Below, piece after piece: positions 1 through 64,000 of a DNA stretch of 64,000 nucleotides. The stretch is from Chloroflexota bacterium (GTDB taxonomy: Bacteria; Chloroflexota; UBA6077; JACCZL01): assembly GCA_020850535.1 (NCBI GenBank), contig JADZEM010000116.1, positions 45,419 through 109,418 of the forward strand, written 5' to 3'. A program made the position numbers and the translations under genes. The stretch's first letter is position 1. Each line of letters opens with the position of its first letter. The notes under the pieces were generated by a model. The model ran no database searches and was not told the DNA's origin. It saw only the letters and a list, made by a program, of their open reading frames with translations.

Positions 1-470
1 CTCGGGGCCGTCAGCTCGTTCTGCATCTTCATGGCCGAGAGCACGACCAGCGTCGCCCCGCGCGTCACGACCTGGCCCCTGTCTACGGGAATGCTGACGA
101 CCAGCCCCGGCATCGGCGCGCGCACGGCCGCCTCGACGTGGCGATGCCGCCCGCCGGCGGCCGCGCTGGCGAGTCTGGCGGCGCGCTCGTCCAGCACCAG
201 CGCCGACACCAGTTGCCCATCCAGCGCCATCGTCACGCGGTCATCCTGCCGCCCGATCAGCCCCCGCAGCACCGATCCACCGACCAGCACCGACAGCTCA
301 CCGTCAGTCGTCGTGGCAAGGACGTCGATCCGTTGCTCGTCGCCCTCGTCCAGGCGCACGTAGCGACCGTCCTCGCGGTCCACCACCGTCACCGTGACGG
401 TGCGCTCGCCGATCTCGACGCGATACGCCGTCGAGGCCAGCAGTCGGGAGACGCCGTTCCCTTCGCTCAT
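1..470 (-). CDS. Biotin carboxyl carrier protein (BCCP subunit of acyl-CoA carboxylase), 3' end runs off the window.
   Basis: Minus-strand translation from the ATG at 470-468 reads MSEGNGVSRLLASTAYRVEIGERTVTV...GATLVVLSAMKMQNELTAP. It contains the biotinyl-lysine motif AMKM in a biotin/lipoyl attachment context. The ATG overlaps the stop of the upstream biotin carboxylase (ATGA at 467-470). No ORF was called in the track because it lacks a stop within the window. Confidence 0.7.
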   Translation of the reverse strand, partial: MSEGNGVSRLLASTAYRVEIGERTVTVTVVDREDGRYVRLDEGDEQRIDVLATTTDGELSVLVGGSVLRGLIGRQDDRVTMALDGQLVSALVLDERAARLASAAAGGRHRHVEAAVRAPMPGLVVSIPVDRGQVVTRGATLVVLSAMKMQNELTAP

Positions 471-1975
471 GGCACGCGCAACCCGGCGCGTCGGGCGAAC
501 TGGAGCCAGCGCGGCTCCGGCTCGGCCGGCGCGACCGCCACTGCCGCGGCACGCCCCTGTCCCAGGTGCTCGGAGAGGGCCGCCAGGATCGCTGCGCGCG
601 CCAGCAGGTCGTCTGGTACGTTGTCGGCCGGCTGCCACTCGCGCGCCACCAGCTCGGTGTCGAGGTCGCCAACGACAAACGGCGGATGGCGCATCAGCCA
701 CCGGTGGAACGGCGTCGTCGTGCTGACGCCGAGGATGCCGTACTCGCCAAGCGCCCGGTGCATCCGCTCCAGCGCGCGGGGCCGGTCCTCGGCCCAGACG
801 ATCAGCTTGGACAGCAGCGAGTCGTAGAGCGGCGTGACATCCTGGCCGGGTTCGAGCGCGCCATCGATTCGGATGCCGGGGCCGGCCGGCTCGCGCACGG
901 AGGTGACCCGGCCCGTCGAAGGGAAGAACCGCCGGAACGGGTCTTCGGCCTGGATGCGGCACTCGACGGCGTGCCCACGGATCTGCACGTCGTCCTGCCT
1001 GAAGCCGAGCGGCTCGCCGGCCGCGACGCGCAGCTGCCAGTGGACGAGGTCGATGCCCGTCACCAGCTCCGTCACCGGGTGCTCGACCTGGAGGCGGGCG
1101 TTCACCTCAAGGAAGAAGAACTCACCGCTCTGGTCGAGCAGCATCTCGCAGGTGCCGGCGTTGGTGTAGCCCACGGCCTGCGCCGCCCGCACCGCGACAT
1201 CGCCCATACGCGCCCGCAGCTCCGGGCCAACGGCCGGCGACGGCGCTTCCTCGACCAGTTTCTGGTGCCGGCGCTGGACACTGCACTCGCGCTCGCCCAG
1301 GTGCACCACGTTGCCGTGATGGTCCGCAAGGATCTGGATCTCGACGTGCCGGGGCCGAACCACCAGCCGTTCCAGGTACATCGACGGATCGCCGAACGCC
1401 GCCAGCGCCTCGTCGGACGCCTGCCGGAACGACGCGACGAGGTCCTCCGGCCGCTCGACGACCCGCATGCCCTTGCCGCCACCGCCCGAGACGGCCTTCA
1501 GGGCGATGGGGTAGCCGATCCCCTCCGCGATCCTGGCGGCCTCCTCGGGCGTCGGGATCGGATCGAGGGTACCGGGCACGACCGGGACGCCGGCCGCCTG
1601 CATCACCGTCCGGGCGGCCGTCTTGCTGCCCATCGCGCGCATCGCGGCGGGCGGCGGCCCGACGAAGACCAGCCCGGCGTCGGCGCACGCCTGCGCAAAG
1701 TCCGGGTTCTCGGCCAGGAAGCCGTAGCCAGGATGGATCGCCTCGGCGCCGGCCGCCCGCGCGATCTCGATGATGCGGTCGCCCCGCAGGTAGCTTTCGG
1801 CGGCCGTCAATCCGCCCAGCGGGTACGCCTCGTCGGCAGTCCGCACGTGCAGCGCCGCGCGGTCAGGGTCGCTGAAGACGGCGACGGTCCGGACGCCCAG
1901 CTCGCGGCAGCCGCGCATCACCCGCACGGCGATCTCGCCCCGGTTGGCGACCAGCAGCTTGGAAAACGGCGGCAT
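467..1975 (-). CDS. accC: Biotin carboxylase (alpha subunit of acetyl/propionyl-CoA carboxylase, ATP-grasp).
   Basis: 502 aa. N-terminus MPPFSKLLVANRGEIAVRVMRGCRELG is the classic biotin carboxylase start. ATP-grasp and biotin carboxylase C-terminal regions are present. It has high GC3 codon usage and sits between the carboxyltransferase and BCCP genes. Confidence 0.9.
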   Translation of the reverse strand: MPPFSKLLVANRGEIAVRVMRGCRELGVRTVAVFSDPDRAALHVRTADEAYPLGGLTAAESYLRGDRIIEIARAAGAEAIHPGYGFLAENPDFAQACADAGLVFVGPPPAAMRAMGSKTAARTVMQAAGVPVVPGTLDPIPTPEEAARIAEGIGYPIALKAVSGGGGKGMRVVERPEDLVASFRQASDEALAAFGDPSMYLERLVVRPRHVEIQILADHHGNVVHLGERECSVQRRHQKLVEEAPSPAVGPELRARMGDVAVRAAQAVGYTNAGTCEMLLDQSGEFFFLEVNARLQVEHPVTELVTGIDLVHWQLRVAAGEPLGFRQDDVQIRGHAVECRIQAEDPFRRFFPSTGRVTSVREPAGPGIRIDGALEPGQDVTPLYDSLLSKLIVWAEDRPRALERMHRALGEYGILGVSTTTPFHRWLMRHPPFVVGDLDTELVAREWQPADNVPDDLLARAAILAALSEHLGQGRAAAVAVAPAEPEPRWLQFARRAGLRVP

Positions 1976-2003
1976 CAGCGCGCCGCCTCGCCCTGTCGGC
2001 CGG

Positions 2004-3599
2004 TCACAGCGGGATGTTCCCGTGCTTCTTCGGCGGGTTCGTGTCCCTCTTCGTGCGCACCACTTCCAGGGCCGCGATCAGCTTCCGACGCGTCTCGCGC
2101 GGCAGGATCACCTCGTCCACGTAGCCGCGCGCCGCCGCCTCGTAGGGGTTCGCGTGGCGCTCGCGGTACTCACGGGTCAGTTGGGCGCGCTCCGCGTCCG
2201 GGTCGGCAGCCTTCGCGATGCGGTCGCGGAAGATGATGTTGACCGCTCCCTCCACGCCCATCACTGCGATCTCAGCCGTGGGCCACGCGAAGTTGGCATC
2301 CCCGCGAATGTGCTTGCTCGACATCACGTCGTAGGCGCCGCCGTAGGCCTTGCGGGTGATCACCGTCAGCTTCGGCACGGTCGCCTCGCAGTAGGCGTAG
2401 AGCAGCTTCGCGCCGTGCCGGATGATGCCGTTGTGCTCCTGGCCGACGCCCGGCAGGAAGCCGGGCACGTCCACGAACGTCACCAGCGGGATGTTGAAGC
2501 AGTCGCAGAAGCGGACGAAGCGGGCGGCCTTCGTCGACGAGTCGATGTCGAGGACGCCGGCCAGCACGCTGGGCTGCTGCGCCACGATGCCGATGGGCCG
2601 GCCGTTCAGCCGCGCGAACCCGACGATGATGTTGCGGGCGTAGTGCTCCTGCACCTCCATGAACTCGCCGTCGTCCACCACCGCGCCGATGACGTTGTGC
2701 ATGTCGTAGGCACGCGTCGGGTCGTCGGGAATGATCGCGTCGAGGTCGGGCGCTTCTCGGTCCGGACGGTCAGTTGGCTGGGTCCGTGGCGGGTCATCCA
2801 CGTTGTTCGAGGGCAGGTATGCCAGCAGGCGACGGATCTCCTGCAGGCAGGAGACTTCGTCGTCCACGGCGAAGTGCGCGACGCCGCTCCGCCCGTTGTG
2901 GGTCATCGCGCCGCCAAGCTCCTCGAAGTCCACGACCTCGTGGGTCACGGTCCGCACGACATCCGGCCCGGTCACGAACATGAAGCTGGTGTCCTTGACC
3001 ATGAACGTGAAGTCGGTGATGGCCGGCGAGTAGACCGCGCCGCCGGCGCACGGCCCCATGATGGCGCTGATCTGCGGCACGACCCCTGATGCCAGCGTAT
3101 TTCGCAGGAAGATCTCAGCGTACGCACCGAGGCTGACGACACCCTCCTGAATCCGCGCGCCGCCGGAGTCGTTCAGGCCCACCACCGGCAGCCCGGACTT
3201 CGTCGCCAGATCCATCAGCTTGCAGATCTTCTCGCCGTACGCCTCCGACAGCGAGCCGCCGAAGACGGTGAAATCCTGCGAGAACACGGCGACCGGGCGG
3301 CCGTCCACTCGGCCGACGCCCGTGACGACGCCATCACCCAGGAATCTCGGGAGGCTCGCGTCGGCGGACCGGTGCACCACCAGGGCGTCGATCTCCTGAA
3401 ACGTGTCAGGGTCGAGCAGCAGCTCCAGCCGCTCGCGCGCCGTCAGCTTGCCGGCGTTGTGCTGGCGCTCGATGCGGGCCTGCCCGCCGCCTAGCCTCGC
3501 CTGACGCCGCAGCTCCTCAAGGCGCGCCAGCTTGGCAGCCGTCGTCTCGACGGCCGGCAAGCTGGTCTCCTGCACGTCGTCGGATGGGTGTACTGACAC
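2004..3599 (-). CDS. Acyl-CoA carboxylase carboxyltransferase beta subunit (propionyl-CoA carboxylase / methylmalonyl-CoA carboxyltransferase family).
   Basis: 531 aa. N-terminal region ...[33 protein letters not shown] is typical of PccB/AccD5-type carboxyltransferases. It is first in the minus-strand operon with accC and BCCP. Confidence 0.9.
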
Positions 3600-3755
3600 G
3601 TCACGCTCCGGTGCGGGGCTGCGAGCGACAGGTCGCCGCCGTCGAGCGCCGTCGTGGCGCAGACGGTGGCCTCGTCGCGGAACGGATGCTACACAGGCCG
3701 CGAACGCGCCGACAAGGCAGCCGTCGTTCGCCCGAGAAGCCCCAGCCGCACCCGC

Positions 3756-6161
3756 TTACAGCTCCTGCAGCACCTTGCGGAGGTCTGGGAGGCGGTACGG
3801 CTTCGCGATGACCGCACGCACGCCCCGTTCCAGTGCCTCGTCGGGATCGATCTCTGCGCCCCAGCCGGTGGTCAGGATGAACTGAGGCGGGTGGGGCTGC
3901 TGCTGCACCGCCGCGGCCAGGTCCCAGCCGTTCATTCCCGACCCCATACCCAGGTCGGAGATCACCACGTCGACGGAGGAGGTCGCCAGCAGCGACAGCG
4001 CCTCCTCACCGGACATCGCCACGAGGACCGTGTGGCCGTCAGACTCCAGGATCCGCGAGAGCATCGTGACCAGGGCCGGCTCATCATCCACCACCAGGAT
4101 GGTTTGCGGGCGCACCGCGTCCGGACGCTCGTCAGGCGGCCTCGCCGGCTCCCCCTGCGCTGCGATCGGGAAGACCAGCTCGAAGGTCGTTCCCTCGCCC
4201 AGCTCGCTGCGGACCGCGATCGAGCCGTCGTGGCGCTCCACGATCCCGAACACGATGGCGAGGCCCAGCCCGGAGCCGCCCTCACCCTTCGTGCTGAAGA
4301 ACGGCTCGAACAGCTTCTCTCGGGTTTCCGGCGTCATGCCAACCCCGGAGTCGATTACCTGAACGACCACGTGCGAGGCCAGCGTGACCGCCCGCAGCCG
4401 AATCAATCCACCATCGGGCAGCGCGTCCACCGCGTTGAGCAGGAGGTTCGTGAAGGCCTCGCGCAGGTCGCTGGGCCAGCCATCGATGGCAACATCGCCT
4501 TCGACCTCCAGGCTCACCTGAATCGTGCGGCCCTCCTGCTGGGCCGCGTCTCGCCAGCGGGGAGCCGTGAGCTTGGCAACCTGGCGCAGCACGTCGTCCA
4601 GATCCACGCGACTCTTGGTGCCCTCAGCGTCCGGGCGAGCGAACAGCAGCAGGCGCCGCACGGCCTCGGCCCCGTCGACGGCCGCGCGAATCATGGTGTG
4701 CACCGAATCCTGCACGCTGTCCAGGTCGAGCGCCGGCCGTTCAAGCTCCTGGAGCGCCAGGTCGCCGTACCCGACGACCAGTCCGAGGTACTGGTTCAGG
4801 TCGTGCGCAACGCCGCCCGCCAGTTGGCCGAGCGCGCGCAGCTTCGCGCCCTGGGCAACCTGCCGCTCGCGCGCGACCTCGTCCGTGATGTCGTGGACGA
4901 CGTGCACCGCGCCGGCGATCTGCCCGGTCTCGTCCCGCACGGGCGCGCTCGCCGCCCGTACCACGAGATCGCGGGCATCTGCCGTCTTCATCCGGTAGAC
5001 GGCGCTGAACTGCTCTCCGCGCAATGCGCGAATGATCGGGCGGTCCTCAAGCGCGACCGGCAGGCCCTGCTCGTCCAGGGTCTGCCACGACTGACGGTGG
5101 ATCGGCAGGCCGACAAGCTGCTCGGAATCCACGCCCAGCACCTGCCCGGCCGCGGCATTGACGAGGACGATTCGCCCGTCTCGGTCGGTGACAATCACCG
5201 CGTCGAGCATCTGCTGCAAGATCAGCGACTTTTCCGTCGCCTCACGGCGGGTCTCGGCAATCGCCTGCCGCTCCCGTTCGAGCAGCAGCAGGCGCTCCTC
5301 CTCCGCCCGCAGCCGCTCGCCGATGTCGCGCATCATGCCCGTGAACAGGCGGCGGCCACCCAGTCGGATCTCGCTGACGGCAAGATCGATCTTGACGGCG
5401 GCGCCGTCCTTGCGCCGCCCCTCGACGATCCGCCCGATGCCGATGATGTGCGGCTCGTCGGTCTCGAGATAACGGGCCAGGTAGCCGTCATGCTCGACGG
5501 CGATGGCTGACGGCATCAGCATCGAGACGTTCTTTCCGATCAGCTCACGCGGCTCGTACCCGAAGACGGCCATCACCGCCGGATTGACCGATTCCATGAT
5601 GCCGTGCACGTCTATCGTGACGATGACGTCCGACGCACCCTCGACAATCACCCGGTGACGCGCCTCGTTCTCGAAAAGCGCCTGTTCCGCGCGTCGGCGG
5701 GCAGCCCGCTCGTCCGCCGTCTTGAGCGCGGCGCTGACCGCCGCAGCCAGCCGCCCGCTTTGGTCAGGCCCTTTCCGCAGGTAGGCGTCAAAGCCGGCCT
5801 GCAGCGCCGAGACGGCCAGATCCTCGTCGCCGTACTCGGTCAGCATCAGGACCGGATGCTCTGGTCGCGCGTTGCGGACGGCGTCGAGCACGCCCAGTCC
5901 GTCCGTCCAGGACAGGCGCGACTCGGTAATGACCACGTCGAACTGGCAATGGGCCAGTGCCTCGCAGAGCGCAGCCTCGCCGGGCGCCTGGTGCACTTCG
6001 GCGAGCGGGAGATCCCCACAGATCCAGTCCGAAACGCGGGCTTCGGCTCCTGGCGACTCGTCGACGAGCAGGATCCGCAGCGGCGAGCCCTTGCTCACAG
6101 CGACACGTCCCCCGTCAATCTCTCTGCTGAAGCGTCGGTACGTTCCTTGTACCACAAGCAA
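3756..6161 (-). CDS. Hybrid sensor histidine kinase: N-terminal receiver-like domain, PAS domains, HisKA, HATPase_c, and C-terminal receiver.
   Basis: 801 aa. H-box GGVAHDLNQYLG. ATP-binding G-boxes GSGLGLAIVFGIVERHDGSIAV. C-terminal REC ILVVDDEPALV...VDVVISDLGMGSGMNG with phospho-acceptor Asp. The N-terminal REC-like segment LRILLVDESPG...FDVVITESRL has Glu where the acceptor Asp is expected. The exact start is uncertain. Confidence 0.85.
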   Translation of the reverse strand: MLVVQGTYRRFSREIDGGRVAVSKGSPLRILLVDESPGAEARVSDWICGDLPLAEVHQAPGEAALCEALAHCQFDVVITESRLSWTDGLGVLDAVRNARPEHPVLMLTEYGDEDLAVSALQAGFDAYLRKGPDQSGRLAAAVSAALKTADERAARRRAEQALFENEARHRVIVEGASDVIVTIDVHGIMESVNPAVMAVFGYEPRELIGKNVSMLMPSAIAVEHDGYLARYLETDEPHIIGIGRIVEGRRKDGAAVKIDLAVSEIRLGGRRLFTGMMRDIGERLRAEEERLLLLERERQAIAETRREATEKSLILQQMLDAVIVTDRDGRIVLVNAAAGQVLGVDSEQLVGLPIHRQSWQTLDEQGLPVALEDRPIIRALRGEQFSAVYRMKTADARDLVVRAASAPVRDETGQIAGAVHVVHDITDEVARERQVAQGAKLRALGQLAGGVAHDLNQYLGLVVGYGDLALQELERPALDLDSVQDSVHTMIRAAVDGAEAVRRLLLFARPDAEGTKSRVDLDDVLRQVAKLTAPRWRDAAQQEGRTIQVSLEVEGDVAIDGWPSDLREAFTNLLLNAVDALPDGGLIRLRAVTLASHVVVQVIDSGVGMTPETREKLFEPFFSTKGEGGSGLGLAIVFGIVERHDGSIAVRSELGEGTTFELVFPIAAQGEPARPPDERPDAVRPQTILVVDDEPALVTMLSRILESDGHTVLVAMSGEEALSLLATSSVDVVISDLGMGSGMNGWDLAAAVQQQPHPPQFILTTGWGAEIDPDEALERGVRAVIAKPYRLPDLRKVLQEL

Positions 6162-6405
6162 AAGGGGATTTTAGGGCGTCGGCCAGGGGCTCTCAGGCAG
6201 TTTCTGGTGTGAATCCGGTCAAAGAACGTCCGGAAGAAGCCGTCAGCAGGTCGCATTCGACGCTTCCTTGCATCTGATCGAAGCGCACATGCATGTTGCA
6301 CGGATGTCGCTCGCCCGCGCATGCTCCGAGCGTATCGGTCGGGCCTTCGCGGTACCATGCCTGCGTGATCCGGGACGCGGCAGCCATGCGCGGAGGACGG
6401 CGAGT

Positions 6406-7095
6406 ATGACCTACGCCGAGCAGCGACAGCGCCTTCTTGAGGAGCTGCGGGATCAGGGCGTGCGCGACGAGCGGATACTCCTGGCCATCGGTCGGGCGCC
6501 CCGCGAGCGCTTTCTGCCGCCCGAGCTGGCCGCGCGCGCCTACGAGAACACCTCCCTGCCGATTGGCCTGGATCAGACGATCTCTCAGCCCATCGTGGTG
6601 GCCAACATGACCGAAGCGTTGGCGCTGACCGGCGGCGAGCGCGTCCTGGAAATCGGCACCGGGTCGGGCTACCAGGCGGCAGTGCTCGCGGAGATGGGCG
6701 TGTCGGTGACCAGTGTCGAGCGCGTGCCAGCCCTCCGTGAGCGCGCCGCCGCCCTGTTGGCCGAGCTGGGCTACGCGCACGTCGCCGTCCACCAGGCTGA
6801 AGAGCAGATCGGGTGGGCGGCCGGCGCTCCGTACGACCGCATCATCGTGACGGCGGCCGGGCCGTCCGTGCCGATGTCGCTGCTCGACCAGCTTGCCGTT
6901 GGCGGGCGGCTGGTGATGCCCGTCGGGTCGCTGCGGCAGCAGCGGCTGGTGGTGATCGAGCGCACGGCCGGCGGCGTCGACGTCTCGGACCTGGGCCGGG
7001 TGCGCTTCGTGCCGCTGATCGGCAGCGAGGCCTGGACCGAGCAGCAGGTCAGCGCGGACCGCGCAAGCGATCCTGAGGAGGCCGACAGCGCGTAG
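6406..7095 (+). CDS. pcm: Protein-L-isoaspartate(D-aspartate) O-methyltransferase.
   Basis: MTYAEQRQRLLEELRDQGVRDERILLAIGRAPRERFLP, then SQPIVVANMTEALAL and the SAM motif VLEIGTGSGYQAAVLA. The called ORF begins upstream at 6268, but the homologous N-terminus starts at the ATG at 6406. Confidence 0.85.
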   Translation: MTYAEQRQRLLEELRDQGVRDERILLAIGRAPRERFLPPELAARAYENTSLPIGLDQTISQPIVVANMTEALALTGGERVLEIGTGSGYQAAVLAEMGVSVTSVERVPALRERAAALLAELGYAHVAVHQAEEQIGWAAGAPYDRIIVTAAGPSVPMSLLDQLAVGGRLVMPVGSLRQQRLVVIERTAGGVDVSDLGRVRFVPLIGSEAWTEQQVSADRASDPEEADSA

Positions 7096-7110
7096 ACGTC
7101 TTGCGAGCGT

Positions 7111-8697
7111 CTACGGTTTGCGGAGCGGTTCGAGCGGCTCGACGTGTGTGTAGACGTGGTACACAGCGATGGTCTCACGGTCGGCGCGCCCGCCCACGCC
7201 TGCGAGCCGCGCCTGAAACTCGGCGTCGCCGGGCGTGCCCTGCGCGAAGACGAAGGCCGGCCGCTCGGCCACCGAGACCAGATGCGAGTAGACGGCCCGC
7301 CGCCCGAACCCGCTCGACCAGACGGACGGCACGATGCGCTCGCGGCTCTCGAAGGCCAGCGGATACGCCAGCCAGTAGTCGGTATAGATCCGGTCGATGT
7401 CCCGCGCCTGGAGCGCCGCGATCAACTCGGCGCGGTTCGCCGCCGTTGACGCACCGGCGCTCGTCGGCAGCGACAGCCGGTAGTCGCTCGCCAGCAGGCT
7501 ACAGACATTCAACCCGAGCAGCAGCGCCATCAACAGACCGCCGAGGACGCGCCGCCGCCGCCATACCTCCCAGATGATGGCGGTCACCAACGGAGCTGCC
7601 GCGTAGACGGGCAGCGCGTAGCGCGGCTCGGCCCAGAGGTTCGCGAATCGGCTGACGGCGACGAACGGCGGCACCAGCAGGAGTACCAACACGAAGATGG
7701 CCGCTCGGCGGCGCTCGTCCTCGCCACCGGCGACCAGCGCCACCAGCGACCGCCGGTGCCACCAGACGACGCCGAGCGCGAACAACGGGAGCGCCACCGT
7801 CACCAGCCAGCTGCTGCCCGGCCGAGTCGGCCAGTCCAGGGCCAGCAGCTCCCGGGACGGCGTGCCCTCGGCCAGCCCGACCAGCACCGGCAGGCCGTAG
7901 CGGACCAGCCCCCAGAGGTTGACCAGGGCGGCGCGCGGCTCGGTACCGCCCTCGGCGGCGAAGCGGAGGCTCGGGAAACCACCGGCCAGGTTGTGGGCTA
8001 TGGCCGGGCCGAGGCCGATCAGGAAACCGGCCGCCGCCACGCCAAGCGGGAGCGCCAGCCCGACCAGGGCCGTGCGGCTGGCGGCCCACGGTCTGAGCGC
8101 GCCCAGCAGGTAGAGTCCGGCTGCTGCCACCAGCACCGCCGCCATCGGATGGGTCCAGAGCGCCAGCCCGGCCGCCAGCCCGAGCAGTCCCCACCAGCCG
8201 AGGGCGCGCTGGCGCGTGTCCGCTGGCCGGTCAGCCAGCCGCTGGGCGGCCAGCAGACACAGTGTGCCGAGCGCCAGCGCCTCGGGATAGCCGCCTCGGG
8301 CCTTGACGCTCCAGGCCGCGAAGAACGACGGCGGCAGCGCGAGGTACGCAGCACCCAGCAGGGCTGGCCCCGCGCCGAACGCCCCCCGCGCGACGGCGAA
8401 GACGAGGCCGACGAACGCCACGGAGCAGAGGGCCGGCACGAGCTTGAGCGCCCAGGCCGACGGCCCGACGACGGCAAACAGCAGCGCGGCAGTGACCGGC
8501 TCCAGCGTGCCGAGGTAGTGCTGCTCCCAGTAGAACGCCGGCAGCTCCCCGGGCATCTGAAGCGCCATCAATCCGACGACGGCCTCGTCGGCGTCGATCT
8601 CCCCGAACGGGCCTGTAAGCAGCCAGACGCGGAGCCCAAGCCCCGCCAGCAGGATCAGGGCAAGCGCGAGCCGCTCAGTCAGCGTCGCGCGCGTCAC
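7111..8697 (-). CDS. Polytopic membrane glycosyltransferase, GT39/PMT_2 (ArnT/protein-mannosyltransferase-like) family; paralog 1 of 4.
   Basis: About 528 aa from GTG 8697. It has many TM helices (LALALILLAGLGLRVWLL, LLFAVVGPSAWALKLVPALCSVAFVGLVFAV, ...) and a C-terminal soluble domain. It resembles the other three GT39-like proteins in the window. The ORF-track start at 8919 would overlap the ComB-like gene by about 245 nt, so a downstream GTG start is preferred. The start is uncertain. Confidence 0.6.
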   Translation of the reverse strand: MTRATLTERLALALILLAGLGLRVWLLTGPFGEIDADEAVVGLMALQMPGELPAFYWEQHYLGTLEPVTAALLFAVVGPSAWALKLVPALCSVAFVGLVFAVARGAFGAGPALLGAAYLALPPSFFAAWSVKARGGYPEALALGTLCLLAAQRLADRPADTRQRALGWWGLLGLAAGLALWTHPMAAVLVAAAGLYLLGALRPWAASRTALVGLALPLGVAAAGFLIGLGPAIAHNLAGGFPSLRFAAEGGTEPRAALVNLWGLVRYGLPVLVGLAEGTPSRELLALDWPTRPGSSWLVTVALPLFALGVVWWHRRSLVALVAGGEDERRRAAIFVLVLLLVPPFVAVSRFANLWAEPRYALPVYAAAPLVTAIIWEVWRRRRVLGGLLMALLLGLNVCSLLASDYRLSLPTSAGASTAANRAELIAALQARDIDRIYTDYWLAYPLAFESRERIVPSVWSSGFGRRAVYSHLVSVAERPAFVFAQGTPGDAEFQARLAGVGGRADRETIAVYHVYTHVEPLEPLRKP

Positions 8698-9508
8698 CTG
8701 AACCCTGCGCCACCACGACCAGCCGCCCGTCGCGCAGCTCCAGGTGCGGCACCACGGTGGTGACGTCGATCTCCGAGCAGTAGAGCAGGTCGGCCCCGTA
8801 CCCCTTGCTGGGAAGATCGCGTCCGCTTCGCGACTCGGCAAACATGGCGCGGATCGTCTCCGACGAGGCGTGCTTCTCGTGGGGGGCAAGGTACGAGCGG
8901 AACAGCCGGTGGGCCACAATCGCCGAGTCCGACAACCCGAGCGCCATCGGGTCGGTCGCGGCCTCCTCCGGCGGCAGACGGCGCGGGCTGAGCTTCACCA
9001 GTCGCTCGACCAGCATGCCAGCCACAAACGTATCTTCGAGGCTCAGACTGAACGCCCGGTTGTCGCCGGCGCAGAGGATCAGGATGTCCCAGTTGTTCGC
9101 CGTGGCCTCGCGGAGCGCGTGGCGGACCACGGCGACCTCGTTGCGGGGGCTGCCGACCAGCACCAGCGGGGCTTCGGCCACGGCCCGCAGCGCGCCGGTC
9201 CCGTTCGAGGTGACGTAGACGACCTCGCGGCCGGCCAGGTTCGCATCGTCAACCTCGACCGGCGAGTTTCCGAAGTCGAACCCCGGCACCTTCAGCCCGT
9301 CGCGCTCGCCGCAGACCCAGAACTCGTCGCGGCGTCCCTCGGCGATCTCCAGCGCATCCTCCGGCGTCTCCGCCAGCCGCAGCTCGCGTGCGCCCGCCTC
9401 GAACATCGCCAGCATGGTGCTGGACGCCCGCAGCACGTCCAGCATGATGCAGACGCGCCCTTCAACTGACCGAACGCCACGCGCGTTCATCGCCACCGAG
9501 ACGATCAC
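8675..9508 (-). CDS. 2-phosphosulfolactate phosphatase family protein (ComB-like).
   Basis: 277 aa. IMLDVLRASSTMLAMFEAG...VYVTSNGTGAL...ILILCAGDNRAFSLEDTFVAG is the ComB family pattern (DVLRAST). An alternative start is the ATG at 9488 (MNARG...). Confidence 0.7.
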   Translation of the reverse strand: MIVSVAMNARGVRSVEGRVCIMLDVLRASSTMLAMFEAGARELRLAETPEDALEIAEGRRDEFWVCGERDGLKVPGFDFGNSPVEVDDANLAGREVVYVTSNGTGALRAVAEAPLVLVGSPRNEVAVVRHALREATANNWDILILCAGDNRAFSLSLEDTFVAGMLVERLVKLSPRRLPPEEAATDPMALGLSDSAIVAHRLFRSYLAPHEKHASSETIRAMFAESRSGRDLPSKGYGADLLYCSEIDVTTVVPHLELRDGRLVVVAQGSGDARDAD

Positions 9509-9649
9509 CAGACTTGCCCCTTCCTCAGCACGGCTGAGGATACCGGAAACGAGGCGGCCCCCCGGCCGATGACACCGGCCCTCTCGTGGACGCCGCCAGG
9601 ACGCGCGCCAGGCCAGCCCGGGTGTGAGCGGACCTGGCGCAGGCCGCGC

Positions 9650-10882
9650 CTACGAGATCGGCGGGTCGTACTTGAGGCCCATGCCGGTCTGGAACAGCAC
9701 GACCAGCTCGTCGGGCTTGACGAAGCCCGAGGCGACCAGCTTTCTGAGCGCGGCGTAGGTCGCCCCGCCTTCCGGCGCAGCGTAGATGCCGCCGAGCCGG
9801 CCGAGGTCGAGCTGCGCCTCCAGGATCTCGCCCTCGCTGACCGTGAGCGCCGTTCCACCGCTCTCGCGCACAGCGTCCAGGATCAGGTAGTCGCCGATGG
9901 CGACCGGAACGCGCATGCCCGCCGCCGCCGTGTGCGCGTTCTGCCAGAGCTCGGCGTGACGCTCGCCACGGTCGAAGGCCCGCACGATGGGCGCGCAGCC
10001 CTCGGCCTGCACGACGATCATCTTCGGGCGCTTCGGGCCGATCAGGCCCAGCTCCTCCATCTCGGCGAACGCCTTCCACATGCCGACGATGCCGGTGCCG
10101 CCGCCGGTCGGGTAGACGATCGCGTCCGGCAGGGTCCAGCCCAACTGCTCGGCCAGCTCGTACCCCATCGTCTTCTTGCCCTCCTGACGATAGGGCTCCT
10201 TGAGCGTTGACACGTCGAACCAGCCGCGCCGCGGGGCCAGCTCGCGGACCTTCGCGCCGGCGTCGTTGATCAGGCCGTCCACCAGTGTGACGTTCGCGCC
10301 GTACACCAGGCACTCGATGCGGTTGGCGTCTGGCACATCGCGCGGCATGAAGACGTTGACCTCAAGCCCGGCAGCCGCGCCGTACGCCGTGGCTGCCGAG
10401 GCCGCGTTGCCCGCCGACGGCAGCGCGATGGCCTTGACGCCCAGCTCCTTCGCCCGCGAGACCGCACAGCCAAGCCCGCGCGCCTTGAAGGAGCCGGTCG
10501 GGTTCTTCCCCTCGTCCTTGAGCAGCAGCCCGGCCAACCCGAGCGCATCGCCCGCCCGGCGCGCCGGGACCAGCGGCGTCATGCCCTCGCCCAGCGAGAC
10601 CATGTTGGCAGGGTCGCGGACGGGCAGCACTTCCTGGTACCGCCACATGTCCCAGCGCCGCCGCCCCAACGACTCGCGCGTCAACGTGTGCCGGGCACGG
10701 GCCAGATCGTAGCGAGCGTACAGCACCTTGCCGCACGACGCGCAGACCGTTTGCAGGCGATCGGCGTCGTAGCGCTGGTCACAGTACGTGCAGTCCAGGT
10801 GCGTCAGCGTGCTCGGGCCGGCGGGCGTCGGGGAGCCGGCCTGCCCGGAGACGGCGGCAAGGGCATCGCGGAGCGTCGTCAT
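9650..10882 (-). CDS. thrC: Threonine synthase (PLP-dependent).
   Basis: 410 aa from ATG 10882. N-terminal zinc-ribbon-like CTYCDQRYDADRLQTVCASCGKVLYARYDL. PLP lysine context GKNPTGSFKARGLGCAVSRAKELG. The upstream part of the ORF-track (464 aa) lacks homology, so ATG 10882 was chosen. Confidence 0.85.
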   Translation of the reverse strand: MTTLRDALAAVSGQAGSPTPAGPSTLTHLDCTYCDQRYDADRLQTVCASCGKVLYARYDLARARHTLTRESLGRRRWDMWRYQEVLPVRDPANMVSLGEGMTPLVPARRAGDALGLAGLLLKDEGKNPTGSFKARGLGCAVSRAKELGVKAIALPSAGNAASAATAYGAAAGLEVNVFMPRDVPDANRIECLVYGANVTLVDGLINDAGAKVRELAPRRGWFDVSTLKEPYRQEGKKTMGYELAEQLGWTLPDAIVYPTGGGTGIVGMWKAFAEMEELGLIGPKRPKMIVVQAEGCAPIVRAFDRGERHAELWQNAHTAAAGMRVPVAIGDYLILDAVRESGGTALTVSEGEILEAQLDLGRLGGIYAAPEGGATYAALRKLVASGFVKPDELVVLFQTGMGLKYDPPIS

Positions 10883-11064
10883 CGAAAAGCTCCAGGGCGG
10901 GGAGAGTGTGACGAATGATACGCGCCACACCCAGCACGCCTGCCGTGGGAAGGTGGTGGCGCGGTAGAATGCGAGCCGCTGACACGCAAGGGTCGCGAGC
11001 AACAGGCGCACGTGGGGCGGGATCGCCCCGCCGCACGCTCTCACCGAGGAAGGGACGGCGCACC

Positions 11065-11517
11065 ATGCTTCTCGGTCTGCACCACGCTGGCATCACCGTC
11101 TCGGACCTTGACCGAGCCATCGGGTTTTATCGTGACGTGCTCGGCCTGGAGCTGTTCGTCGTCGCCGACCGCGCGGACGAGACTATCGGGCAGATCGTCG
11201 GCTACCGGGGCGCCAGGATCAGGCTGGCGTTCTGTGGCATCCCCGGCGACACTGCCCGCGTCGAGCTGCTCCAGTACCTGCAGCCAACCGGCGCGTCCAA
11301 CGACGGCGAGACGTACCGACCGGCCAGCGGACACGTCTGTTTTCGGGTGGCCGACATCGAGCAGCACTATGCGCGGCTGGTGACCGCCGGGTATGCGCCC
11401 CGCTCCACCGGGCCGGTGACCATCCTCGAAGGGCCGAACACGGGCGCACGTGCCTTCTATGTGCGCGATCCTGACGGCAACACCGTCGAGTTCTTCCAGC
11501 CGCCGCCCGGACGCTGA
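11065..11517 (+). CDS. VOC family protein (glyoxalase / bleomycin resistance / dioxygenase fold).
   Basis: 150 aa. MLLGLHHAGITVSDLDRAIGFYRDVLGLEL...HVCFRVADIE...AFYVRDPDGNTVEFFQ is typical of VOC. The RBS gaggaagg is upstream of ATG 11065. Confidence 0.8.
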   Translation: MLLGLHHAGITVSDLDRAIGFYRDVLGLELFVVADRADETIGQIVGYRGARIRLAFCGIPGDTARVELLQYLQPTGASNDGETYRPASGHVCFRVADIEQHYARLVTAGYAPRSTGPVTILEGPNTGARAFYVRDPDGNTVEFFQPPPGR

Positions 11518-11523
11518 CCGCCG

Positions 11524-13872
11524 GTGATGGACGCGCAGGACGACAGCCCGACCCACCCGCCAGCCACCTCGGCCGAGACGCCAGCCACGCCGGTGGCAGG
11601 CGCGCCAGCGACGGCGAGCGCGCCAGCGTCGAACGCCGGATCCGCCACCGACTCACCAGCGGGGTCGGCCGGGCCTGACGCCGCTGCGCCCGGGCCGATC
11701 GCGCCCGGGCCGATCGCGCCCGGGCCGATCGCGCCCGGGCCGATCGCGCCCGAGCGCGTCCTGCTGGCGTTGCTGCTGGTCGCGGCTGCGCTCGTGCGCC
11801 TCGCCAGCCCCGGCATCTTTGAGCCGAACGTCTCCACGGCTGAGACCGTCCAGCTCGCGGCCGTCGAGGCCATCGCGGCGGATCGCGGGTTCAGCCTGTT
11901 CGGGCAGATGGGGCTGGGCGCATCGGGGCTCGCGCTGCTGCCCGTGACCGTGCTGCGCCTGCTGCGCCCCGAGCCAGAGCTTGCGTTGCGCCTCTACGCC
12001 GCCATCGGCAGCGTGGCGTTCGCCGGACTGTTCTACGCACTCTGCCGGACGCGCTTTGGCGCGGTGGTCAGCCTGACGGCGACGGCGCTGCTGGCGTTCA
12101 GCCCGTGGTCGATCTTCTTCGGACGGAACGGCGAGCTGCAGGCGTTCGCTGGCTGCTGGGCGACCGCCGCGATGCTCCTGCTGCACACCGCGATGCGGCG
12201 CGGCGGCCTGGGGCCGTGGCTCGCCGCCGGCGCGGCCAGCACAGCCGGTCTCTACTGGCATCCCTCGGCGATCTGGACCCTGCCGGTGCTGTGCGTGCCG
12301 GTCGTCTGGATGGCGGCTGTCAACCGCCGCTACCGGTCGCGCCTCTCGGTGGCGCTGTGCTTGCTGCTGGCCGGCGGCCTGCTGGTGGCCGCGCCCCGGG
12401 TTTCGGCGCTGATCTCGGCGCCGCTCTCAACACCCGCCATGCTCGTGGCAGCCGGCGCGCCACTTGACCCGCCCAACACCGTGCGGGCGCGTGCCCAGCA
12501 CCTGATCCGCGCCTTCATCTTCCTGGACCCGAGCGTCCCCGCCGATCAGCGCTACCAGCCGCCAGCTACCGCGCCGCTCGACAGCCTGACCGGCGTGCTG
12601 CTGCTGGCTGGCCTGGGGCTGGCCGCCTGGAAGATGCCATCGCGGGCGCTCCCGCTGGCCGCCCTGCTGATACCGCTGGTCGGCAGTCAGCTGGTCAGCC
12701 CCCGCGTCCCGACGCTTGGGGATGCGCTGGTAGCCCTGCCCGGCCTCTACCTGCTGGTGGCCGAGGCGCTCGAGCGGTTAGTGCTGGTGCTGCCGTTCCC
12801 ATCGATCACCCGGGCCATCCTCCTGGCGGCGATCCCAGCCTACGCCGTGTTCGGCTGGCAGGGGTACGGCGGCTGGATCGGGACGCCGGCCAGCGCACAG
12901 GCCCGCCAGCCCGCCATCGACTATGACGAGATCGACGCCTGGATCGGCGAACTGCAAGCCGGACAGCCAGCGCTGACGGCCAGAGTCTGGCGGGACGAGC
13001 ATCCGCGCCTCTCGACAGGCTCGCGCGTGATCCGCCGGCCGCGTGAGACGGCTGGATCTGCGACGAACACGACGGCGCTGGCGCGACTGGGCCTGCAGCC
13101 GGCCGGGGACGCGCAGGGGGAAGGCGGCGCTCGTGCCGCGCGCACGCTGGCCGCCTCACGGAACGGCGCGGTCTACGCGTCTGACATGACGGGGCACGTG
13201 GCGCGCCTCGACGAGGAACGGCAGCGGCTCACGGCCCTGCAGCAGCGCGCTCCGGCCCTGGAGCAGGTCTCGGACATCGCGGCCGACGCCGACGGGTTCG
13301 TGTACCTCGCCGACTCCGAGCGCTCGCTGATCGTCAAGCTGGCGCCGACCGGCGAGGTCGTGGCGACGCTCGGCGGCGAGTGGGGCATGTACCGCCCTCG
13401 TGGTCTCGCCATCGGGCCAGATGGACGCATCTACGTGGCCGACACCGGCCGCAACCGGCTGGTGATCGGCGAGACCGGCGGCCGGCTCGTCAAGGCCGTC
13501 ACGCCGACGTCGTCGTTCGGGCCGTTCGAGCAGCCGACCGAGGTGGCGGTGGACGCCTCCGGGCGCATCTACGTCGGGCTGCCGGAGATCGGCCGGCTCG
13601 CGATCCTGGACGAGAGCGGCCAGGTGCTGGGCGGCTGGTCGATGGCGAAGGGCAACACCATCGACTCGGCCCGCCTCGCCGTCGTGGCGGACGGCGCGAT
13701 CGCCGTCACCGACCCGCAGGAGTCGAAAGTTCGGCTGCTGGACGCTGACGGTCGCGAGCTGGCGGTGGCCGACGTGCCCGGCAAGCCGTACGGCGTGGCG
13801 TCGGTGGCGGGGCGGCTGTTCGTGGCCGACGCCGCCAGCGGACGGCTGTTCATCTTCGCGCTGGGCCAGTAG
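11524..13872 (+). CDS. Fusion protein: N-terminal GT39/PMT-like polytopic membrane domain plus C-terminal NHL-repeat beta-propeller; paralog 2 of 4.
   Basis: 782 aa. Low-complexity N-terminus with PGPIA x4. The TM-rich region is similar in architecture to the other GT39-like genes. The C-terminus has repeated NHL-like blades: RPRGLAIGPDGRIYVADTGRNRLVI, PTEVAVDASGRIYVG, GVASVAGRLFVADAASGRLFIF. Confidence 0.65.
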   Translation: MMDAQDDSPTHPPATSAETPATPVAGAPATASAPASNAGSATDSPAGSAGPDAAAPGPIAPGPIAPGPIAPGPIAPERVLLALLLVAAALVRLASPGIFEPNVSTAETVQLAAVEAIAADRGFSLFGQMGLGASGLALLPVTVLRLLRPEPELALRLYAAIGSVAFAGLFYALCRTRFGAVVSLTATALLAFSPWSIFFGRNGELQAFAGCWATAAMLLLHTAMRRGGLGPWLAAGAASTAGLYWHPSAIWTLPVLCVPVVWMAAVNRRYRSRLSVALCLLLAGGLLVAAPRVSALISAPLSTPAMLVAAGAPLDPPNTVRARAQHLIRAFIFLDPSVPADQRYQPPATAPLDSLTGVLLLAGLGLAAWKMPSRALPLAALLIPLVGSQLVSPRVPTLGDALVALPGLYLLVAEALERLVLVLPFPSITRAILLAAIPAYAVFGWQGYGGWIGTPASAQARQPAIDYDEIDAWIGELQAGQPALTARVWRDEHPRLSTGSRVIRRPRETAGSATNTTALARLGLQPAGDAQGEGGARAARTLAASRNGAVYASDMTGHVARLDEERQRLTALQQRAPALEQVSDIAADADGFVYLADSERSLIVKLAPTGEVVATLGGEWGMYRPRGLAIGPDGRIYVADTGRNRLVIGETGGRLVKAVTPTSSFGPFEQPTEVAVDASGRIYVGLPEIGRLAILDESGQVLGGWSMAKGNTIDSARLAVVADGAIAVTDPQESKVRLLDADGRELAVADVPGKPYGVASVAGRLFVADAASGRLFIFALGQ
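11693..11755. repeat. In-frame 15-bp tandem repeat (gcccgggccgatcgc) x4 encoding (PGPIA)4 inside the 11524-13872 gene.
   Basis: Four exact direct copies are visible in the sequence at 11693-11755. Confidence 0.9.
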
Positions 13873-13938
13873 GGCCGAGCGTCAGCTTTCGGCGGGCCGA
13901 GCGTCAGCTTTCGGCGGGCCGAGCGTCAGTCCTCGGCG
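13872..13938. repeat. Intergenic 22-bp tandem repeat x3 (gggccgagcgtcagctttcggc; third copy is a variant), each unit hairpin-forming.
   Basis: Seen directly. Copies are at 13872-13893, 13894-13915 and 13916-13938. They lie between convergent genes, and the last copy overlaps the stop of the DUF3090 gene. It probably acts as a tandem terminator. Confidence 0.8.
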
Positions 13939-14466
13939 GCGCGGGCGGCGTGCCCGTTCGAGCGCGGACAGACGTGCTTTCCGGACCCGAGCGGCGCTTC
14001 GCAGGCCGGGCAGCGCGGCCGGCCGGCGGCCAGCAGCGGGACAATCGTCTCGGCCAGCGCCCGCAGCTGCGGACGGGTCGCCTGGCAGCTGAAGCGAGCC
14101 GGACCATCGCCATCGGACTCGACGTCGTGCGCGAGTATCAGGTAGAGCCGCTCGGCCTCGTCGTAGCCGAGCGCAAGCTGCCCGACCTTGAACTCGACGT
14201 CTGGCGAGGCTGCCGCCGCGCCCTCCTGCTGCGGGTTCGACGCCTGACCGCGCGGTGCGGAGGCGCGCAAGTCGAGGGCCGGCAGCCCGGTCAACAGTTG
14301 CTCGATCAGCATCGCGAGGGCCTGTAACTGCTCGCGCTCGACCCACAGCCAGGCCGTCGCGTCGTCACGAATCGCGAGCAGCCGGAACGCGCGCCGCCCC
14401 GGAGGGCCGACCGCGTCTGCCTCAATGCGCACCACGGGACCGAACTCTGTCTGTCCTGACGCCACC
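13926..14466 (-). CDS. DUF3090 family protein.
   Basis: 180 aa from GTG 14466, preceded by the RBS ccaggagg. ...FGPVVRIEADAVGPPGRRAFRLLA...RCPACEAPLGSGKHVCPRSNGH carries the conserved C-terminal Cys/His cluster of DUF3090. The upstream 34 codons of the ORF-track lack an RBS and homology. Confidence 0.7.
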
Positions 14467-14805
14467 TGTTGTCGTGCCTCCTGGTATCGAGCGCGGAAGA
14501 TCAGGATAGCACGCTGCCCGAGGCCAGAGCAGCAACGGCGGGGCGGCAAACGTCCACCTTTGGCCGGCAACGGCCGTTGTCACGGATGAAGCGGCGTCGG
14601 ATCTTGCCTCTCGCGTGCGCGCTTCGCACGGCGACGGGAAACCGAGACGCTCGCATTTGCTACAACAGGGAGCGACTTGTCGCGGCGCAGGGTTGGACAA
14701 CCGCTGGCTGGTGTGGTAACGTAGCCAGCGGCTCGCCTTCCGACTCCCGTGCTGCCCAATTCGAGCCGAAGGAGCGGACCAATAGCACGCTTGACGTTTC
14801 TGTGG

Positions 14806-15669
14806 ATGGCCGCCGTCGTCGCACTGGTCGGCATCCCTCTCACAGCAGTCGCCCAGCAGCTGACTCCACCGGAGCAGCGCATCGTCCAGTTGATCAACCA
14901 GGCGCGTGTGGCGCAGGGCCTCGGCCCGTTGGCGTTGACGCCCGAGTTGAACGCCGCTGCCAAGGGGCACGCACAGGACATGGCGGCGAAGAGCTACATG
15001 GAGCACGAGGGTCTGGACGGCTCGACGCCGCAGTCTCGGGCGCTCAAGGCGGGCTACGGCGCACCGGCCGGCACGGCGTGGCTGGTGCTGGAAGTGATCT
15101 CGGCCCGCCAGACCGCCGAAGCTGCCGCCAACTGGCTCCTCTCTGACCGGCTGCATCGCGGCGTGCTGCTGCGTGGCTACTGGCGCGAGATGGGCGCGGC
15201 CTATGTCGAGGGTGGCCCGTACGGTCAGTTCTGGGTCGTTGAGTTCGGATGCAGGCCGAACGTCCTCCCGATCATCTCCGAGCCGAACACGAGCGGTGGC
15301 GTGACGGTGCGGCTCTCGAATGAAGAGTGCACGCCGGCTGGCTCGACCGAGGCCATCGGCAAGGCGACCGAGGTCATGGTGTCGAACAAGCCGGACTTCG
15401 CTGGCGCGACCTGGGAGCCGTTCGCGACCTCCAAGACGGTGGCCTCCGGCGGCAACGTGTTCGTGCGATACCGCGATGCGAAGGGCCGCGAGACGACAGC
15501 CTCCTCGGGCGGTCAGGGCGGAAGCGCGGTCACCGTGACGGCCGCCTCGGCAGCGACGTCGACGCTCAACCAGGCAGCACCGCCAGCCGGTGGATCAAAC
15601 GAGGCAGAGGACCCGGGCCTGTTCGCCCCGAAGCCGACGTTCGTGTTCCAGCCTGCCACCAGGCCGTAG
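14806..15669 (+). CDS. Secreted CAP (SCP/PR-1-like) domain protein with signal peptide and C-terminal low-complexity tail.
   Basis: MAAVVALVGIPLTAVAQQ signal. CAP-like core ...LNAAAKGHAQDMAAKSYMEHEG...GENI-like...YWREMGAAYVEGGPYGQFWVVEFG. The ORF-track begins at 14749, so the start is uncertain. Confidence 0.65.
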   Translation: MAAVVALVGIPLTAVAQQLTPPEQRIVQLINQARVAQGLGPLALTPELNAAAKGHAQDMAAKSYMEHEGLDGSTPQSRALKAGYGAPAGTAWLVLEVISARQTAEAAANWLLSDRLHRGVLLRGYWREMGAAYVEGGPYGQFWVVEFGCRPNVLPIISEPNTSGGVTVRLSNEECTPAGSTEAIGKATEVMVSNKPDFAGATWEPFATSKTVASGGNVFVRYRDAKGRETTASSGGQGGSAVTVTAASAATSTLNQAAPPAGGSNEAEDPGLFAPKPTFVFQPATRP

Positions 15670-16359
15670 GCGGGCGGGCGCTCGGCCCGCGGGCACACGG
15701 TCGGGCCGACCAGGCAGCCGGCGCCAGGACAGACAAGAGGGCCGCTCCAGTGTTGGAGCGGCCCTCTACGCGTTCTCAGGCGCTACGTGGTCGAGGTGAC
15801 CTTCCGCCCCGCACAGATCGCTGCACGAGGCTTACGTGTCCACCTGCCACCTGCAATGAAGCACAATCGGCTTGATGAGTCGCATACGCTCCTCCTTCAT
15901 TCCGTGTGTTTCGGGGTGGAGGTGCATCCCTGCTGAGAAGCACGCTCCGTCTTTTCACTATACGCATCGACCGGTGGGCCGTCAAGCTATTCTCGTGAGG
16001 AATCGAGTGGCTGTGACATGACCGCAAGGAAGAACGCCGTCAGGCTACCCACGCACCCGTCCTTGCAGATGCGCAATGGAGGCCGTCACCCCGGGCATCA
16101 TTGCGACGTTATACAGGACGAAGCGATGGGATTCCGTGAGGCCTAGGCAACCGCGCGGTATACTTACGTTTACTGGATCGGGAGCGGACTTCCTGTCTGC
16201 CGTACGGCAGGGGCGAAACTGCTGGCAGACACCTGTTCCTGACCCAGACTCCTCAGACCCACGGGCGTTCGAGCAGATGGCTTGAGCGCCTGTGGTCGCT
16301 TCTGGTGCGGCGCGCCTTCGACACGTCGCCCATCCGGGTGACGCCCCGCCTGCAACAGA

Positions 16360-16387
16360 GAAGCCGCCTCAAGGCTGAGACGGCTTC
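16360..16387 (-). terminator. Hairpin just downstream of the tRNA-Leu 3' end: gaagccg-(loop)-cggcttc.
   Basis: Inverted repeat at 16360-16366 / 16381-16387, seen in the sequence. Its position 6 nt past the tRNA 3' end is consistent with a terminator. Confidence 0.45.
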
Positions 16388-16393
16388 GGAGTC

Positions 16394-16478
16394 GGTGGGG
16401 AAGAGGGGACTTGAACCCCTACGCCTTGCGGGCACATGATCCTAAGTCATGCTCGTCTGCCAATTCCGACACTTCCCC
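16394..16478 (-). tRNA. tRNA-Leu (anticodon TAG), class II with long variable arm; CCA not fully encoded.
   Basis: Reverse complement GGGGAAGTGTCGGAATTGGCAGACGAGCATGACTTAGGATCATGTGCCCGCAAGGCGTAGGGGTTCAAGTCCCCTCTTCCCCACC. Acceptor stem GGGGAAG/CTTCCCC. Anticodon loop CTTAGGA. T-loop GGTTCAAGTCC. Confidence 0.8.
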
Positions 16479-16538
16479 AGAGGCGCCCGTCACCGACAGC
16501 TTCGGCCTGGGGCCGGCTCGCCGTCGTGCAGGGGCGGC

Positions 16539-16628
16539 TGGCGGAGAGGGAGGGATTCGAACCCTCGACTCCCGGAGGAGTACGCGATTTCCAGTCGCGC
16601 GCACTAGGCCAGGCTATGCGACCTCTCC
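16539..16628 (-). tRNA. tRNA-Ser (anticodon GGA), class II; CCA encoded.
   Basis: Reverse complement GGAGAGGTCGCATAGCCTGGCCTAGTGCGCGCGACTGGAAATCGCGTACTCCTCCGGGAGTCGAGGGTTCGAATCCCTCCCTCTCCGCCA. Anticodon loop CTGGAAA. Long variable arm. T-loop GGTTCGAATCC. Confidence 0.8.
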
Positions 16629-16770
16629 AGGGCGCACCGGACAGCAGCCCGGGGCCGAGCGTCAGTATAGCATGTCCGGATATCCCTCCTGACGAGCGGC
16701 GTCCGCTCACCCGCGCACGCCCTGACCCTTCGCTACAATCGGCGCGGTACTCTTCGGAGGGGCGCACACG

Positions 16771-18378
16771 ATGTCACTTCCTCGGACCGGCCGGCAGCCG
16801 GTTCTCGCCACCCAGGGGGCCGTCGCCGCGCCCCACCACAACGCCTCCCAGGCCGGCCTCGCCATGCTGCAGCGCGGTGGCTCGGCAGCCGACGCTATCA
16901 TCGCCGCCAACCTCGTGCTGGCCGTGGTCTACCCACACATGGCAGGCGTCGGCGGCGACCTCTTCGCACTGGTCTGGGACGGAAAGACGCGCACCGTCGA
17001 AGGGCTGAACGCCAGCGGGCGCTCGGGCGCGGCAGCCAGCATCGACTGGTACCGCGAGCGCGGCCACTCATCGATCCCGATGCGCGGCCCGCTGGCCTGC
17101 GTCACCGTGCCCGGGGCCGTCGGCGGCTGGTGGGCGCTTCACCAGCGGCTCGGCAAGCTGCCCTGGGCCGACCTGTTCGGGCCGGCGATCCGGCTGGCGC
17201 GGGACGGCTTCGGCGTCCCTGAGAGCCTCGCCGCCTGGTCGATCCCCGACGCCGAGGTGCTCGACGCCGATCCGACCACCCGCGCGACATTCCGGCCGGA
17301 CGGCCAGCCGCTCAGGATGGGCCAGAAGCTGGCGATGCCAGCCCTCGCACGCACCCTCACGGCCATCGCCGCGGGCGGCCCCAACGCCTTCTACCGGGGC
17401 GAGCTGGCCGAGCGCATCGCGGGCTACGTCAGCCCTCTTGGCAGCCTGCTAACCGCCGACGACTTCGCGGCCAACCAGGCAAACTGGGTGCAGCCGATCC
17501 AATCCACCTATCGCGGCCACGCCGCCTACCAGATGCCGCCGAACACCCAGGGCTTCGCAGCGCTGGAGATCCTCGGCATCCTCGACCGCATCGACGTGGC
17601 CGCCCTTGGCGACAGCTCGGCCGCCTACGTCCACACGCTCGCCGAAGCCGCGCGCATCGCCTTCGTGGACCGTGACCGCTACCTGACCGATCCCGACTTC
17701 AACGCGATCCCGCTCGACCGGCTGCTGTCGAAGGAGCACGCGGCATCGCTGCGAGCCCAGCTCGATCCGAACCGCAAGGGCAGCAGTCAGACCGCCCCAA
17801 CTGGCGGCGATACCTGCTACCTCTGCGCCGTGGACGCCGACGGCAACGCCGTCTCGCTGATCCAGAGCGTCTTCTTCGACTTCGGATCGGGCGTCGTGGC
17901 GGGCGACACCGGCGTGCTGCTCCAGAATCGCGGTGCGTTCTTCTCGCTGGACCCGTCCCACCCGAACCGTCTGGAGCCGGGCAAGCGCACCTTCCACACA
18001 CTCATCCCGGCCATGCTGGTCAAGGACGACGCCCTCTCGCTGGTCTACGGCACGATGGGCGGCGAGGGCCAGCCGCAGACCCAGGCGGCCATGGTCACCC
18101 GCATCCTCGACTTTGGGTACGACGTGCAGCGGGCCATCGAGGCGCCGCGCTGGCTGTACGGACGGACCTGGGGCAACGCCTCGCTGGCGCTGAGCCTGGA
18201 GGCCCCGCTTGCCGAGACGGCCGGCCAGCAGCTTGCCGCCATGGGCCACGAGGTCCGCGCCACTCCAGCCTGGAGCGACACCATGGGCCACGCCCAGGCG
18301 ATCCAGATCGACCGCGCGCAGGGCGTGCTCTGGGCCGCCGCCGATCCGCGCAGCGACGGAGCCGCCGCCGGCTGGTAA
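16771..18378 (+). CDS. ggt: Gamma-glutamyltranspeptidase.
   Basis: 535 aa. VLATQGAVAAPHHNASQAGLAMLQRGGSAADA...TGGDTCYLCAVDADGNAVSLIQS...GTMGGEGQPQTQ. Ntn-hydrolase GGT family with a conserved Thr autoprocessing region. Confidence 0.85.
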   Translation: MSLPRTGRQPVLATQGAVAAPHHNASQAGLAMLQRGGSAADAIIAANLVLAVVYPHMAGVGGDLFALVWDGKTRTVEGLNASGRSGAAASIDWYRERGHSSIPMRGPLACVTVPGAVGGWWALHQRLGKLPWADLFGPAIRLARDGFGVPESLAAWSIPDAEVLDADPTTRATFRPDGQPLRMGQKLAMPALARTLTAIAAGGPNAFYRGELAERIAGYVSPLGSLLTADDFAANQANWVQPIQSTYRGHAAYQMPPNTQGFAALEILGILDRIDVAALGDSSAAYVHTLAEAARIAFVDRDRYLTDPDFNAIPLDRLLSKEHAASLRAQLDPNRKGSSQTAPTGGDTCYLCAVDADGNAVSLIQSVFFDFGSGVVAGDTGVLLQNRGAFFSLDPSHPNRLEPGKRTFHTLIPAMLVKDDALSLVYGTMGGEGQPQTQAAMVTRILDFGYDVQRAIEAPRWLYGRTWGNASLALSLEAPLAETAGQQLAAMGHEVRATPAWSDTMGHAQAIQIDRAQGVLWAAADPRSDGAAAGW

Positions 18379-18395
18379 GACTCGCCCCACGCGAA

Positions 18396-18434
18396 GCGCC
18401 CCGCCTCAGCGACCGGTTCGCTGAGGCGGGGCGC
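18396..18434. terminator. Bidirectional hairpin between convergent ggt and HTH regulator genes (gcgccccgcctcagcga ... tcgctgaggcggggcgc).
   Basis: Perfect 17-bp inverted repeat with a 5-nt loop, seen in the sequence. Confidence 0.5.
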
Positions 18435-18469
18435 TCGTCGTCTGTTCGATGTCCGGCGGCGCCCGCGGA

Positions 18470-18793
18470 TCAGGCCAGGGCGACGAGCGTCCCCTCGGCC
18501 CGGCGCACGCCGTTCAGCGTGCCGCGCCCCATGACCGGAGCCAGCAGCTCGCCCAGCGTCAGGGTCGGGAAGGCCGGGTGCCCGACAGACATCTCAGGAT
18601 GGACGGTGTACTGGTTGCGATACCCGCGCTTGCCGATGGTGATGTATCCGCTCTCGGCAAGGTCACGCAGAATGCGGTGGACCGCCCGTTCGGTGATGCC
18701 GAGCGAGAGCGCAAGCTCCCGAGTGGTAACCTCACTGTGGACCGCGAGGAGCATCAGCAGCGACAACTGGTTGGAAAGACACGTGGTGGTCAT
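18470..18793 (-). CDS. Small winged-helix HTH transcriptional regulator (MarR/ArsR-like).
   Basis: 107 aa from ATG 18793, with the RBS GGAGGGGAC immediately upstream. SLLMLLAVHSEVTTRELALSLGITERAVHRILRDLAESGYITIGKRG is an HTH pattern. It is divergent from the folP-folK fusion. Confidence 0.6.
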   Translation of the reverse strand: MTTTCLSNQLSLLMLLAVHSEVTTRELALSLGITERAVHRILRDLAESGYITIGKRGYRNQYTVHPEMSVGHPAFPTLTLGELLAPVMGRGTLNGVRRAEGTLVALA

Positions 18794-19081
18794 GTCCCCT
18801 CCGTCAGACGAGGTGGTACGACTCGCCTCGGGTGCGCCCGTACACCCCACATGACAGGCACATCATGGCTGCAGATACCGTACCGTTCTGTCCTGAGTTG
18901 TCGGTGAATGCCATCTGAACCGTAGTTGAAAGTCTCATGAAAATCGTGACCGGACACCAGTAGCTCTCGGTCGCTGCTACGACCCTGGTCAGCCGCCCTG
19001 CCTGGCCACCGGCACGGCGCGTCACCCCTTTGCAGCCACCTCTCACCCTGAGCAGCCACCTCTCGCCCTGAATGGAGCGGC

Positions 19082-20419
19082 ATGCCATTTCCAGGCGCAC
19101 TCGACCCCCACACACCCGACCTGCGGGCCGGCACGCGCACCCTCGTCATGGGCATTCTGAACATCACGCCGGATTCGTTCTCGGGGGACGGGCTGGCCGG
19201 CGGCCTGGACGCGGCCATCCAGCGGGCGCACCGGCTGGCGGAGGCAGGTGCGGACGTACTGGACCTGGGAGGCGAGAGCACCCGCCCGGGCCACACCACG
19301 ATCTCGGCTGACGAGGAGCTTCGGCGGGTGTTGCCCGTCGTCGCGCGGCTGCGCGGCCAGCTTCCGATTCCGATCTCGATCGACACCCGCAAGGCAGAGG
19401 TCGCGGCGGCGGCGCTCGAGGCCGGCGCATCCATCGTCAACGATGTCAGCGGGCTGACCTTCGACCCACGGCTGGCCGAGGTCGCGGCCCAGGCCGGCGC
19501 AACGTTGATCGTCGGGCACTGGCGCCGCCGCCAACCCGACGATCCAGATGACGTGGTCGCCTGGCTGACCGCTGGCCTCGCGGAGAGCGTTCGAGTCGCG
19601 GCAGCAGCCGGGATGCCCCGCAGTCGGCTGCTGGTCGATCCAGGCCTGGGGTTCGCCAAGCTGCCGCCGGTCAGCATCGCCATCATGCGCCGCCTGCGCG
19701 AGGTGCGGGCGGCGCTCGGGCTGCCGCTGCTGGTGGGCGCGTCCCGCAAAGGCTTTGTCGGGGCTGTCCTCGGGCGGCCGGTCGAGGAGCGGCTGGCCGG
19801 GTCGCTGGCGACCGTGTCGATCTCGGTGGCCGCCGGCGCGGACATGGTCCGGGTCCACGACGTCGAGCCGGCCGTGCAGGTCGCCAGGATGTCCGATGCG
19901 CTGGTCTACGGCTGGGACGGGTCACCGCCGACCTGGACGCCAGTCTACCTGGGCCTGGGCGCAAACCTGGGCGACCGCGCAGCCATCCTCGCGCGGGCGA
20001 TCCAAGAGCTCGACGCCGAGCAGGAGATCCGCGTTCTGCGACGGGCGACCCTCTACGAGACGGCCCCGGTCGGGGTGCTCGATCAGCCGCCGTTTCTGAA
20101 CACCGTCGTCGAGGCGCTGACCACCCTGTCCGGTCGAACGCTGCTCGACACCCTCAAGCGGCTGGAACGCTCGCTTGGGCGTCAGGCCCGCGAGCGCTGG
20201 GGCCCGCGCGAGATCGACATCGACGTGCTGCTGCACGGGGCGTCGCACATCAGCGAGCCGGGCCTTGAGGTGCCCCACCGCCACATGTGGGACCGGCTGT
20301 TCGTGCTTGCGCCGCTCGCCGAGCTGCGTCCCGATCTTCTCGGGCCAGGCGGGCAACCGATTGGGGCGCATCTGCACCGACTCCGCGCACAGCAGGAGGG
20401 ACGCTCGCTCGGCTGGTGA
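19082..20419 (+). CDS. folP: Bifunctional dihydropteroate synthase / 2-amino-4-hydroxy-6-hydroxymethyldihydropteridine pyrophosphokinase (FolP-FolK fusion, DHPS N-terminal).
   Basis: 445 aa. N-terminal DHPS: LVMGILNITPDSFSGDG...DVLDLGGESTRPG...ISIDTRKAEVAAAALEAGASIVNDVSG. C-terminal HPPK: VYLGLGANLGDR...LYETAPVG...REIDIDVL. Confidence 0.85.
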   Translation: MPFPGALDPHTPDLRAGTRTLVMGILNITPDSFSGDGLAGGLDAAIQRAHRLAEAGADVLDLGGESTRPGHTTISADEELRRVLPVVARLRGQLPIPISIDTRKAEVAAAALEAGASIVNDVSGLTFDPRLAEVAAQAGATLIVGHWRRRQPDDPDDVVAWLTAGLAESVRVAAAAGMPRSRLLVDPGLGFAKLPPVSIAIMRRLREVRAALGLPLLVGASRKGFVGAVLGRPVEERLAGSLATVSISVAAGADMVRVHDVEPAVQVARMSDALVYGWDGSPPTWTPVYLGLGANLGDRAAILARAIQELDAEQEIRVLRRATLYETAPVGVLDQPPFLNTVVEALTTLSGRTLLDTLKRLERSLGRQARERWGPREIDIDVLLHGASHISEPGLEVPHRHMWDRLFVLAPLAELRPDLLGPGGQPIGAHLHRLRAQQEGRSLGW

Positions 20420-20427
20420 GCGGCCGC

Positions 20428-21291
20428 CTACACCGTGCGCAGCGGCTCGCCGAACGGCGGTGCGAGCGCCGCCAGCCGCACCGCCACCAGCAGTCGCACC
20501 ACCTTCGCCCAGGCCAGCAGCAGCGCCACCCCCTGACCGTAGGCCAGCGCCGCCAGCAGATCGGTTGCTGACCCGTCGGCGGAGAGCGCCGGCGGGTTGA
20601 TGGCCGCGAAACCGAGGCCCAACGTCGGGAGCGGCAGCGCGAGCCACAGGAGCAGCACCAGCGGGCGGCGGACGACCGCGAGCGCCCGGCTGACCGCCCG
20701 GAAGACACTCCTTGTCTCATCTCTCACTGCGAGAGCGCGGGCCAGCTCCACCCAGCCAGCGATGAGCCCCTGCACCGCCACCACCAGCGCGATCCCCAGG
20801 TCAGACGGCAGCCAGTCGCCCACCAGCGCGAAGGCCACCTGAATCGTGAAGCTCGTGCCCGTCCCGAGCACCCAGCCGAACAGCGACAGGCGGAGCATCG
20901 GCCAGAACCAGCGGCGGCACGCGCTCCTGAAGGTCGCCATGTCGGCGTGGCCCTGCCAGAGGCAGGCCAGCACACCGCCGGCGAGGTACCCATACACCAG
21001 GACGTGGGCCACGGCCACCAGCGGCAACAGCACCACGCCCGCGAGCGCCATCAGCGCCAGCACGCGCGACCCGCCGGCCTGGATCGCCTCCGAGCCAAGC
21101 TCGGCGAGCAGGTTGAGCCAGTTCGGCCCGAGCAACTCGGACCGCCACGGTCGCGCGTCGGCCAGGGAGCTGAACCCGATCAGTACCACCAGCCCTGGCA
21201 GCAACGCCAGCACCAGCGACGCCCCGTAGAGCGGCAGCGCCAGACGGACTGTCCGGACCAGGAGGACGCCAGTGCTCACGCGGGCGATCAC
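20428..21291 (-). CDS. Polytopic membrane protein of unknown function, translationally coupled to the upstream M1 peptidase.
   Basis: About 287 aa from GTG 21291, which overlaps the peptidase stop (GTGA). There are at least 6 predicted TM helices. The N-terminal 430 aa of the 714-aa track ORF is antisense to the peptidase gene and was discarded. Confidence 0.5.
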   Translation of the reverse strand: MIARVSTGVLLVRTVRLALPLYGASLVLALLPGLVVLIGFSSLADARPWRSELLGPNWLNLLAELGSEAIQAGGSRVLALMALAGVVLLPLVAVAHVLVYGYLAGGVLACLWQGHADMATFRSACRRWFWPMLRLSLFGWVLGTGTSFTIQVAFALVGDWLPSDLGIALVVAVQGLIAGWVELARALAVRDETRSVFRAVSRALAVVRRPLVLLLWLALPLPTLGLGFAAINPPALSADGSATDLLAALAYGQGVALLLAWAKVVRLLVAVRLAALAPPFGEPLRTV

Positions 21292-23240
21292 CCGGGCATC
21301 CCCACAAGCAGCGCCGCCTGAACCACTCCGAGCACGCGCGCCAGCAGCGTCGCCAGTGGCAGCGGGCTGGGCGACACGTCCTGACCGTTGTCGAGGCGGT
21401 TCAGCTCCAGGCGAATCTTCCAGGACGGGTCGATCTGGACCCGCGCAAGCTGGCCGGATACCCCGGCGATCCGCAGGCGGCCGGAGACACCGTCCCACGG
21501 CACGAGGTCGGTGCGGCCATCGGCGTAGGTCAGCGCGATCTCGACCGGGAAGGGGACGTCTCCCTGCCGGAGAACAGTCGCCCCTGAGGCTGACACGTCT
21601 TCGAGGCCGTACTCGACGACGCCTGCCCCGAAGACCAGCGGCCCGAAGAACCAGTCCAGCGGCTCGCCAAGGCTCGCTTCGAGTGACTGCTGGAGATCGG
21701 TCGTCGTCGGGTGACGCCAGCGCCAGCGGTCGGCGTGGTCGTGCATGGCCCGCAGGAACCGCTCCTCGCCGTACTGCTTTTCGAGGGTCAGCAGCACCAG
21801 CGCCCCCTTGGAGTAGACGGTCACGCCGTAGGCCAGAAAGTCGGAATACTCCCAGGACGGCTGGGCCAACCGCTCGCGCGCGCCCGCGATCAAGAACTGG
21901 GTGCGGTGCGACTCCTCGTATCCGAAGTGGACCGGTCCGAGGTCGAGCATGGTGCGGTCGGCCGGGAACATCTCGGCCAGCACGCGGATCGTGGCGTAGT
22001 CGGCAAAGCCCTCGTCGAGCCACGCCTCGCGGCCCTCGTTGGACGCCAGTTGCAGCGGCGACCACTGGTGTGCGATCTCGTGCGCCGTCACGATCTCGAC
22101 GATCCGCACACCCTGCTCGATACCGAGCGGCCCATGCACCGGCAGCTCGAGCGTCACCAGCGATGGGTACTCCATCCCGCCCGCCCCTTCGGCATCGTCC
22201 GGCGGCACCACCAGCGTCAGCTTGGGCCAAGGATACGGCCCGAACCACCGTCCGAAGGCGTCGAGGGAGACCTGAGCGGCGGTGAAGTACCGACGCTCGG
22301 TGCTGGCCGGCAACGAACGCGGCGTCAGCAACTCCAGCTCGATGGGCCGCCCGGCCACCTCTACGACCGTCCCCGACAGACGGTACTCGGGCCACGCCGT
22401 CCAGGCGATGTCGCTGACCGACTCGGCAAGGTAGCGCGTCGTGGTGGTGCCGTCCGGGTTCGTCATCGACCCGACGCGCGTCCCCGAGGCCCCGGTCAGG
22501 TAGCTCGACGGGACCGTGAGCGCCAGGCTGTAGCTGCCGAAATCGGCGAAGAACTCGGCGTTGGCGTGCCACGGCTCAGTGTCCCAGGCACCCCGGTCGT
22601 AGACGGCCAGCTTCGGATACCACTGGCCGGCCATGACGAAGTCGCCGGCCACGCCGGTCCGGGCGAAGACGCGCGGCAGCTGGCTCGTCCAGGCGATCTC
22701 GATCTGGACCGTCTCGCCCGGCTGGATCGCGCGGGCAGCCGGCAGCCGGGCCTCCACGGTCGTCGCCAGCGGATCGACCGTCGCCGGCAGCAGGCTCTCG
22801 CCGGTCTGGGCCAGCGTCAGCCGTTCCAGGTCGATCCAGCCGGGCTGGGCGGGATCGTAGTCGCTGCCACGGTGCTGCCCGGACGACTCGCGCATCCAGG
22901 TGGTCTGCTCGCCGCGGAAGGCGTTCAGATAGAGCTTGATCCAGATGCTGCTCAGCACGTCCGGCGAGTCGTTGCGGTAGGTGATCACCCCGGCACCACG
23001 GATCTGGCGGTGAGCCGTGTCCCAGGTCGCTCGCAGATCGTAGGAAGCCCGATCCTGTGAGGCCGGCAAGGCCGGCCCCGTCGGCGCACCGGCCGGCGCG
23101 CGGGGCGTCGGGCTGGCGATGGGCGGGGCAGTCTGGGCCAGCACCGGGACGGGCGACGGTCCGACCGCGACCACCATGACCAGCATCAGCAGCACGGCGA
23201 GCGCGTGCAGGGCCGGCAGACATCGTCGTACTCGCGTCAT
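21288..23240 (-). CDS. M1 family zinc metallopeptidase (aminopeptidase N-like), secreted or anchored.
   Basis: 650 aa from ATG 23240. Signal/TM LPALHALAVLLMLVMVVAVG. HEXXH motif VTAHEIAHQWSP plus the downstream WLDEGFADY glutamate ligand. Confidence 0.8.
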   Translation of the reverse strand: MTRVRRCLPALHALAVLLMLVMVVAVGPSPVPVLAQTAPPIASPTPRAPAGAPTGPALPASQDRASYDLRATWDTAHRQIRGAGVITYRNDSPDVLSSIWIKLYLNAFRGEQTTWMRESSGQHRGSDYDPAQPGWIDLERLTLAQTGESLLPATVDPLATTVEARLPAARAIQPGETVQIEIAWTSQLPRVFARTGVAGDFVMAGQWYPKLAVYDRGAWDTEPWHANAEFFADFGSYSLALTVPSSYLTGASGTRVGSMTNPDGTTTTRYLAESVSDIAWTAWPEYRLSGTVVEVAGRPIELELLTPRSLPASTERRYFTAAQVSLDAFGRWFGPYPWPKLTLVVPPDDAEGAGGMEYPSLVTLELPVHGPLGIEQGVRIVEIVTAHEIAHQWSPLQLASNEGREAWLDEGFADYATIRVLAEMFPADRTMLDLGPVHFGYEESHRTQFLIAGARERLAQPSWEYSDFLAYGVTVYSKGALVLLTLEKQYGEERFLRAMHDHADRWRWRHPTTTDLQQSLEASLGEPLDWFFGPLVFGAGVVEYGLEDVSASGATVLRQGDVPFPVEIALTYADGRTDLVPWDGVSGRLRIAGVSGQLARVQIDPSWKIRLELNRLDNGQDVSPSPLPLATLLARVLGVVQAALLVGMPG

Positions 23241-23331
23241 GTGGTGCGAGTGTACCGTCTGCGAGGTCGGACATTCGGCCATTTCGTGCGATGACGCGCC
23301 ACGGATCGAGCGAAGGCGGCCGAACGGTCGC

Positions 23332-23604
23332 TCAGCGGCGTGGGCCGCCCGACCGCGCCCGGTACTCCAGCACGGCCCGCGTGGCGGCCCAGCCGATCAG
23401 CCAGATGACCAGGAAGATGGCGGCGACGGCCAGCATGTCGAGGATGTTGTCCGAATCCTGGAAGCCGAACAGAACCAGGCGCACCACCAGGACAATCGCA
23501 TAGAGGACCGCGCCGATCTGACAGGCGCGCTTGACGCGGTCTCTGGCGAAGAAGATGCCCAGCGCCAGCAGGACGAACGCCCCGAGGAACAGCAGGTTTC
23601 TCAT
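23332..23604 (-). CDS. Small membrane protein (90 aa, 3 TM).
   Basis: MRNLLFLGAFVLLALGIFFARD...AIVLVVRLVLFGF...LAVAAIFLVIWLIGW. It has high GC3 in frame and is intergenic otherwise. Confidence 0.45.
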   Translation of the reverse strand: MRNLLFLGAFVLLALGIFFARDRVKRACQIGAVLYAIVLVVRLVLFGFQDSDNILDMLAVAAIFLVIWLIGWAATRAVLEYRARSGGPRR

Positions 23605-23644
23605 ACGGCGCCCCCAGGCCGACCGGTATCCCGCCGCCTGGCGT

Positions 23645-24856
23645 TCACGGGCCGTACCGCTCGAAGAGGCGGCGGCCGGGGTGCGCCTTGAGCGGCAGGA
23701 CGCGGCCGTTGACCAGATACGGCGAATCGTACTCGGTGAGGTCGCCGGCGGACTTGCCGGGCACGGGAAACAGCCGGCAGCTCAGCGGCTTCTTCAGGGC
23801 GCAAGCCAGCGCCGTCACGTCCAGCACAATTGCCGCGAGGTCCTCCGCTGTCGCGTCGCCGGGCAGCGGCACAGTATCGAGGCCGGTGCCGCAGACCGCC
23901 GAGTAGAGCAGCAGCTCGGACACGCTGACCATCCCCGCCGACGCCCGCGCTGCCAGCAGGGTGTCCTCCAGGACCGGCAGCATCAGGCCGGAGTAGCCGA
24001 CGTGGGCCAGCGGCAGCCGCTTGACCATCCCCGTGAGCGCCGCCGACGCCGCCAGCGTGCCGGCCGCTCCGAACGTCTCGACGCCGAGGTCTTCGAGCAT
24101 CCCGACCGCGCTGTCGGCGTCGTCCACGAATGGCGCCGGCGTCAGGTCAACCCCGCCGTACAGGACGCCGGTCTCGTCCGCGAGCCGCCGGGACACAGCC
24201 TCGACGTGCTGGACCGCCGCCCCCAGCGTCTCACCGAGCCGCCGCTCCAGCTCGTCCAGGCCGCCGTCCTGGCTGAACGCTCGCCGGACCTCGTCGGCGG
24301 CCTGCAGCCCGATGCTGAAGCGCGGCGGCCCGCAGCTGTGGTAGGCGGCCGGGAAGAAGGGAATGGTCGGCCCGCACTGGGCGATGGCGCAGAAGCGGAA
24401 GTTGCCGAAGCCGCGATCCGTGCCGCGCGCCAGCCGGGCCATGATCCGGCCGGCTGCCAGCGCTGCGCCCCCCGAGGGCCGGCCGTCGACGACGGTGTCG
24501 ATGGCGCCGTTCACGGCCTCAGTGGACACCAGCGCATCGGCCAGGGCGTTCGCGTAGCGCTGTCCGGCCTCGGGTCCGACCACGCCCCAGCGGATCGGCC
24601 CCATCGAGATGAAGCCGATGCTCTCAGCCTTGCAGGCAGCCTCAAGCTCGCGGGCGAACGGTCCGACCCAGGAAGCATCGCCGGCGGGGCCGCCCTCGGC
24701 GAACGGCGTCAGGGCCAGGCGGGTGGTCTGCACGTCGTAGCCGGCCGCGGAGAAGCGCTCAGCCGCTTGCGCCAGGAAGCGCCCGGCCTGCTTGATGGCC
24801 GCCACGTCGACCTGCGGCCCCGACTCGATTCCCAGGCAGACCGATCGGATCTTCAT
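23645..24856 (-). CDS. UPF0210 / DUF711 family protein.
   Basis: 403 aa. MKIRSVCLGIESGP... is a DUF711-like N-terminus. The length is typical of the family. Confidence 0.6.
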   Translation of the reverse strand: MKIRSVCLGIESGPQVDVAAIKQAGRFLAQAAERFSAAGYDVQTTRLALTPFAEGGPAGDASWVGPFARELEAACKAESIGFISMGPIRWGVVGPEAGQRYANALADALVSTEAVNGAIDTVVDGRPSGGAALAAGRIMARLARGTDRGFGNFRFCAIAQCGPTIPFFPAAYHSCGPPRFSIGLQAADEVRRAFSQDGGLDELERRLGETLGAAVQHVEAVSRRLADETGVLYGGVDLTPAPFVDDADSAVGMLEDLGVETFGAAGTLAASAALTGMVKRLPLAHVGYSGLMLPVLEDTLLAARASAGMVSVSELLLYSAVCGTGLDTVPLPGDATAEDLAAIVLDVTALACALKKPLSCRLFPVPGKSAGDLTEYDSPYLVNGRVLPLKAHPGRRLFERYGP

Positions 24857-24961
24857 GCCATCCTCCGTCCTGACAGCGTGAAAGGGTAGCAGGATGCTGC
24901 GGATCGGGCCGCCGGTCGTCTACGATCACCGCAGGGTCGGGTGCTGGAGGGAGGCTGCAAC

Positions 24962-25144
24962 ATGGCGGTGCGCCGAAATCCCGAGTTGAGCGTCGGGGAG
25001 ATCGAGGCGGCGCTGCGCTCAGCCGCCTCGGCGGCCTGGGGCGACGATGCGCTCCCGGAGGTCGAGCAAGCGGTCCCATCCGCCGCGCGCGCCCTCTGGC
25101 GCATCTCGCAGGAGTCGTTCGAGCGGTCCGATATCGAGCCGTAG
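24962..25144 (+). CDS. Small hypothetical protein (60 aa) upstream of the amidase.
   Basis: ATG 24962 is preceded by the RBS GGAGGGAGG with a 7-nt spacer. It is acidic and helical: MAVRRNPELSVGEIEAALRSAASAAWGDDALPEVEQAV... Confidence 0.4.
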   Translation: MAVRRNPELSVGEIEAALRSAASAAWGDDALPEVEQAVPSAARALWRISQESFERSDIEP

Positions 25145-25171
25145 CACCGCGCAGAGACGGAGCCGACGCCC

Positions 25172-26524
25172 ATGAGCGAGCCGCACAACCTGACCGTGGT
25201 GGAGGCCGCCCACCAGATCCGCACTGGCAAACGGTCGCCCATCGAGCTGACCGAGGCGCTGCTGGCACGGATCGAGCGATCCCAGCCGGCCCTGCGGACC
25301 TTCGTAACGGTCGATGCCGAGGGAGCGCGCGCGGCAGCCCGCGCGGCTGACGCAGCCGTCCGCAGCGGTCATCCGCTGGGGCCGCTCCACGGCGTGCCGT
25401 TCGCGGTGAAGGACATCTTCAACGCGGCCGGCCTGCCGACGGTCGCCGGCTATGCGCCGTTCGAGGAGAATCTCGCCCAGGACGACGCCCACGCCGTCGC
25501 GCGGCTCAAGGCAGCCGGCGCCGTGCTGCTGGGAAAGACCGTCACCACGCAGTTTGCGTCCGCCGATCCCTCGCCCACCGTCAACCCATGGCGGGCCGAC
25601 CGCACACCAGGCGGCTCCAGCAGCGGCTCTGGGGCGAGCGTCGGGGCGCGGCTGGTGCCGCTGGCGCTCGGGACGCAGACCGGCGGCTCCATCCTGCGCC
25701 CGGCAGCCTACAACGGGGCGGTGGGCCTCAAGCCGACCTATGGCCGGGTGAGTCGCCACGGCATCCTGCCGCTGGCCTGGAGCCTCGACCACGCCGGTCC
25801 GATCGTGCGGACCGTCCATGACGCCGCGCTGGTGCTCGAAGCGATCGCCGGGCATGACCCGCGCGATCCGCACGCGCTGGATGCGCCGGTCGCCAACTAC
25901 TCGGCCAGCCTCCGCGAGCCGATCTCGCCGCCGCGCCTCGCCCTGCTGACAGACCTCCTGGAGCGCGCCGAACCGGCCGTCGCGGCGCACGTCGAGGCGC
26001 TGGCCCGCCAGTGCGAACGGGCCGGCGCGACCGTCGAGCGGCTCGCCCTGCCGGCCGACTTCGACCTCTACCTCGCGGTGCACGGCATCACCAACCTCTC
26101 GGAGGCCGCCGAAGTCCACGCCGACGCCCTCGGCCGCGACCGCTCGGCGTATCACCCGCGCATCCGCTCGACCACGATGCTCGGACAGGTGCTGCCGGCC
26201 TGGGCCTACCTGCACGCGCAGCGGCTGCGCCGGCAGCTTGCGGCCCAGACGACGGCGTTCATGGCCCCGTATGACGCCCTGCTGCTGCCAACGGCGTCCA
26301 ACCTGCCGCCCGGCCGGGACACCACCGGCGATCCCTCGTTTCAGTCGCCATGGTCGCTGCTCGGATTGCCGTCGATCAGCCTGCCGAGCGGCATCAGCGC
26401 CGATGGCCTGCCGTTCGCCGTGCAACTGGTCAGCCGGCGGCTGGAGGAGCCGACCCTCTTTCGGGCGGCGGCCTGGGTCGAGCGCGAGGTGCAGTTTCAG
26501 GCCCGGCCGCCGGAGGCCTGGTGA
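25172..26524 (+). CDS. Amidase signature family enzyme (GatA-like).
   Basis: 450 aa. PLHGVPFAVKDIFNAAGLPTVAG...GGSSSGSGASVGARLVPLALGTQTGGSIRPAAYNG is the amidase signature (Ser-cisSer-Lys). Confidence 0.8.
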   Translation: MSEPHNLTVVEAAHQIRTGKRSPIELTEALLARIERSQPALRTFVTVDAEGARAAARAADAAVRSGHPLGPLHGVPFAVKDIFNAAGLPTVAGYAPFEENLAQDDAHAVARLKAAGAVLLGKTVTTQFASADPSPTVNPWRADRTPGGSSSGSGASVGARLVPLALGTQTGGSILRPAAYNGAVGLKPTYGRVSRHGILPLAWSLDHAGPIVRTVHDAALVLEAIAGHDPRDPHALDAPVANYSASLREPISPPRLALLTDLLERAEPAVAAHVEALARQCERAGATVERLALPADFDLYLAVHGITNLSEAAEVHADALGRDRSAYHPRIRSTTMLGQVLPAWAYLHAQRLRRQLAAQTTAFMAPYDALLLPTASNLPPGRDTTGDPSFQSPWSLLGLPSISLPSGISADGLPFAVQLVSRRLEEPTLFRAAAWVEREVQFQARPPEAW

Positions 26525-27372
26525 CGGCGCAGCCCCAGGCAGACCCGGCGGCGTCGGTGAAGCGGGACATGCGTGGCGCGTACGATCTCGCCGCGCCACG
26601 CTACGAGCGCCTGATCGCGCCGACGTTCGTGCCCATCGCGCGGCGCGTGGTGTCGCTCGCCCGGCCGCTCAACGACGATATCCACCTGGATCTCGCCACC
26701 GGTACCGGCCTGGTGCCGGCCATGACGGACGACCGACGCACCATCGGCTGCATCGCGCCCTGGCGCGTGGCGATGGACCTCTCGGCCAATATGCTGCGGG
26801 CGGCGCGCCTGGCCTCGCCGCCGACCCGGCTGGTGCAAGGCGATCTGGAGCGGCTGCCGTTCGGCACTGGCGCCATCGATCTGATCACGCTGGCCTTGGC
26901 GCTCCACCACCTGCCGACGCCGCGCCGCGCCCTGGCCGAGCTTCGGCGCATCCTCAGCCCACGCGGTCGGCTGGTGCTGGCGGCCTGGGGCGACGAGCTC
27001 AGCCCCTTGTGGCGCGAGTTCGACCGCTGGTACGGGGCCCAGGGGCTCGGTCCGAGCCGCGCCGCCCCGCCGAACGATCTGCCCATCGACACGCCCGAGC
27101 GGCTGGCGGCGGCCCTCGGCGAGGTCGGCGGCTTCGGCGCGGCTGAGGTGGTCCGCGAGCGCCCGCCGATCCACTTCGCGTCGCTGGCCGAGTTCTGGGA
27201 GTGGCGCATCTCGTTCCCCGCCCCGAACCAGATGTTCGCGCCGATGCCGCCCGACCGGCGGGCGCGCTTGCGTGACGCCTGCCTCGCCGAACTCGCGCCA
27301 CAGGTCACGCTCACCGCCGATGGGCTGATCGACGCATCGCAGGCCGTCCTGTTCGCCGTCGCCCGCCCGTAA
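26521..27372 (+). CDS. Class I SAM-dependent methyltransferase.
   Basis: GTG 26521 overlaps the amidase stop (GTGA). Motif I HLDLATGTGLVPAM; motif post-I LVQGDLERLPFGTGAIDLI. An alternative ATG is at 26569. Confidence 0.65.
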   Translation: MTAQPQADPAASVKRDMRGAYDLAAPRYERLIAPTFVPIARRVVSLARPLNDDIHLDLATGTGLVPAMTDDRRTIGCIAPWRVAMDLSANMLRAARLASPPTRLVQGDLERLPFGTGAIDLITLALALHHLPTPRRALAELRRILSPRGRLVLAAWGDELSPLWREFDRWYGAQGLGPSRAAPPNDLPIDTPERLAAALGEVGGFGAAEVVRERPPIHFASLAEFWEWRISFPAPNQMFAPMPPDRRARLRDACLAELAPQVTLTADGLIDASQAVLFAVARP

Positions 27373-27451
27373 AGCCGGACCGTTTTCGGGGTATCCTCTC
27401 CTGGCCGGTGCGTCTGGCTGGTGTGTAGGTCCGAGCGTCGTCGTCGGGAGG

Positions 27452-27832
27452 GTGCGCGTGAAGATCGGGATTCACCTCGGCAGCAATGGCCCCGCCGCGA
27501 GCGCCGAGTCCATCGGCACGCTCGCCCGCACCGCCGAAACGCTCGGCCTGGACTCGGTCTGGGTCTCCGACCACGTCGCCATTCCGACGGCGATGACGTC
27601 GATGCATCCATACGGTCCGCCCGGCTCGTCCAACCCCGAGGCGACGAAGAACTTCTGGGAGCCGTTCGCCGTCCTGGCGTTCGTGGCCGGCCTGACAACG
27701 CGCGTCGAGCTGGGCACGTCGGTGATCGTGGCGCCGCAACGCCCGCCGCTGCTGATCGCCAAGCAGTGGGCCACGCTCGACGCCATCGAGTTTGTGGCGC
27801 ACGAGGTTCGGCCACACCTGGAGGCCGCATGA
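27452..27832 (+). pseudogene. Truncated LLM-class (luciferase-like / F420- or flavin-dependent) oxidoreductase remnant, 126 aa.
   Basis: The N-terminus MRVKIGIHLGS...TLGLDSVWVSDHV and the C-terminal ...AIEFVAHEVRPHLEAA resemble the termini of LLM enzymes of about 300-350 aa. The middle of the TIM barrel is missing. This is consistent with an internal deletion. Confidence 0.4.
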
Positions 27833-27860
27833 GTGGCGAGCCGCTGCGCAGAGAGACGCC

Positions 27861-28487
27861 ATGCGTGTGATCGCCGGGATGGCGCGCGGCCGGCCGCTGA
27901 GCGCGCCGGACCGCGCGCCCACCCGTCCCACCGGCGACAAGGCTAAGGGGGCGATCTTCTCGATGCTCGAGGCCGAGGCCTTGCGGCGCGGCGTCGAGCC
28001 GGCCTCGGACGACGACGGGGATGGCCGCTTCGCAGCGGCCGTCGCGTGGCCGCGCGTGCTGGAGCTGTACGCCGGCAGCGGCGCGCTGGCCATCGAGGCG
28101 CTGAGCCGTGGCGCGACGCACGCGGACCTTGTCGATTCGAGCGGAGACGCCCGCCGAGCCATCGCGGCCAACCTGGCGAAGACCGGCCTCGCCGGCCGTG
28201 CGCGCGTCCATGCGCTTTCGAGTGAGCGGGCCGTATCGACATTCCGTGAACCCTATGATTTAATACTGCTCGATCCGCCGTACGACGCCGAAGGCGTAGA
28301 ATCTCTGCTTGGTCAACTGGTGACGGGGGGTCTGCTCGCGGAACACGGGGTGCTCATCTGGGAGCATGGCAGCACGACCGAGCCCCCAGACCGAATTGGC
28401 GAAGGCAGCAACGGTCAGTGCCTGCAGCTCCAGCGGTCCCGTCGGCACGGCGCGGCAGCGGTGAGCCTGTACACCCTGGAAGCCTGA
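27861..28487 (+). CDS. rsmD: 16S rRNA (guanine966-N2)-methyltransferase.
   Basis: MRVIAGMARGRPL...RPTGDKAKGAIFSML...ELYAGSGALAIEALSRGA...DLILLDPPY is the RsmD pattern. The conserved rsmD-coaD order is present. Confidence 0.8.
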   Translation: MRVIAGMARGRPLSAPDRAPTRPTGDKAKGAIFSMLEAEALRRGVEPASDDDGDGRFAAAVAWPRVLELYAGSGALAIEALSRGATHADLVDSSGDARRAIAANLAKTGLAGRARVHALSSERAVSTFREPYDLILLDPPYDAEGVESLLGQLVTGGLLAEHGVLIWEHGSTTEPPDRIGEGSNGQCLQLQRSRRHGAAAVSLYTLEA

Positions 28488-28508
28488 GCCTGACTCACGG
28501 AGGACACA

Positions 28509-29033
28509 CTGAGTACCCCGAGCACGCCGCCTGCGAAGCGGCTCGCAATCTACCCGGGCACGTTTGACCCGGTCCACAACGGTCACGTCGACATCGCGCG
28601 GCGGGCGGCGCTGCTGTTCGACGAGTTGATCGTTGCCGTCTATGACCGGCCAGCCAAGTCGCTGCTGTTCAGCCCGGAGGAGCGGATCAAGTTGGCGCGG
28701 CAGAGCATCGGCGACGGCAGCCCGCACGGGCGGATCATCGTCGAGGGCTACTCCGGGCTGACGGTGAAGTACGCGCGCAAGCGGGGCGCTTGCGCCATCG
28801 TGCGCGGCCTGCGTGCCGTCAGCGACTTCGACTACGAGTACCAGATGACGATTATGAACCGTCACCTGGAGTCGGACATCGAGACGCTGTTCCTGATGAC
28901 CTCGCTGCGGTTCGCGTACCTCAGCTCCAGCCGCCTCAAGGAAGTGGCGAGCGGCGGCGCGGAGATCGACGATCTGGTCCCATCGTCGGTGGCAGCCGCG
29001 CTGCGCGAGCGCTACGAGCGAGCGCACTCATGA
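28509..29033 (+). CDS. coaD: Phosphopantetheine adenylyltransferase.
   Basis: ...KRLAIYPGTFDPVHNGHVDIARRAALLFDELIVAV...RGLRAVSDFDYEYQMTIMNRHL. The homologous N-terminus lies upstream of the first in-frame TTG (28626). There is no ATG/GTG/TTG between the in-frame stop at 28491 and 28626. CTG 28509, preceded by GGAGGA, is the proposed start, but it is uncertain. Confidence 0.7.
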   Translation: MSTPSTPPAKRLAIYPGTFDPVHNGHVDIARRAALLFDELIVAVYDRPAKSLLFSPEERIKLARQSIGDGSPHGRIIVEGYSGLTVKYARKRGACAIVRGLRAVSDFDYEYQMTIMNRHLESDIETLFLMTSLRFAYLSSSRLKEVASGGAEIDDLVPSSVAAALRERYERAHS

Positions 29034-29527
29034 CCGGCGAGCCGATGTCCGACGCTGAAGCCGGAGCCGTCGACTTCATGTACCTGCTCGACCGGCTCGA
29101 AGAGACGCTGGTGACCGGCTCGCGCGTGCCACTGATGGCGCGCACCCTGGTAGACGAGCAGGAGTGCCTGGACATCCTGGATCAGCTTCGCGTCGCCATG
29201 CCGAACGAGATCAAGGAGGCCCGGCGGATCATCGCCGAGCGCGACCACCTCCTGGCCCAGGCCCGCGAGGAGACGGAGCGGATCATCCGTGGCGCTGAGA
29301 ACCGCGCGAACCGCATGATCGACGAGCACGCGGTGGTGCGCGGCGCGCAGAACCGCGCCAACCAGATCGAGGAGCAGGCTGAGCGCGAATCACAGCAGGT
29401 GCGCGAGGAGGCCGAGCAGTACGCCGAGACCGTGCTGTCCCGGGTTCAGGAGCGGCTGGAACAGGCGTTGACGAACGTTCGCACCGGTCTGCGCGAGCTT
29501 GAGGCCGGCGACCGCGCACCGCGATAG
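29030..29527 (+). CDS. Coiled-coil protein of unknown function, overlapping the coaD stop (ATGA).
   Basis: 165 aa, highly charged helical sequence (EIKEARRIIAERDHLLAQAREETERIIRGAENRANRMIDEHAV...). It is reminiscent of ATP-synthase-b-like or DivIVA-like coiled coils, but no specific assignment is possible. Confidence 0.5.
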   Translation: MTGEPMSDAEAGAVDFMYLLDRLEETLVTGSRVPLMARTLVDEQECLDILDQLRVAMPNEIKEARRIIAERDHLLAQAREETERIIRGAENRANRMIDEHAVVRGAQNRANQIEEQAERESQQVREEAEQYAETVLSRVQERLEQALTNVRTGLRELEAGDRAPR

Positions 29528-29732
29528 CGCGTCAGCCGGCCCGGCGAGCGCAGTTTCGCCATATGTCAGCCACGACCGCCGGGTTTTCCCTCAGGGCACG
29601 TATATAATTGCCGCCACTTGAGCCCCCGGGCAGCATGTTCGTCCGACTCCCGCGCGACGACTCGGCACGGCCACCTCGCGCCCCTCGGACGCTCGGCGAC
29701 CTCGGCTCCAACGTTCTGAACGGACGGGCCAG

Positions 29733-30458
29733 ATGCACGTCGTCGTCAATCAGAAGCTGATCACCACCCGTGTCAGGTTCGCCAGCGCGGCGCATCTCGG
29801 CGCACTCGCCGTGTTCGCCGTGGGGCTCTACATCTCCTGGTCGAACCCCGAGCCGTCGCTCGAACAGATGGGCATGGCCTACGGGGCCATCATCATCGGC
29901 CTGATCCTCTACAACGTCGGGCAGGTCTTCCTGCGGCGGTTCGGGCCGCGCAACCGGCAGGATGCCGTCCTGGTCAAGACGCTCAAGAGCCTGGACCGAC
30001 GGTTCCACTTCGTCGCCTTCGCCTCCACGAAGCTGCCCGACTATCTGCTCGTCGGGCCAGCCGGCATCCAGGTGATCGTGACGCGGACGCACGACGGCAG
30101 CATCTCCTGCCGCTCGAACACCTGGAGTCGCGACGCGGGGTCGGGGTTCAAGCGGCTCAGCGGCCTGTTCGGCGGGCAGCCGTTCGGCGATCCGGGCGAG
30201 GATGCCGCGAAGGCCATCGCCAGCGTCCGCAAGAAGCTGGCTGAGGGTGGCATCCCCGAGACAAGCCAGCCGCCCGTCGACGCGGTCATCGCGTTCACCA
30301 ACCCGGCCGCCAAACTACGGATCGACGGCAGCACCTACCCCGTCACCAACCTCAAGGGCCTGCGCGGAACGATTCGCGGCGGGGGCGGCAAGGCATCGCG
30401 CGACCGTGCGCTTGACGAGCGGGCGGCCGAGCGGGTGGTGCAGGCGCTCACGGGATGA
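29733..30458 (+). CDS. NERD (nuclease-related) domain membrane protein.
   Basis: 241 aa. Two N-terminal TM helices, then FHFVAFASTKLPDYLLVGPAGIQVIVTRTHDG, which resembles the NERD core. A -10-like TATAAT is at 29604-29609 upstream. The stop overlaps the subtilase start (ATGA). Confidence 0.55.
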   Translation: MHVVVNQKLITTRVRFASAAHLGALAVFAVGLYISWSNPEPSLEQMGMAYGAIIIGLILYNVGQVFLRRFGPRNRQDAVLVKTLKSLDRRFHFVAFASTKLPDYLLVGPAGIQVIVTRTHDGSISCRSNTWSRDAGSGFKRLSGLFGGQPFGDPGEDAAKAIASVRKKLAEGGIPETSQPPVDAVIAFTNPAAKLRIDGSTYPVTNLKGLRGTIRGGGGKASRDRALDERAAERVVQALTG

Positions 30459-33058
30459 ACACCAGCGCTGCTCGCAGCCGTGGCGTCGGTGGCGGGTGGA
30501 GGCGGCTGATCGCAGCCATGCTCACCCTTGCGCTGATCGCTGGCTGCATTCCGAGCAGCGATCCAGCGGCGGAAGCGCCAGCCGGTCAGACCGCCGAGCA
30601 GGCCGACGCGGGCCTCGTTCCGGGGCACGTGGTCGTCATCGTCGGGGCCGATGCATCGCTGCCGGCGGTCCTGGACGACGCGATCGGCGGAAGCATTCGC
30701 CTCCTCGACACGCTCCCCGAGCTGCGGGCTGCCGTCCTTGGCGTGCCGCTCGGGCGGGAGGCGGCGGCCATCGCACAGCTCCAGCACGATCCACGGATCG
30801 TGAGCGCCCAGCGGAGCGCCGTCCTCAGCACGCTGACGGTCCCCGATGACCCGATCTACAAGGAGTTTCAGTGGGGCGTCCGCAAGATCGGCATGGAGAC
30901 CGTCTGGGATGTCACCACCGGCAGCCCTGATGTGATCGTGGCGGTGCTCGACACTGGCGTGGACGAGGCCCACCCCGACCTTGAGCCGAACGTCATCGAC
31001 GGCTACGACTTCGTGAACGACGACCCGGACGCCTGGGACGACTCGTCGCACGGGACGCATGTGGCGGGCGTCATCGCCGCCGTCGGCGACAACGACGAGG
31101 GGACGGCCGGCATGACGTGGCGCTCCAAGATCATGCCGATCAAGGTGCTGGACGCGAAAGGCCTGGGACCGGACGCTGCCGTCTCTAAGGGCATCATCTA
31201 CGCCGTCGAGAACAAGGCGCGGATCATCAACCTCTCGTCCGGGACGCCGTATCAGTCGAAACTGCTGGACGACGCCGTCAAGTTTGCTGAGCGCCGTGGC
31301 GTGCTGGTCGTCGCGGCGGCCGGCAACACCGGCGACAAGGGCAACGAGGTCATCTACCCGGCCGCGTACGCGAATGTACTGGCCGTGGGAGCCACCGACG
31401 AGAAGGACCAGGCGCCGCCATTCTCCCAGCGGCAGCCGTATGTGGCCATCGCGGCCCCCGGCGTCGATATCCCTGGGCCAGCGTGGCGCGACGCCGGCAA
31501 CGGCCCCTACATCCTGCACACCGGCACCTCGGCGGCGGCCCCACACGTCTCCGGCCTCGCAGCCCTGCTGCTCTCGATCCAGCCGACGCTCTCGCCCCAG
31601 CAGATCCGAGACATCATCATCGGCACGGCGGATCAGGTGAACCCACGCTCGCGAGATGCTTTCCTGGGCGCGGGACGCATCAACGCCCTGAAGGCGGTCA
31701 ACTCGCTGCGCCCGATTCCCGTGCCGACGCGCCCGGTCATCCGCCCGACGGCCACGCCCGAGCGGCTGCCAGGGACGCCAGCCGTGCCGCAGGCGCCACG
31801 TATCGTCCTGCCGTCGATCAAGCCGCTGCCACAGCCTGGCCCGCTTCCGGAGGAGCCGATCTCCTGGTTCTTCGCCGAGGGCAACACCACGGCCGGCTTC
31901 GAGACCTGGCTGACCATTCAGAACCCGATGCCCGCGCCGGCCTCGGCGCGCGTGACGTTCATGACCCAGGATGGACCGGTCGCACGGCAGACCGTCGTGG
32001 TGCCGCCCAGCTCCCGCAAGAGCCTGCACGTCAACGAGATCGTGCCGGGCGCGCTGGTGGCGACGCGGGTCGACTCCAACACGCCTGTCTTCGCCGAGCG
32101 CACGGTGTACTTCGGGCACGACGCCATCGGCGGCATCGGCACGCGGTCCGGCGCGCGCTCGTGGTACCTCGCCGAAGGCTCGACGCAGCCGCCGTTTGAC
32201 ACCTGGATTCTCCTGCTGAACCCGAACGACGAGGAGACCGTCGCCCACCTGACGTTCATGCTGGAGAACGGCGGGACCATCGAGGCCACCCAGCCGCTGC
32301 CGCCGCAATCTCGCGTCAGCTTCGACTCGAACGATGTCATCGAGTCGGCCGGGTTCGCCACCGAAGTCCGCGCCGATCTACCCATCGTGGTCGAGCGGTC
32401 GATGTACTTCGGGTCCGGCGGCGGCCACGGGACCATCGGCGTCAAGACGCCCGGCAAGACCTGGTTCCTGGCCGAGGGCGACAGCCGCCCGGGCGTGGAC
32501 ACCTGGATCCTGCTCCAGAACCCGAGCGCCACCGACGTCGCCAACGTCTCCGTCACGTTCATCAAGGACGACGGCACGACCGAGGTCGCCTACTACGCGC
32601 TCGATCCACGCACGCGCTTGAGCCTGTTCGCCGATACCGTGGTGCCGAACACGACGTTCGGGGCGCGCATCGACGCCGACCAGCAGATCATCGTCGAGCG
32701 GTCGATCTACCTCGCCAACGGGGCGGGCGGGCATGCATCAGCCGCCGTGCAGATCCCCGAGACGGAGTGGTTTCTGCCGGAGGGGAGCACTCGCGCCCCC
32801 TACCGTGAGATCATCGCCATCCTGAACCCCAGCCCCGAGCAGACGCAGGTGGACTTGACGTTCACCCAGCCGGACGGGCAGCCGCCCGTCACCCAGAGCT
32901 TCGTCATGGAGCCGACGAGCCGCCTGTCCGTCGAGGCCAACAAGTACGTGCCGGACGCCGACATCTCGACCCGGGTGATCGCAGACCACCCGGTCGTGGT
33001 GGAGCGGTCGATGTACTGGGAGCGCGGGGCGACCAGCTCGCCCGGCCTGACCCGATAG
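30455..33058 (+). CDS. S8 subtilisin-like serine peptidase lipoprotein with five tandem ~100-aa C-terminal repeat domains.
   Basis: 867 aa. Lipobox LALIAGC. Catalytic triad contexts VAVLDTGVDEAHPDL, HGTHVAGVIAA, GTSAAAPHVSGLAALL. After a Pro-rich linker, there are 5 repeats each starting W[FY][FL][AP]EG.T and containing TW[IL].[IL].NP. Confidence 0.85.
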   Translation: MNTSAARSRGVGGGWRRLIAAMLTLALIAGCIPSSDPAAEAPAGQTAEQADAGLVPGHVVVIVGADASLPAVLDDAIGGSIRLLDTLPELRAAVLGVPLGREAAAIAQLQHDPRIVSAQRSAVLSTLTVPDDPIYKEFQWGVRKIGMETVWDVTTGSPDVIVAVLDTGVDEAHPDLEPNVIDGYDFVNDDPDAWDDSSHGTHVAGVIAAVGDNDEGTAGMTWRSKIMPIKVLDAKGLGPDAAVSKGIIYAVENKARIINLSSGTPYQSKLLDDAVKFAERRGVLVVAAAGNTGDKGNEVIYPAAYANVLAVGATDEKDQAPPFSQRQPYVAIAAPGVDIPGPAWRDAGNGPYILHTGTSAAAPHVSGLAALLLSIQPTLSPQQIRDIIIGTADQVNPRSRDAFLGAGRINALKAVNSLRPIPVPTRPVIRPTATPERLPGTPAVPQAPRIVLPSIKPLPQPGPLPEEPISWFFAEGNTTAGFETWLTIQNPMPAPASARVTFMTQDGPVARQTVVVPPSSRKSLHVNEIVPGALVATRVDSNTPVFAERTVYFGHDAIGGIGTRSGARSWYLAEGSTQPPFDTWILLLNPNDEETVAHLTFMLENGGTIEATQPLPPQSRVSFDSNDVIESAGFATEVRADLPIVVERSMYFGSGGGHGTIGVKTPGKTWFLAEGDSRPGVDTWILLQNPSATDVANVSVTFIKDDGTTEVAYYALDPRTRLSLFADTVVPNTTFGARIDADQQIIVERSIYLANGAGGHASAAVQIPETEWFLPEGSTRAPYREIIAILNPSPEQTQVDLTFTQPDGQPPVTQSFVMEPTSRLSVEANKYVPDADISTRVIADHPVVVERSMYWERGATSSPGLTR

Positions 33059-33105
33059 TGGCCTGTCAGTCGTGAACGACCGGGACGGGTCACTCGACGC
33101 TTCCC

Positions 33106-33224
33106 CCGTCATCCCGAGCGGAGTGAGCGTGCGAACGCAGTCGAGGGATCTTCCTCGTCAGTCGTCCCTCACCTGGGGAAGATCCCTCCGCTCCGCTCGT
33201 TCCTCGCCGCGGTCGGGATGACAG
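33106..33224. mobile_element. MITE-like element, copy 1: terminal inverted repeats GTCATCCCGAGCGG ... CCGCGGTCGGGATGAC flanking an internal hairpin (gagggatcttcc...ggaagatccctc).
   Basis: Seen directly. The right end, cgctcgttcctcgcCGcggtcgggatgaca, matches copy 2 at 42907-42936 with 2 mismatches. It is intergenic, immediately after the subtilase stop. Confidence 0.5.
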
Positions 33225-33450
33225 ACGGGAGGGCGTTTCTCGCTGCTGTCAGGTTGACGATGGGCACCGAGCGACCCTGCGATTCACGTCTGCCGAGCCA
33301 CTTGTCCGGCGCCGGACAGTTGCTACGAGAAACTGGCACGGACGTTGCCACCCCTCTTCTGCCAACGTCCGTGCGCGAAGCGCTGCTGCACCGTCGCCGG
33401 TCTCCAAGGCGGCGCTCTCGCCGGGCCATCCTCCGTAGAGGGACACGACG

Positions 33451-33723
33451 ATGGCTCATCACTTCAACGTGCGCTGCATGCTGTGTGGCCGAAACGCCGG
33501 ACTCGTTCGCGCGGGCGTCTTCCATCGACTGCCGGACACTCCACCCCTGACCGCTCGTGGCAGCCGCTCGACGTGCGGCTACTGTCGCGGGAGCCTCTAC
33601 CTCGAACCGGACAACGGCCCCGTGTCACTGGTGGCCTCAACAGCCGAGCCGCAACAGGCTCAGCCTCGACGGTCAGGCCGAGCGGCGGTCGCGCAGCAGA
33701 CGGTGCGCCGCCGCTCGGCCTGA
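33451..33723 (+). CDS. Small zinc-ribbon protein (90 aa).
   Basis: MAHHFNVRCMLCGRN...STCGYCRGSLYLE has two CxxC pairs. The RBS AGAGGGA is 7 nt upstream. The basic C-terminal tail is low complexity. Confidence 0.45.
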   Translation: MAHHFNVRCMLCGRNAGLVRAGVFHRLPDTPPLTARGSRSTCGYCRGSLYLEPDNGPVSLVASTAEPQQAQPRRSGRAAVAQQTVRRRSA

Positions 33724-33801
33724 GGGGAGAGGGCGGCCCGGCCGGCGAGGGCGGACCGGCCTTCTGGCGCGGGCCGCCCTTGCCTCGCGTATCCTTGTAC
33801 C

Positions 33802-34152
33802 GTGACCCACCGAGACGAGCTGGAAGTCCAGGCCCGCGAGCAGGCCGATGTGCTGCTGGAGTACCTCGTCCAGCGGTCGGAACAGGTCGAGTATCGCCAG
33901 GGCACCTACCTGTTGGCCGCGCTGGCCGCCGAGCTTGGCGGCATCGTGCAGCGGCGCTGCTGGGAGTTGGCGAAGGAGGGCGATCCGTCCTGGGAGATGG
34001 CGGCCGGCGAGGCCGAGACGCTGATCAACGCCGCCTGGCGCTGTATGGCCTCGGTGGATGGCCTGATCGAGCAGGACGCCCGCCGCATCCGCGAGCAGGA
34101 GGCCCGGCTCGAACGGGAGCGCCAGCAGCGCGGCGACGAGCCCCCGCACTGA
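33802..34152 (+). CDS. Hypothetical protein (116 aa), helical and charged.
   Basis: GTG start. It has high GC3 in frame and a non-repetitive composition (EYLVQRSEQVEYRQGTYLLAALAAELGGIVQRRCWELAKEGDPSWEM...). The antisense 200-aa ORF is Arg/Gly-rich and was judged spurious. Confidence 0.45.
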   Translation: MTHRDELEVQAREQADVLLEYLVQRSEQVEYRQGTYLLAALAAELGGIVQRRCWELAKEGDPSWEMAAGEAETLINAAWRCMASVDGLIEQDARRIREQEARLERERQQRGDEPPH

Positions 34153-34250
34153 CCGGCCACACGCCGCCGCCCCGCGAACCTGTCCAGAAGTGATGCCGGA
34201 CCGGCCCGCCGGCCCATCCCTCTGCCCTCCATGAGGTCGTTTTTCCTCAT

Positions 34251-34532
34251 GTGAGCAGCAACAATCTCGCATCACCCTCCGAATCTACTCCCGACTTCTC
34301 GGTGCAGATTTCGCTCGGGCCGATCATTGCCGAAGGGCGCGTCCTGGACGCCGTCGCCGGCCGTGACCTGTGCGGAACCCTGGACGATATCGCGGACGCG
34401 CTCGGGATCAGCTACGGCGATCTCCGAACCGCGCTCGACGAGCTGGTCAGCATCGGCTGGGTCTCGCTGGACCTGCGCCGCGACGGCCTGATCGTCCTGA
34501 GCCTCCCAGAAGACGCCCGCGCCGCTAGCTGA
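34251..34532 (+). CDS. Hypothetical small protein (93 aa), possible winged-helix fold.
   Basis: GTG start. RVLDAVAGRDLCGTLDDIADALGISYGDLRTALDELVSIGWVSLD is HTH-like. Confidence 0.4.
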   Translation: MSSNNLASPSESTPDFSVQISLGPIIAEGRVLDAVAGRDLCGTLDDIADALGISYGDLRTALDELVSIGWVSLDLRRDGLIVLSLPEDARAAS

Positions 34533-34569
34533 CCGACCGTCCCGGCAGGCTCCACGGGGGAGCCTGAAT

Positions 34570-35283
34570 CTACCGGGGGATCGGGCTGCCTGGCGCCGCG
34601 TCCGGGATGACCAGGCGCTCGCCGATCCGAAGAATTCGGTTCCGATCCGTGAAGCCGTTCGCCTGCATGATCGCGTCGATGGTGACGCCGTAGCGCTGCG
34701 CGATCCGGTTCAGCGTATCGCCACCCTCCACGACGTGCACCCGCTGCTGCGGCGGCGATGCCACGCTCGACGCGGGCGATGGGGACGGCGACGGAACCAG
34801 GAACGGCGGCGGACTGGAGATCGGGTTCGGGCTGGCGATGGCCGTCGTGCCGGCGGCGACCGGCGTTGGCGTGCCGCTGGCCGTGGACGACCCGGACGAG
34901 TCGAACACCCAGCGCAGCGTGAAGAACAGCACCACCACGCCGACCAGCAGGACGCCAGCCAGAATCCAGGTGTAGGCGCTCATGGCGGCACGGTCGTTGC
35001 GGCCACGGCCAGCCCGCGCCGGCCGGGAACCGCCCATCGGGCGTGCCGCTCCCACGGGCACAGCCTGCGCGCGAAGTCCAGGACGACGGCCAATAGCAGG
35101 ACGCCGCGCTGGCTGGCGAGTCTGGCCCCTGGCGCCTCCCATCAGGCGCGCGCGGACCTTCTCGATCCACTCGCGAGCTTGATCGACGAGGTCTCCGCCG
35201 GTCGAACTCATTGGCGGCACGCGCTCCTCCCCGGCTGTGGAACCGTCGAACCCGGCCGCTGGGCGACCTGGAGCGTGGCGCAT
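34570..35283 (-). CDS. LysM domain membrane protein.
   Basis: C-terminal Lys[47 protein letters not shown]. Single [18 protein letters not shown]. Pro/Ser-rich linker. An alternative start is at 35211. Confidence 0.6.
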
Positions 35284-35420
35284 TATACGTCAACTGCGAT
35301 CAGCCGTCCTGGACCGCACCGGGGAAATCGGTCATCCGGCCGACCCAGCGAGGCAAAATCGCGTCAGGGGCGACGCCTTCGCTGGCATCCACGGCCCCCG
35401 ACGCGGCACAGCTGTGCGCG

Positions 35421-36191
35421 CTACGGCATCGAGATCGAGTAGCCACCGTCGACCGGAATGGCCGTGCCGGTGACGTAGTCGCTGGCCGGAGCGGCCAGGA
35501 AGCAGGCCAGACCCGCCAGGTCATACGGTGTGCCCCAGCGGCCGGCGGGAGTCCGCATGTTGACGCGCGCCTCCAGGTCAGTGCGGTACTTGCGCGCGCT
35601 CTGCGTCAGCTCGGTGTCGATCCAGCCGGGCAGGATACAGTTCACCTGGATGTTCTGCTCGGCCCAGGCCACCGCGATGGACCGGCTCCACTGGACCACC
35701 GCTCCCTTGGAGGCGGCGTAGATCGGGCCGTACGGGTGCCCGAGGAAGCTGGCCATCGACCCGATGTTGATGATTTTGCCACCCCCGGCGTCGCGCATCG
35801 GGAAGTAGGCCGCCTGGCAGCAGAGGAAGATCGACGTCATGTTGGTGTTCATCAACTGGTGGTACTCGTCGAGCGTGTACTCCTCGGGCCGCCGCCGGAT
35901 CCCGATGCCGGCGTTGTTCACCATGATGTGCAGGCCGCCCAGCTGATCCACCGTCCGGCTCACCAGCGCCGTCACCTGCTCGGGGACCGTCACATCGCAC
36001 TCGATGGCGATGGCGGCGCCGGCCCGCGTCCGGTTCAACTGCTCGGCGGCCGCTGCCGACTTCTCGGCGTTGCGCCCGGAGACGACAACCGACGCGCCAC
36101 ACTCGACCAGCCCCTGCGCGATGCCGAGGCCAATGCCGCCGTTGCCGCCGGTGACGATGGCCACGCGGCCCGACAGATCGAACAACTTCAT
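35421..36191 (-). CDS. SDR family oxidoreductase.
   Basis: 256 aa from ATG 36191. MKLFDLSGRVAIVTGGNGGIGLG (TGxxxGxG). Catalytic YAASKGAV (YxxxK). Confidence 0.85.
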   Translation of the reverse strand: MKLFDLSGRVAIVTGGNGGIGLGIAQGLVECGASVVVSGRNAEKSAAAAEQLNRTRAGAAIAIECDVTVPEQVTALVSRTVDQLGGLHIMVNNAGIGIRRRPEEYTLDEYHQLMNTNMTSIFLCCQAAYFPMRDAGGGKIINIGSMASFLGHPYGPIYAASKGAVVQWSRSIAVAWAEQNIQVNCILPGWIDTELTQSARKYRTDLEARVNMRTPAGRWGTPYDLAGLACFLAAPASDYVTGTAIPVDGGYSISMP

Positions 36192-36268
36192 GCAACAACT
36201 CCTGTGCGCCGGGGACACAGCCAGCCGGCCGCCCCGACGCGATGGTGCGGTGTGGGCGTCGCCGGCCG

Positions 36269-36733
36269 CTACTCGGCAGGCTCGTCCGGCAGCTTCAGCT
36301 CGCCGCGCGCTTCGAGAACGTCGGCCAGCAGGCCGGCGCCCGTCATAGTGACGGGGAAGCCAGCGTAGACGCCGCAGTGGATCAGCAGCTCGACCAGCTC
36401 ATCCTTGCTGATGCCGACGTTCAGCGCCGCGTGGAGGTGGGTTGTCGCCTCGCGATCCCGCCCGAGCGCCAGCAGCACGCCGCAGGTGATCAGCTCGCGG
36501 TCCCGCTCGCTGAGTCCCGGCCGGTCGAGAATAGTGCCCCAGGCGAACTCGATCAGAACCTTTTCGAGATCCGGGTGGACAGCTTGCAGCATCCGACGGC
36601 GGCGGGTGCCGGCCCCGCCCACGATGCGGTTCCGGCGAGCCAGCCCTCGACGATACGCCTCGGAGTGGCCGTCATCGGCCGGCAGAGCCTGCTGATCGTT
36701 CTCGTCGCTCACGTGCGCCCCCTTGACCAGCAC
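36269..36733 (-). CDS. Carboxymuconolactone decarboxylase (CMD/AhpD-like) family protein.
   Basis: ...DLEKVLIEFAWGTILDRPGLSERDRELITCGVLLALGRDREATTHLHAALNVGISKDELVELLIHCGVYAGFP is a CMD-family core. Confidence 0.7.
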   Translation of the reverse strand: MLVKGAHVSDENDQQALPADDGHSEAYRRGLARRNRIVGGAGTRRRRMLQAVHPDLEKVLIEFAWGTILDRPGLSERDRELITCGVLLALGRDREATTHLHAALNVGISKDELVELLIHCGVYAGFPVTMTGAGLLADVLEARGELKLPDEPAE

Positions 36734-36802
36734 GAGGATCGCAAAGTGAGGCCGCGGGCGGCAACCAGGGGCGAACGCGCAGCCTGGGCGTTCAGGACTC
36801 CG

Positions 36803-37591
36803 TCACGCCCGCACGAACTCCGCTACGGCCTTCGCGAACTCGCGGGGCCGAGAGGCGTGGACCGCGTGGCGCGCCCCCGGAATCGTCAGCAGCGTGCCGT
36901 GCGGGAGCGCATCCACGGCGCGCTGCGCGGCGTCGGCGCTCATGGCTGCGTCGAGGGCCGGATCGGCGGCGATCAGCAAGGTCTCGGCCTGGACGTTCCG
37001 CAGCATCCCGACAACTGACGGGTAGCCTGCCTCGGCGCGCAGCGCTGCCTGAAACGCACCATCGGCGGCCGACCGGTACAGGTCGGCCAGGGCTTTCGCG
37101 TACAGATCGCCGATGCCCGGCTCGCGGCGCAGCAGCTCGTCCTCCAGCGCCCCCGGGCGGCCGTGACGCAGCCGCTCGACCACCTCGATATGCTCGCGGG
37201 AGCGGGTCGGGTCGAATGGAGGATCCACCAGGATCAGCTTGCCGAGCAGCTCCGGGCGCTCGGCGGCCAGTTGCGCGGCGACGACCGCCCCCAGTGAGTG
37301 CCCGATGACGGCCAGCGGGCGCGACGGCTCGTGTGCCAGCAGCGCGGAGATGTCGCCGACGTAGTCACGAGGGAGGTAGCCGGCCGAGGGCTTGTCGCTC
37401 TCGCCGTGACCGCGCAGGTCGGGTGCCACCAGCCGCCCCAGCTCCCCGATCAGCCGTCCGATACCCTGCCAGACCGCCCCTGAGACGCCTAACCCGTGCA
37501 GCAGCACGATCGGAGCGGCGTCCGCGCCGAGCGTGCGGATCATCAGGGTGACCCCACCCACATCTTCGCGGCGGCGCGTCCACGATGCCAT
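36803..37591 (-). CDS. Alpha/beta hydrolase fold protein.
   Basis: PIVLLHGLGVSGAVWQ, nucleophile elbow VIGHSLGAVVA, C-terminal His region. Confidence 0.8.
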   Translation of the reverse strand: MASWTRRREDVGGVTLMIRTLGADAAPIVLLHGLGVSGAVWQGIGRLIGELGRLVAPDLRGHGESDKPSAGYLPRDYVGDISALLAHEPSRPLAVIGHSLGAVVAAQLAAERPELLGKLILVDPPFDPTRSREHIEVVERLRHGRPGALEDELLRREPGIGDLYAKALADLYRSAADGAFQAALRAEAGYPSVVGMLRNVQAETLLIAADPALDAAMSADAAQRAVDALPHGTLLTIPGARHAVHASRPREFAKAVAEFVRA

Positions 37592-37602
37592 AGGAGATGA
37601 TT

Positions 37603-39075
37603 CTAGCGCGCCGGTTCGGCCGGAGCGTGGCCCGGCTCGGCGGCGGGTCGATGGGTGGCGCTCGGTCTCGTCGCCGGCTCGGACGAGCGCGCCGCCGGGC
37701 GCAGCCGCGCCAGGGCGAGCGTTCCGAGGCTCACCAGGCCGGACACACTCACCAGTGCGATCAGCGGATCCTGCGGAAAGCGGTAGCGCAGCTCGCCGCC
37801 GACCAGCGTGGCCGAGCCGCCGATCAGCGCCAGCGTGGCCAGCGCCGGCAGCAGCAGCCAGCGCTGCCCCGGCACGGCGGCGGCGACCACCACCCCGACC
37901 AGAAAGAGCAGCGGGACAGCCGCGCCCCAGCGTGACGGGTCGTAGACCGACAGGATCGCCTGGGCACGGTTCGCGTCGAGCTTGTAGATCGGGGCGCGCA
38001 GGGCCGCTCGCGCCCGCCGCTCGAAGTCGGCATCGGCGACAGGCACCCCCTCGCGTCGAATGTTGATCGGCTCGCCCACCATGATCTCGACGAACGCCTC
38101 AACGGAGCTGGTCGCGAAGTAGACCGGCCGGTTGCGGATCGCCTCGATGGCGAAGCTCTGCATCAGCGGGTACGCTTCGGCGTCGGTCAGGCCGAGGTCG
38201 TCGCGGAAGCGCTGGGCCACCGAGCCCGGTCGGCGCTTGGCGGCCTCCTCCTGCACGATGTTGCGCGCGGCGGTCGTCCGCTCGTCCTCGACCACGCCGG
38301 CCGGCCTCTCGAAGGTGAAGCCGCCGGGGTCCATCTTCAGGGTGCGGGCCAGCAAGAACCGCCCGCCCCCGGCGATGACGAACTGGCCCTGCGTCGCCTT
38401 GTTATAGGCCATCCACGGCACGACCGCGACGAGCGCCAGGGCGGCGAACAGGCCAGCGGCGGCGGCCCGCCTGCGCCAGCCGCCGGGCAGCAGGAGCAGC
38501 ATGCCGAGCGCCAGCGGCGCCAGGATCTGGCCGGACGGCCGACAGAGCACCAGCAGGCCGAACAGCAGCCCTGACGCCGCCGCCCAGCGCAGGCTCGCGC
38601 GCTTCACCAGGAGCAGCAAGCTGCACAGCAGCGCCAGCAGCAAGATGCCGAACGGGATCTCCGTCATGACGTAGTGCTCGTAGAGCAGCAACGGGCCGGA
38701 GATCGCCACCAGCGTCGCCGCGAGCAGGCTCGCCAGCCGGCCGGTCGTGAGACGGCCCAGCGCGTAGGTCAACAGCACCAGCAGCGGCCCGAAGATGACG
38801 TGCTGGACCGTCACGATCTTCTGAAGATCCTCGCCCACGAACGAGATCACGCCGGCCAGGAACAGCGGGTAGGTCGGCGTGCGCCGCAGGCCGAGTTCGA
38901 AGCCGTCGCCGTAGACGAGGTTCCTCGCCGGCACGTAGTAGCCGGCGCTGTCGGGGTTCAACATCGGGGGTACGACCCCGTAGAAGGCCAGCCGCGCGCC
39001 GATGCACAGCGCCAGCAGCAGTCCCAGCGCGAGGATGTCCAGGCGAGACCCAGCCGCCAACGCCGCCAGCCTCAC
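37603..39075 (-). CDS. GT39/PMT_2-like polytopic membrane glycosyltransferase; paralog 3 of 4.
   Basis: About 490 aa from GTG 39075, which overlaps the stop of the upstream paralog (GTGA). N-terminal TM region with YGDGFELGLRRTPTYPLFLAG. Confidence 0.65.
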   Translation of the reverse strand: MRLAALAAGSRLDILALGLLLALCIGARLAFYGVVPPMLNPDSAGYYVPARNLVYGDGFELGLRRTPTYPLFLAGVISFVGEDLQKIVTVQHVIFGPLLVLLTYALGRLTTGRLASLLAATLVAISGPLLLYEHYVMTEIPFGILLLALLCSLLLLVKRASLRWAAASGLLFGLLVLCRPSGQILAPLALGMLLLLPGGWRRRAAAAGLFAALALVAVVPWMAYNKATQGQFVIAGGGRFLLARTLKMDPGGFTFERPAGVVEDERTTAARNIVQEEAAKRRPGSVAQRFRDDLGLTDAEAYPLMQSFAIEAIRNRPVYFATSSVEAFVEIMVGEPINIRREGVPVADADFERRARAALRAPIYKLDANRAQAILSVYDPSRWGAAVPLLFLVGVVVAAAVPGQRWLLLPALATLALIGGSATLVGGELRYRFPQDPLIALVSVSGLVSLGTLALARLRPAARSSEPATRPSATHRPAAEPGHAPAEPAR

Positions 39076-40538
39076 GTGCCCGATCCGCTCGCCTGGGCGA
39101 CGGCCGGCGACGTCGGGGTCGTGGGTCGGTGAACACGCGTGGCGAGCGCTCCCACCAGGGACGTCAGCCCGCCGGCCGCCAGCACGTTGATGAGCGGGTC
39201 CAGCGGGAAGCGGTACCGCCATTCGATGCCGATCAGCGCCGCGCCGGCCAGCAGCAGCCCGTAGACCAGGACGCCGACCATCACGGCATCCCATCGACGC
39301 TGGCGGGCGGCCAGCACGATGCCGAGCAGGCTCAGCAGGGCCAGGGCCGGCGCGAAGGGGGCCGGATCGTAGAGTGTGGCCAGCCGCTCGGCGGTGGTGA
39401 AGCTGCGCGCCTCGACGGGGGTCGGCTCTGGCAGGAGATGCTGGACGCGCTCCTCCCAGGCGATGTTCCGCCAGGGGAGCCAGTCCTGCCGCAGGCGGAC
39501 CGGCCGACCCACGAAGGTCTGCACGAACATATCCGCCGTGCCCAGCAGGTAGTAGCCCGGCTGCTTCAGGATCGCTTGCAGCGCGAACGTCCGCATGAAG
39601 CGCTCGGCCTCGATCTCGGTGATGCCAAGCTCGACGCGCAGGCGCTTCGCCAACTCGAACGCCGAGCCGTCCTCAGCCTCGTCACGGTAGATGCTGCGCG
39701 CCCGCGAGGTCAGCCGATCAGGGTCACCGCCGGGCGGCGCTTTGAAGTCGAACTTCTGCTCGTAGCGGATCGTTCGGACGGCCAATCCTTCGCCCGAGCC
39801 GCCGGCGATGGCGAACGTCCCCTGCACGGCCTGGTTGCGGAGCATCCAGGGCAGCGCCACCAGCACGAACACGGCGGCCAGCAGGCCAGCGCCGAGCAGG
39901 GCCGGCCGCCAGCGCGGCAGGAGCAGCGGCAAGGCCGCCAACAGCAACGCCAGAACCACCTGCGCGATGGGGCGCGTCAGCGCGGCCAGCGACAGCAGCA
40001 CGCCCGCGAGCGCCAGCAGCCAGAGCCTCGTCGTCAGGCGTTCGACGCGGAGAGCGCCCAGGTAGGTCAGCAGGCTCCCCGCCAGCAGGAGGCCGAACAG
40101 GGTCTCGCTCATCAGGTAGTGCTCGGTGACGATCAGCGGGCCGCTGAGGGCGGTCAGCAATGCCGCCAGCAGGCCAGCACTGGCGCCGAACAGCAGCCGG
40201 CCGATGCCGAACGTCAGCAGCACCGTGCCGACGCCCATCAGGTGCTGCACGAGCATCAGCACCCGCAGCTCCTCGCCGAACGCGGCGATCACCCCGCCGA
40301 TGAACAGCGAGTAGAGCGGCGGACGCTTGAGGATCGGCGCGAACGTGCCGCCATGCACGAGGTCGAAGCCCGGCAGCAGATAGCTGAGACTGTCGTTGGT
40401 GACAAACGGCGGCGCGCGAAACGAGAACGCCACTCGCAGGCCCAACGCCAGCAGCACGATGGCCGCGAGCAGCAGCCAGACGACCCGTCCCTCAGGCAGG
40501 CCCGCCCAGGGCCGGCCAGAACCGGCCGGCCTGGACAT
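39072..40538 (-). CDS. GT39/PMT_2-like polytopic membrane glycosyltransferase; paralog 4 of 4.
   Basis: About 488 aa from ATG 40538 (MSRPAGSG...). LVHGGTFAPILKRPPLYSLFIGG parallels the paralog downstream. There are many TM helices. Confidence 0.65.
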   Translation of the reverse strand: MSRPAGSGRPWAGLPEGRVVWLLLAAIVLLALGLRVAFSFRAPPFVTNDSLSYLLPGFDLVHGGTFAPILKRPPLYSLFIGGVIAAFGEELRVLMLVQHLMGVGTVLLTFGIGRLLFGASAGLLAALLTALSGPLIVTEHYLMSETLFGLLLAGSLLTYLGALRVERLTTRLWLLALAGVLLSLAALTRPIAQVVLALLLAALPLLLPRWRPALLGAGLLAAVFVLVALPWMLRNQAVQGTFAIAGGSGEGLAVRTIRYEQKFDFKAPPGGDPDRLTSRARSIYRDEAEDGSAFELAKRLRVELGITEIEAERFMRTFALQAILKQPGYYLLGTADMFVQTFVGRPVRLRQDWLPWRNIAWEERVQHLLPEPTPVEARSFTTAERLATLYDPAPFAPALALLSLLGIVLAARQRRWDAVMVGVLVYGLLLAGAALIGIEWRYRFPLDPLINVLAAGGLTSLVGALATRVHRPTTPTSPAVAQASGSGT

Positions 40539-40593
40539 CCCTACGGGTTCGGTCTGCCGCGCAGGCGAGAAGCCGACAGGCACCGGGCGTCGG

Positions 40594-40944
40594 CTACCAG
40601 ATGCCCAGCTCGACCTTCGCTTCCTCACTCGCCATCGTGCGCGGATCCCAGCGCGGCGTCCAGACGAGATTCATGTTCACGTCCTTGATGGCCGGGAACG
40701 TCGTGGTCAAGACAGCGTGCGCCTGGGTCTGGATCATCGGGCCGAGCGGGCAGGCCGGGGTGGTGAGCGTCATATCGACGATCACCTTCTTCTCGTCCTC
40801 AACCGTGTTGACGCCGTACACCAGCCCCAAATCGACGATGCTGATGCCCAGTTCGGGGTCGTACACGGCGCGCAACGCCTGCATGATCTCGTGCTCGGAC
40901 GGCAGCGCGGCAGCCTGCGCGGTGCTCTCTTGCTCAGTAGACAT
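40594..40944 (-). CDS. DUF59 / SufT-like (MIP18 family) Fe-S cluster assembly protein.
   Basis: 116 aa. ALRAVYDPELGISIVDLGLVYGV...VDMTLTTPACPLGPMI has the conserved Cys in the TTPxC motif. Confidence 0.7.
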   Translation of the reverse strand: MSTEQESTAQAAALPSEHEIMQALRAVYDPELGISIVDLGLVYGVNTVEDEKKVIVDMTLTTPACPLGPMIQTQAHAVLTTTFPAIKDVNMNLVWTPRWDPRTMASEEAKVELGIW

Positions 40945-41122
40945 TCAGTTCCTCCACGCACCACTCGGCGGCGGTGGTCTCGCACCGGGATTGTACCAGG
41001 GTCTCGGGAGCCGTCCCCCGATTGCCGGGCGAGCCTGCCTCGCTGATCCGGCCAGCCGCCGCTCGCGCGGCCTACAATCCGTACCGCTCTGTCCGTTCAC
41101 CCTGGCGAAAGGACCGCCCGAC

Positions 41123-42344
41123 GATGCCAGCCGACGCCCCGTTGTCCGCCGCTGACGCCCCCCACGCCCTCGAGGGGCTGCATGTCCTCGACCTGTCGAC
41201 GTTCATCGCCGGTCCGTTCTGCGGCGGCCTCCTGGCCGAGTACGGCGCGGACGTGATCAAGGTCGAGCAGCCGGGCAGCGGCGACTCGCTGCGCGAGCTG
41301 GGCCATAAGGCGAAGGGGCGCGGGCTGTTCTGGGCGCTCGAAGCGCGCGGGCGTCGCTCGATCACGTTGAACCTGCGCGAGCCGCGCGGCCAGGAGCTGG
41401 CCCTCAAGCTGATCGCTCAGAGCGACATCGTGATCGAGAACTTCCGTCCGGGCACCCTCGAACGGTGGAATCTGGGCTTCGAGCGGATGCAGTCGGCCAA
41501 CCCGGGCGTGATCCTGGTGCGGGTCTCCGCCTACGGCCAGACGGGGCCGTATGCCAGCCGTCCGGGCTTCGGACGGATCGCGCAGGCGTTCGGCGGCCTC
41601 ACCTACCTGGCAGGGCATCCGGACCGGCCGCCAGTCAACCCTGGATCGGCCACGCTCGCGGACTACGCGGCGGGTCTGTTCTCCACGACGGCAGCCCTGG
41701 CCGCGCTCGACCACCGACGGCGCACGGGCCAGGGTCAGCAGATCGACGTCTCGCTGTATGAGTCGATCTTCCGCCTGTGCGACGTGCTGGCCTTGGAGTA
41801 CGACGCCCTCGGAACGGTCCGTGAGCGCAAGGGCTCGGACGCCCACGCTGCGCCGCATAACCACTACCCGACCGGCGACGACAAGTGGATCGCCATCGCC
41901 TGCACCAACGACCGGCTGTTCCGCCGCCTGAACGGGGTCATGGGTGAGCACGGCTGGGGCGACGACCCGTCTCTTGCGACGATGGGCCTGCGCGCGGCCC
42001 GCCGTGCGGAGCTTGACGAGCGGGTCTCGGCCTGGACGCGCCGCTACACCCTGGCAGAGCTGCGCGACCTGCTGGACGCCGCTGAGGTGCCGAACGCCCC
42101 GATCTCCAGCATCGCGGACATCGTGGCCGAGCCGCACGTCCAGGCACGCGGCACGCTCACCACGATTGACGATCCCGAGATCGGGCCGGTGCTGATGCCG
42201 GCCCCGGTCCCGCGCCTCTCGTTGACGCCGGCGCGGGTGCCGCGCCCGGCCCCGCTGCTCGGGGAGCACAACGGGGAGGTGTACGGATCGCTCGGCCTGT
42301 CGCCTGACGAGATCGAGTCGCTGCGGCGCGAGGGGATCATCTGA
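41123..42344 (+). CDS. Family III CoA-transferase (CaiB/BaiF/Frc-like).
   Basis: 407 aa. LEGLHVLDLSTFIAGPFCGGLLAEYGADVIKVEQPG is the characteristic N-terminus. Confidence 0.85.
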
Positions 42345-42346
42345 TC

Positions 42347-42595
42347 GTGGACGAGCACGAGCGGATGGTCTTCTTCGAGGTCTGGGACACCGAAGTCCAC
42401 CTGATGATCGACGACTTCGACGCGCTGGAGATGGCGCTCGAAGCGGCGCGCGAGATGGTCGCCATCGACCCGCACAAGTACCCGGCCTACCTGGCCATCG
42501 CCCAGGTCAACGAGGACGAGACGACGACCTGGCTGGCCAAGGGCGACAGCCTGGCGGCGCTCCTCGAAGTCCAGCGTCCCACGTCATCCGAATAG
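42347..42595 (+). CDS. Hypothetical small acidic protein (82 aa).
   Basis: GTG 42347 is 3 nt after the CoA-transferase stop. It has high GC3 and is otherwise intergenic. Confidence 0.4.
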   Translation: MDEHERMVFFEVWDTEVHLMIDDFDALEMALEAAREMVAIDPHKYPAYLAIAQVNEDETTTWLAKGDSLAALLEVQRPTSSE

Positions 42596-42837
42596 GCACG
42601 CATGCGTCTGCCCCACGCCTACAGCGGTTCTCTCGGGCCTCGATCCCGACAGTCGTCGCCCTAACCAGGAGGGGCTGACAGGATCAACGGCAAGGAAACC
42701 CGCTGTAGTGCTGTGCTGTGCTGTGCAACGTGCTGGGGAATGCCCACTGGGGGCAGACAAGTCTCCATGATTCTCGGATACGTCACATGATGCTGCACGA
42801 TAGGACAATCTGGAGTAAAAAATGCAACATACCATAT

Positions 42838-42936
42838 CGTCCTGAGCGCAGCGAAGGATCTCACCCAATAACGGTCACTTGTTGCATCAGCGGGTGAGAT
42901 CCCACTTCGCTCGTTCCTCGCGTCGGTCGGGATGAC
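42838..42936. mobile_element. MITE-like element, copy 2 (left end GTCCTGAGCGCAGCGAAGG, internal hairpin gaaggatctcaccc/gggtgagatcc, right end cgctcgttcctcgcGTcggtcgggatgaca).
   Basis: Seen directly. The right end matches copy 1. It is embedded in a low-GC intergenic region. Confidence 0.5.
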
Positions 42937-43005
42937 AAACCAATCGCGTGCGGCGTCGCCAAGAACGAGCCGAGGCCGGTAGGCTCTGTGATGGCGATGG
43001 CCGAT

Positions 43006-44136
43006 CTAGCGAGCCATGAGGGCCGAGTTGACGGCGTCCAGCGTCGGCGGGATCGGCACGGCGCGCCCGCCGTCCGCCGGCAGCCAGCGCTGATCCTTGA
43101 GGCCGGTGCCGCTCACCAGGGCCACCACCGACTCGCCCGACGCCGCCAGCCGGTCGCGGTCCACGATCACACCGGCCAGCGCCGCCGCCCCGGCCGGCTC
43201 AGCCAGCAGGCCGGCGCCGCGGGCGAGCGTCGCGATGGCCGTCCGCAGGTCGTCGTCGGTGACCGACAGCCACGAGCCGCCCGTCCGCTGCACGGCTTCG
43301 AGCGCTTCCTGCCCGAAGTACGGATCGCCGACGTCGATGCCGTCCGCGAACGTCTGTGTGGCCATCGGCTCCCACCGGGTACGGCCGGCCGCCACCGCGC
43401 GCACGAGCGGCGACGCCCCGCTGACCTGCACCCCGACCACGCGCGGCAGTCGGTCGGCGACTCCGCAACGAATCAGCTCCTCGCAGCCGCGGACGAACGC
43501 CGCCAGCGTGACGCCGTCGCCGACGGGCAGGTAGACCACGTCGGGCATCGCCCGGCCAAGCTGCTCCCAGACCTCGAACGCGACGGTCTTCTTCGCCTGC
43601 ATCGGCAGCGGGCTGGTGGCCGTGTTCCGGTTGTACCAGCCGAATCGCTCGCAGGCAGCGTCACAGAGGCGGTAGGCCGTCTCGTAGGGCGCGTCGACCA
43701 GCAGGACCGTCGCCCCGAACGAGCGCATAAACTGGACCTTGGCCGGCGAGACCGTCCGCGCCGAGACGAAGATGTACGCCTGCAAGCCCATCGCCGCCGC
43801 GCCGGCCGCCAGCGAACAGGCCACGTTGCCGCTCGACGCGCAGGCGATCGCGGTCGCTCCGGTCCGAACGGCGTCGACCGCGCACAACGCCGTCGCCCGG
43901 TCTTTGTTTGAGCCGGTCGGCGTGCGCGTCTCGTCCTTGAGCCAGAGGCGCGGCAGCCCGAGCGCCGCCCGCAGCCCCGCCGACCCGACGAGCGGTGTTC
44001 CGCCGATCTGCAGCGGGTAGACGCCGTGGCCGTCGAGCGGCAGGAGCCCCCGCCAGCGCCACATACCCTCGCCAGCGTCTGGCGCGGCAGGGATCAGATC
44101 AGGACCATACGGATAGGTCCGCGGCACGTGAACCAT
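43006..44136 (-). CDS. Threonine synthase-like PLP-dependent enzyme (tryptophan-synthase-beta fold); second paralog in the window.
   Basis: 376 aa from ATG 44136, with the RBS GAGGGGA. ...LWLKDETRTPTGSNKDRATALCAVDAV...ACASSGNVACSLAAGAAAMGL carries the PLP-lysine motif. Confidence 0.75.
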   Translation of the reverse strand: MVHVPRTYPYGPDLIPAAPDAGEGMWRWRGLLPLDGHGVYPLQIGGTPLVGSAGLRAALGLPRLWLKDETRTPTGSNKDRATALCAVDAVRTGATAIACASSGNVACSLAAGAAAMGLQAYIFVSARTVSPAKVQFMRSFGATVLLVDAPYETAYRLCDAACERFGWYNRNTATSPLPMQAKKTVAFEVWEQLGRAMPDVVYLPVGDGVTLAAFVRGCEELIRCGVADRLPRVVGVQVSGASPLVRAVAAGRTRWEPMATQTFADGIDVGDPYFGQEALEAVQRTGGSWLSVTDDDLRTAIATLARGAGLLAEPAGAAALAGVIVDRDRLAASGESVVALVSGTGLKDQRWLPADGGRAVPIPPTLDAVNSALMAR

Positions 44137-44173
44137 GCGCTCCCCTCGAATCGCCAGGGTCGTCGCGGCGCGG

Positions 44174-44803
44174 CTAGCCTGCCGACGCCTTTGGTGCGCC
44201 GTTTGCGTCGGTCGGCAGCAGGTGTGCGTCGCGGCCCGTCCAGTCGCGCTCGAACTCCAGCAGTGCTGCAAGCTGACGGTCGTTCGGGGCGGCCTGCCAG
44301 CGCATCGAGCGCAGCTTGCGGAGGGCGGCGCTGGCCGTCTCCCCCTGCGCCACCATGATTGCCAGTCCCATCAGTGGCCCGCGCCCAACGCCGTGCTTGC
44401 AGTGGGCGTAGACCTGTCCGCCGCGCTGGATGCGCTCCAGCGCCCACTCAGCGCCCGTCCGCAGCTGATCCTGACTGGCGGCGTAGCGGTCCGTTGCCGG
44501 GAGGTGAAGCAGCTCGATACCGTGTTTCGCCAGCGCCGCCTCGTCGTCTTTGGCTTCCTCGCGCAGGTCGATGACCGCCGTCACGCCCATCGCCTTGAGC
44601 CGCCCGTACGAGCGCACCGGGATCGAGCCGCCGACCACCAGTTGCGGCGTGATCCGCGACAGGTTCAGGCTCTGGCGATTGAGCTTCGTGGTGTACTCAA
44701 GAATCCGCGCGACGCCGCGCAGCCAGAGCTTCCCTGCGAAGTTGTACCAGCGCACAACGCCCCGCTCGTCAGCCGCGGCTCCGTAAAAATCAAACTTCCG
44801 CAT
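44174..44803 (-). CDS. Dual-specificity (Cys-based) protein phosphatase.
   Basis: 209 aa. Active-site CX5R in VYAHCKHGVGRGPLM. Confidence 0.7.
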   Translation of the reverse strand: MRKFDFYGAAADERGVVRWYNFAGKLWLRGVARILEYTTKLNRQSLNLSRITPQLVVGGSIPVRSYGRLKAMGVTAVIDLREEAKDDEAALAKHGIELLHLPATDRYAASQDQLRTGAEWALERIQRGGQVYAHCKHGVGRGPLMGLAIMVAQGETASAALRKLRSMRWQAAPNDRQLAALLEFERDWTGRDAHLLPTDANGAPKASAG

Positions 44804-44990
44804 CAGATCTCAGCCACCATCCCCACCACGTCCATCGTCTGCACGCCGGCTGGCGGCAGCGCTGCCCTGCCCCGCTCCGGACCATAATGATACGGGTCGG
44901 CGTCGCCTGCCTTTCGGTCTGTCGGGTAGAATCCGACGCTTCGGGCCGAGGATCCGCCGTCCGTCGCACCGCCGGAGGAGACCGCACCTC

Positions 44991-45897
44991 GATGCCAACC
45001 GCTGCCCCCACGCCGGCCGAGGCCGCTCCTCTGGCCGCATCACGGCTTGCCGACCGCCATCCGGTCGGCCCTGAGCACGAGGTCGTGACCCGCATTCGAC
45101 CGCCGGCCCCAGGTTTCGGCGTCGATCTGGCCGAGCTGTGGCAGTATCGACACCTGTTCGCAGCGCTCGTCTGGCGCAACGTCCGCATCGAGTTCGACGC
45201 CACCCGGCTCGGCTCGATCTGGGCTGTCGCGCGGCCGGTCCTGTTCACCCTGGTGTTCGTACTGTTCCGAGGCTTCTCGGGCGCCAACACCCGGGTTGAC
45301 CTGCCGTATGCGCTCTACGTCTTCAGTGGGCTGGTGCTCTGGACCTACTTTCTGGACGCCGCGACGTCGTCGGCGGGCGCGATCCGGGTGGACTCGGCCC
45401 TGCTGACGAAGGTCTACTATCCGCGCCTGCTGACGCCGCTGGTGCCAGTCGTCGCGGCGTTGATCTCCATCGGGATTGCCGCCGTGCCGCTCATCGGCAT
45501 GATGGTCTGGTTCGGGGTTCATCCCGGCTGGCAGCTGATCCTGCTGCCGCTGGTGCTGGTGCAGGCGATGGCCCTGTCGCTTGGCGTCGGCACCATCATC
45601 TCGTCGATGTCGATTGAGAATCGGGACTGGGAACGGGCGCTGGCCTTCATCCTGAGCGTGGGCCTGTGGATGTCCCCGGTCATCTACGCGCCGAGCATGA
45701 TCCCCGAGCCGTTCTCGACGCTCTACCACCTGAATCCGATGGTCGGCGTGCTGCTGTCGTTCCGGGCCGCCCTCTTCGACGGCTTCCCACTGCCGGCCTG
45801 GGAGTGGGGCTACTCCTGGCTCTGCACACTGGCGATCCTGGCGGTCGGCATCTGGGCGTTCCGACGCTCCGAAGCCTCGCTGGCGGACCGGCTCTGA
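44991..45897 (+). CDS. ABC-2 type polysaccharide/glycan export permease (Wzm/TagG/KpsM-like).
   Basis: 302 aa from ATG 44991. AELWQYRHLFAALVWRNVRIEFDATRLGSIWAVARP is a typical ABC-2 permease N-terminus. Six TM helices. Confidence 0.8.
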
Positions 45898-47276
45898 TGG
45901 CGCCGCAGACGCGGTCGCTGGCGATCTCGGCACGGGGGATCTCGAAGCAGTACACCCGTGGACAGGCGGGCGGCTGGTCCGTCCACGGCGGCCTGCGCGG
46001 CGCGGTCAAGGCGCTGCTCGGCCGGGCCGCGCCGAAGAAGGCGCGGGAGCCTGACACGTTCTGGGCGCTCGACGACATCACGTTTGACATCGCACGGGGC
46101 GAGCGCGTCGGCATCGTGGGGCGAAACGGCGCGGGCAAATCCACGCTGCTCAAAGTGCTCTCGCGCGTCGTCTTCCCGACCTCCGGCGAGGCCGAGATTC
46201 GTGGCCGCCTGACATCCTTGTTGGAGGTCGGGACCGGCTTCAACGAGAACCTGACCGGCCGCGAGAATGTCTACCTCAACGCTTCGATTCACGGCCTCAC
46301 GCGCGCCGAGATCGATGCCCGCTTCGACGAGATCGTGGACTTCGCCGGGGTGCGGCCCTTCCTGGACACGCCCGTCAAGCGCTATTCGAGCGGCATGCAG
46401 ATGCGGCTGGCGTTCGCGGTGGCCGCCCACCTGGACCCTGATATCCTGTTGCTGGACGAGGTGCTGGCCGTCGGCGACCTCTCGTTCCAGCAGAAGTGCC
46501 TGGAGCGGGTGGAGGGGCTGGTCAACGAGGGCCGCACGCTGGTGTTCGTGTCGCACAGCCTGGACGCGATTACCCGCTTCTGCGACCGCTGCCTGTGGAT
46601 CGACGGCGGCAAGCTGCGGATGGACGGCCGGTCCGAGCAGGTGGTCGAGGTCTACCTGGAAGAGCTGGCCGGCATCCGGTCCAGCCGCGACTGGTCGTCC
46701 GGATTGGGATTGCCGTTGTCGGGCCTCGGACGCGCGCCTGCGGCGACTGACAGCCGCCCTGGCGACGACGACGTGCGGCTCGTCGGGGCGCGGATCATCG
46801 GGACGGACGGCGACGAGCGGTCCAGCGTGCCCGTGGATGAGCCGTTCGGCATTGAAGTCACCTTCGACATCCTGCGCGAGGGCAACAACATCCAGCCTGC
46901 CCTGCACTTCAAGGGGCAGACCGACCAGATCCTGTTCGTCGTGGCCTACACGGACGCCGAGTGGCTGGAGCGCCCGCCGCCAGTCGGACGCCACGTCGCG
47001 ACGGCCTGGGTCCCAGCCCACCTGCTGAATGTCGGCATCATCTACGTTACCGTGGTGCTGCAGACGCCAGACCCGTTCCAGACCCATTGCGCCGTAGAAC
47101 GGGCCGTCTCCCTGAACGTCTTCGAGCGGTTCGGGGCGGAGGGCACGGCGCGTGGCCTCTACGCCCGTGAGTTTCCGGGGGCGGTGCGCCCACGCCTGGC
47201 CTGGGACACCCACCGGAGCGTTCCCATCGAGGATACCGCCGCGTCGGCCCCTGCCGCCGAGCCGGTGACCCCATGA
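45897..47276 (+). CDS. ABC transporter ATP-binding protein (Wzt/TagH/KpsT-like) with C-terminal extension.
   Basis: Walker A GRNGAGKST, signature YSSGMQMRLAFA, Walker B ILLLDEVLAVGD. The C-terminal domain of about 200 aa may bind substrate. Confidence 0.85.
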   Translation: MAPQTRSLAISARGISKQYTRGQAGGWSVHGGLRGAVKALLGRAAPKKAREPDTFWALDDITFDIARGERVGIVGRNGAGKSTLLKVLSRVVFPTSGEAEIRGRLTSLLEVGTGFNENLTGRENVYLNASIHGLTRAEIDARFDEIVDFAGVRPFLDTPVKRYSSGMQMRLAFAVAAHLDPDILLLDEVLAVGDLSFQQKCLERVEGLVNEGRTLVFVSHSLDAITRFCDRCLWIDGGKLRMDGRSEQVVEVYLEELAGIRSSRDWSSGLGLPLSGLGRAPAATDSRPGDDDVRLVGARIIGTDGDERSSVPVDEPFGIEVTFDILREGNNIQPALHFKGQTDQILFVVAYTDAEWLERPPPVGRHVATAWVPAHLLNVGIIYVTVVLQTPDPFQTHCAVERAVSLNVFERFGAEGTARGLYAREFPGAVRPRLAWDTHRSVPIEDTAASAPAAEPVTP

Positions 47277-48553
47277 CCGCCCGTCCGCCAGCAGCCACCA
47301 GCGACAGCGCTGCCATGCTCGCTCGGTCGGAGGCGCAGTTGCGGGTGCTCCACGAGCTGCGCGTCGAAGCGCGTCTACGGCCAGACTTCGAGGCCCACTA
47401 CGTCGGCTTCCTACGTGCCCTGCGCGAGCGCCTTCACCCGCGCGGCGTCTACGACGCTCGCACGATTCGCCTGGCGAACGGCCTGACCTTCCAGGTCGAC
47501 CTGGGCGACCGGCTCGGGTGCGACGTGTTCTACGGCTACTACGATGAACGCTTTGAGGCTGGCCTGTTCGTGGAGCTGCTGGCGGCCGGCCAGACGATGT
47601 TCGACGTCGGGGCGAACTTTGGGTACTACGCCGTTCACTGCGCGCACGCCGTTGGCGCGGCAGGCGCGGTCCACGCCTTCGAGCCAGATCCCGCCGCCGC
47701 CGCCCTCCTCCGCGAAAATGCCTGTGCGAACGGGCTGGACGGCTGGCTGACGCACCACGCGGCAGCCGTCTCGGACCACAACGGCGCAACCGAGTACCAC
47801 CTTGCGGAGGAAGCGGCGTTCAGCGGCATGACCTCGACGGGCCGCTCGGCGGTGCGCGGGGTCGTACAGGTGCCGACGCGCAGCCTGGACTCAGTAGCAG
47901 CCGAGCATGGCGTCACGGCAATCGATGCCCTGAAGATCGATGTGGAAGGCCATGAGGCCAAGGTCTTGCGCGGAGCGGCTGGCCTGCTCGAGCGGTCACC
48001 CGACCCGCTGGTCATGCTGGAAGTGAGCGCGAAAAACCTGACGGACGAGGCTCGAAGCGCGCTGACGGCGGCGCTGCGGCCGATCTTTGCCGCTGGTTTC
48101 GTCGGGCTGATCCCCGACCTGTCCTCTGGTGCTGGACTGCGCGCAGTCATCACGCCGACTGAGGCCGCCAGCCTCCCCAGCGCAAACCTTCTCCTGGTCC
48201 GCGCGGGCGGCGAACGCGAGCGGCAGCTCCGGGCAGCGGTCGCCAGGCGACGGTCGACTGCCTCGCCGCTCCTCGACGTCGAGCCGGTCGACGCCGACGC
48301 CCGCGTGCTCCGGCTGGTGGCGGGGCCCGATCCAGAGTTCATCGCCGCCGCCCTGCGGGACAAGTCGGACGCGGAGGGGCGGGCGACCACGCTCGCCGCC
48401 GAGGTCAGCGAGCTGCGCACTGAGATCGGGCGGCTACGGGCCGAGCGCGCCGCGCTGCGGGCTGAGGTGCGTCGTCTGGGCTCCACACCGGTCGGACTGG
48501 CCGTTCGCGCAGCGCTGAAGCTTGCGCGGACGGTGGTGGGCGGTCAGCGCTAG
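47273..48553 (+). CDS. FkbM-family methyltransferase with C-terminal coiled-coil.
   Basis: MFDVGANFGYYAVH...HAFEPDP...KIDVEGHE. The start overlaps the ABC ATPase stop (ATGA). Confidence 0.75.
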   Translation: MTARPPAATSDSAAMLARSEAQLRVLHELRVEARLRPDFEAHYVGFLRALRERLHPRGVYDARTIRLANGLTFQVDLGDRLGCDVFYGYYDERFEAGLFVELLAAGQTMFDVGANFGYYAVHCAHAVGAAGAVHAFEPDPAAAALLRENACANGLDGWLTHHAAAVSDHNGATEYHLAEEAAFSGMTSTGRSAVRGVVQVPTRSLDSVAAEHGVTAIDALKIDVEGHEAKVLRGAAGLLERSPDPLVMLEVSAKNLTDEARSALTAALRPIFAAGFVGLIPDLSSGAGLRAVITPTEAASLPSANLLLVRAGGERERQLRAAVARRRSTASPLLDVEPVDADARVLRLVAGPDPEFIAAALRDKSDAEGRATTLAAEVSELRTEIGRLRAERAALRAEVRRLGSTPVGLAVRAALKLARTVVGGQR

Positions 48554-48568
48554 GCCGGGGCGCACGTC

Positions 48569-49702
48569 ATGCCGAGCCGCTCACTCCGCATCCTCTACGA
48601 CCACCAGATGTTCGCGCTTCAGCGGTTCGGCGGCATCACGCGCATCTTCGTCGAGCTGGCACGGCGGCTCTCGGCGCGCGACGACTGCGAGATCTACTGG
48701 CATCGTGGGTATCACCAGGACGGCTACGACGTCTCCGACTTCCAGGCCCGCCTGGCCCGCTACTGGAGCATCGACCGGCGGCCGCCAGTCATCGGCGGTT
48801 GGCCGCGCGAACGGATCAACCGCCACGCCTTCCGCTGCTTCGCCCGCACGATCTGGGGTGGCGTGGACATCTACCACCCGTCCTACTTCGAGGCTGGCCT
48901 GCTCGACATCCCCAGGACCGGGCACGTCGCCGTGACCGTCTACGACATGATCCTTGAGCGGTTCATGGCCGATCAGCCGCGCGTCCGGGCGCAGATCGCG
49001 GGGAAGCGCCGGCTGGTCGAGCGGGCAGACCTGGTGTTCGTGATCTCGGAGCACACCCGCCGGGACGTCGTCGAGTTGCTGGGCGTCGATCCCGCGCGGA
49101 CGGTCCTCACCTACCCGGCCAGCGACCTCGCCAGCGTGCCGGCCGCATCGCTCCCTCAGGGGTTGGTCGAACGGCCCTACCTGCTCTACGTGGGTCCGCG
49201 CTCGAAGTACAAGAACTTCCCGCTGCTGCTGGAGACGTTCCGTCAGTCTGCGTGGCTGCGGCGTGAGCTTCGCGTCGTCTGCCTGGGCGGCGGACCGTTC
49301 CTGGAGCCGGAGCAGCAGTTCCTGCGCGACCACGCCCTGACGGAGTGCTTCACGCAGGTGAGCGGCGACGACCGCATCCTCAAGGCCCTCTACGAGCGGG
49401 CCGTCGCGCTGGCCTGGACGAGCCACTTCGAGGGGTTTGGCATCCCGCCGCTCGAAGCGATGGAGGTCGGCTGCCCGGTCGTCTGCGCGCCGACCTCCTC
49501 GATGCCGGAGGTTGTCGGAGACGCCGCGCTGTTCTTCGATCCGGACCGCGCCGACGAGTTGGCCGAGCGCCTCCAACAGATCGCAGAGGACACGGCGCTG
49601 CGCCGACGGCTCATCGCCGGCGGCAGGGGCCGGGCGCGGCTGTTCTCGTGGGACGCGATGACGGCGGCCACCCTCGACGGCTACCGCCGGCTGGTACACT
49701 GA
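48569..49702 (+). CDS. Glycosyltransferase family 4 (GT-B, GT1-like).
   Basis: C-terminal EX7E region EGFGIPPLEAMEVGCPVVCAPTSSMPEVVGDAALFFDP. Confidence 0.8.
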   Translation: MPSRSLRILYDHQMFALQRFGGITRIFVELARRLSARDDCEIYWHRGYHQDGYDVSDFQARLARYWSIDRRPPVIGGWPRERINRHAFRCFARTIWGGVDIYHPSYFEAGLLDIPRTGHVAVTVYDMILERFMADQPRVRAQIAGKRRLVERADLVFVISEHTRRDVVELLGVDPARTVLTYPASDLASVPAASLPQGLVERPYLLYVGPRSKYKNFPLLLETFRQSAWLRRELRVVCLGGGPFLEPEQQFLRDHALTECFTQVSGDDRILKALYERAVALAWTSHFEGFGIPPLEAMEVGCPVVCAPTSSMPEVVGDAALFFDPDRADELAERLQQIAEDTALRRRLIAGGRGRARLFSWDAMTAATLDGYRRLVH

Positions 49703-49739
49703 CGCAGAGATCCATGCAGCCGAACGTGAGCGCCGCTCG

Positions 49740-50648
49740 ATGACCGCTTCCCCACCATCTGGCCCCATCCGACCGCTGGTGTCGGTCGTGATTGGCAGCT
49801 ACAACCGCCGACCGTTCTTGCAGCAGGCCATCGAGACCGTGCGCGAGAACGGGGCCAACCTGAGCTACGAGACCATCGTCGTGGACGGCGGCTCGACCGA
49901 CGGCTCGGTCGGCTGGCTGGTGAAGCAGAAGGACGTGGTCACCATCGTCCAGCACAATCGCGGCGAGTTTCGCGGCCAGCCGATCCGCCGCCGAAGCTGG
50001 GGCTACTTCATGAACCTCGGGTTCAAGAGCGCCCAGGGCCACTACATCCTGATGATCAGCGACGACTGCCTGCTGGTCCCCGGAGCGATGGAACGCGGAG
50101 TCGAGCATCTCCAGCAACTTAAGGCGGCCGGACGGAAGATCGGCGGTGGCGCGTTCTACTTCCGGAACTGGCCCAACGAGCGCGACTACTACGTGCAGCG
50201 CACGCTCGGCGGCAAGCTGATGGTCAACCACGGCCTCTACACACGCGTGGCACTGGAGGCGGTCGGCTTCGTGGACGAGGACCGCTACGGCTTCTACAAG
50301 GCAGACGGCGACCTGTGCCTCAAGATGTGGGAGGCCGGCTTCGAGGTGGTGGACTGCCCCGGCGCGTACGTGGAGCACTTCGAGGGCGCGAACCGGGCCG
50401 TTCGCAAGAGCAACCGCGAGCTGCTGGCGCGGGACCGCGAAGCGTATCGTCAGCGCTGGGAGGGCATTTTCTGGGATCCAGAAGGCCCTGAGCTGCGTGA
50501 CCAGTTGACGGCCGCGTTTGACGACCCGCACCGCACGGCCAGCCGCTTCCCGAGCGACGCGCCGCCCCTGCCAAAGCGCCTGGTGCGCCGGGCCGGCTCG
50601 ACCGGCAAGCGCGCGCTCGGCCACCTGACCCGGCTGGTCAATGCCTAG
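49740..50648 (+). CDS. Glycosyltransferase family 2.
   Basis: VSVVIGSYNRRPFLQQAIETV...ETIVVDGGSTDGS is a GT-A DXD-type N-terminus. Confidence 0.8.
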   Translation: MTASPPSGPIRPLVSVVIGSYNRRPFLQQAIETVRENGANLSYETIVVDGGSTDGSVGWLVKQKDVVTIVQHNRGEFRGQPIRRRSWGYFMNLGFKSAQGHYILMISDDCLLVPGAMERGVEHLQQLKAAGRKIGGGAFYFRNWPNERDYYVQRTLGGKLMVNHGLYTRVALEAVGFVDEDRYGFYKADGDLCLKMWEAGFEVVDCPGAYVEHFEGANRAVRKSNRELLARDREAYRQRWEGIFWDPEGPELRDQLTAAFDDPHRTASRFPSDAPPLPKRLVRRAGSTGKRALGHLTRLVNA

Positions 50649-52347
50649 CGCCGCGCGACTGCTCAAGCGGCTGCTGTCACGCCCAAGCGCCCCGCAGCCC
50701 GATCCGCTCCCGTCCGGCCACATCCTGCCAGACTGGAACGCCCTGCTCGACACCGACCGCGCCCTCTGGGAGCGCGCGAAAGCTCAGGCTCAGGCCGGCC
50801 CGGGCGTGCTGCTCGCCACGAACGTCGGCGGGCACTCGCCGGCCACGGTCGTCGAGAGCGTCCTGGCCGTGGCGCTGACGCTGCGCGGCGCACGCGTCCA
50901 CACGCTCGTCTGCGACAAGGTCATGCCGGCGTGCCTGCGAGCGCAGGCGGACAACGTCCTCGATCCCGGCGTCTTCTCTCGCTACGAGCTGCCAGAGAAG
51001 CTGTGCGGCAGTTGCTACCCCATCGGCGAGCACGTTTACGGGCCGCTCGGGCTGCCGCACCACCGATTCTCGGAGCTGCTCTCGCCGGACGAGCAGCGGG
51101 CCTGCCGCGCACTGGCCGACTCGACGCCCTACGAGGCGATCCCTGGCGCCATCGTGGACGGGCTGCCCATCGGGGAGCAGGCCTACGCCGGGGCGCTCCG
51201 CTACTTCGCGCGGGGCGACCTGGACGACGAGCCGTACGGCGAGAGCGTGCTGCGCCGCTACTTCGAGGCCTCGTTGCAGGCCGCCAGCGTGACCCGCTCG
51301 CTGCTCGCCACCCGCCGATTCGAGGCCGCCTGTATGCACCACGGCATCTACGTGCCCCAGGGCGTCAGCAGCGCCGTCGCGCGGCAGCTTGGCGTGCGCG
51401 TCTCGACCTGGAACCCGGCCTACCGCAGCAACTGCTTCATCTTCAGCCTACACGACACCTACCACCACACCCTGTTGGACGAGCCGACGGAGTCGTGGGA
51501 CACGATGCCCTGGACCGCCCAGATGGAAGAGCAGATCCTGAACTACCTCAAGAGCCGCTGGTCCGGCTCGCGTGACTGGATCTGGTTCCACGACCGTCCA
51601 GACGAGGACTTTGCGAAGTACGCCGCCGAGATCGGGCTGGACCTCGGGAAGCCGATCGTCGGGATGCTCTCCAACGTCATCTGGGACGCGCAACTGCACT
51701 ACCGTGCCAACGCCTTCCCGACTATGCTCGCCTGGGTGATCGAGACGATCCGGTACTTCGAGCGGCGGCCAGACCTCCAGCTGCTGCTGCGGGTCCACCC
51801 CGCCGAGCTGCGGGGCACGGCACGCTCGCGCCAGCCGCTGGTGGACGAGATCGCGCGGGCATTCCCGACGCTCCCGCCCAACGTCTTCATCATCCCGCCA
51901 GAGTCACAGGTCTCGACCTACGCCGCGATGGCCCAGGCGAACGCCGTCATCATCTTCGGCACCAAGACCGGCGTCGAGCTGACCTCGATGGGTATTCCCG
52001 TGATCGTGGCCGGCGAGGCCTGGATTCGGAACAAGGGGCTGACCCTCGACGCCAGCTCGGCGGCCGGCTACTTCGAGATCCTCGACGGCCTGCCACTGGC
52101 CGCGCGGATGCCGGCCGAACAGGTCGCCCGCGCCCGCAAGTACGCCTACCATTTCTTCTTCCGGCGGATGGTCCCGCTGGAGTTCATGGAGGTGACCGGC
52201 GCGTGGCCGCCCTACCGCGTGGCGCTCGAATCGCTCGGCGACCTGCTGCCTGGGCGGCACGCCGGGCTGGACATCATCTGCGACGGCATCCTGAACGGCT
52301 CGCCGTTCATCTACCCGGCCGAGGAGCTGGGCGTTCATGACCGCTGA
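50641..52347 (+). CDS. Large GT-B-like protein of unassigned family, paralog A (possibly KpsC/KpsS 'capsule polysaccharide biosynthesis' type).
   Basis: 568 aa and soluble. The C-terminal half has a Rossmann-like NAVIIFGTKTGVELTSMGIPVIVAGEAW. The N-terminal half is Cys-rich: HTLVCDKVMPACLR...CGSCYP. It overlaps its neighbours by 8 and 11 nt. The family assignment is not verifiable from sequence alone. Confidence 0.5.
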   Translation: MPSAARLLKRLLSRPSAPQPDPLPSGHILPDWNALLDTDRALWERAKAQAQAGPGVLLATNVGGHSPATVVESVLAVALTLRGARVHTLVCDKVMPACLRAQADNVLDPGVFSRYELPEKLCGSCYPIGEHVYGPLGLPHHRFSELLSPDEQRACRALADSTPYEAIPGAIVDGLPIGEQAYAGALRYFARGDLDDEPYGESVLRRYFEASLQAASVTRSLLATRRFEAACMHHGIYVPQGVSSAVARQLGVRVSTWNPAYRSNCFIFSLHDTYHHTLLDEPTESWDTMPWTAQMEEQILNYLKSRWSGSRDWIWFHDRPDEDFAKYAAEIGLDLGKPIVGMLSNVIWDAQLHYRANAFPTMLAWVIETIRYFERRPDLQLLLRVHPAELRGTARSRQPLVDEIARAFPTLPPNVFIIPPESQVSTYAAMAQANAVIIFGTKTGVELTSMGIPVIVAGEAWIRNKGLTLDASSAAGYFEILDGLPLAARMPAEQVARARKYAYHFFFRRMVPLEFMEVTGAWPPYRVALESLGDLLPGRHAGLDIICDGILNGSPFIYPAEELGVHDR

Positions 52348-53152
52348 CGCCTTGCTGGATCGACTGGGCCGGCTGCCGGTCGGTCGGCTGGTGTCGCCAG
52401 CGCGCCGCCGCTGGCTGTTGAAGCTGCTGCAGCGGCGCGCGCGTCGGTACGGCTATTCGCTGGTGCCGGCCCCGCCGCCAACGGCTGGCGTGGCACAGTG
52501 GGACATCTGGACGTGGGTGCGCGCCACCTCGACCATCCGGACCGTCGTAGACATCGGCGCGAACGACGGCGTCTACGCCCGCTACCTGAACGAGTTCTTT
52601 CGCCCGGCCGCCGTGCACGCGTTCGAGCCGCTGCCCGGCTGCCAGCCGAAGCTCGCCGCGCTGAAGCGGGAGATGCCAAACGTCACGCTGCATCAACTGG
52701 CGCTCTCCGATCGCGCTGGCGAGGCGACGTTCTACAGCAACGAGTATGCGCCGGCCTCTTCGCTGCTCGAAGTGAGCGCCGTGTCCCGCCGCGCCTTCCC
52801 CGAGACCGAGCGCGCGACGGCCACCGCCGTCCAGGTGGCGCGCCTCGACGACGTGCTGCCAGCAGACTCGCTCGAACGCGACATCCTGGTCAAGATCGAC
52901 GTCCAGGGCGTCGAGGACCGGGTGATCCGGGGCGGGCGCGCGCTCTTCTCGGCGGCATCCGTCGTGCTGATCGAGATGGCCTTCGTCGCCGTCTACGAGA
53001 ACCAGCCGCTCTTCGAGGAAGTCCACACCCTGCTCGCCGGGTGCGGCCTGCGGCTGGCCGGCTTCAAGAATCAGATCGACGACGCCGAGAGCGGCCAGCC
53101 CCTCTTCGCGCACTGCCTGTACCGCCGCCCCGACCACCGAACGCCAGACTGA
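52337..53152 (+). CDS. FkbM-family methyltransferase (second copy).
   Basis: VVDIGANDGVYARYL...HAFEPLP...KIDVQGVE. Confidence 0.75.
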   Translation: MTADALLDRLGRLPVGRLVSPARRRWLLKLLQRRARRYGYSLVPAPPPTAGVAQWDIWTWVRATSTIRTVVDIGANDGVYARYLNEFFRPAAVHAFEPLPGCQPKLAALKREMPNVTLHQLALSDRAGEATFYSNEYAPASSLLEVSAVSRRAFPETERATATAVQVARLDDVLPADSLERDILVKIDVQGVEDRVIRGGRALFSAASVVLIEMAFVAVYENQPLFEEVHTLLAGCGLRLAGFKNQIDDAESGQPLFAHCLYRRPDHRTPD

Positions 53153-53340
53153 CCTGGGAGCCATCGTTGCGGCCTGCTACCGTCTTCCCCGATCGTGGCC
53201 GGTTCGGCCGGTACGTCGGCCATGTCCTATCATCCTCTGCGCGATTCCAGACCGAAAGCCGTAGGTAGACGCTCCTTGCTGGTGAACTCGCTCGATTCAG
53301 GACCGGCCTGTCGCGCGGATCGGCCGCCGCGAGGCCGCTC

Positions 53341-55059
53341 GTGAACCCGATCATCCGCCGAGCGCGGACCGCTGTCGCCCGGGCGCTGGGACGCCGACGC
53401 AAGGGTGTGCCGACAGCGCACGATCCGCGCTTCCCGGACTGGCAACAGATCCTGGCCGCCAACCGCGAGCAGTGGGACGCTGCCCGGCGGCGCGCGGCCG
53501 GCGGCCCGCCGGTGCTGGTCGCCAGCACGGTCGGCGGGTACGGCGCCGGCTCGGTGTTCGAGAGTATGCTGTCTGTGGCGCTGACCCTGCGGGGCGCGCG
53601 CGTGCACACCCTGCTCTGCGACCGCGCCCTGCCCGGCTGCCAGCGGGCCGAGTACACGGACGTGCCAGACCCGCGCGTGCTGGTGGACTACCAGTTGCCG
53701 GACCGCCTCTGCGATGGCTGTTTCGCCACCGGCCGCTACAACTTCGCGCCGCTCGGCCTGAGCGACCACCGGGTCGGGGCGCTGGCGTCGCGGGCTGAGA
53801 AACACGAGGCCCGTCGCATCGCGAACGAGACCCCCATCGGCGAGATCCGGGACTTCGCCTGGAATGGCCTGAACATCGGCGAGCACGCCTACGCTGGCGC
53901 GCTCCGCTACTTCGCGCGGGGCGACCTGGAAGCTGAGGCGCTGGGCGAGCCGGTCCTGCGCCGCTACCTGGAAGCCTCGATCCTGATGGCCGCCGCCTCA
54001 ACCCGGTTGATCCAGCAGGAAGGCATCCAGATCGCCGCGTTCAACCACGGGCTGTACGTGCCGCAGGGCGTCCTCGGGGAGGTCTGCCGGCGGCTCGGCG
54101 TGCGGGTTGCCAACTGGAACCCGGCCTACCGCACCTCCTGCTTCATCTTCAGCCACGGCGACACCTATCACCACACGCTGATGGCCGAGCCAACCGAAGC
54201 CTGGGACACGATGGCGTGGACGCCGGCGCTCGAAGCCCAGATTCAGGCGTACCTGAAGAGTCGGTGGTCGGGCTCGCGGGACTGGATCTGGTTCCACGAC
54301 GAGCCAGACGAGGATTTCGCGGCGTATGCCCGCGAGGTCGGCCTGGATCTCAAGAAGCCGATCGTTGGGCTGCTCACCAACGTGATGTGGGACGCCCAGC
54401 TGCACTACCCGGCCAACGCCTTCCCGAGCATGCTGGACTGGGTGCTCCGCACCATCGAGTGGTTCAAGGGCCGTCCCGATCTCCAGCTGCTGATTCGGGT
54501 GCATCCCGCCGAGATCCGAGGGACAGCCCGCTCGCGGCAGCCCCTGGTGCCGGAGATCGAGAAGGCGTTCCCAGACCTGCCGCCGAACGTCTTCATCATC
54601 CCGCCCGAGTCGCAGATCTCGACCTACGCCGCCGTGGCGACCGTGAACGCGGCCATCATCTACGGCACCAAGACGGGCGTCGAGCTGACCTCGTCCGGCA
54701 TCCCGACCATCGTGGCGGGCGAGGCCTGGATCCGAAACAAGGGCATCACCCTGGACGCCTCGTCCCCAGACGACTATTTCGGCATCCTCGACACGCTGCC
54801 GCTCGCGGGCCGGATGCCGCCCGAGCAGATCGAACGGGCCCGCCAGTACGCCTTTCACTTCTTCTTCCGACGGATGGTGCCGGTGCCGGCGATGGTCCCC
54901 ACCAAAGCCGTTCCGCCGTTCCGCGTCGCCATCGACTCGCTGGACGATCTGCTGCCCGGCAAGCAGCCGGGCCTGGACATCATCTGTGACGGCATCCTGC
55001 GCGGCTCGCCGTTCATCTACCCGGCCGAGACCTACGGGCTCCACGACGATGGACGGTAG
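53341..55059 (+). CDS. Large GT-B-like protein of unassigned family, paralog B.
   Basis: 572 aa, collinear with paralog A. For example, NPAYRTSCFIFSHGDTYHHTLMAEPTEAWDTMAWT versus NPAYRSNCFIFSLHDTYHHTLLDEPTESWDTMPWT. GTG start after a 189-bp gap. Confidence 0.5.
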   Translation: MNPIIRRARTAVARALGRRRKGVPTAHDPRFPDWQQILAANREQWDAARRRAAGGPPVLVASTVGGYGAGSVFESMLSVALTLRGARVHTLLCDRALPGCQRAEYTDVPDPRVLVDYQLPDRLCDGCFATGRYNFAPLGLSDHRVGALASRAEKHEARRIANETPIGEIRDFAWNGLNIGEHAYAGALRYFARGDLEAEALGEPVLRRYLEASILMAAASTRLIQQEGIQIAAFNHGLYVPQGVLGEVCRRLGVRVANWNPAYRTSCFIFSHGDTYHHTLMAEPTEAWDTMAWTPALEAQIQAYLKSRWSGSRDWIWFHDEPDEDFAAYAREVGLDLKKPIVGLLTNVMWDAQLHYPANAFPSMLDWVLRTIEWFKGRPDLQLLIRVHPAEIRGTARSRQPLVPEIEKAFPDLPPNVFIIPPESQISTYAAVATVNAAIIYGTKTGVELTSSGIPTIVAGEAWIRNKGITLDASSPDDYFGILDTLPLAGRMPPEQIERARQYAFHFFFRRMVPVPAMVPTKAVPPFRVAIDSLDDLLPGKQPGLDIICDGILRGSPFIYPAETYGLHDDGR

Positions 55060-55957
55060 GCGGCTGGCGCGTGGGGCGCGACGCGTCGTGCGACGCCTCG
55101 CGCACGAGGTCAAGGAGCAGGTCCGCCCGACCCCTCCCCCGCCCTCCCCCGTCGAGCTGTATCTCGCAGGCGGGCGCGTGCCCTGGAGCGAGGGCTACGG
55201 GCGGTATCGGCGTGAGGTGACCGTCAAGGCCCTCAACGACCCTGACCTGATGCGTCGGTTCCGCGGCGGCGAGCCGCTCCCCGAGGGCTACGGCAGCAAG
55301 CTCGACGAGCGCGTGGTTGAGTATCCGTGGGTGCTCTCGCGGCTGCCTGACGGCCCGGGCACGCTGCTCGACGCCGGCTCGACGCTCAGCTATCCGTTTA
55401 CACTGGAGCTGGCGTCCGTGGCGGCCAAGAAGCTGGTGGTGGTGACACTCGCGCCCCCCGCCCACATGGCCCACGCCGCCAACGTCTCGTACCTGTTCGA
55501 CGACCTCCGCAATCTGATGCTGCGCGACGCCGTGTTTGATACCGTGGTATGCATCAGCACGCTGGAGCACATCGGCCTGGACAACACGCAGCTCTACTCC
55601 GAGGATGCCCGCTTCGCCGAGCACAACCTGTCCGGCTACCAGCCGGCCCTGGACGAGTTGCGCCGCGTCCTGAAGCCGGGCGGCACGCTGCTGCTGACGG
55701 TGCCCTTCGGCAAAGCCGAAGACCACGGCTGGCTGCAGCAGTTCGACCGTGACGGGATCGGGCGGATCGTCGGGCGGTTCGGCGGCGCGCTGGTCAGCGA
55801 GGCGTACTTCGCGCATGGGCCGGCCGGCTGGCAGGTCACGACTGCCGAGGCCTGCGCCGACGCTCACTACTTCAACGTCCACGCCAGCAAGGAGCCGGCC
55901 CCGGACGGCGCCGCCGCCGCGCGCGCGGTGTGCTGCCTGGAGCTGGTCAAATCGTGA
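55049..55957 (+). CDS. SAM-dependent methyltransferase.
   Basis: LLDAGSTLSYPF (motif I-like) ... VLKPGGTLLLTVPFG. ATG 55049 overlaps the upstream gene by 11 nt. Confidence 0.6.
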   Translation: MDGRRLARGARRVVRRLAHEVKEQVRPTPPPPSPVELYLAGGRVPWSEGYGRYRREVTVKALNDPDLMRRFRGGEPLPEGYGSKLDERVVEYPWVLSRLPDGPGTLLDAGSTLSYPFTLELASVAAKKLVVVTLAPPAHMAHAANVSYLFDDLRNLMLRDAVFDTVVCISTLEHIGLDNTQLYSEDARFAEHNLSGYQPALDELRRVLKPGGTLLLTVPFGKAEDHGWLQQFDRDGIGRIVGRFGGALVSEAYFAHGPAGWQVTTAEACADAHYFNVHASKEPAPDGAAAARAVCCLELVKS

Positions 55958-57297
55958 GCACCCCACCGGGCGGCAGCACGGGCCAGAGTCCCCCGACGGG
56001 CCAGAGTCCGCTGACGGTGGCGATCAACGCCCAGGTGAACCCGGCCAACGCCGGCGGCGTCGAGTCAGCGCTCCAGGGGCTGATCACCTACCTCAGCGAG
56101 CTGCCGCTGGAGGAGCGCTATCTGCTGCTCTCGACGGTCAAGTACGCGCCGTCGATGGAGAAGCTGGCGGCCGGCAAGCTCCAGGTCGTCCCCTGGCCCT
56201 TCCCGCAGAAGGCGTACGCGCCATACCGCAGCATGACGCGGCGCTGGTCGCGGTGGCAGGCGCGGGCCGGCGCGCTCGGGCCGGGTGTGGACGCCCTGCA
56301 CTGGAGCTGGTGGCAGGCCCGCCGCGCGATGGCCCGCAACCCGAACGCCCGCCAGTCGGACGCCTTCCTGCACTCCCGCGGGGTCTCGGTGGTGCATTTC
56401 GCCTACGGCGTCCGCTTCGGCACCACGCTGCCGTTCCTGTACGAGCCGTGGGACTTGCAGCACCGTCACTATCCAGAGTTCTTCAAGCCGGGCGAGTGGG
56501 AGTGGCGCGACCAGCTGTACCGTGAGGGGTGCGAGCAGGCGACGCTGGTCGTCACGGCGACACGCTGGACGAAGCGCGACATCATCGAGCAGTACAAGAT
56601 CCCGGCCGAGCGGATCGCCGTGATCCCACGCGGCCCCTGGGTGACGCCGACCATGCCCGGCCCGCGCGATGTCGAGAAGGTCCGCAAGCAGTACGGGCTG
56701 CCGAGCAAGTTCGCGTTCTACCCGGCGATGAGCTTCCCGCACAAGAACCATCTGCGGCTGTTCGAGGCCCTGGCGATCCTGCGCGACCGCCACGGCCTGA
56801 CGCTGCCGCTGGTCTGCACCGGCCGCCAGTACGAACCGTACTGGCCGGAGCTGCTGGCCGGCGTCGAGCGGTTCAACCTGCAACGTCAGGTCTTCCTGCT
56901 GGAGTCGGTGCCGGCCGACACGTTGGCGGCCATCTTCAAGTCCGCGTCGCTGCTGGTGTTCCCATCGCTGTTCGAGGGGCTGGGGCTGCCAGTGATCGAA
57001 GCCCTGGAGTACGAGTTGCCGGTGGTGTCGTCGCGGGCGACCTGCCTGCCGGAGGTGGCCGGCGACGCTGCGCTCTACTTCGACGGCAGCGACGTGGATT
57101 CGATCGTCGATGCCCTGCTGCGGGCCGAACGCGATCCAGACTCGCTCAAGGCCGCCAGACGGGCCGCGCCGGCCGCCCTCGCCCGATTCTCCTGGCCGAA
57201 AGCGGCCCAGACGTTCATCGCCTGCTACCGGGCGGTGGGCGGCGCGCCACTGACGGCGGAGCAGCAAGCCCTCTATCAGGAAGCCATCGAAGCATGA
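55954..57297 (+). CDS. Glycosyltransferase family 4 (second copy).
   Basis: SLFEGLGLPVIEALEYELPVVSSRATCLPEVAGDAALYFD. GTG 55954 overlaps the upstream stop (GTGA). Confidence 0.8.
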   Translation: MSTPPGGSTGQSPPTGQSPLTVAINAQVNPANAGGVESALQGLITYLSELPLEERYLLLSTVKYAPSMEKLAAGKLQVVPWPFPQKAYAPYRSMTRRWSRWQARAGALGPGVDALHWSWWQARRAMARNPNARQSDAFLHSRGVSVVHFAYGVRFGTTLPFLYEPWDLQHRHYPEFFKPGEWEWRDQLYREGCEQATLVVTATRWTKRDIIEQYKIPAERIAVIPRGPWVTPTMPGPRDVEKVRKQYGLPSKFAFYPAMSFPHKNHLRLFEALAILRDRHGLTLPLVCTGRQYEPYWPELLAGVERFNLQRQVFLLESVPADTLAAIFKSASLLVFPSLFEGLGLPVIEALEYELPVVSSRATCLPEVAGDAALYFDGSDVDSIVDALLRAERDPDSLKAARRAAPAALARFSWPKAAQTFIACYRAVGGAPLTAEQQALYQEAIEA

Positions 57298-58244
57298 ATG
57301 CTGCGCCGTTGACGCTGTCGCCTGTCGATCCTTCTGTCAAACTCGCCGTCGTGCTTGGCACCTACAACCGCCTCGACAGTCTCAAGATCTGCATCGACAG
57401 TATCGTTGCCCAGACACGGACGCCGACCATCGTCTACGTGTCCGATGCCGGTTCCACGGATGGCACCGTCGAGTACCTGCAGTCCATCGCCTCGGATCGG
57501 CTGGTGCCGATCCTGGTCGGCAGGAAGCTCGGCCAGGCGCGCGCGTACAACGACGTCTTCATGGCGCTCACCACACCGTACGTCGTCTGGATCTCAGACG
57601 ACAACAAGATCGTGAATCACGGGCTGGACCGTGCGGTAGACATCCTCGACCACATGCCGAAGGTCGGGATGGTCGGCGTAAAGGTGAAGGATGTCGAAGG
57701 GCCGTTCACCGAAGCGCCGTACCTGGGGGCGGTGTCGTCCATCGGCATCCTGAACGTCAACCAGGGGATGCTGCGGACGCACGCGCTCCAGCAGGTCGGC
57801 GGCTTCAGCGAGCGCTTCCGCGACTACGGCATCGACCCTGACCTGACGGCGAAGATCCTGTTCGATGGCTGGGACGTGGCCTACACGAAGGCCGTCGGCA
57901 TCCACCACTACCGGGCCTGGGCAGACGGCTCGGCGGCCAGCGGGGAGCAGCGCGCCCGCCAGCTTGGCTACGTCAACCTCTACGCCGAGAAGTGGGGCCA
58001 GTACGCCCCGCCCGATCTGCTCTGGAAGGCGCGCAAGAAGGCCTGGGGCGCGTTCCAGAAGGCGACCGGCCTGCGGATCAACTCGTCACGCACGATCCTG
58101 GGCCTGAACGGCCGCGACTGGTGCAACCTACTGACGGGGCGCTACATCTGCCTGCTGGACGCCCTCCAGAACCGGCGCCGGCCGTACCACCTGCTCCAGC
58201 GAGCGCCCCGCTGGAGCCGCCCGCTGCCGCCCGACCCTGCCTGA
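57294..58244 (+). CDS. Glycosyltransferase family 2 (second copy).
   Basis: LAVVLGTYNRLDSLKICIDSIVAQTRTPTIVYVSDAGSTDGT. ATG 57294 overlaps the upstream stop (ATGA). Confidence 0.75.
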   Translation: MNAAPLTLSPVDPSVKLAVVLGTYNRLDSLKICIDSIVAQTRTPTIVYVSDAGSTDGTVEYLQSIASDRLVPILVGRKLGQARAYNDVFMALTTPYVVWISDDNKIVNHGLDRAVDILDHMPKVGMVGVKVKDVEGPFTEAPYLGAVSSIGILNVNQGMLRTHALQQVGGFSERFRDYGIDPDLTAKILFDGWDVAYTKAVGIHHYRAWADGSAASGEQRARQLGYVNLYAEKWGQYAPPDLLWKARKKAWGAFQKATGLRINSSRTILGLNGRDWCNLLTGRYICLLDALQNRRRPYHLLQRAPRWSRPLPPDPA

Positions 58245-58387
58245 GACGCCCGTCTGGGGGCGACGTTCGTCACGTCCGCACCTCATATCTCGTTGTCCTG
58301 ACCGGTGAGCAGTTGCGCTCGCCGACGCCGATGACGGCGTGCACGGTCTTTGGCAGCCGCAAGGCACGGCTGTGAGGTGGCGATGCA

Positions 58388-59617
58388 ATGAACGGTCAGG
58401 AGCAGTTGGCGTCTCTCGTCCTGGTGATCGCGGCGGCGGTGCTCGCGCCGGTCATCGTTGACCTTCCGCCGCGACTGCGTCTGCCGGCCGTCGTGGTCGA
58501 GACGGCGCTCGGGATCACGCTCGGGCCACACCTGCTCGGGTTCGTCACGCCCAATCCGCTGCTCGGCCTGTTCGGAACGCTCGGCATGGCATTCCTGTTC
58601 TTCATCGCCGGCCTGGAGCTGGACTTCGGGCGGGTGCGCGGCCAGCCGCTGAAGCTTGCGACGGTAGGCTGGCTCGTGTCGATCGGCCTGGCGCTCGGGA
58701 TCGGCACAGCGCTCCAGAGCGTCGGCTTCATCGTTTCGGGCCTGCTGATCGGCATCGTGCTCTCGACGACGGCGCTCGGAACGCTGGTGCCGATCCTCCG
58801 CGATTCCGGCGATCTCGACACGCGATTCGGCACCCTGGTGCTGGCGGCCGGCACGCTCGGCGAGCTTGGCCCGATCCTGATGATCTCCGTTCTGCTCACG
58901 CGAGAGCACACCAGCCTGGTGCAAAGCGTGCTGCTGGTCGGGTTCGCAGCCGTGGCCGTGCTGGTGGCGTTCGTCGGTCTGCGCTACCACCCGCCGAGAA
59001 TCGTCAGGCTGCTGAACCGGACGATGCACGCCAGCGCGCAGTTGCCAGTCCGTCTCTCGGTGCTGGTGCTGCTGGCGCTGACGTTGCTGGCCGGTGTGCT
59101 GGGTCTGGACATGATCCTCGGGGCGTTCGCAGCCGGCATGGTCGTCGGGCTGGTGGCGCGCGGCGAGGCGGCCGAAGCGCTGCGCGACAAGCTGGACGGT
59201 CTCGGGTTCGGCTTCTTCGTGCCGATCTTCTTCGTGGTCAGCGGCATGAAGTTCGACGTGGCGGCCCTGTTCGACAGCCCGACGGCGATCCTGCGACTGC
59301 CGGTCTTCCTGGCCCTGTTCCTGGTCTGCCGAGGGCTGCCCGCGCTGCTCTACCGACGCGAGCTTCGCGGGCGCGACCGGGTCGCGTTCGGCCTCTTCAC
59401 GTCCACGGCGCTGCCGCTGGTCGTCGCGATCTGCGAGATCGGTGTGGAGACGAACCGGATGCTGCCCGAGAACGCGGCGGCGCTGGTCGGCGCGGGACTG
59501 GTCTCGGTCTTCCTGTTCCCGCTGTTCGGCCTGGGGCTGCGGCAGGCGTCGCGGACACCAGTAGGGGCAGCAGTCACGCCGGCGCACCTGGCGGAGCCAG
59601 AGTCCCGGGCTGCGTAG
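58388..59617 (+). CDS. Cation:proton antiporter (CPA/Kef-type Na+/H+ exchanger family).
   Basis: 409 aa and polytopic. LAPVIVDLPPRLRLPAVVVETALGITLGPHLLG...FLFFIAGLELDF is typical of Na_H_Exchanger family members. Confidence 0.8.
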   Translation: MNGQEQLASLVLVIAAAVLAPVIVDLPPRLRLPAVVVETALGITLGPHLLGFVTPNPLLGLFGTLGMAFLFFIAGLELDFGRVRGQPLKLATVGWLVSIGLALGIGTALQSVGFIVSGLLIGIVLSTTALGTLVPILRDSGDLDTRFGTLVLAAGTLGELGPILMISVLLTREHTSLVQSVLLVGFAAVAVLVAFVGLRYHPPRIVRLLNRTMHASAQLPVRLSVLVLLALTLLAGVLGLDMILGAFAAGMVVGLVARGEAAEALRDKLDGLGFGFFVPIFFVVSGMKFDVAALFDSPTAILRLPVFLALFLVCRGLPALLYRRELRGRDRVAFGLFTSTALPLVVAICEIGVETNRMLPENAAALVGAGLVSVFLFPLFGLGLRQASRTPVGAAVTPAHLAEPESRAA

Positions 59618-59672
59618 GGCGGCAACCTCCGTGGCGGCGCCCCAGGTGGGAGAGTCCTTGCCGACGAGGAAG

Positions 59673-59721
59673 GGCGCTCACCCCCCGGCCTCCGGGGGCC
59701 GGGGGCCGGGGGGTGAGCGCC
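59673..59721. terminator. Bidirectional intrinsic terminator hairpin between convergent antiporter and transketolase genes.
   Basis: Perfect 18-bp inverted repeat ggcgctcaccccccggcc / ggccggggggtgagcgcc with a 13-nt loop, seen in the sequence. Confidence 0.6.
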
Positions 59722-59743
59722 TCGTCCTACGACCGTTGCCAGT

Positions 59744-61660
59744 TCAGGAGCGGTGGCCGAGCGACGACGCGATGGTGTCCGCGAGGCTCCGGGCGTCCAG
59801 GCCGTGGTAGCGCAGCACCTCGTCGTTGGTGCCGCAGGCCGGGATCGAGCGGATGCCCAGCGGCAGGCCGCGCGGCGGCGTCGGCAGGCCGAACCGCGAC
59901 ACCTGGCTGAGCAGGTACTCGCCCTGGCCGCCCCAGACGTAGTGGTTGTCCAGGGTCACCAGCAGCGGGTAGCCATCCACCGTCTGCCGCAGCCACTCCG
60001 AGTCGATGCGGTTCAGCCACGGCAGGTTGACGACCTTCAGGCCGATGCCGCGCTCGGCGAGCAGGCGGGCCGCCTCGACCGCCTGCGGCAGCAGGACCGG
60101 GCCGTACCCGACGAGCACCGCGTCCTTGCCCCCGGTCAGGGCCACGCCGCGCCCCTCGACAAACTCATAGTCGTCCGGCAGCGTGTACGGGATCGTGCAG
60201 GGGATCGAGACGAGGCGCAGGTAGACCGAGTGCCGCGCCTGGGTCAGCGCAAACTCGGTCGCCAATGTCGTCTCGGCCTCGCAGGACGGCTCGATCAGGA
60301 TCAGGCCCGGCACCGACGCCAGCGTCGCGATGTCGCGGACCGACTGATGCGAGTGGCCCGGACCGCCCGGCACCACGCCCGCCAGCGACCCGACGTACAC
60401 GACCTTCGTGCGCTCGGTGGACTGGTTGTAGATCTGCTCGTTCGGACGCGTCGAGAGGAAGCAGGCGAACGAGTGGCAGACCGGCAGCATGCCGGCCAGC
60501 GCCAGGCCGCTGGCCTGGGAGACCATGTCCTGCTCGGCGATGCCGCACTCGATGAAGCGATCCGTGAACCGCTCCTCGAATTCGAGCAGGCCAGTGTCCA
60601 GCACGAGGTCGGCGTCGAGCGCGACGATCTTCGGGTCGTTGGCGGCAGCCGCCACCAGTGCCTTCGAGTAGGCCGGCACCATCCGCTGCACCGTGCCCGG
60701 GGCCGGGCGGTCGGGGAACGGCGCCGACTCCAGCGCCAGCTCGGCCTGCCCGGCTTCGCGGAGGAGCCGGTTGGCGGTAGCGATCAGCTCGTCGGCCATC
60801 TTCTCGTGGACATCGGGGGCCGGCGCGCCGCTGTGGAATTTGTAGAGGCGGTCGGTCGGAGCCATCGCCGTGTGCTCGGCAAACGAGACGCCGCGCCCCT
60901 TGATCGTGTCGGCCACGATGATCTTCGGCTTGTTGCGCTCGGCGCGCACGGCCGTCAGCGCCCGCTTGAAGTCGGCCAGATTGTGGCCGTCGCAGCGGTC
61001 CACGGCCCAGCCGTAGGCCCGCAGCTTCCCGACCAGGTCGCCCAGGCTGTTGACGCGCTCCACCAGCGTGTCAGACTGCACCTTGTTGTGATCCACGATC
61101 ACGGTGATCTCGTGGAGGCCGTGGTTCACGGCGCCGGGCAGGGACTCCCAGAACTGGCCTTCCTGTAGCTCGCCGTCGCCGGTCAGGACATAGACCTCGC
61201 CGTTCCGACCTTGCAGCCGGTTCGCCTGCACGAAGCCTTTCGCCTTCGAGATGCCCATGCCGAGCGAGCCGGTGTTGGCGAAGATCCCCGGTGTGTCGAT
61301 GTCCGGGTGGCCCGGCAGGCCGTCGAGCCGCCGCAGCGTGTGGATGCTCTCGAACGGCAGCCGCCCCAGCCCGATCAGCACCGAGTACAGGGCCGGCACG
61401 TCGTGGCCCTTGGAGCTGAAAAAACGATCCACCGGCGTCTCGCGCTCGTCCGCGAGCCGCAGCTCCTCCAGGTGCAGCCAGGAGAGAATGTCCAGGCTGC
61501 TGAAGGTGCTCCCCAGGTGTCCGGAGCCGGCTTTACCGATCATGTAGAGCGCGTTGATCCGGCAGGCAGCGGCGAAAATGGCGGCACGCTCGACCGCGCC
61601 AACCCGGAGGCTGCGAAGGCGCTCCAACTCGGCGGCCGGGACATAGACAAGCTCGGTCAT
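59744..61660 (-). CDS. Transketolase-family TPP enzyme (N- and C-terminal sections fused in one 638-aa chain).
   Basis: GKAGSGHLGSTFSSLDIL (TPP-binding N-section). GDGELQEGQFWES. The C-section has the Pyr and transketolase C domains (...GSLAGVVPGGPGHSHQSVRDIA...). Confidence 0.8.
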   Translation of the reverse strand: MTELVYVPAAELERLRSLRVGAVERAAIFAAACRINALYMIGKAGSGHLGSTFSSLDILSWLHLEELRLADERETPVDRFFSSKGHDVPALYSVLIGLGRLPFESIHTLRRLDGLPGHPDIDTPGIFANTGSLGMGISKAKGFVQANRLQGRNGEVYVLTGDGELQEGQFWESLPGAVNHGLHEITVIVDHNKVQSDTLVERVNSLGDLVGKLRAYGWAVDRCDGHNLADFKRALTAVRAERNKPKIIVADTIKGRGVSFAEHTAMAPTDRLYKFHSGAPAPDVHEKMADELIATANRLLREAGQAELALESAPFPDRPAPGTVQRMVPAYSKALVAAAANDPKIVALDADLVLDTGLLEFEERFTDRFIECGIAEQDMVSQASGLALAGMLPVCHSFACFLSTRPNEQIYNQSTERTKVVYVGSLAGVVPGGPGHSHQSVRDIATLASVPGLILIEPSCEAETTLATEFALTQARHSVYLRLVSIPCTIPYTLPDDYEFVEGRGVALTGGKDAVLVGYGPVLLPQAVEAARLLAERGIGLKVVNLPWLNRIDSEWLRQTVDGYPLLVTLDNHYVWGGQGEYLLSQVSRFGLPTPPRGLPLGIRSIPACGTNDEVLRYHGLDARSLADTIASSLGHRS

Positions 61661-61720
61661 GCGGATGGTTCCTCAGAATGGGCGCAGAATGAGTGGGCCA
61701 ACCGGTGGCCCCGAGTGAGA

Positions 61721-62488
61721 CTAGACATCGACGGGGTACGGGGTCGCCGTGACTGGCGGCAGGCTCGCCTCGCCGGTCGAGAGCAGGTACTCGGCGTAGA
61801 TCCAGTCGGCCACGTCGTTGACGTCGTACCCCTCGTCGCCCTCGGAGATGAAGGGCACGTACGAGTCGCCGGCGATGGTCCGGTTCTCGAAGATCACCCG
61901 GCTCCAGGCGATCTCCAGACTGGCGTTCTGGATGTAGACCTCGGGGAGCGTCGGGTACTGGCTGCTGTGCCAGGGCTGCTCCTTCGGGCCGATGGGCAGC
62001 AGCGGGAACATCCGGTGTCCACGCACCACCCACATCTTGCCGGGGTGCTGCTTGCACTTCTCGACGGCCCGCAGCGAATCGACGCCGTCCTCAGCCAGGA
62101 AGGTGTCCCAGGCTCGACGAATGGTGTGGGCCTTGCGGAACGGGCTGGTGGGGCGCAAAATCGCGAAGCAGTCGTAGTTGCGGCCCTCGTCGCGCAGCCG
62201 ACCGAGCGTGTACTCGATCCACTCGATGTCGGGGGAGCGGTCGCCGGCGTACTCCTCGGGCCGCAGGAACGGCACGGACGCGCCGTAGTGCGTGGCGATG
62301 TCCGCGAACTGCTGCGAGTCCGTCGAGACGATCACTTCGCCGAAGATACCGCTCTCGACCGCCGCCGCGATGGTATAGGCGATGACGGGGTGGCCGGCCA
62401 GCGGCTTGATGTTCTTGTTCTTGACGCGCTTGGAGCCGGCCCGGGCCGGGATCAGGCCGACGATACTGGGGGTGCGCTCGCGAGGCAT
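61721..62488 (-). CDS. CMP-sugar cytidylyltransferase (CMP-N-acylneuraminate / CMP-Kdo synthetase family, NeuA/KdsB-like).
   Basis: VGLIPARAGSKRVKNKNIKPLAGHPVIAYTI is the signature N-terminus of the CTP_transf_3 family. Confidence 0.8.
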   Translation of the reverse strand: MPRERTPSIVGLIPARAGSKRVKNKNIKPLAGHPVIAYTIAAAVESGIFGEVIVSTDSQQFADIATHYGASVPFLRPEEYAGDRSPDIEWIEYTLGRLRDEGRNYDCFAILRPTSPFRKAHTIRRAWDTFLAEDGVDSLRAVEKCKQHPGKMWVVRGHRMFPLLPIGPKEQPWHSSQYPTLPEVYIQNASLEIAWSRVIFENRTIAGDSYVPFISEGDEGYDVNDVADWIYAEYLLSTGEASLPPVTATPYPVDV

Positions 62489-62527
62489 AGTCGTCCCCTC
62501 CGGCGAAGGAGTGTACCAGAGGAGTTA

Positions 62528-63058
62528 TCAGTCATCCTTCTCCGCGTTCAGAACACCTGGATGCACGGGCGAGACTCGCAGGCCAGCTGCGTGGAGACCT
62601 TTCCAGAGCAGCTTGTGTGTTCGCGCTTCCACCATCGTCGACGGGTCTTCCCACGCAATCGCACTGATCTCGTCCTGATCCTGGCGCCACTGTGGGTCTT
62701 GTTCGCCATCGACATAGCCGTGAAACAGCAACTGCAGCGAGCGCACGAAGCTCTGGTCTCTGTGCATGAGAAAGTTCCACTCAAGGATGCAGAGCGGGTC
62801 GTCGGCGGCAGCGACGAAGCGATACCCTGTTTCCTCCCAGCACTCCCGGATCGCAGCGTCAAACACCGATTCGCCCGGTTCGACCTCGCCGCCCGGTGGG
62901 TCCCATCGGCCCACACCTGGCGTTTCCACGACGAGCACCCTGCCGTCGTCGCGTGCAGCGAGGACGTAGCTGGCAACCCGCCAGGGAACCGGCGAGACAC
63001 CGTCGTACAGCCGCCGCTCACCGAGATGGTTCGAGAAGAGCGTCCCCGCTAGCACCAC
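62528..63058 (-). CDS. NUDIX hydrolase.
   Basis: Nudix box GGEVEPGESVFDAAIRECWEETG. Confidence 0.8.
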   Translation of the reverse strand: MVLAGTLFSNHLGERRLYDGVSPVPWRVASYVLAARDDGRVLVVETPGVGRWDPPGGEVEPGESVFDAAIRECWEETGYRFVAAADDPLCILEWNFLMHRDQSFVRSLQLLFHGYVDGEQDPQWRQDQDEISAIAWEDPSTMVEARTHKLLWKGLHAAGLRVSPVHPGVLNAEKDD

Positions 63059-63121
63059 CGCGACACTCCCTCGTGCAGCAGATCGGCACGATGCACACGC
63101 GTCGGGGACCGAAAGCCCCGC

Positions 63122-63934
63122 CTACCAGACGGTGATACCGCCGTCCACCTGGAGGTTGATGCCCGTCACGTAGGCCGAGGCGTCCGACGCCAGGAAGACC
63201 AGCGGGCCGACCAGATCGCTCGCAACCGCCATCCGGCGCAGCGGGATCTTGGCGTTGAGCTTCGCCTTGAACTCCTCGTCCTGGCCGCCCAGCACGCCGC
63301 CCGGAGAGAGCGCATTGACGCGGACGCCCCGCGGTCCCCAGAACCCTGCCAGGTACTTCGTCATGTTCAAGACGGCCGCCTTCGACGCCCCGTAGGCTGG
63401 CGGCTTCAAGAACGGCGGATCGAAGCCGAGATGGTCGTAGAGGCGCATGTCGGGCGAGATCACGGCGTACATCGAGCCGATGTTGACGATGGACCCGCGC
63501 CCAGCCTTCGCCATCTCGGTGCCGAAGACCTGGGACACCTGGAACGTCCCGAACGTGTTCACCTGCAGCACGCGCTGGAAAACGTCCGGCGGGATCTCGT
63601 CGATCTCGTACTGCGGAGCGTCGGTGTTCGGCGGCTGATCGATCCCGGCGTTGTTCACCAGCACGTGCGGCACGCCGAGATCGGCGAGGATCGCGTCGCG
63701 GGCGGCGTCGAGCTGCGCGCGATCACGCACGTCGGCGCGGTAGAGGCGCAGCCGGTCCTTGCCGTACTGCCCCTGCAGCGTCTCGAACTCGCCCGCGACG
63801 GGCGCACCTGCCAGGTCGACGCCGGCAACCGTCGCGCCGGCGTCGAGCAGGCCGCCGATCCAGATCGGGCCGAGCTTGCCGAGCGCCCCCGTGACGACGC
63901 CGACCCGCCCGGCCAGTGGCTGTGCTTCACTCAC
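63122..63934 (-). CDS. SDR family oxidoreductase.
   Basis: GRVGVVTGALGKLG (Rossmann). YGASKAAV (YxxxK). Confidence 0.85.
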   Translation of the reverse strand: MSEAQPLAGRVGVVTGALGKLGPIWIGGLLDAGATVAGVDLAGAPVAGEFETLQGQYGKDRLRLYRADVRDRAQLDAARDAILADLGVPHVLVNNAGIDQPPNTDAPQYEIDEIPPDVFQRVLQVNTFGTFQVSQVFGTEMAKAGRGSIVNIGSMYAVISPDMRLYDHLGFDPPFLKPPAYGASKAAVLNMTKYLAGFWGPRGVRVNALSPGGVLGGQDEEFKAKLNAKIPLRRMAVASDLVGPLVFLASDASAYVTGINLQVDGGITVW

Positions 63935-63949
63935 GGTCGAATGCCGTCC

Positions 63950-64000
63950 TCAGCGCGCGTCCACGCTGGCAGCGACCGGCGAGGCCGTTGCCCCGAGATG
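63950..64000 (-). CDS. 3' end of an upstream minus-strand gene (partial, about 17 codons in window).
   Basis: A TGA stop is on the minus strand at 63950-63952, 15 nt upstream of the SDR start, and the open frame continues to the window edge. The product is unknown. Confidence 0.25.
   Translation of the reverse strand, partial: HLGATASPVAASVDAR

What the first reader, a model, noticed from the sequence alone, without database searches (positions are those of the whole stretch)
59744..63934. Transketolase / CMP-sugar cytidylyltransferase / NUDIX / SDR operon: candidate pathway to an unusual CMP-activated ketose sugar
Four minus-strand genes are separated by gaps of only 60, 39 and 63 nt. They are a fused N+C transketolase-type TPP enzyme, a NeuA/KdsB-family cytidylyltransferase, a Nudix hydrolase and an SDR. 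The canonical Kdo (KdsA/KdsD/KdsC) and sialic/pseudaminic (NeuB/PseI) synthases are absent here. A transketolase could build the ketose backbone that is then reduced (SDR) and CMP-activated. The operon lies next to the glycan locus and may supply its donor sugar.
Basis: inference. Interest (0 to 1): 0.55.

Follow-up and report, generated by a model that had tools for sequence, protein, structure and literature searches.

The report
Sialic-acid-like sugar operon with transketolase
The four genes are real, but they belong to a five-gene operon whose first gene, a NeuB-type sugar-acid synthase, is cut off by the window edge; the operon is a copy of a widespread, apparently unstudied cassette that very likely makes a CMP-activated sialic-acid-like sugar whose side chain is edited by an unusual transketolase-like enzyme.

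Summary
Four minus-strand genes (SDR, Nudix, NeuA-type cytidylyltransferase, fused transketolase-like enzyme) are separated by gaps of 63, 39 and 60 nt.

The "missing" synthase is an edge artefact. The last 51 nt of the window encode a tail matching the C-terminus of the NeuB gene that sits directly upstream of the SDR in relatives.

The cytidylyltransferase marks a cassette, [HAD]-NeuB-SDR-[ALDH]-CT-TK, found in 575 species genomes across many phyla, nearly all uncultured. NeuB was found in 50/52 loci, SDR in 49/52 and TK in 46/60 (48 counting one frameshifted and one split copy).

The Nudix gene is absent from all 160 related cassette loci (80 genome, 80 metagenome) and is a lineage-specific insertion.

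The transketolase-like enzyme keeps every cofactor and catalytic residue. It has lost all four sugar-phosphate-binding residues and the stereo-determining Asp, so it is not a pentose-phosphate enzyme.

The SDR's nearest solved relative is 6UH2, the molecular-replacement search model for ElaC, an SDR proposed to reduce C8 of a CMP-nonulosonic acid.

My inferred mechanism is SDR oxidation at C8 followed by TK cleavage of a two-carbon unit from the side chain. I found no literature on this cassette.

The parts
63950..64000 (-). 3' end (16 codons plus stop) of an ORF that runs off the window edge. It is inferred to be the C-terminus of a NeuB-family ulosonic-acid synthase, the first gene of the operon. 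Its stop codon lies 15 nt before the SDR start.
   Evidence: The translation is HLGATASPVAASVDAR*. The NeuB tails of relatives read ...EQLGAAVSPAGAGVSNNGSR* (L001) and ...EHIGAAATAATARS* (L006). NeuB is directly upstream of the SDR in 50/52 related loci. The match is only 16 low-complexity residues, so this part rests mainly on synteny.
63122..63934 (-). Classical SDR (270 aa) of the ElaC/PtmA-like subgroup. It is proposed to act as a dehydrogenase or reductase at the penultimate carbon (C8) of the nonulosonic acid.
   Evidence: Pfam adh_short_C2 2e-42. NCBIfam PRK09186-type oxidoreductase 130 bits, below cut-off. Best PDB hit is 6UH2: 3e-34 for the single sequence and 2.5e-53 for the family profile, against 4e-42 for the next hit. 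6UH2 was the search model for ElaC (PMC13656337). It shares the S154-x-Y156 motif and a long loop before Y181/K185. Present in 49/52 related loci.
62528..63058 (-). Nudix hydrolase (176 aa) with an intact Nudix box. It is a lineage-specific insertion at the variable SDR-CT junction and not a conserved pathway member.
   Evidence: Pfam NUDIX 1e-17. GC3 is 0.73 against 0.91-0.93 for its neighbours. There is no homologue in the 80 genome loci or the 80 metagenome loci. The closest relative, L006, has only 37 nt between SDR and CT. Homologues at 75-80% identity stand beside PMT_2 genes, not in NeuB cassettes.
61721..62488 (-). NeuA-type CMP-ulosonic-acid synthetase (255 aa) belonging to a very highly conserved orthologous group.
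   Evidence: Pfam CTP_transf_3 1e-20. The best NCBIfam model is PseF at 136 bits, below its 205.7 cut-off. The family profile hits NeuA structures at 1e-27 to 1e-20 and KdsB at only 4e-9. Homologues are 65-94% identical across phyla.
59744..61660 (-). Fused transketolase-like ThDP enzyme (638 aa). The catalytic machinery is intact and the substrate channel is remodelled. It is proposed to transfer a two-carbon ketol unit to or from the sugar's side chain.
   Evidence: It carries the three TK Pfam domains but scores below every NCBIfam TK and DXS cut-off. The family profile matches human TKT 4kxu at 9e-101. H48, H86, R110, H118, D162, N192, K254, H276, E376 and H438 are conserved. The human R318, S345, H416, D424 and R474 positions are deleted/Val, invariant D355, Leu/Tyr, Pro434 and Ile/Gly respectively. 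It lies within 500 nt downstream of CT in 42/60 genome loci. Starting from TK instead, 59 of 63 loci carry other cassette genes.
59673..59721 (.). GC-rich hairpin (23-nt arms, 3-nt loop) between the convergent TK gene and the Na+/H+ exchanger gene. It is a probable bidirectional transcription stop marking the operon's 3' end.
   Evidence: Inverted repeat I1, 96% complementary. It has no T-tract, so the consensus terminator scan did not list it.
50641..52347 (+). 565-aa-family protein #1, a KpsC/WbbB-like (retaining beta-Kdo-transferase-like) glycosyltransferase. It is a candidate user of the CMP-sugar.
53341..55059 (+). 565-aa-family protein #2, a paralogue 63% identical to #1.
   Evidence: tblastn with the L002 protein that follows TK gives 53-55% identity to both window copies. 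Alignment A3.
44887..58244 (+). ABC-transporter-dependent glycan assembly locus. Gene order: Wzm permease, Wzt ATPase with Wzt_C domain, FkbM methyltransferase, GT4, GT2, KpsC-like #1, FkbM methyltransferase, KpsC-like #2, methyltransferase, GT4, GT2. It is convergent with the sugar operon.
   Evidence: Pfam scans.

Best explanation
The region holds the last four genes of a five-gene operon, NeuB-SDR-Nudix-CT-TK, in a Chloroflexota genome.

Shown directly or by comparison:
- It is the local copy of a widespread cassette, [HAD phosphatase]-NeuB-SDR-[aldehyde dehydrogenase]-CT-TK.
- The cytidylyltransferase is NeuA-type, not KdsB-type.
- The SDR belongs to the same subgroup as the SDR proposed to reduce C8 of CMP-legionaminic acid.
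- The TK-like enzyme keeps its ThDP catalytic apparatus but has lost the sugar-phosphate pocket.
- The Nudix gene is an insertion specific to this lineage.
- KpsC-like transferases that co-occur with the cassette are encoded in the adjacent Wzm/Wzt glycan locus.

Inferred mechanism:
1. NeuB condenses PEP with a hexose or hexose-6-phosphate to give a nine-carbon 2-keto-3-deoxy acid of Kdn/sialic type with a free 9-OH. In genomes with the HAD gene, the 9-phosphate is then removed.
2. CT makes the CMP-sugar.
3. The SDR oxidises the 8-OH, creating a terminal CH2OH-CO-CHOH ketol.
4. The TK-like enzyme cleaves the C7-C8 bond and carries off the two-carbon unit, leaving a seven-carbon sugar with a C7 aldehyde.
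5. Where an ALDH is present, it oxidises the aldehyde to a dicarboxylic ulosaric acid. Here, without an ALDH in the window, the aldehyde is presumably reduced or oxidised by another enzyme.
6. The KpsC-like transferases then add the CMP-sugar to the glycan exported by Wzm/Wzt.

Three things are not established: the order of CMP activation relative to tailoring, the acceptor of the two-carbon unit, and the direction of the TK step.
For: Edge artefact and synteny:
- The closest relatives show NeuB-SDR-CT-TK: L001 at 80-85% identity and L006, 93% for CT and 83-84% for SDR and TK.
- The window's terminal ORF fragment matches the NeuB tails of those relatives.
- Across 80 species genomes, NeuB occurs in 50/52 loci, SDR in 49/52, ALDH in 38/52 and HAD in 30/52. 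Full-length TK occurs in 46/60, plus one frameshifted and one split copy.

Reciprocal test starting from TK:
- 43/63 metagenome loci have the orthologous CT upstream, 40 of them adjacent.
- Only 4 loci show TK with no other cassette gene.

The SDR-TK-ALDH trio behaves as a module. It is contiguous and joined to a different NeuC-(NeuB)-CT set in L153, L157, L161 and L165.

TK residues:
- The family profile matches human TKT at E 9e-101, and an independent MAFFT alignment agrees.
- Catalytic and cofactor residues are invariant.
- The positions equivalent to human R318, S345, H416, D424 and R474 are all replaced. These residues are listed among the active-site residues around the X5P-ThDP adduct in PMC8016368.

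SDR:
- Best PDB hit is 6UH2, the search model for ElaC.
- It shares the long loop that the ElaC authors propose binds CMP.

Other parts:
- CT is NeuA-like.
- The HAD is of the KdsC / Kdn-9-P phosphatase type, and the ALDH scores best against 2-ketoglutarate-semialdehyde dehydrogenase, an enzyme acting on a 2-keto-acid aldehyde.
- The transferase has a KpsC/WbbB-like fold.

Parsimony: in the cleavage direction SDR, TK and ALDH each perform their usual reaction and no further enzyme is needed.
Against: - There is no biochemical evidence. The sugar's identity, its carbon number and the TK substrate are all inferred.
- NeuB in this window rests on only 16 low-complexity residues plus synteny. The source contig could not be retrieved.
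- TK is missing within 10 kb in about 20% of cassettes, with no visible replacement. ALDH occurs without TK in 4 of 43 loci. The three tailoring genes are therefore not strictly co-dependent.
- This window has no ALDH and no HAD, so the end product here is especially uncertain.
- ElaC's proposed role as a C8 reductase is itself based on structures and docking, not on assays. I also could not compare the window SDR with the ElaC sequence directly.
- The two-carbon acceptor is unknown, and losing the phosphate pocket would also disfavour the usual phosphorylated acceptors.
Confidence: 0.55

Rival explanations
1. Supply role. The TK-like enzyme and the SDR act before NeuB and produce an unusual non-phosphorylated aldose (for example by cleaving an oxidised sugar acid or ketose). 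NeuB then condenses that aldose with PEP, and CT activates the product without further tailoring.
For: The SDR also resembles gluconate 5-dehydrogenase and mannonate oxidoreductase, which make ketols that a TK could cleave. The TK has lost its phosphate pocket, consistent with non-phosphorylated substrates. Gene order cannot distinguish upstream from downstream roles.
Against: - A KdsC / Kdn-9-P-type phosphatase is found in 30/52 cassettes, once fused to NeuB. This points to a phosphorylated NeuB substrate from central metabolism, which does not fit a TK that lacks a phosphate site.
- The SDR's clearly best structural relative is the ElaC-type enzyme, not the sugar-acid dehydrogenases.
- The SDR-TK-ALDH trio also attaches to a NeuC-NeuB-CT set that already has its own aldose supply.
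Confidence: 0.2
2. Chain extension. The TK-like enzyme adds a two-carbon ketol unit (for example from hydroxypyruvate) to an aldehyde on the ulosonic acid. The ElaC-like SDR then reduces the new ketone, giving a higher-carbon (C11 or similar) CMP-ulosonic acid.
For: ElaC-type SDRs are proposed to be ketone reductases. Hydroxypyruvate is a phosphate-free TK donor (my own knowledge of TK biocatalysis). CMP-activated ulosonic acids with longer-than-C9 backbones and unknown biosynthesis have been detected in Magnetospirillum (bioRxiv 10.64898/2026.04.20.719630).
Against: - It needs an extra enzyme to oxidise the primary alcohol to the acceptor aldehyde, and the cassette has none.
- It gives the frequent ALDH (38/52) no role, or a competing one.
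- The Magnetospirillum sugar appears to be extended by one carbon rather than two, and no link to this cassette was tested.
Confidence: 0.15
3. No NeuB-type synthase is involved; the transketolase builds a ketose backbone that the SDR reduces and the cytidylyltransferase activates, with the Nudix enzyme as part of the pathway.
For: No complete NeuB or KdsA gene lies in the 64-kb window. The four genes are tightly spaced.
Against: - NeuB lies immediately upstream in 50/52 related loci, and its C-terminal fragment is visible at the window edge.
- NeuA-type enzymes activate 2-keto-3-deoxy acids (family knowledge; profile result).
- Nudix is absent from all 160 related cassette loci (80 genome, 80 metagenome).
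Confidence: 0.04
4. The transketolase is an ordinary pentose-phosphate-pathway enzyme that merely happens to lie next to a sugar-nucleotide operon.
For: It has the complete three-domain TK architecture, and its best PDB match is human TKT.
Against: - All four phosphate-binding residues and the Asp that reads the substrate's hydroxyl are replaced, invariantly across the family.
- It scores below every NCBIfam TK cut-off (350 against 488).
- It is tightly linked to CT, NeuB, SDR and ALDH across phyla.
Confidence: 0.03

Closest known systems
Kdn / sialic acid pathways of the NeuB - phosphatase - CMP-synthetase type (e.g. the Bacteroides Kdn-9-P synthase / Kdn-9-P phosphatase / CMP-Kdn synthetase route, and the bacterial NeuC-NeuB-NeuA route)
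   Same: The cassette has a NeuB-family synthase, a KdsC/Kdn-9-P-type HAD phosphatase in many copies, and a NeuA-type cytidylyltransferase. A variant cassette carries NeuC-NeuB-CT.
   Different: NeuB, CT and HAD all score below the curated cut-offs of the characterised equivalogs. The cassette also carries an SDR in 94% of loci, a TK-like enzyme in about 80% and an ALDH in about 73%. I know of no counterpart for these three in those pathways, and the searched literature shows none.
ElaABC, the proposed CMP-legionaminic acid C8-epimerisation module of Acinetobacter baumannii KL49 / Vibrio vulnificus (PMC13656337)
   Same: An SDR is paired with a NeuA-type cytidylyltransferase in a nonulosonic-acid locus. 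The SDR's nearest solved relative is 6UH2, the search model for ElaC. It shares the S-x-Y motif and an extended loop between the catalytic Ser and Tyr.
   Different: There is no Gfo/Idh/MocA oxidase (ElaA) here. A TK-like enzyme and often an ALDH take that place. The sugar is probably 9-hydroxylated (Kdn/Neu type) rather than 9-deoxy-diamino. A direct sequence comparison with ElaC was not possible.
Transketolase (EC 2.2.1.1), short human-type TKT
   Same: It has the three-domain fold, the GDG...N metal/ThDP motif, the cofactor Glu and all catalytic His/Arg/Lys residues of the PP domain.
   Different: The sugar-phosphate-binding residues (human R318, S345, H416, R474) and D424 are replaced. A conserved Glu becomes Arg442. 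Its genomic context is glycan biosynthesis, not central metabolism.
Retaining beta-Kdo transferases KpsC/KpsS (GT107) and WbbB (GT99), which use CMP-Kdo in ABC-transporter-dependent capsule and O-antigen pathways
   Same: The 565-aa proteins have their best fold matches to KpsC and WbbB. They carry an invariant RVHPAE (His-Pro) motif and lie in a Wzm/Wzt locus. NCBI names family members 'capsule biosynthesis protein'.
   Different: They are about 250 residues longer than a KpsC domain. Sequence identity is 12-13%. The Pfam Capsule_synth hit is below its cut-off, and a sequence profile finds no PDB match. The donor sugar is presumably not Kdo.

Membership tests
NeuA-type CMP-nonulosonic acid synthetase (Pfam CTP_transf_3) | Domain match above the Pfam gathering score | tested here: met
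   PF02348 scores 74.9 bits against a cut-off of 22.6, although only the N-terminal 75 positions align.
NeuA-type CMP-nonulosonic acid synthetase (Pfam CTP_transf_3) | N-terminal CTP-binding motif PARxGSKRxxxKN | tested here: met
   The window sequence reads IPARAGSKRVKNKN. P14, A15, R16, G18, S19, R21, K25 and N26 are invariant in the family, and the motif aligns to NeuA structures 9ftb and 1eyr.
NeuA-type CMP-nonulosonic acid synthetase (Pfam CTP_transf_3) | Reaches the curated score of a characterised equivalog (PseF, KdsB) | tested here: not met
   PseF scores 136 bits against a cut-off of 205.7. KdsB models score 30-42 bits against cut-offs of 155-281. The protein is a family member, but not a PseF or KdsB orthologue.
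NeuA-type CMP-nonulosonic acid synthetase (Pfam CTP_transf_3) | Encoded next to a NeuB-type synthase | tested here: inconclusive
   This holds in 50/52 relatives. In this window only a 16-residue fragment at the edge is visible.
Transketolase (EC 2.2.1.1) | Three domains (PP, Pyr, C-terminal), the GDG...N ThDP/metal motif and the cofactor-activating Glu | tested here: met
   D162, N192 and E376.
Transketolase (EC 2.2.1.1) | Catalytic His/Arg/Lys residues around the donor ketol (human H37, H77, R100, H110, K244, H258) | tested here: met
   H48, H86, R110, H118, K254 and H276 are invariant or nearly so. The human residue list comes from PMC8016368.
Transketolase (EC 2.2.1.1) | Sugar-phosphate-binding residues (human R318, S345, H416, R474) and the Asp that reads the substrate hydroxyl (D424) | tested here: not met
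   The replacements are deleted/Val328, invariant Asp355, Leu/Tyr426, Ile/Gly486 and Pro434. Their phosphate-binding role is from my own knowledge of the yeast, E. coli and human TK structures.
Transketolase (EC 2.2.1.1) | Reaches the curated NCBIfam transketolase or DXS score | tested here: not met
   The best model, NF004559, scores 350 bits against a cut-off of 488. dxs scores 162 against 466.
ElaC/PtmA-like SDR acting on CMP-nonulosonic acids | Classical SDR motifs TGxxxGxG, NNAG and YxxxK | tested here: met
   VTGALGKLG, NNAG and Y181-GAS-K185 are read from the sequence.
ElaC/PtmA-like SDR acting on CMP-nonulosonic acids | Extended loop between the catalytic Ser and Tyr, plus an S-x-Y motif (ElaC S145, Y147, loop V150-P165, Y168, K172) | tested here: met
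   The window has S154, Y156, Y181 and K185. The Ser-to-Tyr spacing is 27, compared with 23 in ElaC and 6UH2. About 13 is typical of SDRs, from my own knowledge.
ElaC/PtmA-like SDR acting on CMP-nonulosonic acids | Direct sequence similarity to ElaC, and activity at C8 | not testable with these tools
   The ElaC sequence is not among the PDB hits. The link is indirect, through 6UH2. ElaC's own role rests on structures and docking.
KpsC/WbbB-like retaining ulosonic-acid transferases (GT107/GT99), tested for the 565-aa proteins | Fold closest to KpsC/WbbB rather than to generic GT-B enzymes | tested here: met
KpsC/WbbB-like retaining ulosonic-acid transferases (GT107/GT99), tested for the 565-aa proteins | Pfam Capsule_synth (PF05159) above its gathering score | tested here: not met
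   The score is 16.1 bits against a cut-off of 20 for copy #1, with no hit for copy #2. A few family members do carry a precomputed PF05159 hit.
KpsC/WbbB-like retaining ulosonic-acid transferases (GT107/GT99), tested for the 565-aa proteins | Catalytic Asp nucleophile (QxxxKD motif) and the His-Pro CMP-binding motif | tested here: inconclusive
   An invariant H386-P387 (RVHPAE) and an invariant D349 exist. No residue-level superposition was available to show they are equivalent. The motif definitions are from my own knowledge of the KpsC and WbbB papers.
Nudix hydrolase | Nudix box GX5EX7REUXEEXGU | tested here: met
   GEVEPGESVFDAAIRECWEETGY is read from the translation. Pfam NUDIX 1e-17. 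No specific NCBIfam equivalog is reached.

The most novel reading that the evidence does not exclude
A ThDP-dependent, transketolase-derived enzyme edits the carbon backbone of an activated sialic-acid-like sugar. After an ElaC-like SDR oxidises C8, it removes (or, in reverse, adds) a two-carbon unit. This would yield a seven-carbon aldehydic or dicarboxylic ulosonic acid, a surface sugar of a kind not yet described in bacteria. The sugar would be made by a cassette present in more than 500 mostly uncultured species across at least eight phyla and installed by an unclassified family of KpsC-like transferases.
Probability: 0.35. Interest if true: 0.8.

Novelty: new variant of a known kind. Interest (0 to 1): 0.66.

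Why it matters
Nonulosonic acids (sialic, legionaminic and pseudaminic acids, and Kdn) cap bacterial surfaces and shape recognition by hosts, phages and neighbouring cells. Known tailoring steps are acylation, methylation and epimerisation. Changing the carbon skeleton of such a sugar with a ThDP enzyme would be new chemistry.

The cassette is highly conserved, at 56-93% identity between phyla. It occurs in environmentally important but uncultured groups: Chloroflexota, Desulfobacterales, Acidobacteriota, Methylomirabilis and sulfur-oxidising Gammaproteobacteria. Its product is therefore likely a common but unrecognised component of environmental cell envelopes or extracellular polymers.

Mass-spectrometric surveys already report CMP-ulosonic acids with backbones of unexplained length. 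This cassette offers a concrete, testable gene set for backbone editing.

It also supplies two further leads: a natural transketolase scaffold adapted to non-phosphorylated substrates, and a large uncharacterised family of KpsC-like glycosyltransferases.

Tried and rejected
- **Retrieving DNA beyond the window end.** Exact-sequence look-ups failed for SDR, CT, TK, both KpsC-like proteins and the Nudix protein. NCBI does hold the 110,833-bp source contig (P0121 and P0241 are 100% identical). NeuB in this genome therefore rests on the 16-residue fragment plus synteny.
- **Literature.** Seven searches found nothing relevant: NeuB/transketolase/cytidylyltransferase; nonulosonic/transketolase; heptulosaric/CMP; sialic acid synthase/transketolase/SDR; CMP-Kdn/transketolase; acylneuraminate cytidylyltransferase/transketolase; and a five-term union. 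This shows absence from this library, not that the cassette is unknown.
- **A replacement enzyme in TK-less cassettes.** Pfam scans of the genes downstream of CT in L038, L049, L051, L072 and L077 gave only a GT4, an Arg-tRNA synthetase and unassigned proteins.
- **Sequence-profile search of the 565-aa family against the PDB.** There were no meaningful hits. Only fold comparison linked the family to KpsC/WbbB.
- **3-deoxy-D-lyxo-heptulosaric acid (Dha) as the product.** Trimming Kdn at C7-C8 would give the L-arabino configuration, not D-lyxo (my own stereochemical reasoning), so I make no such claim.
- **DXS-like chemistry (pyruvate donor).** I consider this less likely because all the His residues that hold the donor's C1-OH in true transketolases are conserved.
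- **The split TK in L015.** It is a different, more canonical type: it keeps the Arg, Ser and His positions. It was not used as evidence.
- **Inserts at the SDR-CT junction in L008 and L091.** Pfam gave no hits.
- **Promoter and terminator consensus scans.** These were uninformative.

Full report
**1. The observation**

- TK-like, 59744-61660, 638 aa.
- Cytidylyltransferase (CT), 61721-62488, 255 aa.
- Nudix, 62528-63058, 176 aa.
- SDR, 63122-63934, 270 aa.

The gaps are 60, 39 and 63 nt. Pfam confirms each family: all three transketolase domains in one chain, CTP_transf_3, NUDIX, and adh_short/adh_short_C2.

Against NCBIfam, none of the four reaches the curated score of any characterised equivalog:
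- TK scores 350 bits against a cut-off of 488.
- CT scores best against PseF, 136 bits against 205.7. KdsB models reach only 30-42 bits.
- The SDR scores best against sugar-acid dehydrogenases and the PRK09186 "oxidoreductase" model.

Third-position GC is 0.91-0.93 for TK, CT and SDR but 0.73 for the Nudix gene. A 23-bp-arm hairpin at 59673-59721 separates the TK gene from the convergent Na+/H+ exchanger gene. No consensus promoter or terminator lies inside the cluster, which is consistent with one transcription unit.

**2. The "missing synthase" is an edge artefact**

The CT has thousands of homologues, and the best are 70-94% identical in Chloroflexota and other MAGs. Their contexts are as follows.
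- L001 (80-85% identical proteins): NeuB-SDR-CT-TK.
- L002 (Anaerolineae): NeuB-HAD-SDR-x-ALDH-CT-TK, followed by a 565-aa protein.
- L004: a NeuB/HAD fusion, then SDR-ALDH-CT-TK.

The window stops 66 nt upstream of the SDR start. In the SDR's strand those 66 nt read HLGATASPVAASVDAR*, then 15 nt, then the SDR start codon. The NeuB tails of the closest relatives read ...EQLGAAVSPAGAGVSNNGSR* (L001) and ...EHIGAAATAATARS* (L006).

No other NeuB-like sequence exists in the window. I could not fetch the source contig, although NCBI holds it (P0121 and P0241 are 100% identical, with failed look-ups). NeuB in this genome is therefore inferred from 16 residues plus synteny.

**3. A widespread cassette**

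A scan of one genome per species, using the CT alignment, found 575 genomes with relatives that carry the family's signature peptides. The best 80 are all MAGs from Chloroflexota, Desulfobacterales, Acidobacteriota, Methylomirabilis, Chromatiaceae/Thiohalobacter, Armatimonadota, Latescibacterota, Aminicenantes and Myxococcales.

Mapping reference proteins onto these loci gave these frequencies:

| Gene | Position relative to CT | Loci with the gene |
|---|---|---|
| NeuB | upstream | 50/52 |
| SDR | upstream | 49/52 |
| ALDH | upstream | 38/52 |
| KdsC-type HAD | upstream | 30/52 |
| Full-length TK | downstream, same strand | 46/60 (42 within 500 nt) |

One further locus has a frameshifted TK and one has a split TK. 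Identities between phyla are 56-93%.

Among 43 loci with both flanks available, the TK/ALDH combinations are ++ 28, +- 10, -+ 4 and -- 1. TK-less cassettes show no obvious substitute enzyme.

The reciprocal scan, starting from the TK family in metagenomes, found more than 586 relatives. Of 63 loci with upstream sequence, 43 carry the orthologous CT (40 of them adjacent). Most of the rest still carry SDR, ALDH or NeuB, and only four show TK alone.

In L153, L157, L161 and L165 the order is SDR-TK-ALDH-NeuC-(NeuB)-CT, where the NeuB and CT are only 33-40% identical to the main type. SDR-TK-ALDH thus behaves as a tailoring module that can be attached to different nonulosonic-acid core pathways.

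**4. The Nudix gene**

The Nudix gene is absent from all 160 related cassette loci, 80 from genomes and 80 from metagenomes. The nearest relative, L006, has 37 nt between SDR and CT. This junction is variable: 287 nt in L001, about 840 nt in L091 and 3.8 kb in L008.

Nudix homologues at 75-80% identity stand next to PMT_2 genes in unrelated contexts. Together with the lower GC3, this marks a lineage-specific insertion. Its function here is unknown.

**5. What the enzymes look like**

*Cytidylyltransferase.* The family profile hits NeuA structures at 1e-27 to 1e-20 and KdsB at only 4e-9. The CTP-binding motif is intact.

*NeuB (from relatives).* It is a clear NeuB-family member but scores below the NeuB and PseI cut-offs.

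*HAD.* It is of the KdsC / Kdn-9-P phosphatase type. No aminotransferase, acetyltransferase or dehydratase belongs to the main cassette. Inference: the core product is a Kdn-like C9 acid with a free 9-OH, made through a 9-phosphate where the HAD is present.

*SDR.* Its best PDB relative is 6UH2, at 3e-34 for the single sequence and 2.5e-53 for the family profile, well ahead of gluconate 5-dehydrogenase. 6UH2 was the molecular-replacement model for ElaC, the SDR proposed to reduce CMP-8-keto-legionaminic acid at C8 (PMC13656337). The window SDR shares ElaC's S-x-Y motif (S154, Y156). It also shares the unusually long loop before the catalytic Tyr/Lys (Y181, K185), which the ElaC authors propose binds the CMP moiety.

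*TK-like enzyme.* The family profile aligns to human TKT at E 9e-101, and an independent MAFFT alignment agrees.
- Conserved: every PP-domain catalytic residue (human H37, H77, R100, H110, K244, H258), the GDG...N motif, the cofactor Glu, and the His that replaces human Q428.
- Replaced: the Pyr-domain residues that line the distal substrate channel.

| Human TKT residue | Window / family equivalent |
|---|---|
| R318 | deleted in the family profile; Val in the window |
| S345 | invariant Asp355 |
| H416 | Leu or Tyr |
| D424 | Pro434 |
| R474 | Ile or Gly |
| a conserved Glu | Arg442 |

These human residues are the ones placed around the X5P-ThDP adduct in PMC8016368. Their role in phosphate binding (and, for the Asp, hydroxyl binding) comes from my own knowledge of the yeast, E. 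coli and human TK structures. The enzyme should therefore still perform ketol-transfer chemistry, but not on sugar phosphates.

*ALDH (other genomes).* It scores best against 2-ketoglutarate-semialdehyde dehydrogenase, an enzyme of a 2-keto-acid aldehyde, but well below that model's cut-off.

**6. Link to the glycan locus**

The plus-strand locus at 44887-58244 encodes, in order: Wzm, Wzt with a Wzt_C domain, an FkbM methyltransferase, GT4, GT2, a 568-aa protein, a second FkbM methyltransferase, a 572-aa paralogue, a methyltransferase, GT4 and GT2.

The two large proteins belong to a conserved family that has no Pfam assignment above threshold. NCBI names its members "capsule biosynthesis protein".

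Members of this family lie directly after the TK gene in many cassettes. The likely transferases are these KpsC-like proteins.

**7. Mechanism (inferred)**

The simplest scheme that gives each enzyme its usual reaction is as follows.
1. NeuB (with HAD where present) makes a C9 2-keto-3-deoxy acid.
2. CT activates it with CMP.
3. The ElaC-like SDR oxidises C8-OH, producing a terminal CH2OH-CO-CHOH ketol. For Kdn this ketol has the D-threo configuration that transketolases accept (my own stereochemical reasoning).
4. The TK-like enzyme cleaves C7-C8.
5. ALDH, where present, oxidises the C7 aldehyde to a carboxylate.

The loss of the Asp that normally binds the donor's C4-OH fits a substrate whose corresponding carbon (C6) carries the pyranose ring oxygen instead.

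Four things are not established: the direction of the TK step, the two-carbon acceptor, whether tailoring comes before or after CMP activation, and the end product in this ALDH-less, HAD-less operon.

The rival explanations are TK and SDR supplying the aldose for NeuB, and two-carbon extension to a higher-carbon acid. CMP-ulosonic acids with non-C9 backbones and unknown biosynthesis have been reported, but I did not link them to this cassette.

**8. Novelty**

Seven full-text searches found no paper connecting a transketolase with NeuB, NeuA or nonulosonic-acid clusters. That shows absence from this library only.

I classify the system as a new variant of a known kind: a CMP-nonulosonic-acid pathway with an unprecedented ThDP-dependent tailoring step. 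Its mechanistic premise, that there is no synthase and the transketolase builds the backbone, does not.

Noticed in passing
window 50641-52347 and 53341-55059 (+): Two paralogous proteins of about 570 aa (63% identical) belong to a large, highly conserved family. The family has thousands of metagenomic members and no Pfam assignment above threshold. Its predicted fold is closest to KpsC/WbbB beta-Kdo transferases. It carries an invariant RVHPAE motif and several invariant Cys residues (C91, C98, C122, C125) that could form a metal site.
   Followed up: partly
window 62528-63058 (-); L086-L089: The Nudix gene has a much lower GC3 (0.73) than its operon neighbours. Its 75-80% identical homologues elsewhere always sit beside a PMT_2 (GT-C) glycosyltransferase gene. 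The window has its own PMT_2 gene at 39072-40670 (-). This may be a separate Nudix/PMT_2 functional pair.
   Followed up: partly
L153, L157, L161, L165 (metagenome loci): A variant cassette has SDR-TK-ALDH contiguous and followed by NeuC-(NeuB)-CT of a different, more canonical type. The TK carries the same substituted pocket as the window enzyme.
   Followed up: partly
L015 4650-6466; L066 10874-12790: In an Aminicenantes genome a split, more canonical-looking TK (N and C subunits) sits between SDR and ALDH in place of the fused TK. In L066 the fused TK appears frameshifted.
   Followed up: partly
window 44887-48553 (+): The locus has a Wzm/Wzt ABC exporter whose ATPase carries a Wzt_C carbohydrate-binding-type domain, followed by an FkbM methyltransferase. 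In O-antigen systems this arrangement goes with recognition of a chain-terminating residue. The CMP-sugar or a methyl group could be that cap.
   Followed up: no
window 59673-59721: A near-perfect 23-nt-arm GC-rich hairpin lies between the convergent TK and Na+/H+ exchanger genes. It has no T-tract.
   Followed up: yes
L001 9714-10000; L008 6157-10001; L091 3608-4449: The SDR-CT junction is a variable spot in the cassette, holding 37 nt to 3.8 kb of unrelated, unannotatable sequence in relatives. It is also where the Nudix gene is inserted in the window.
   Followed up: partly
L002 7145-8521: A 458-aa protein with no Pfam or NCBIfam hit is inserted between SDR and ALDH in the Anaerolineae cassette. 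It was not seen elsewhere.
   Followed up: no
window 54986-55059: The called methyltransferase ORF (54986-55957) overlaps the end of KpsC-like gene #2 by 74 nt. Its true start is probably further downstream.
   Followed up: no
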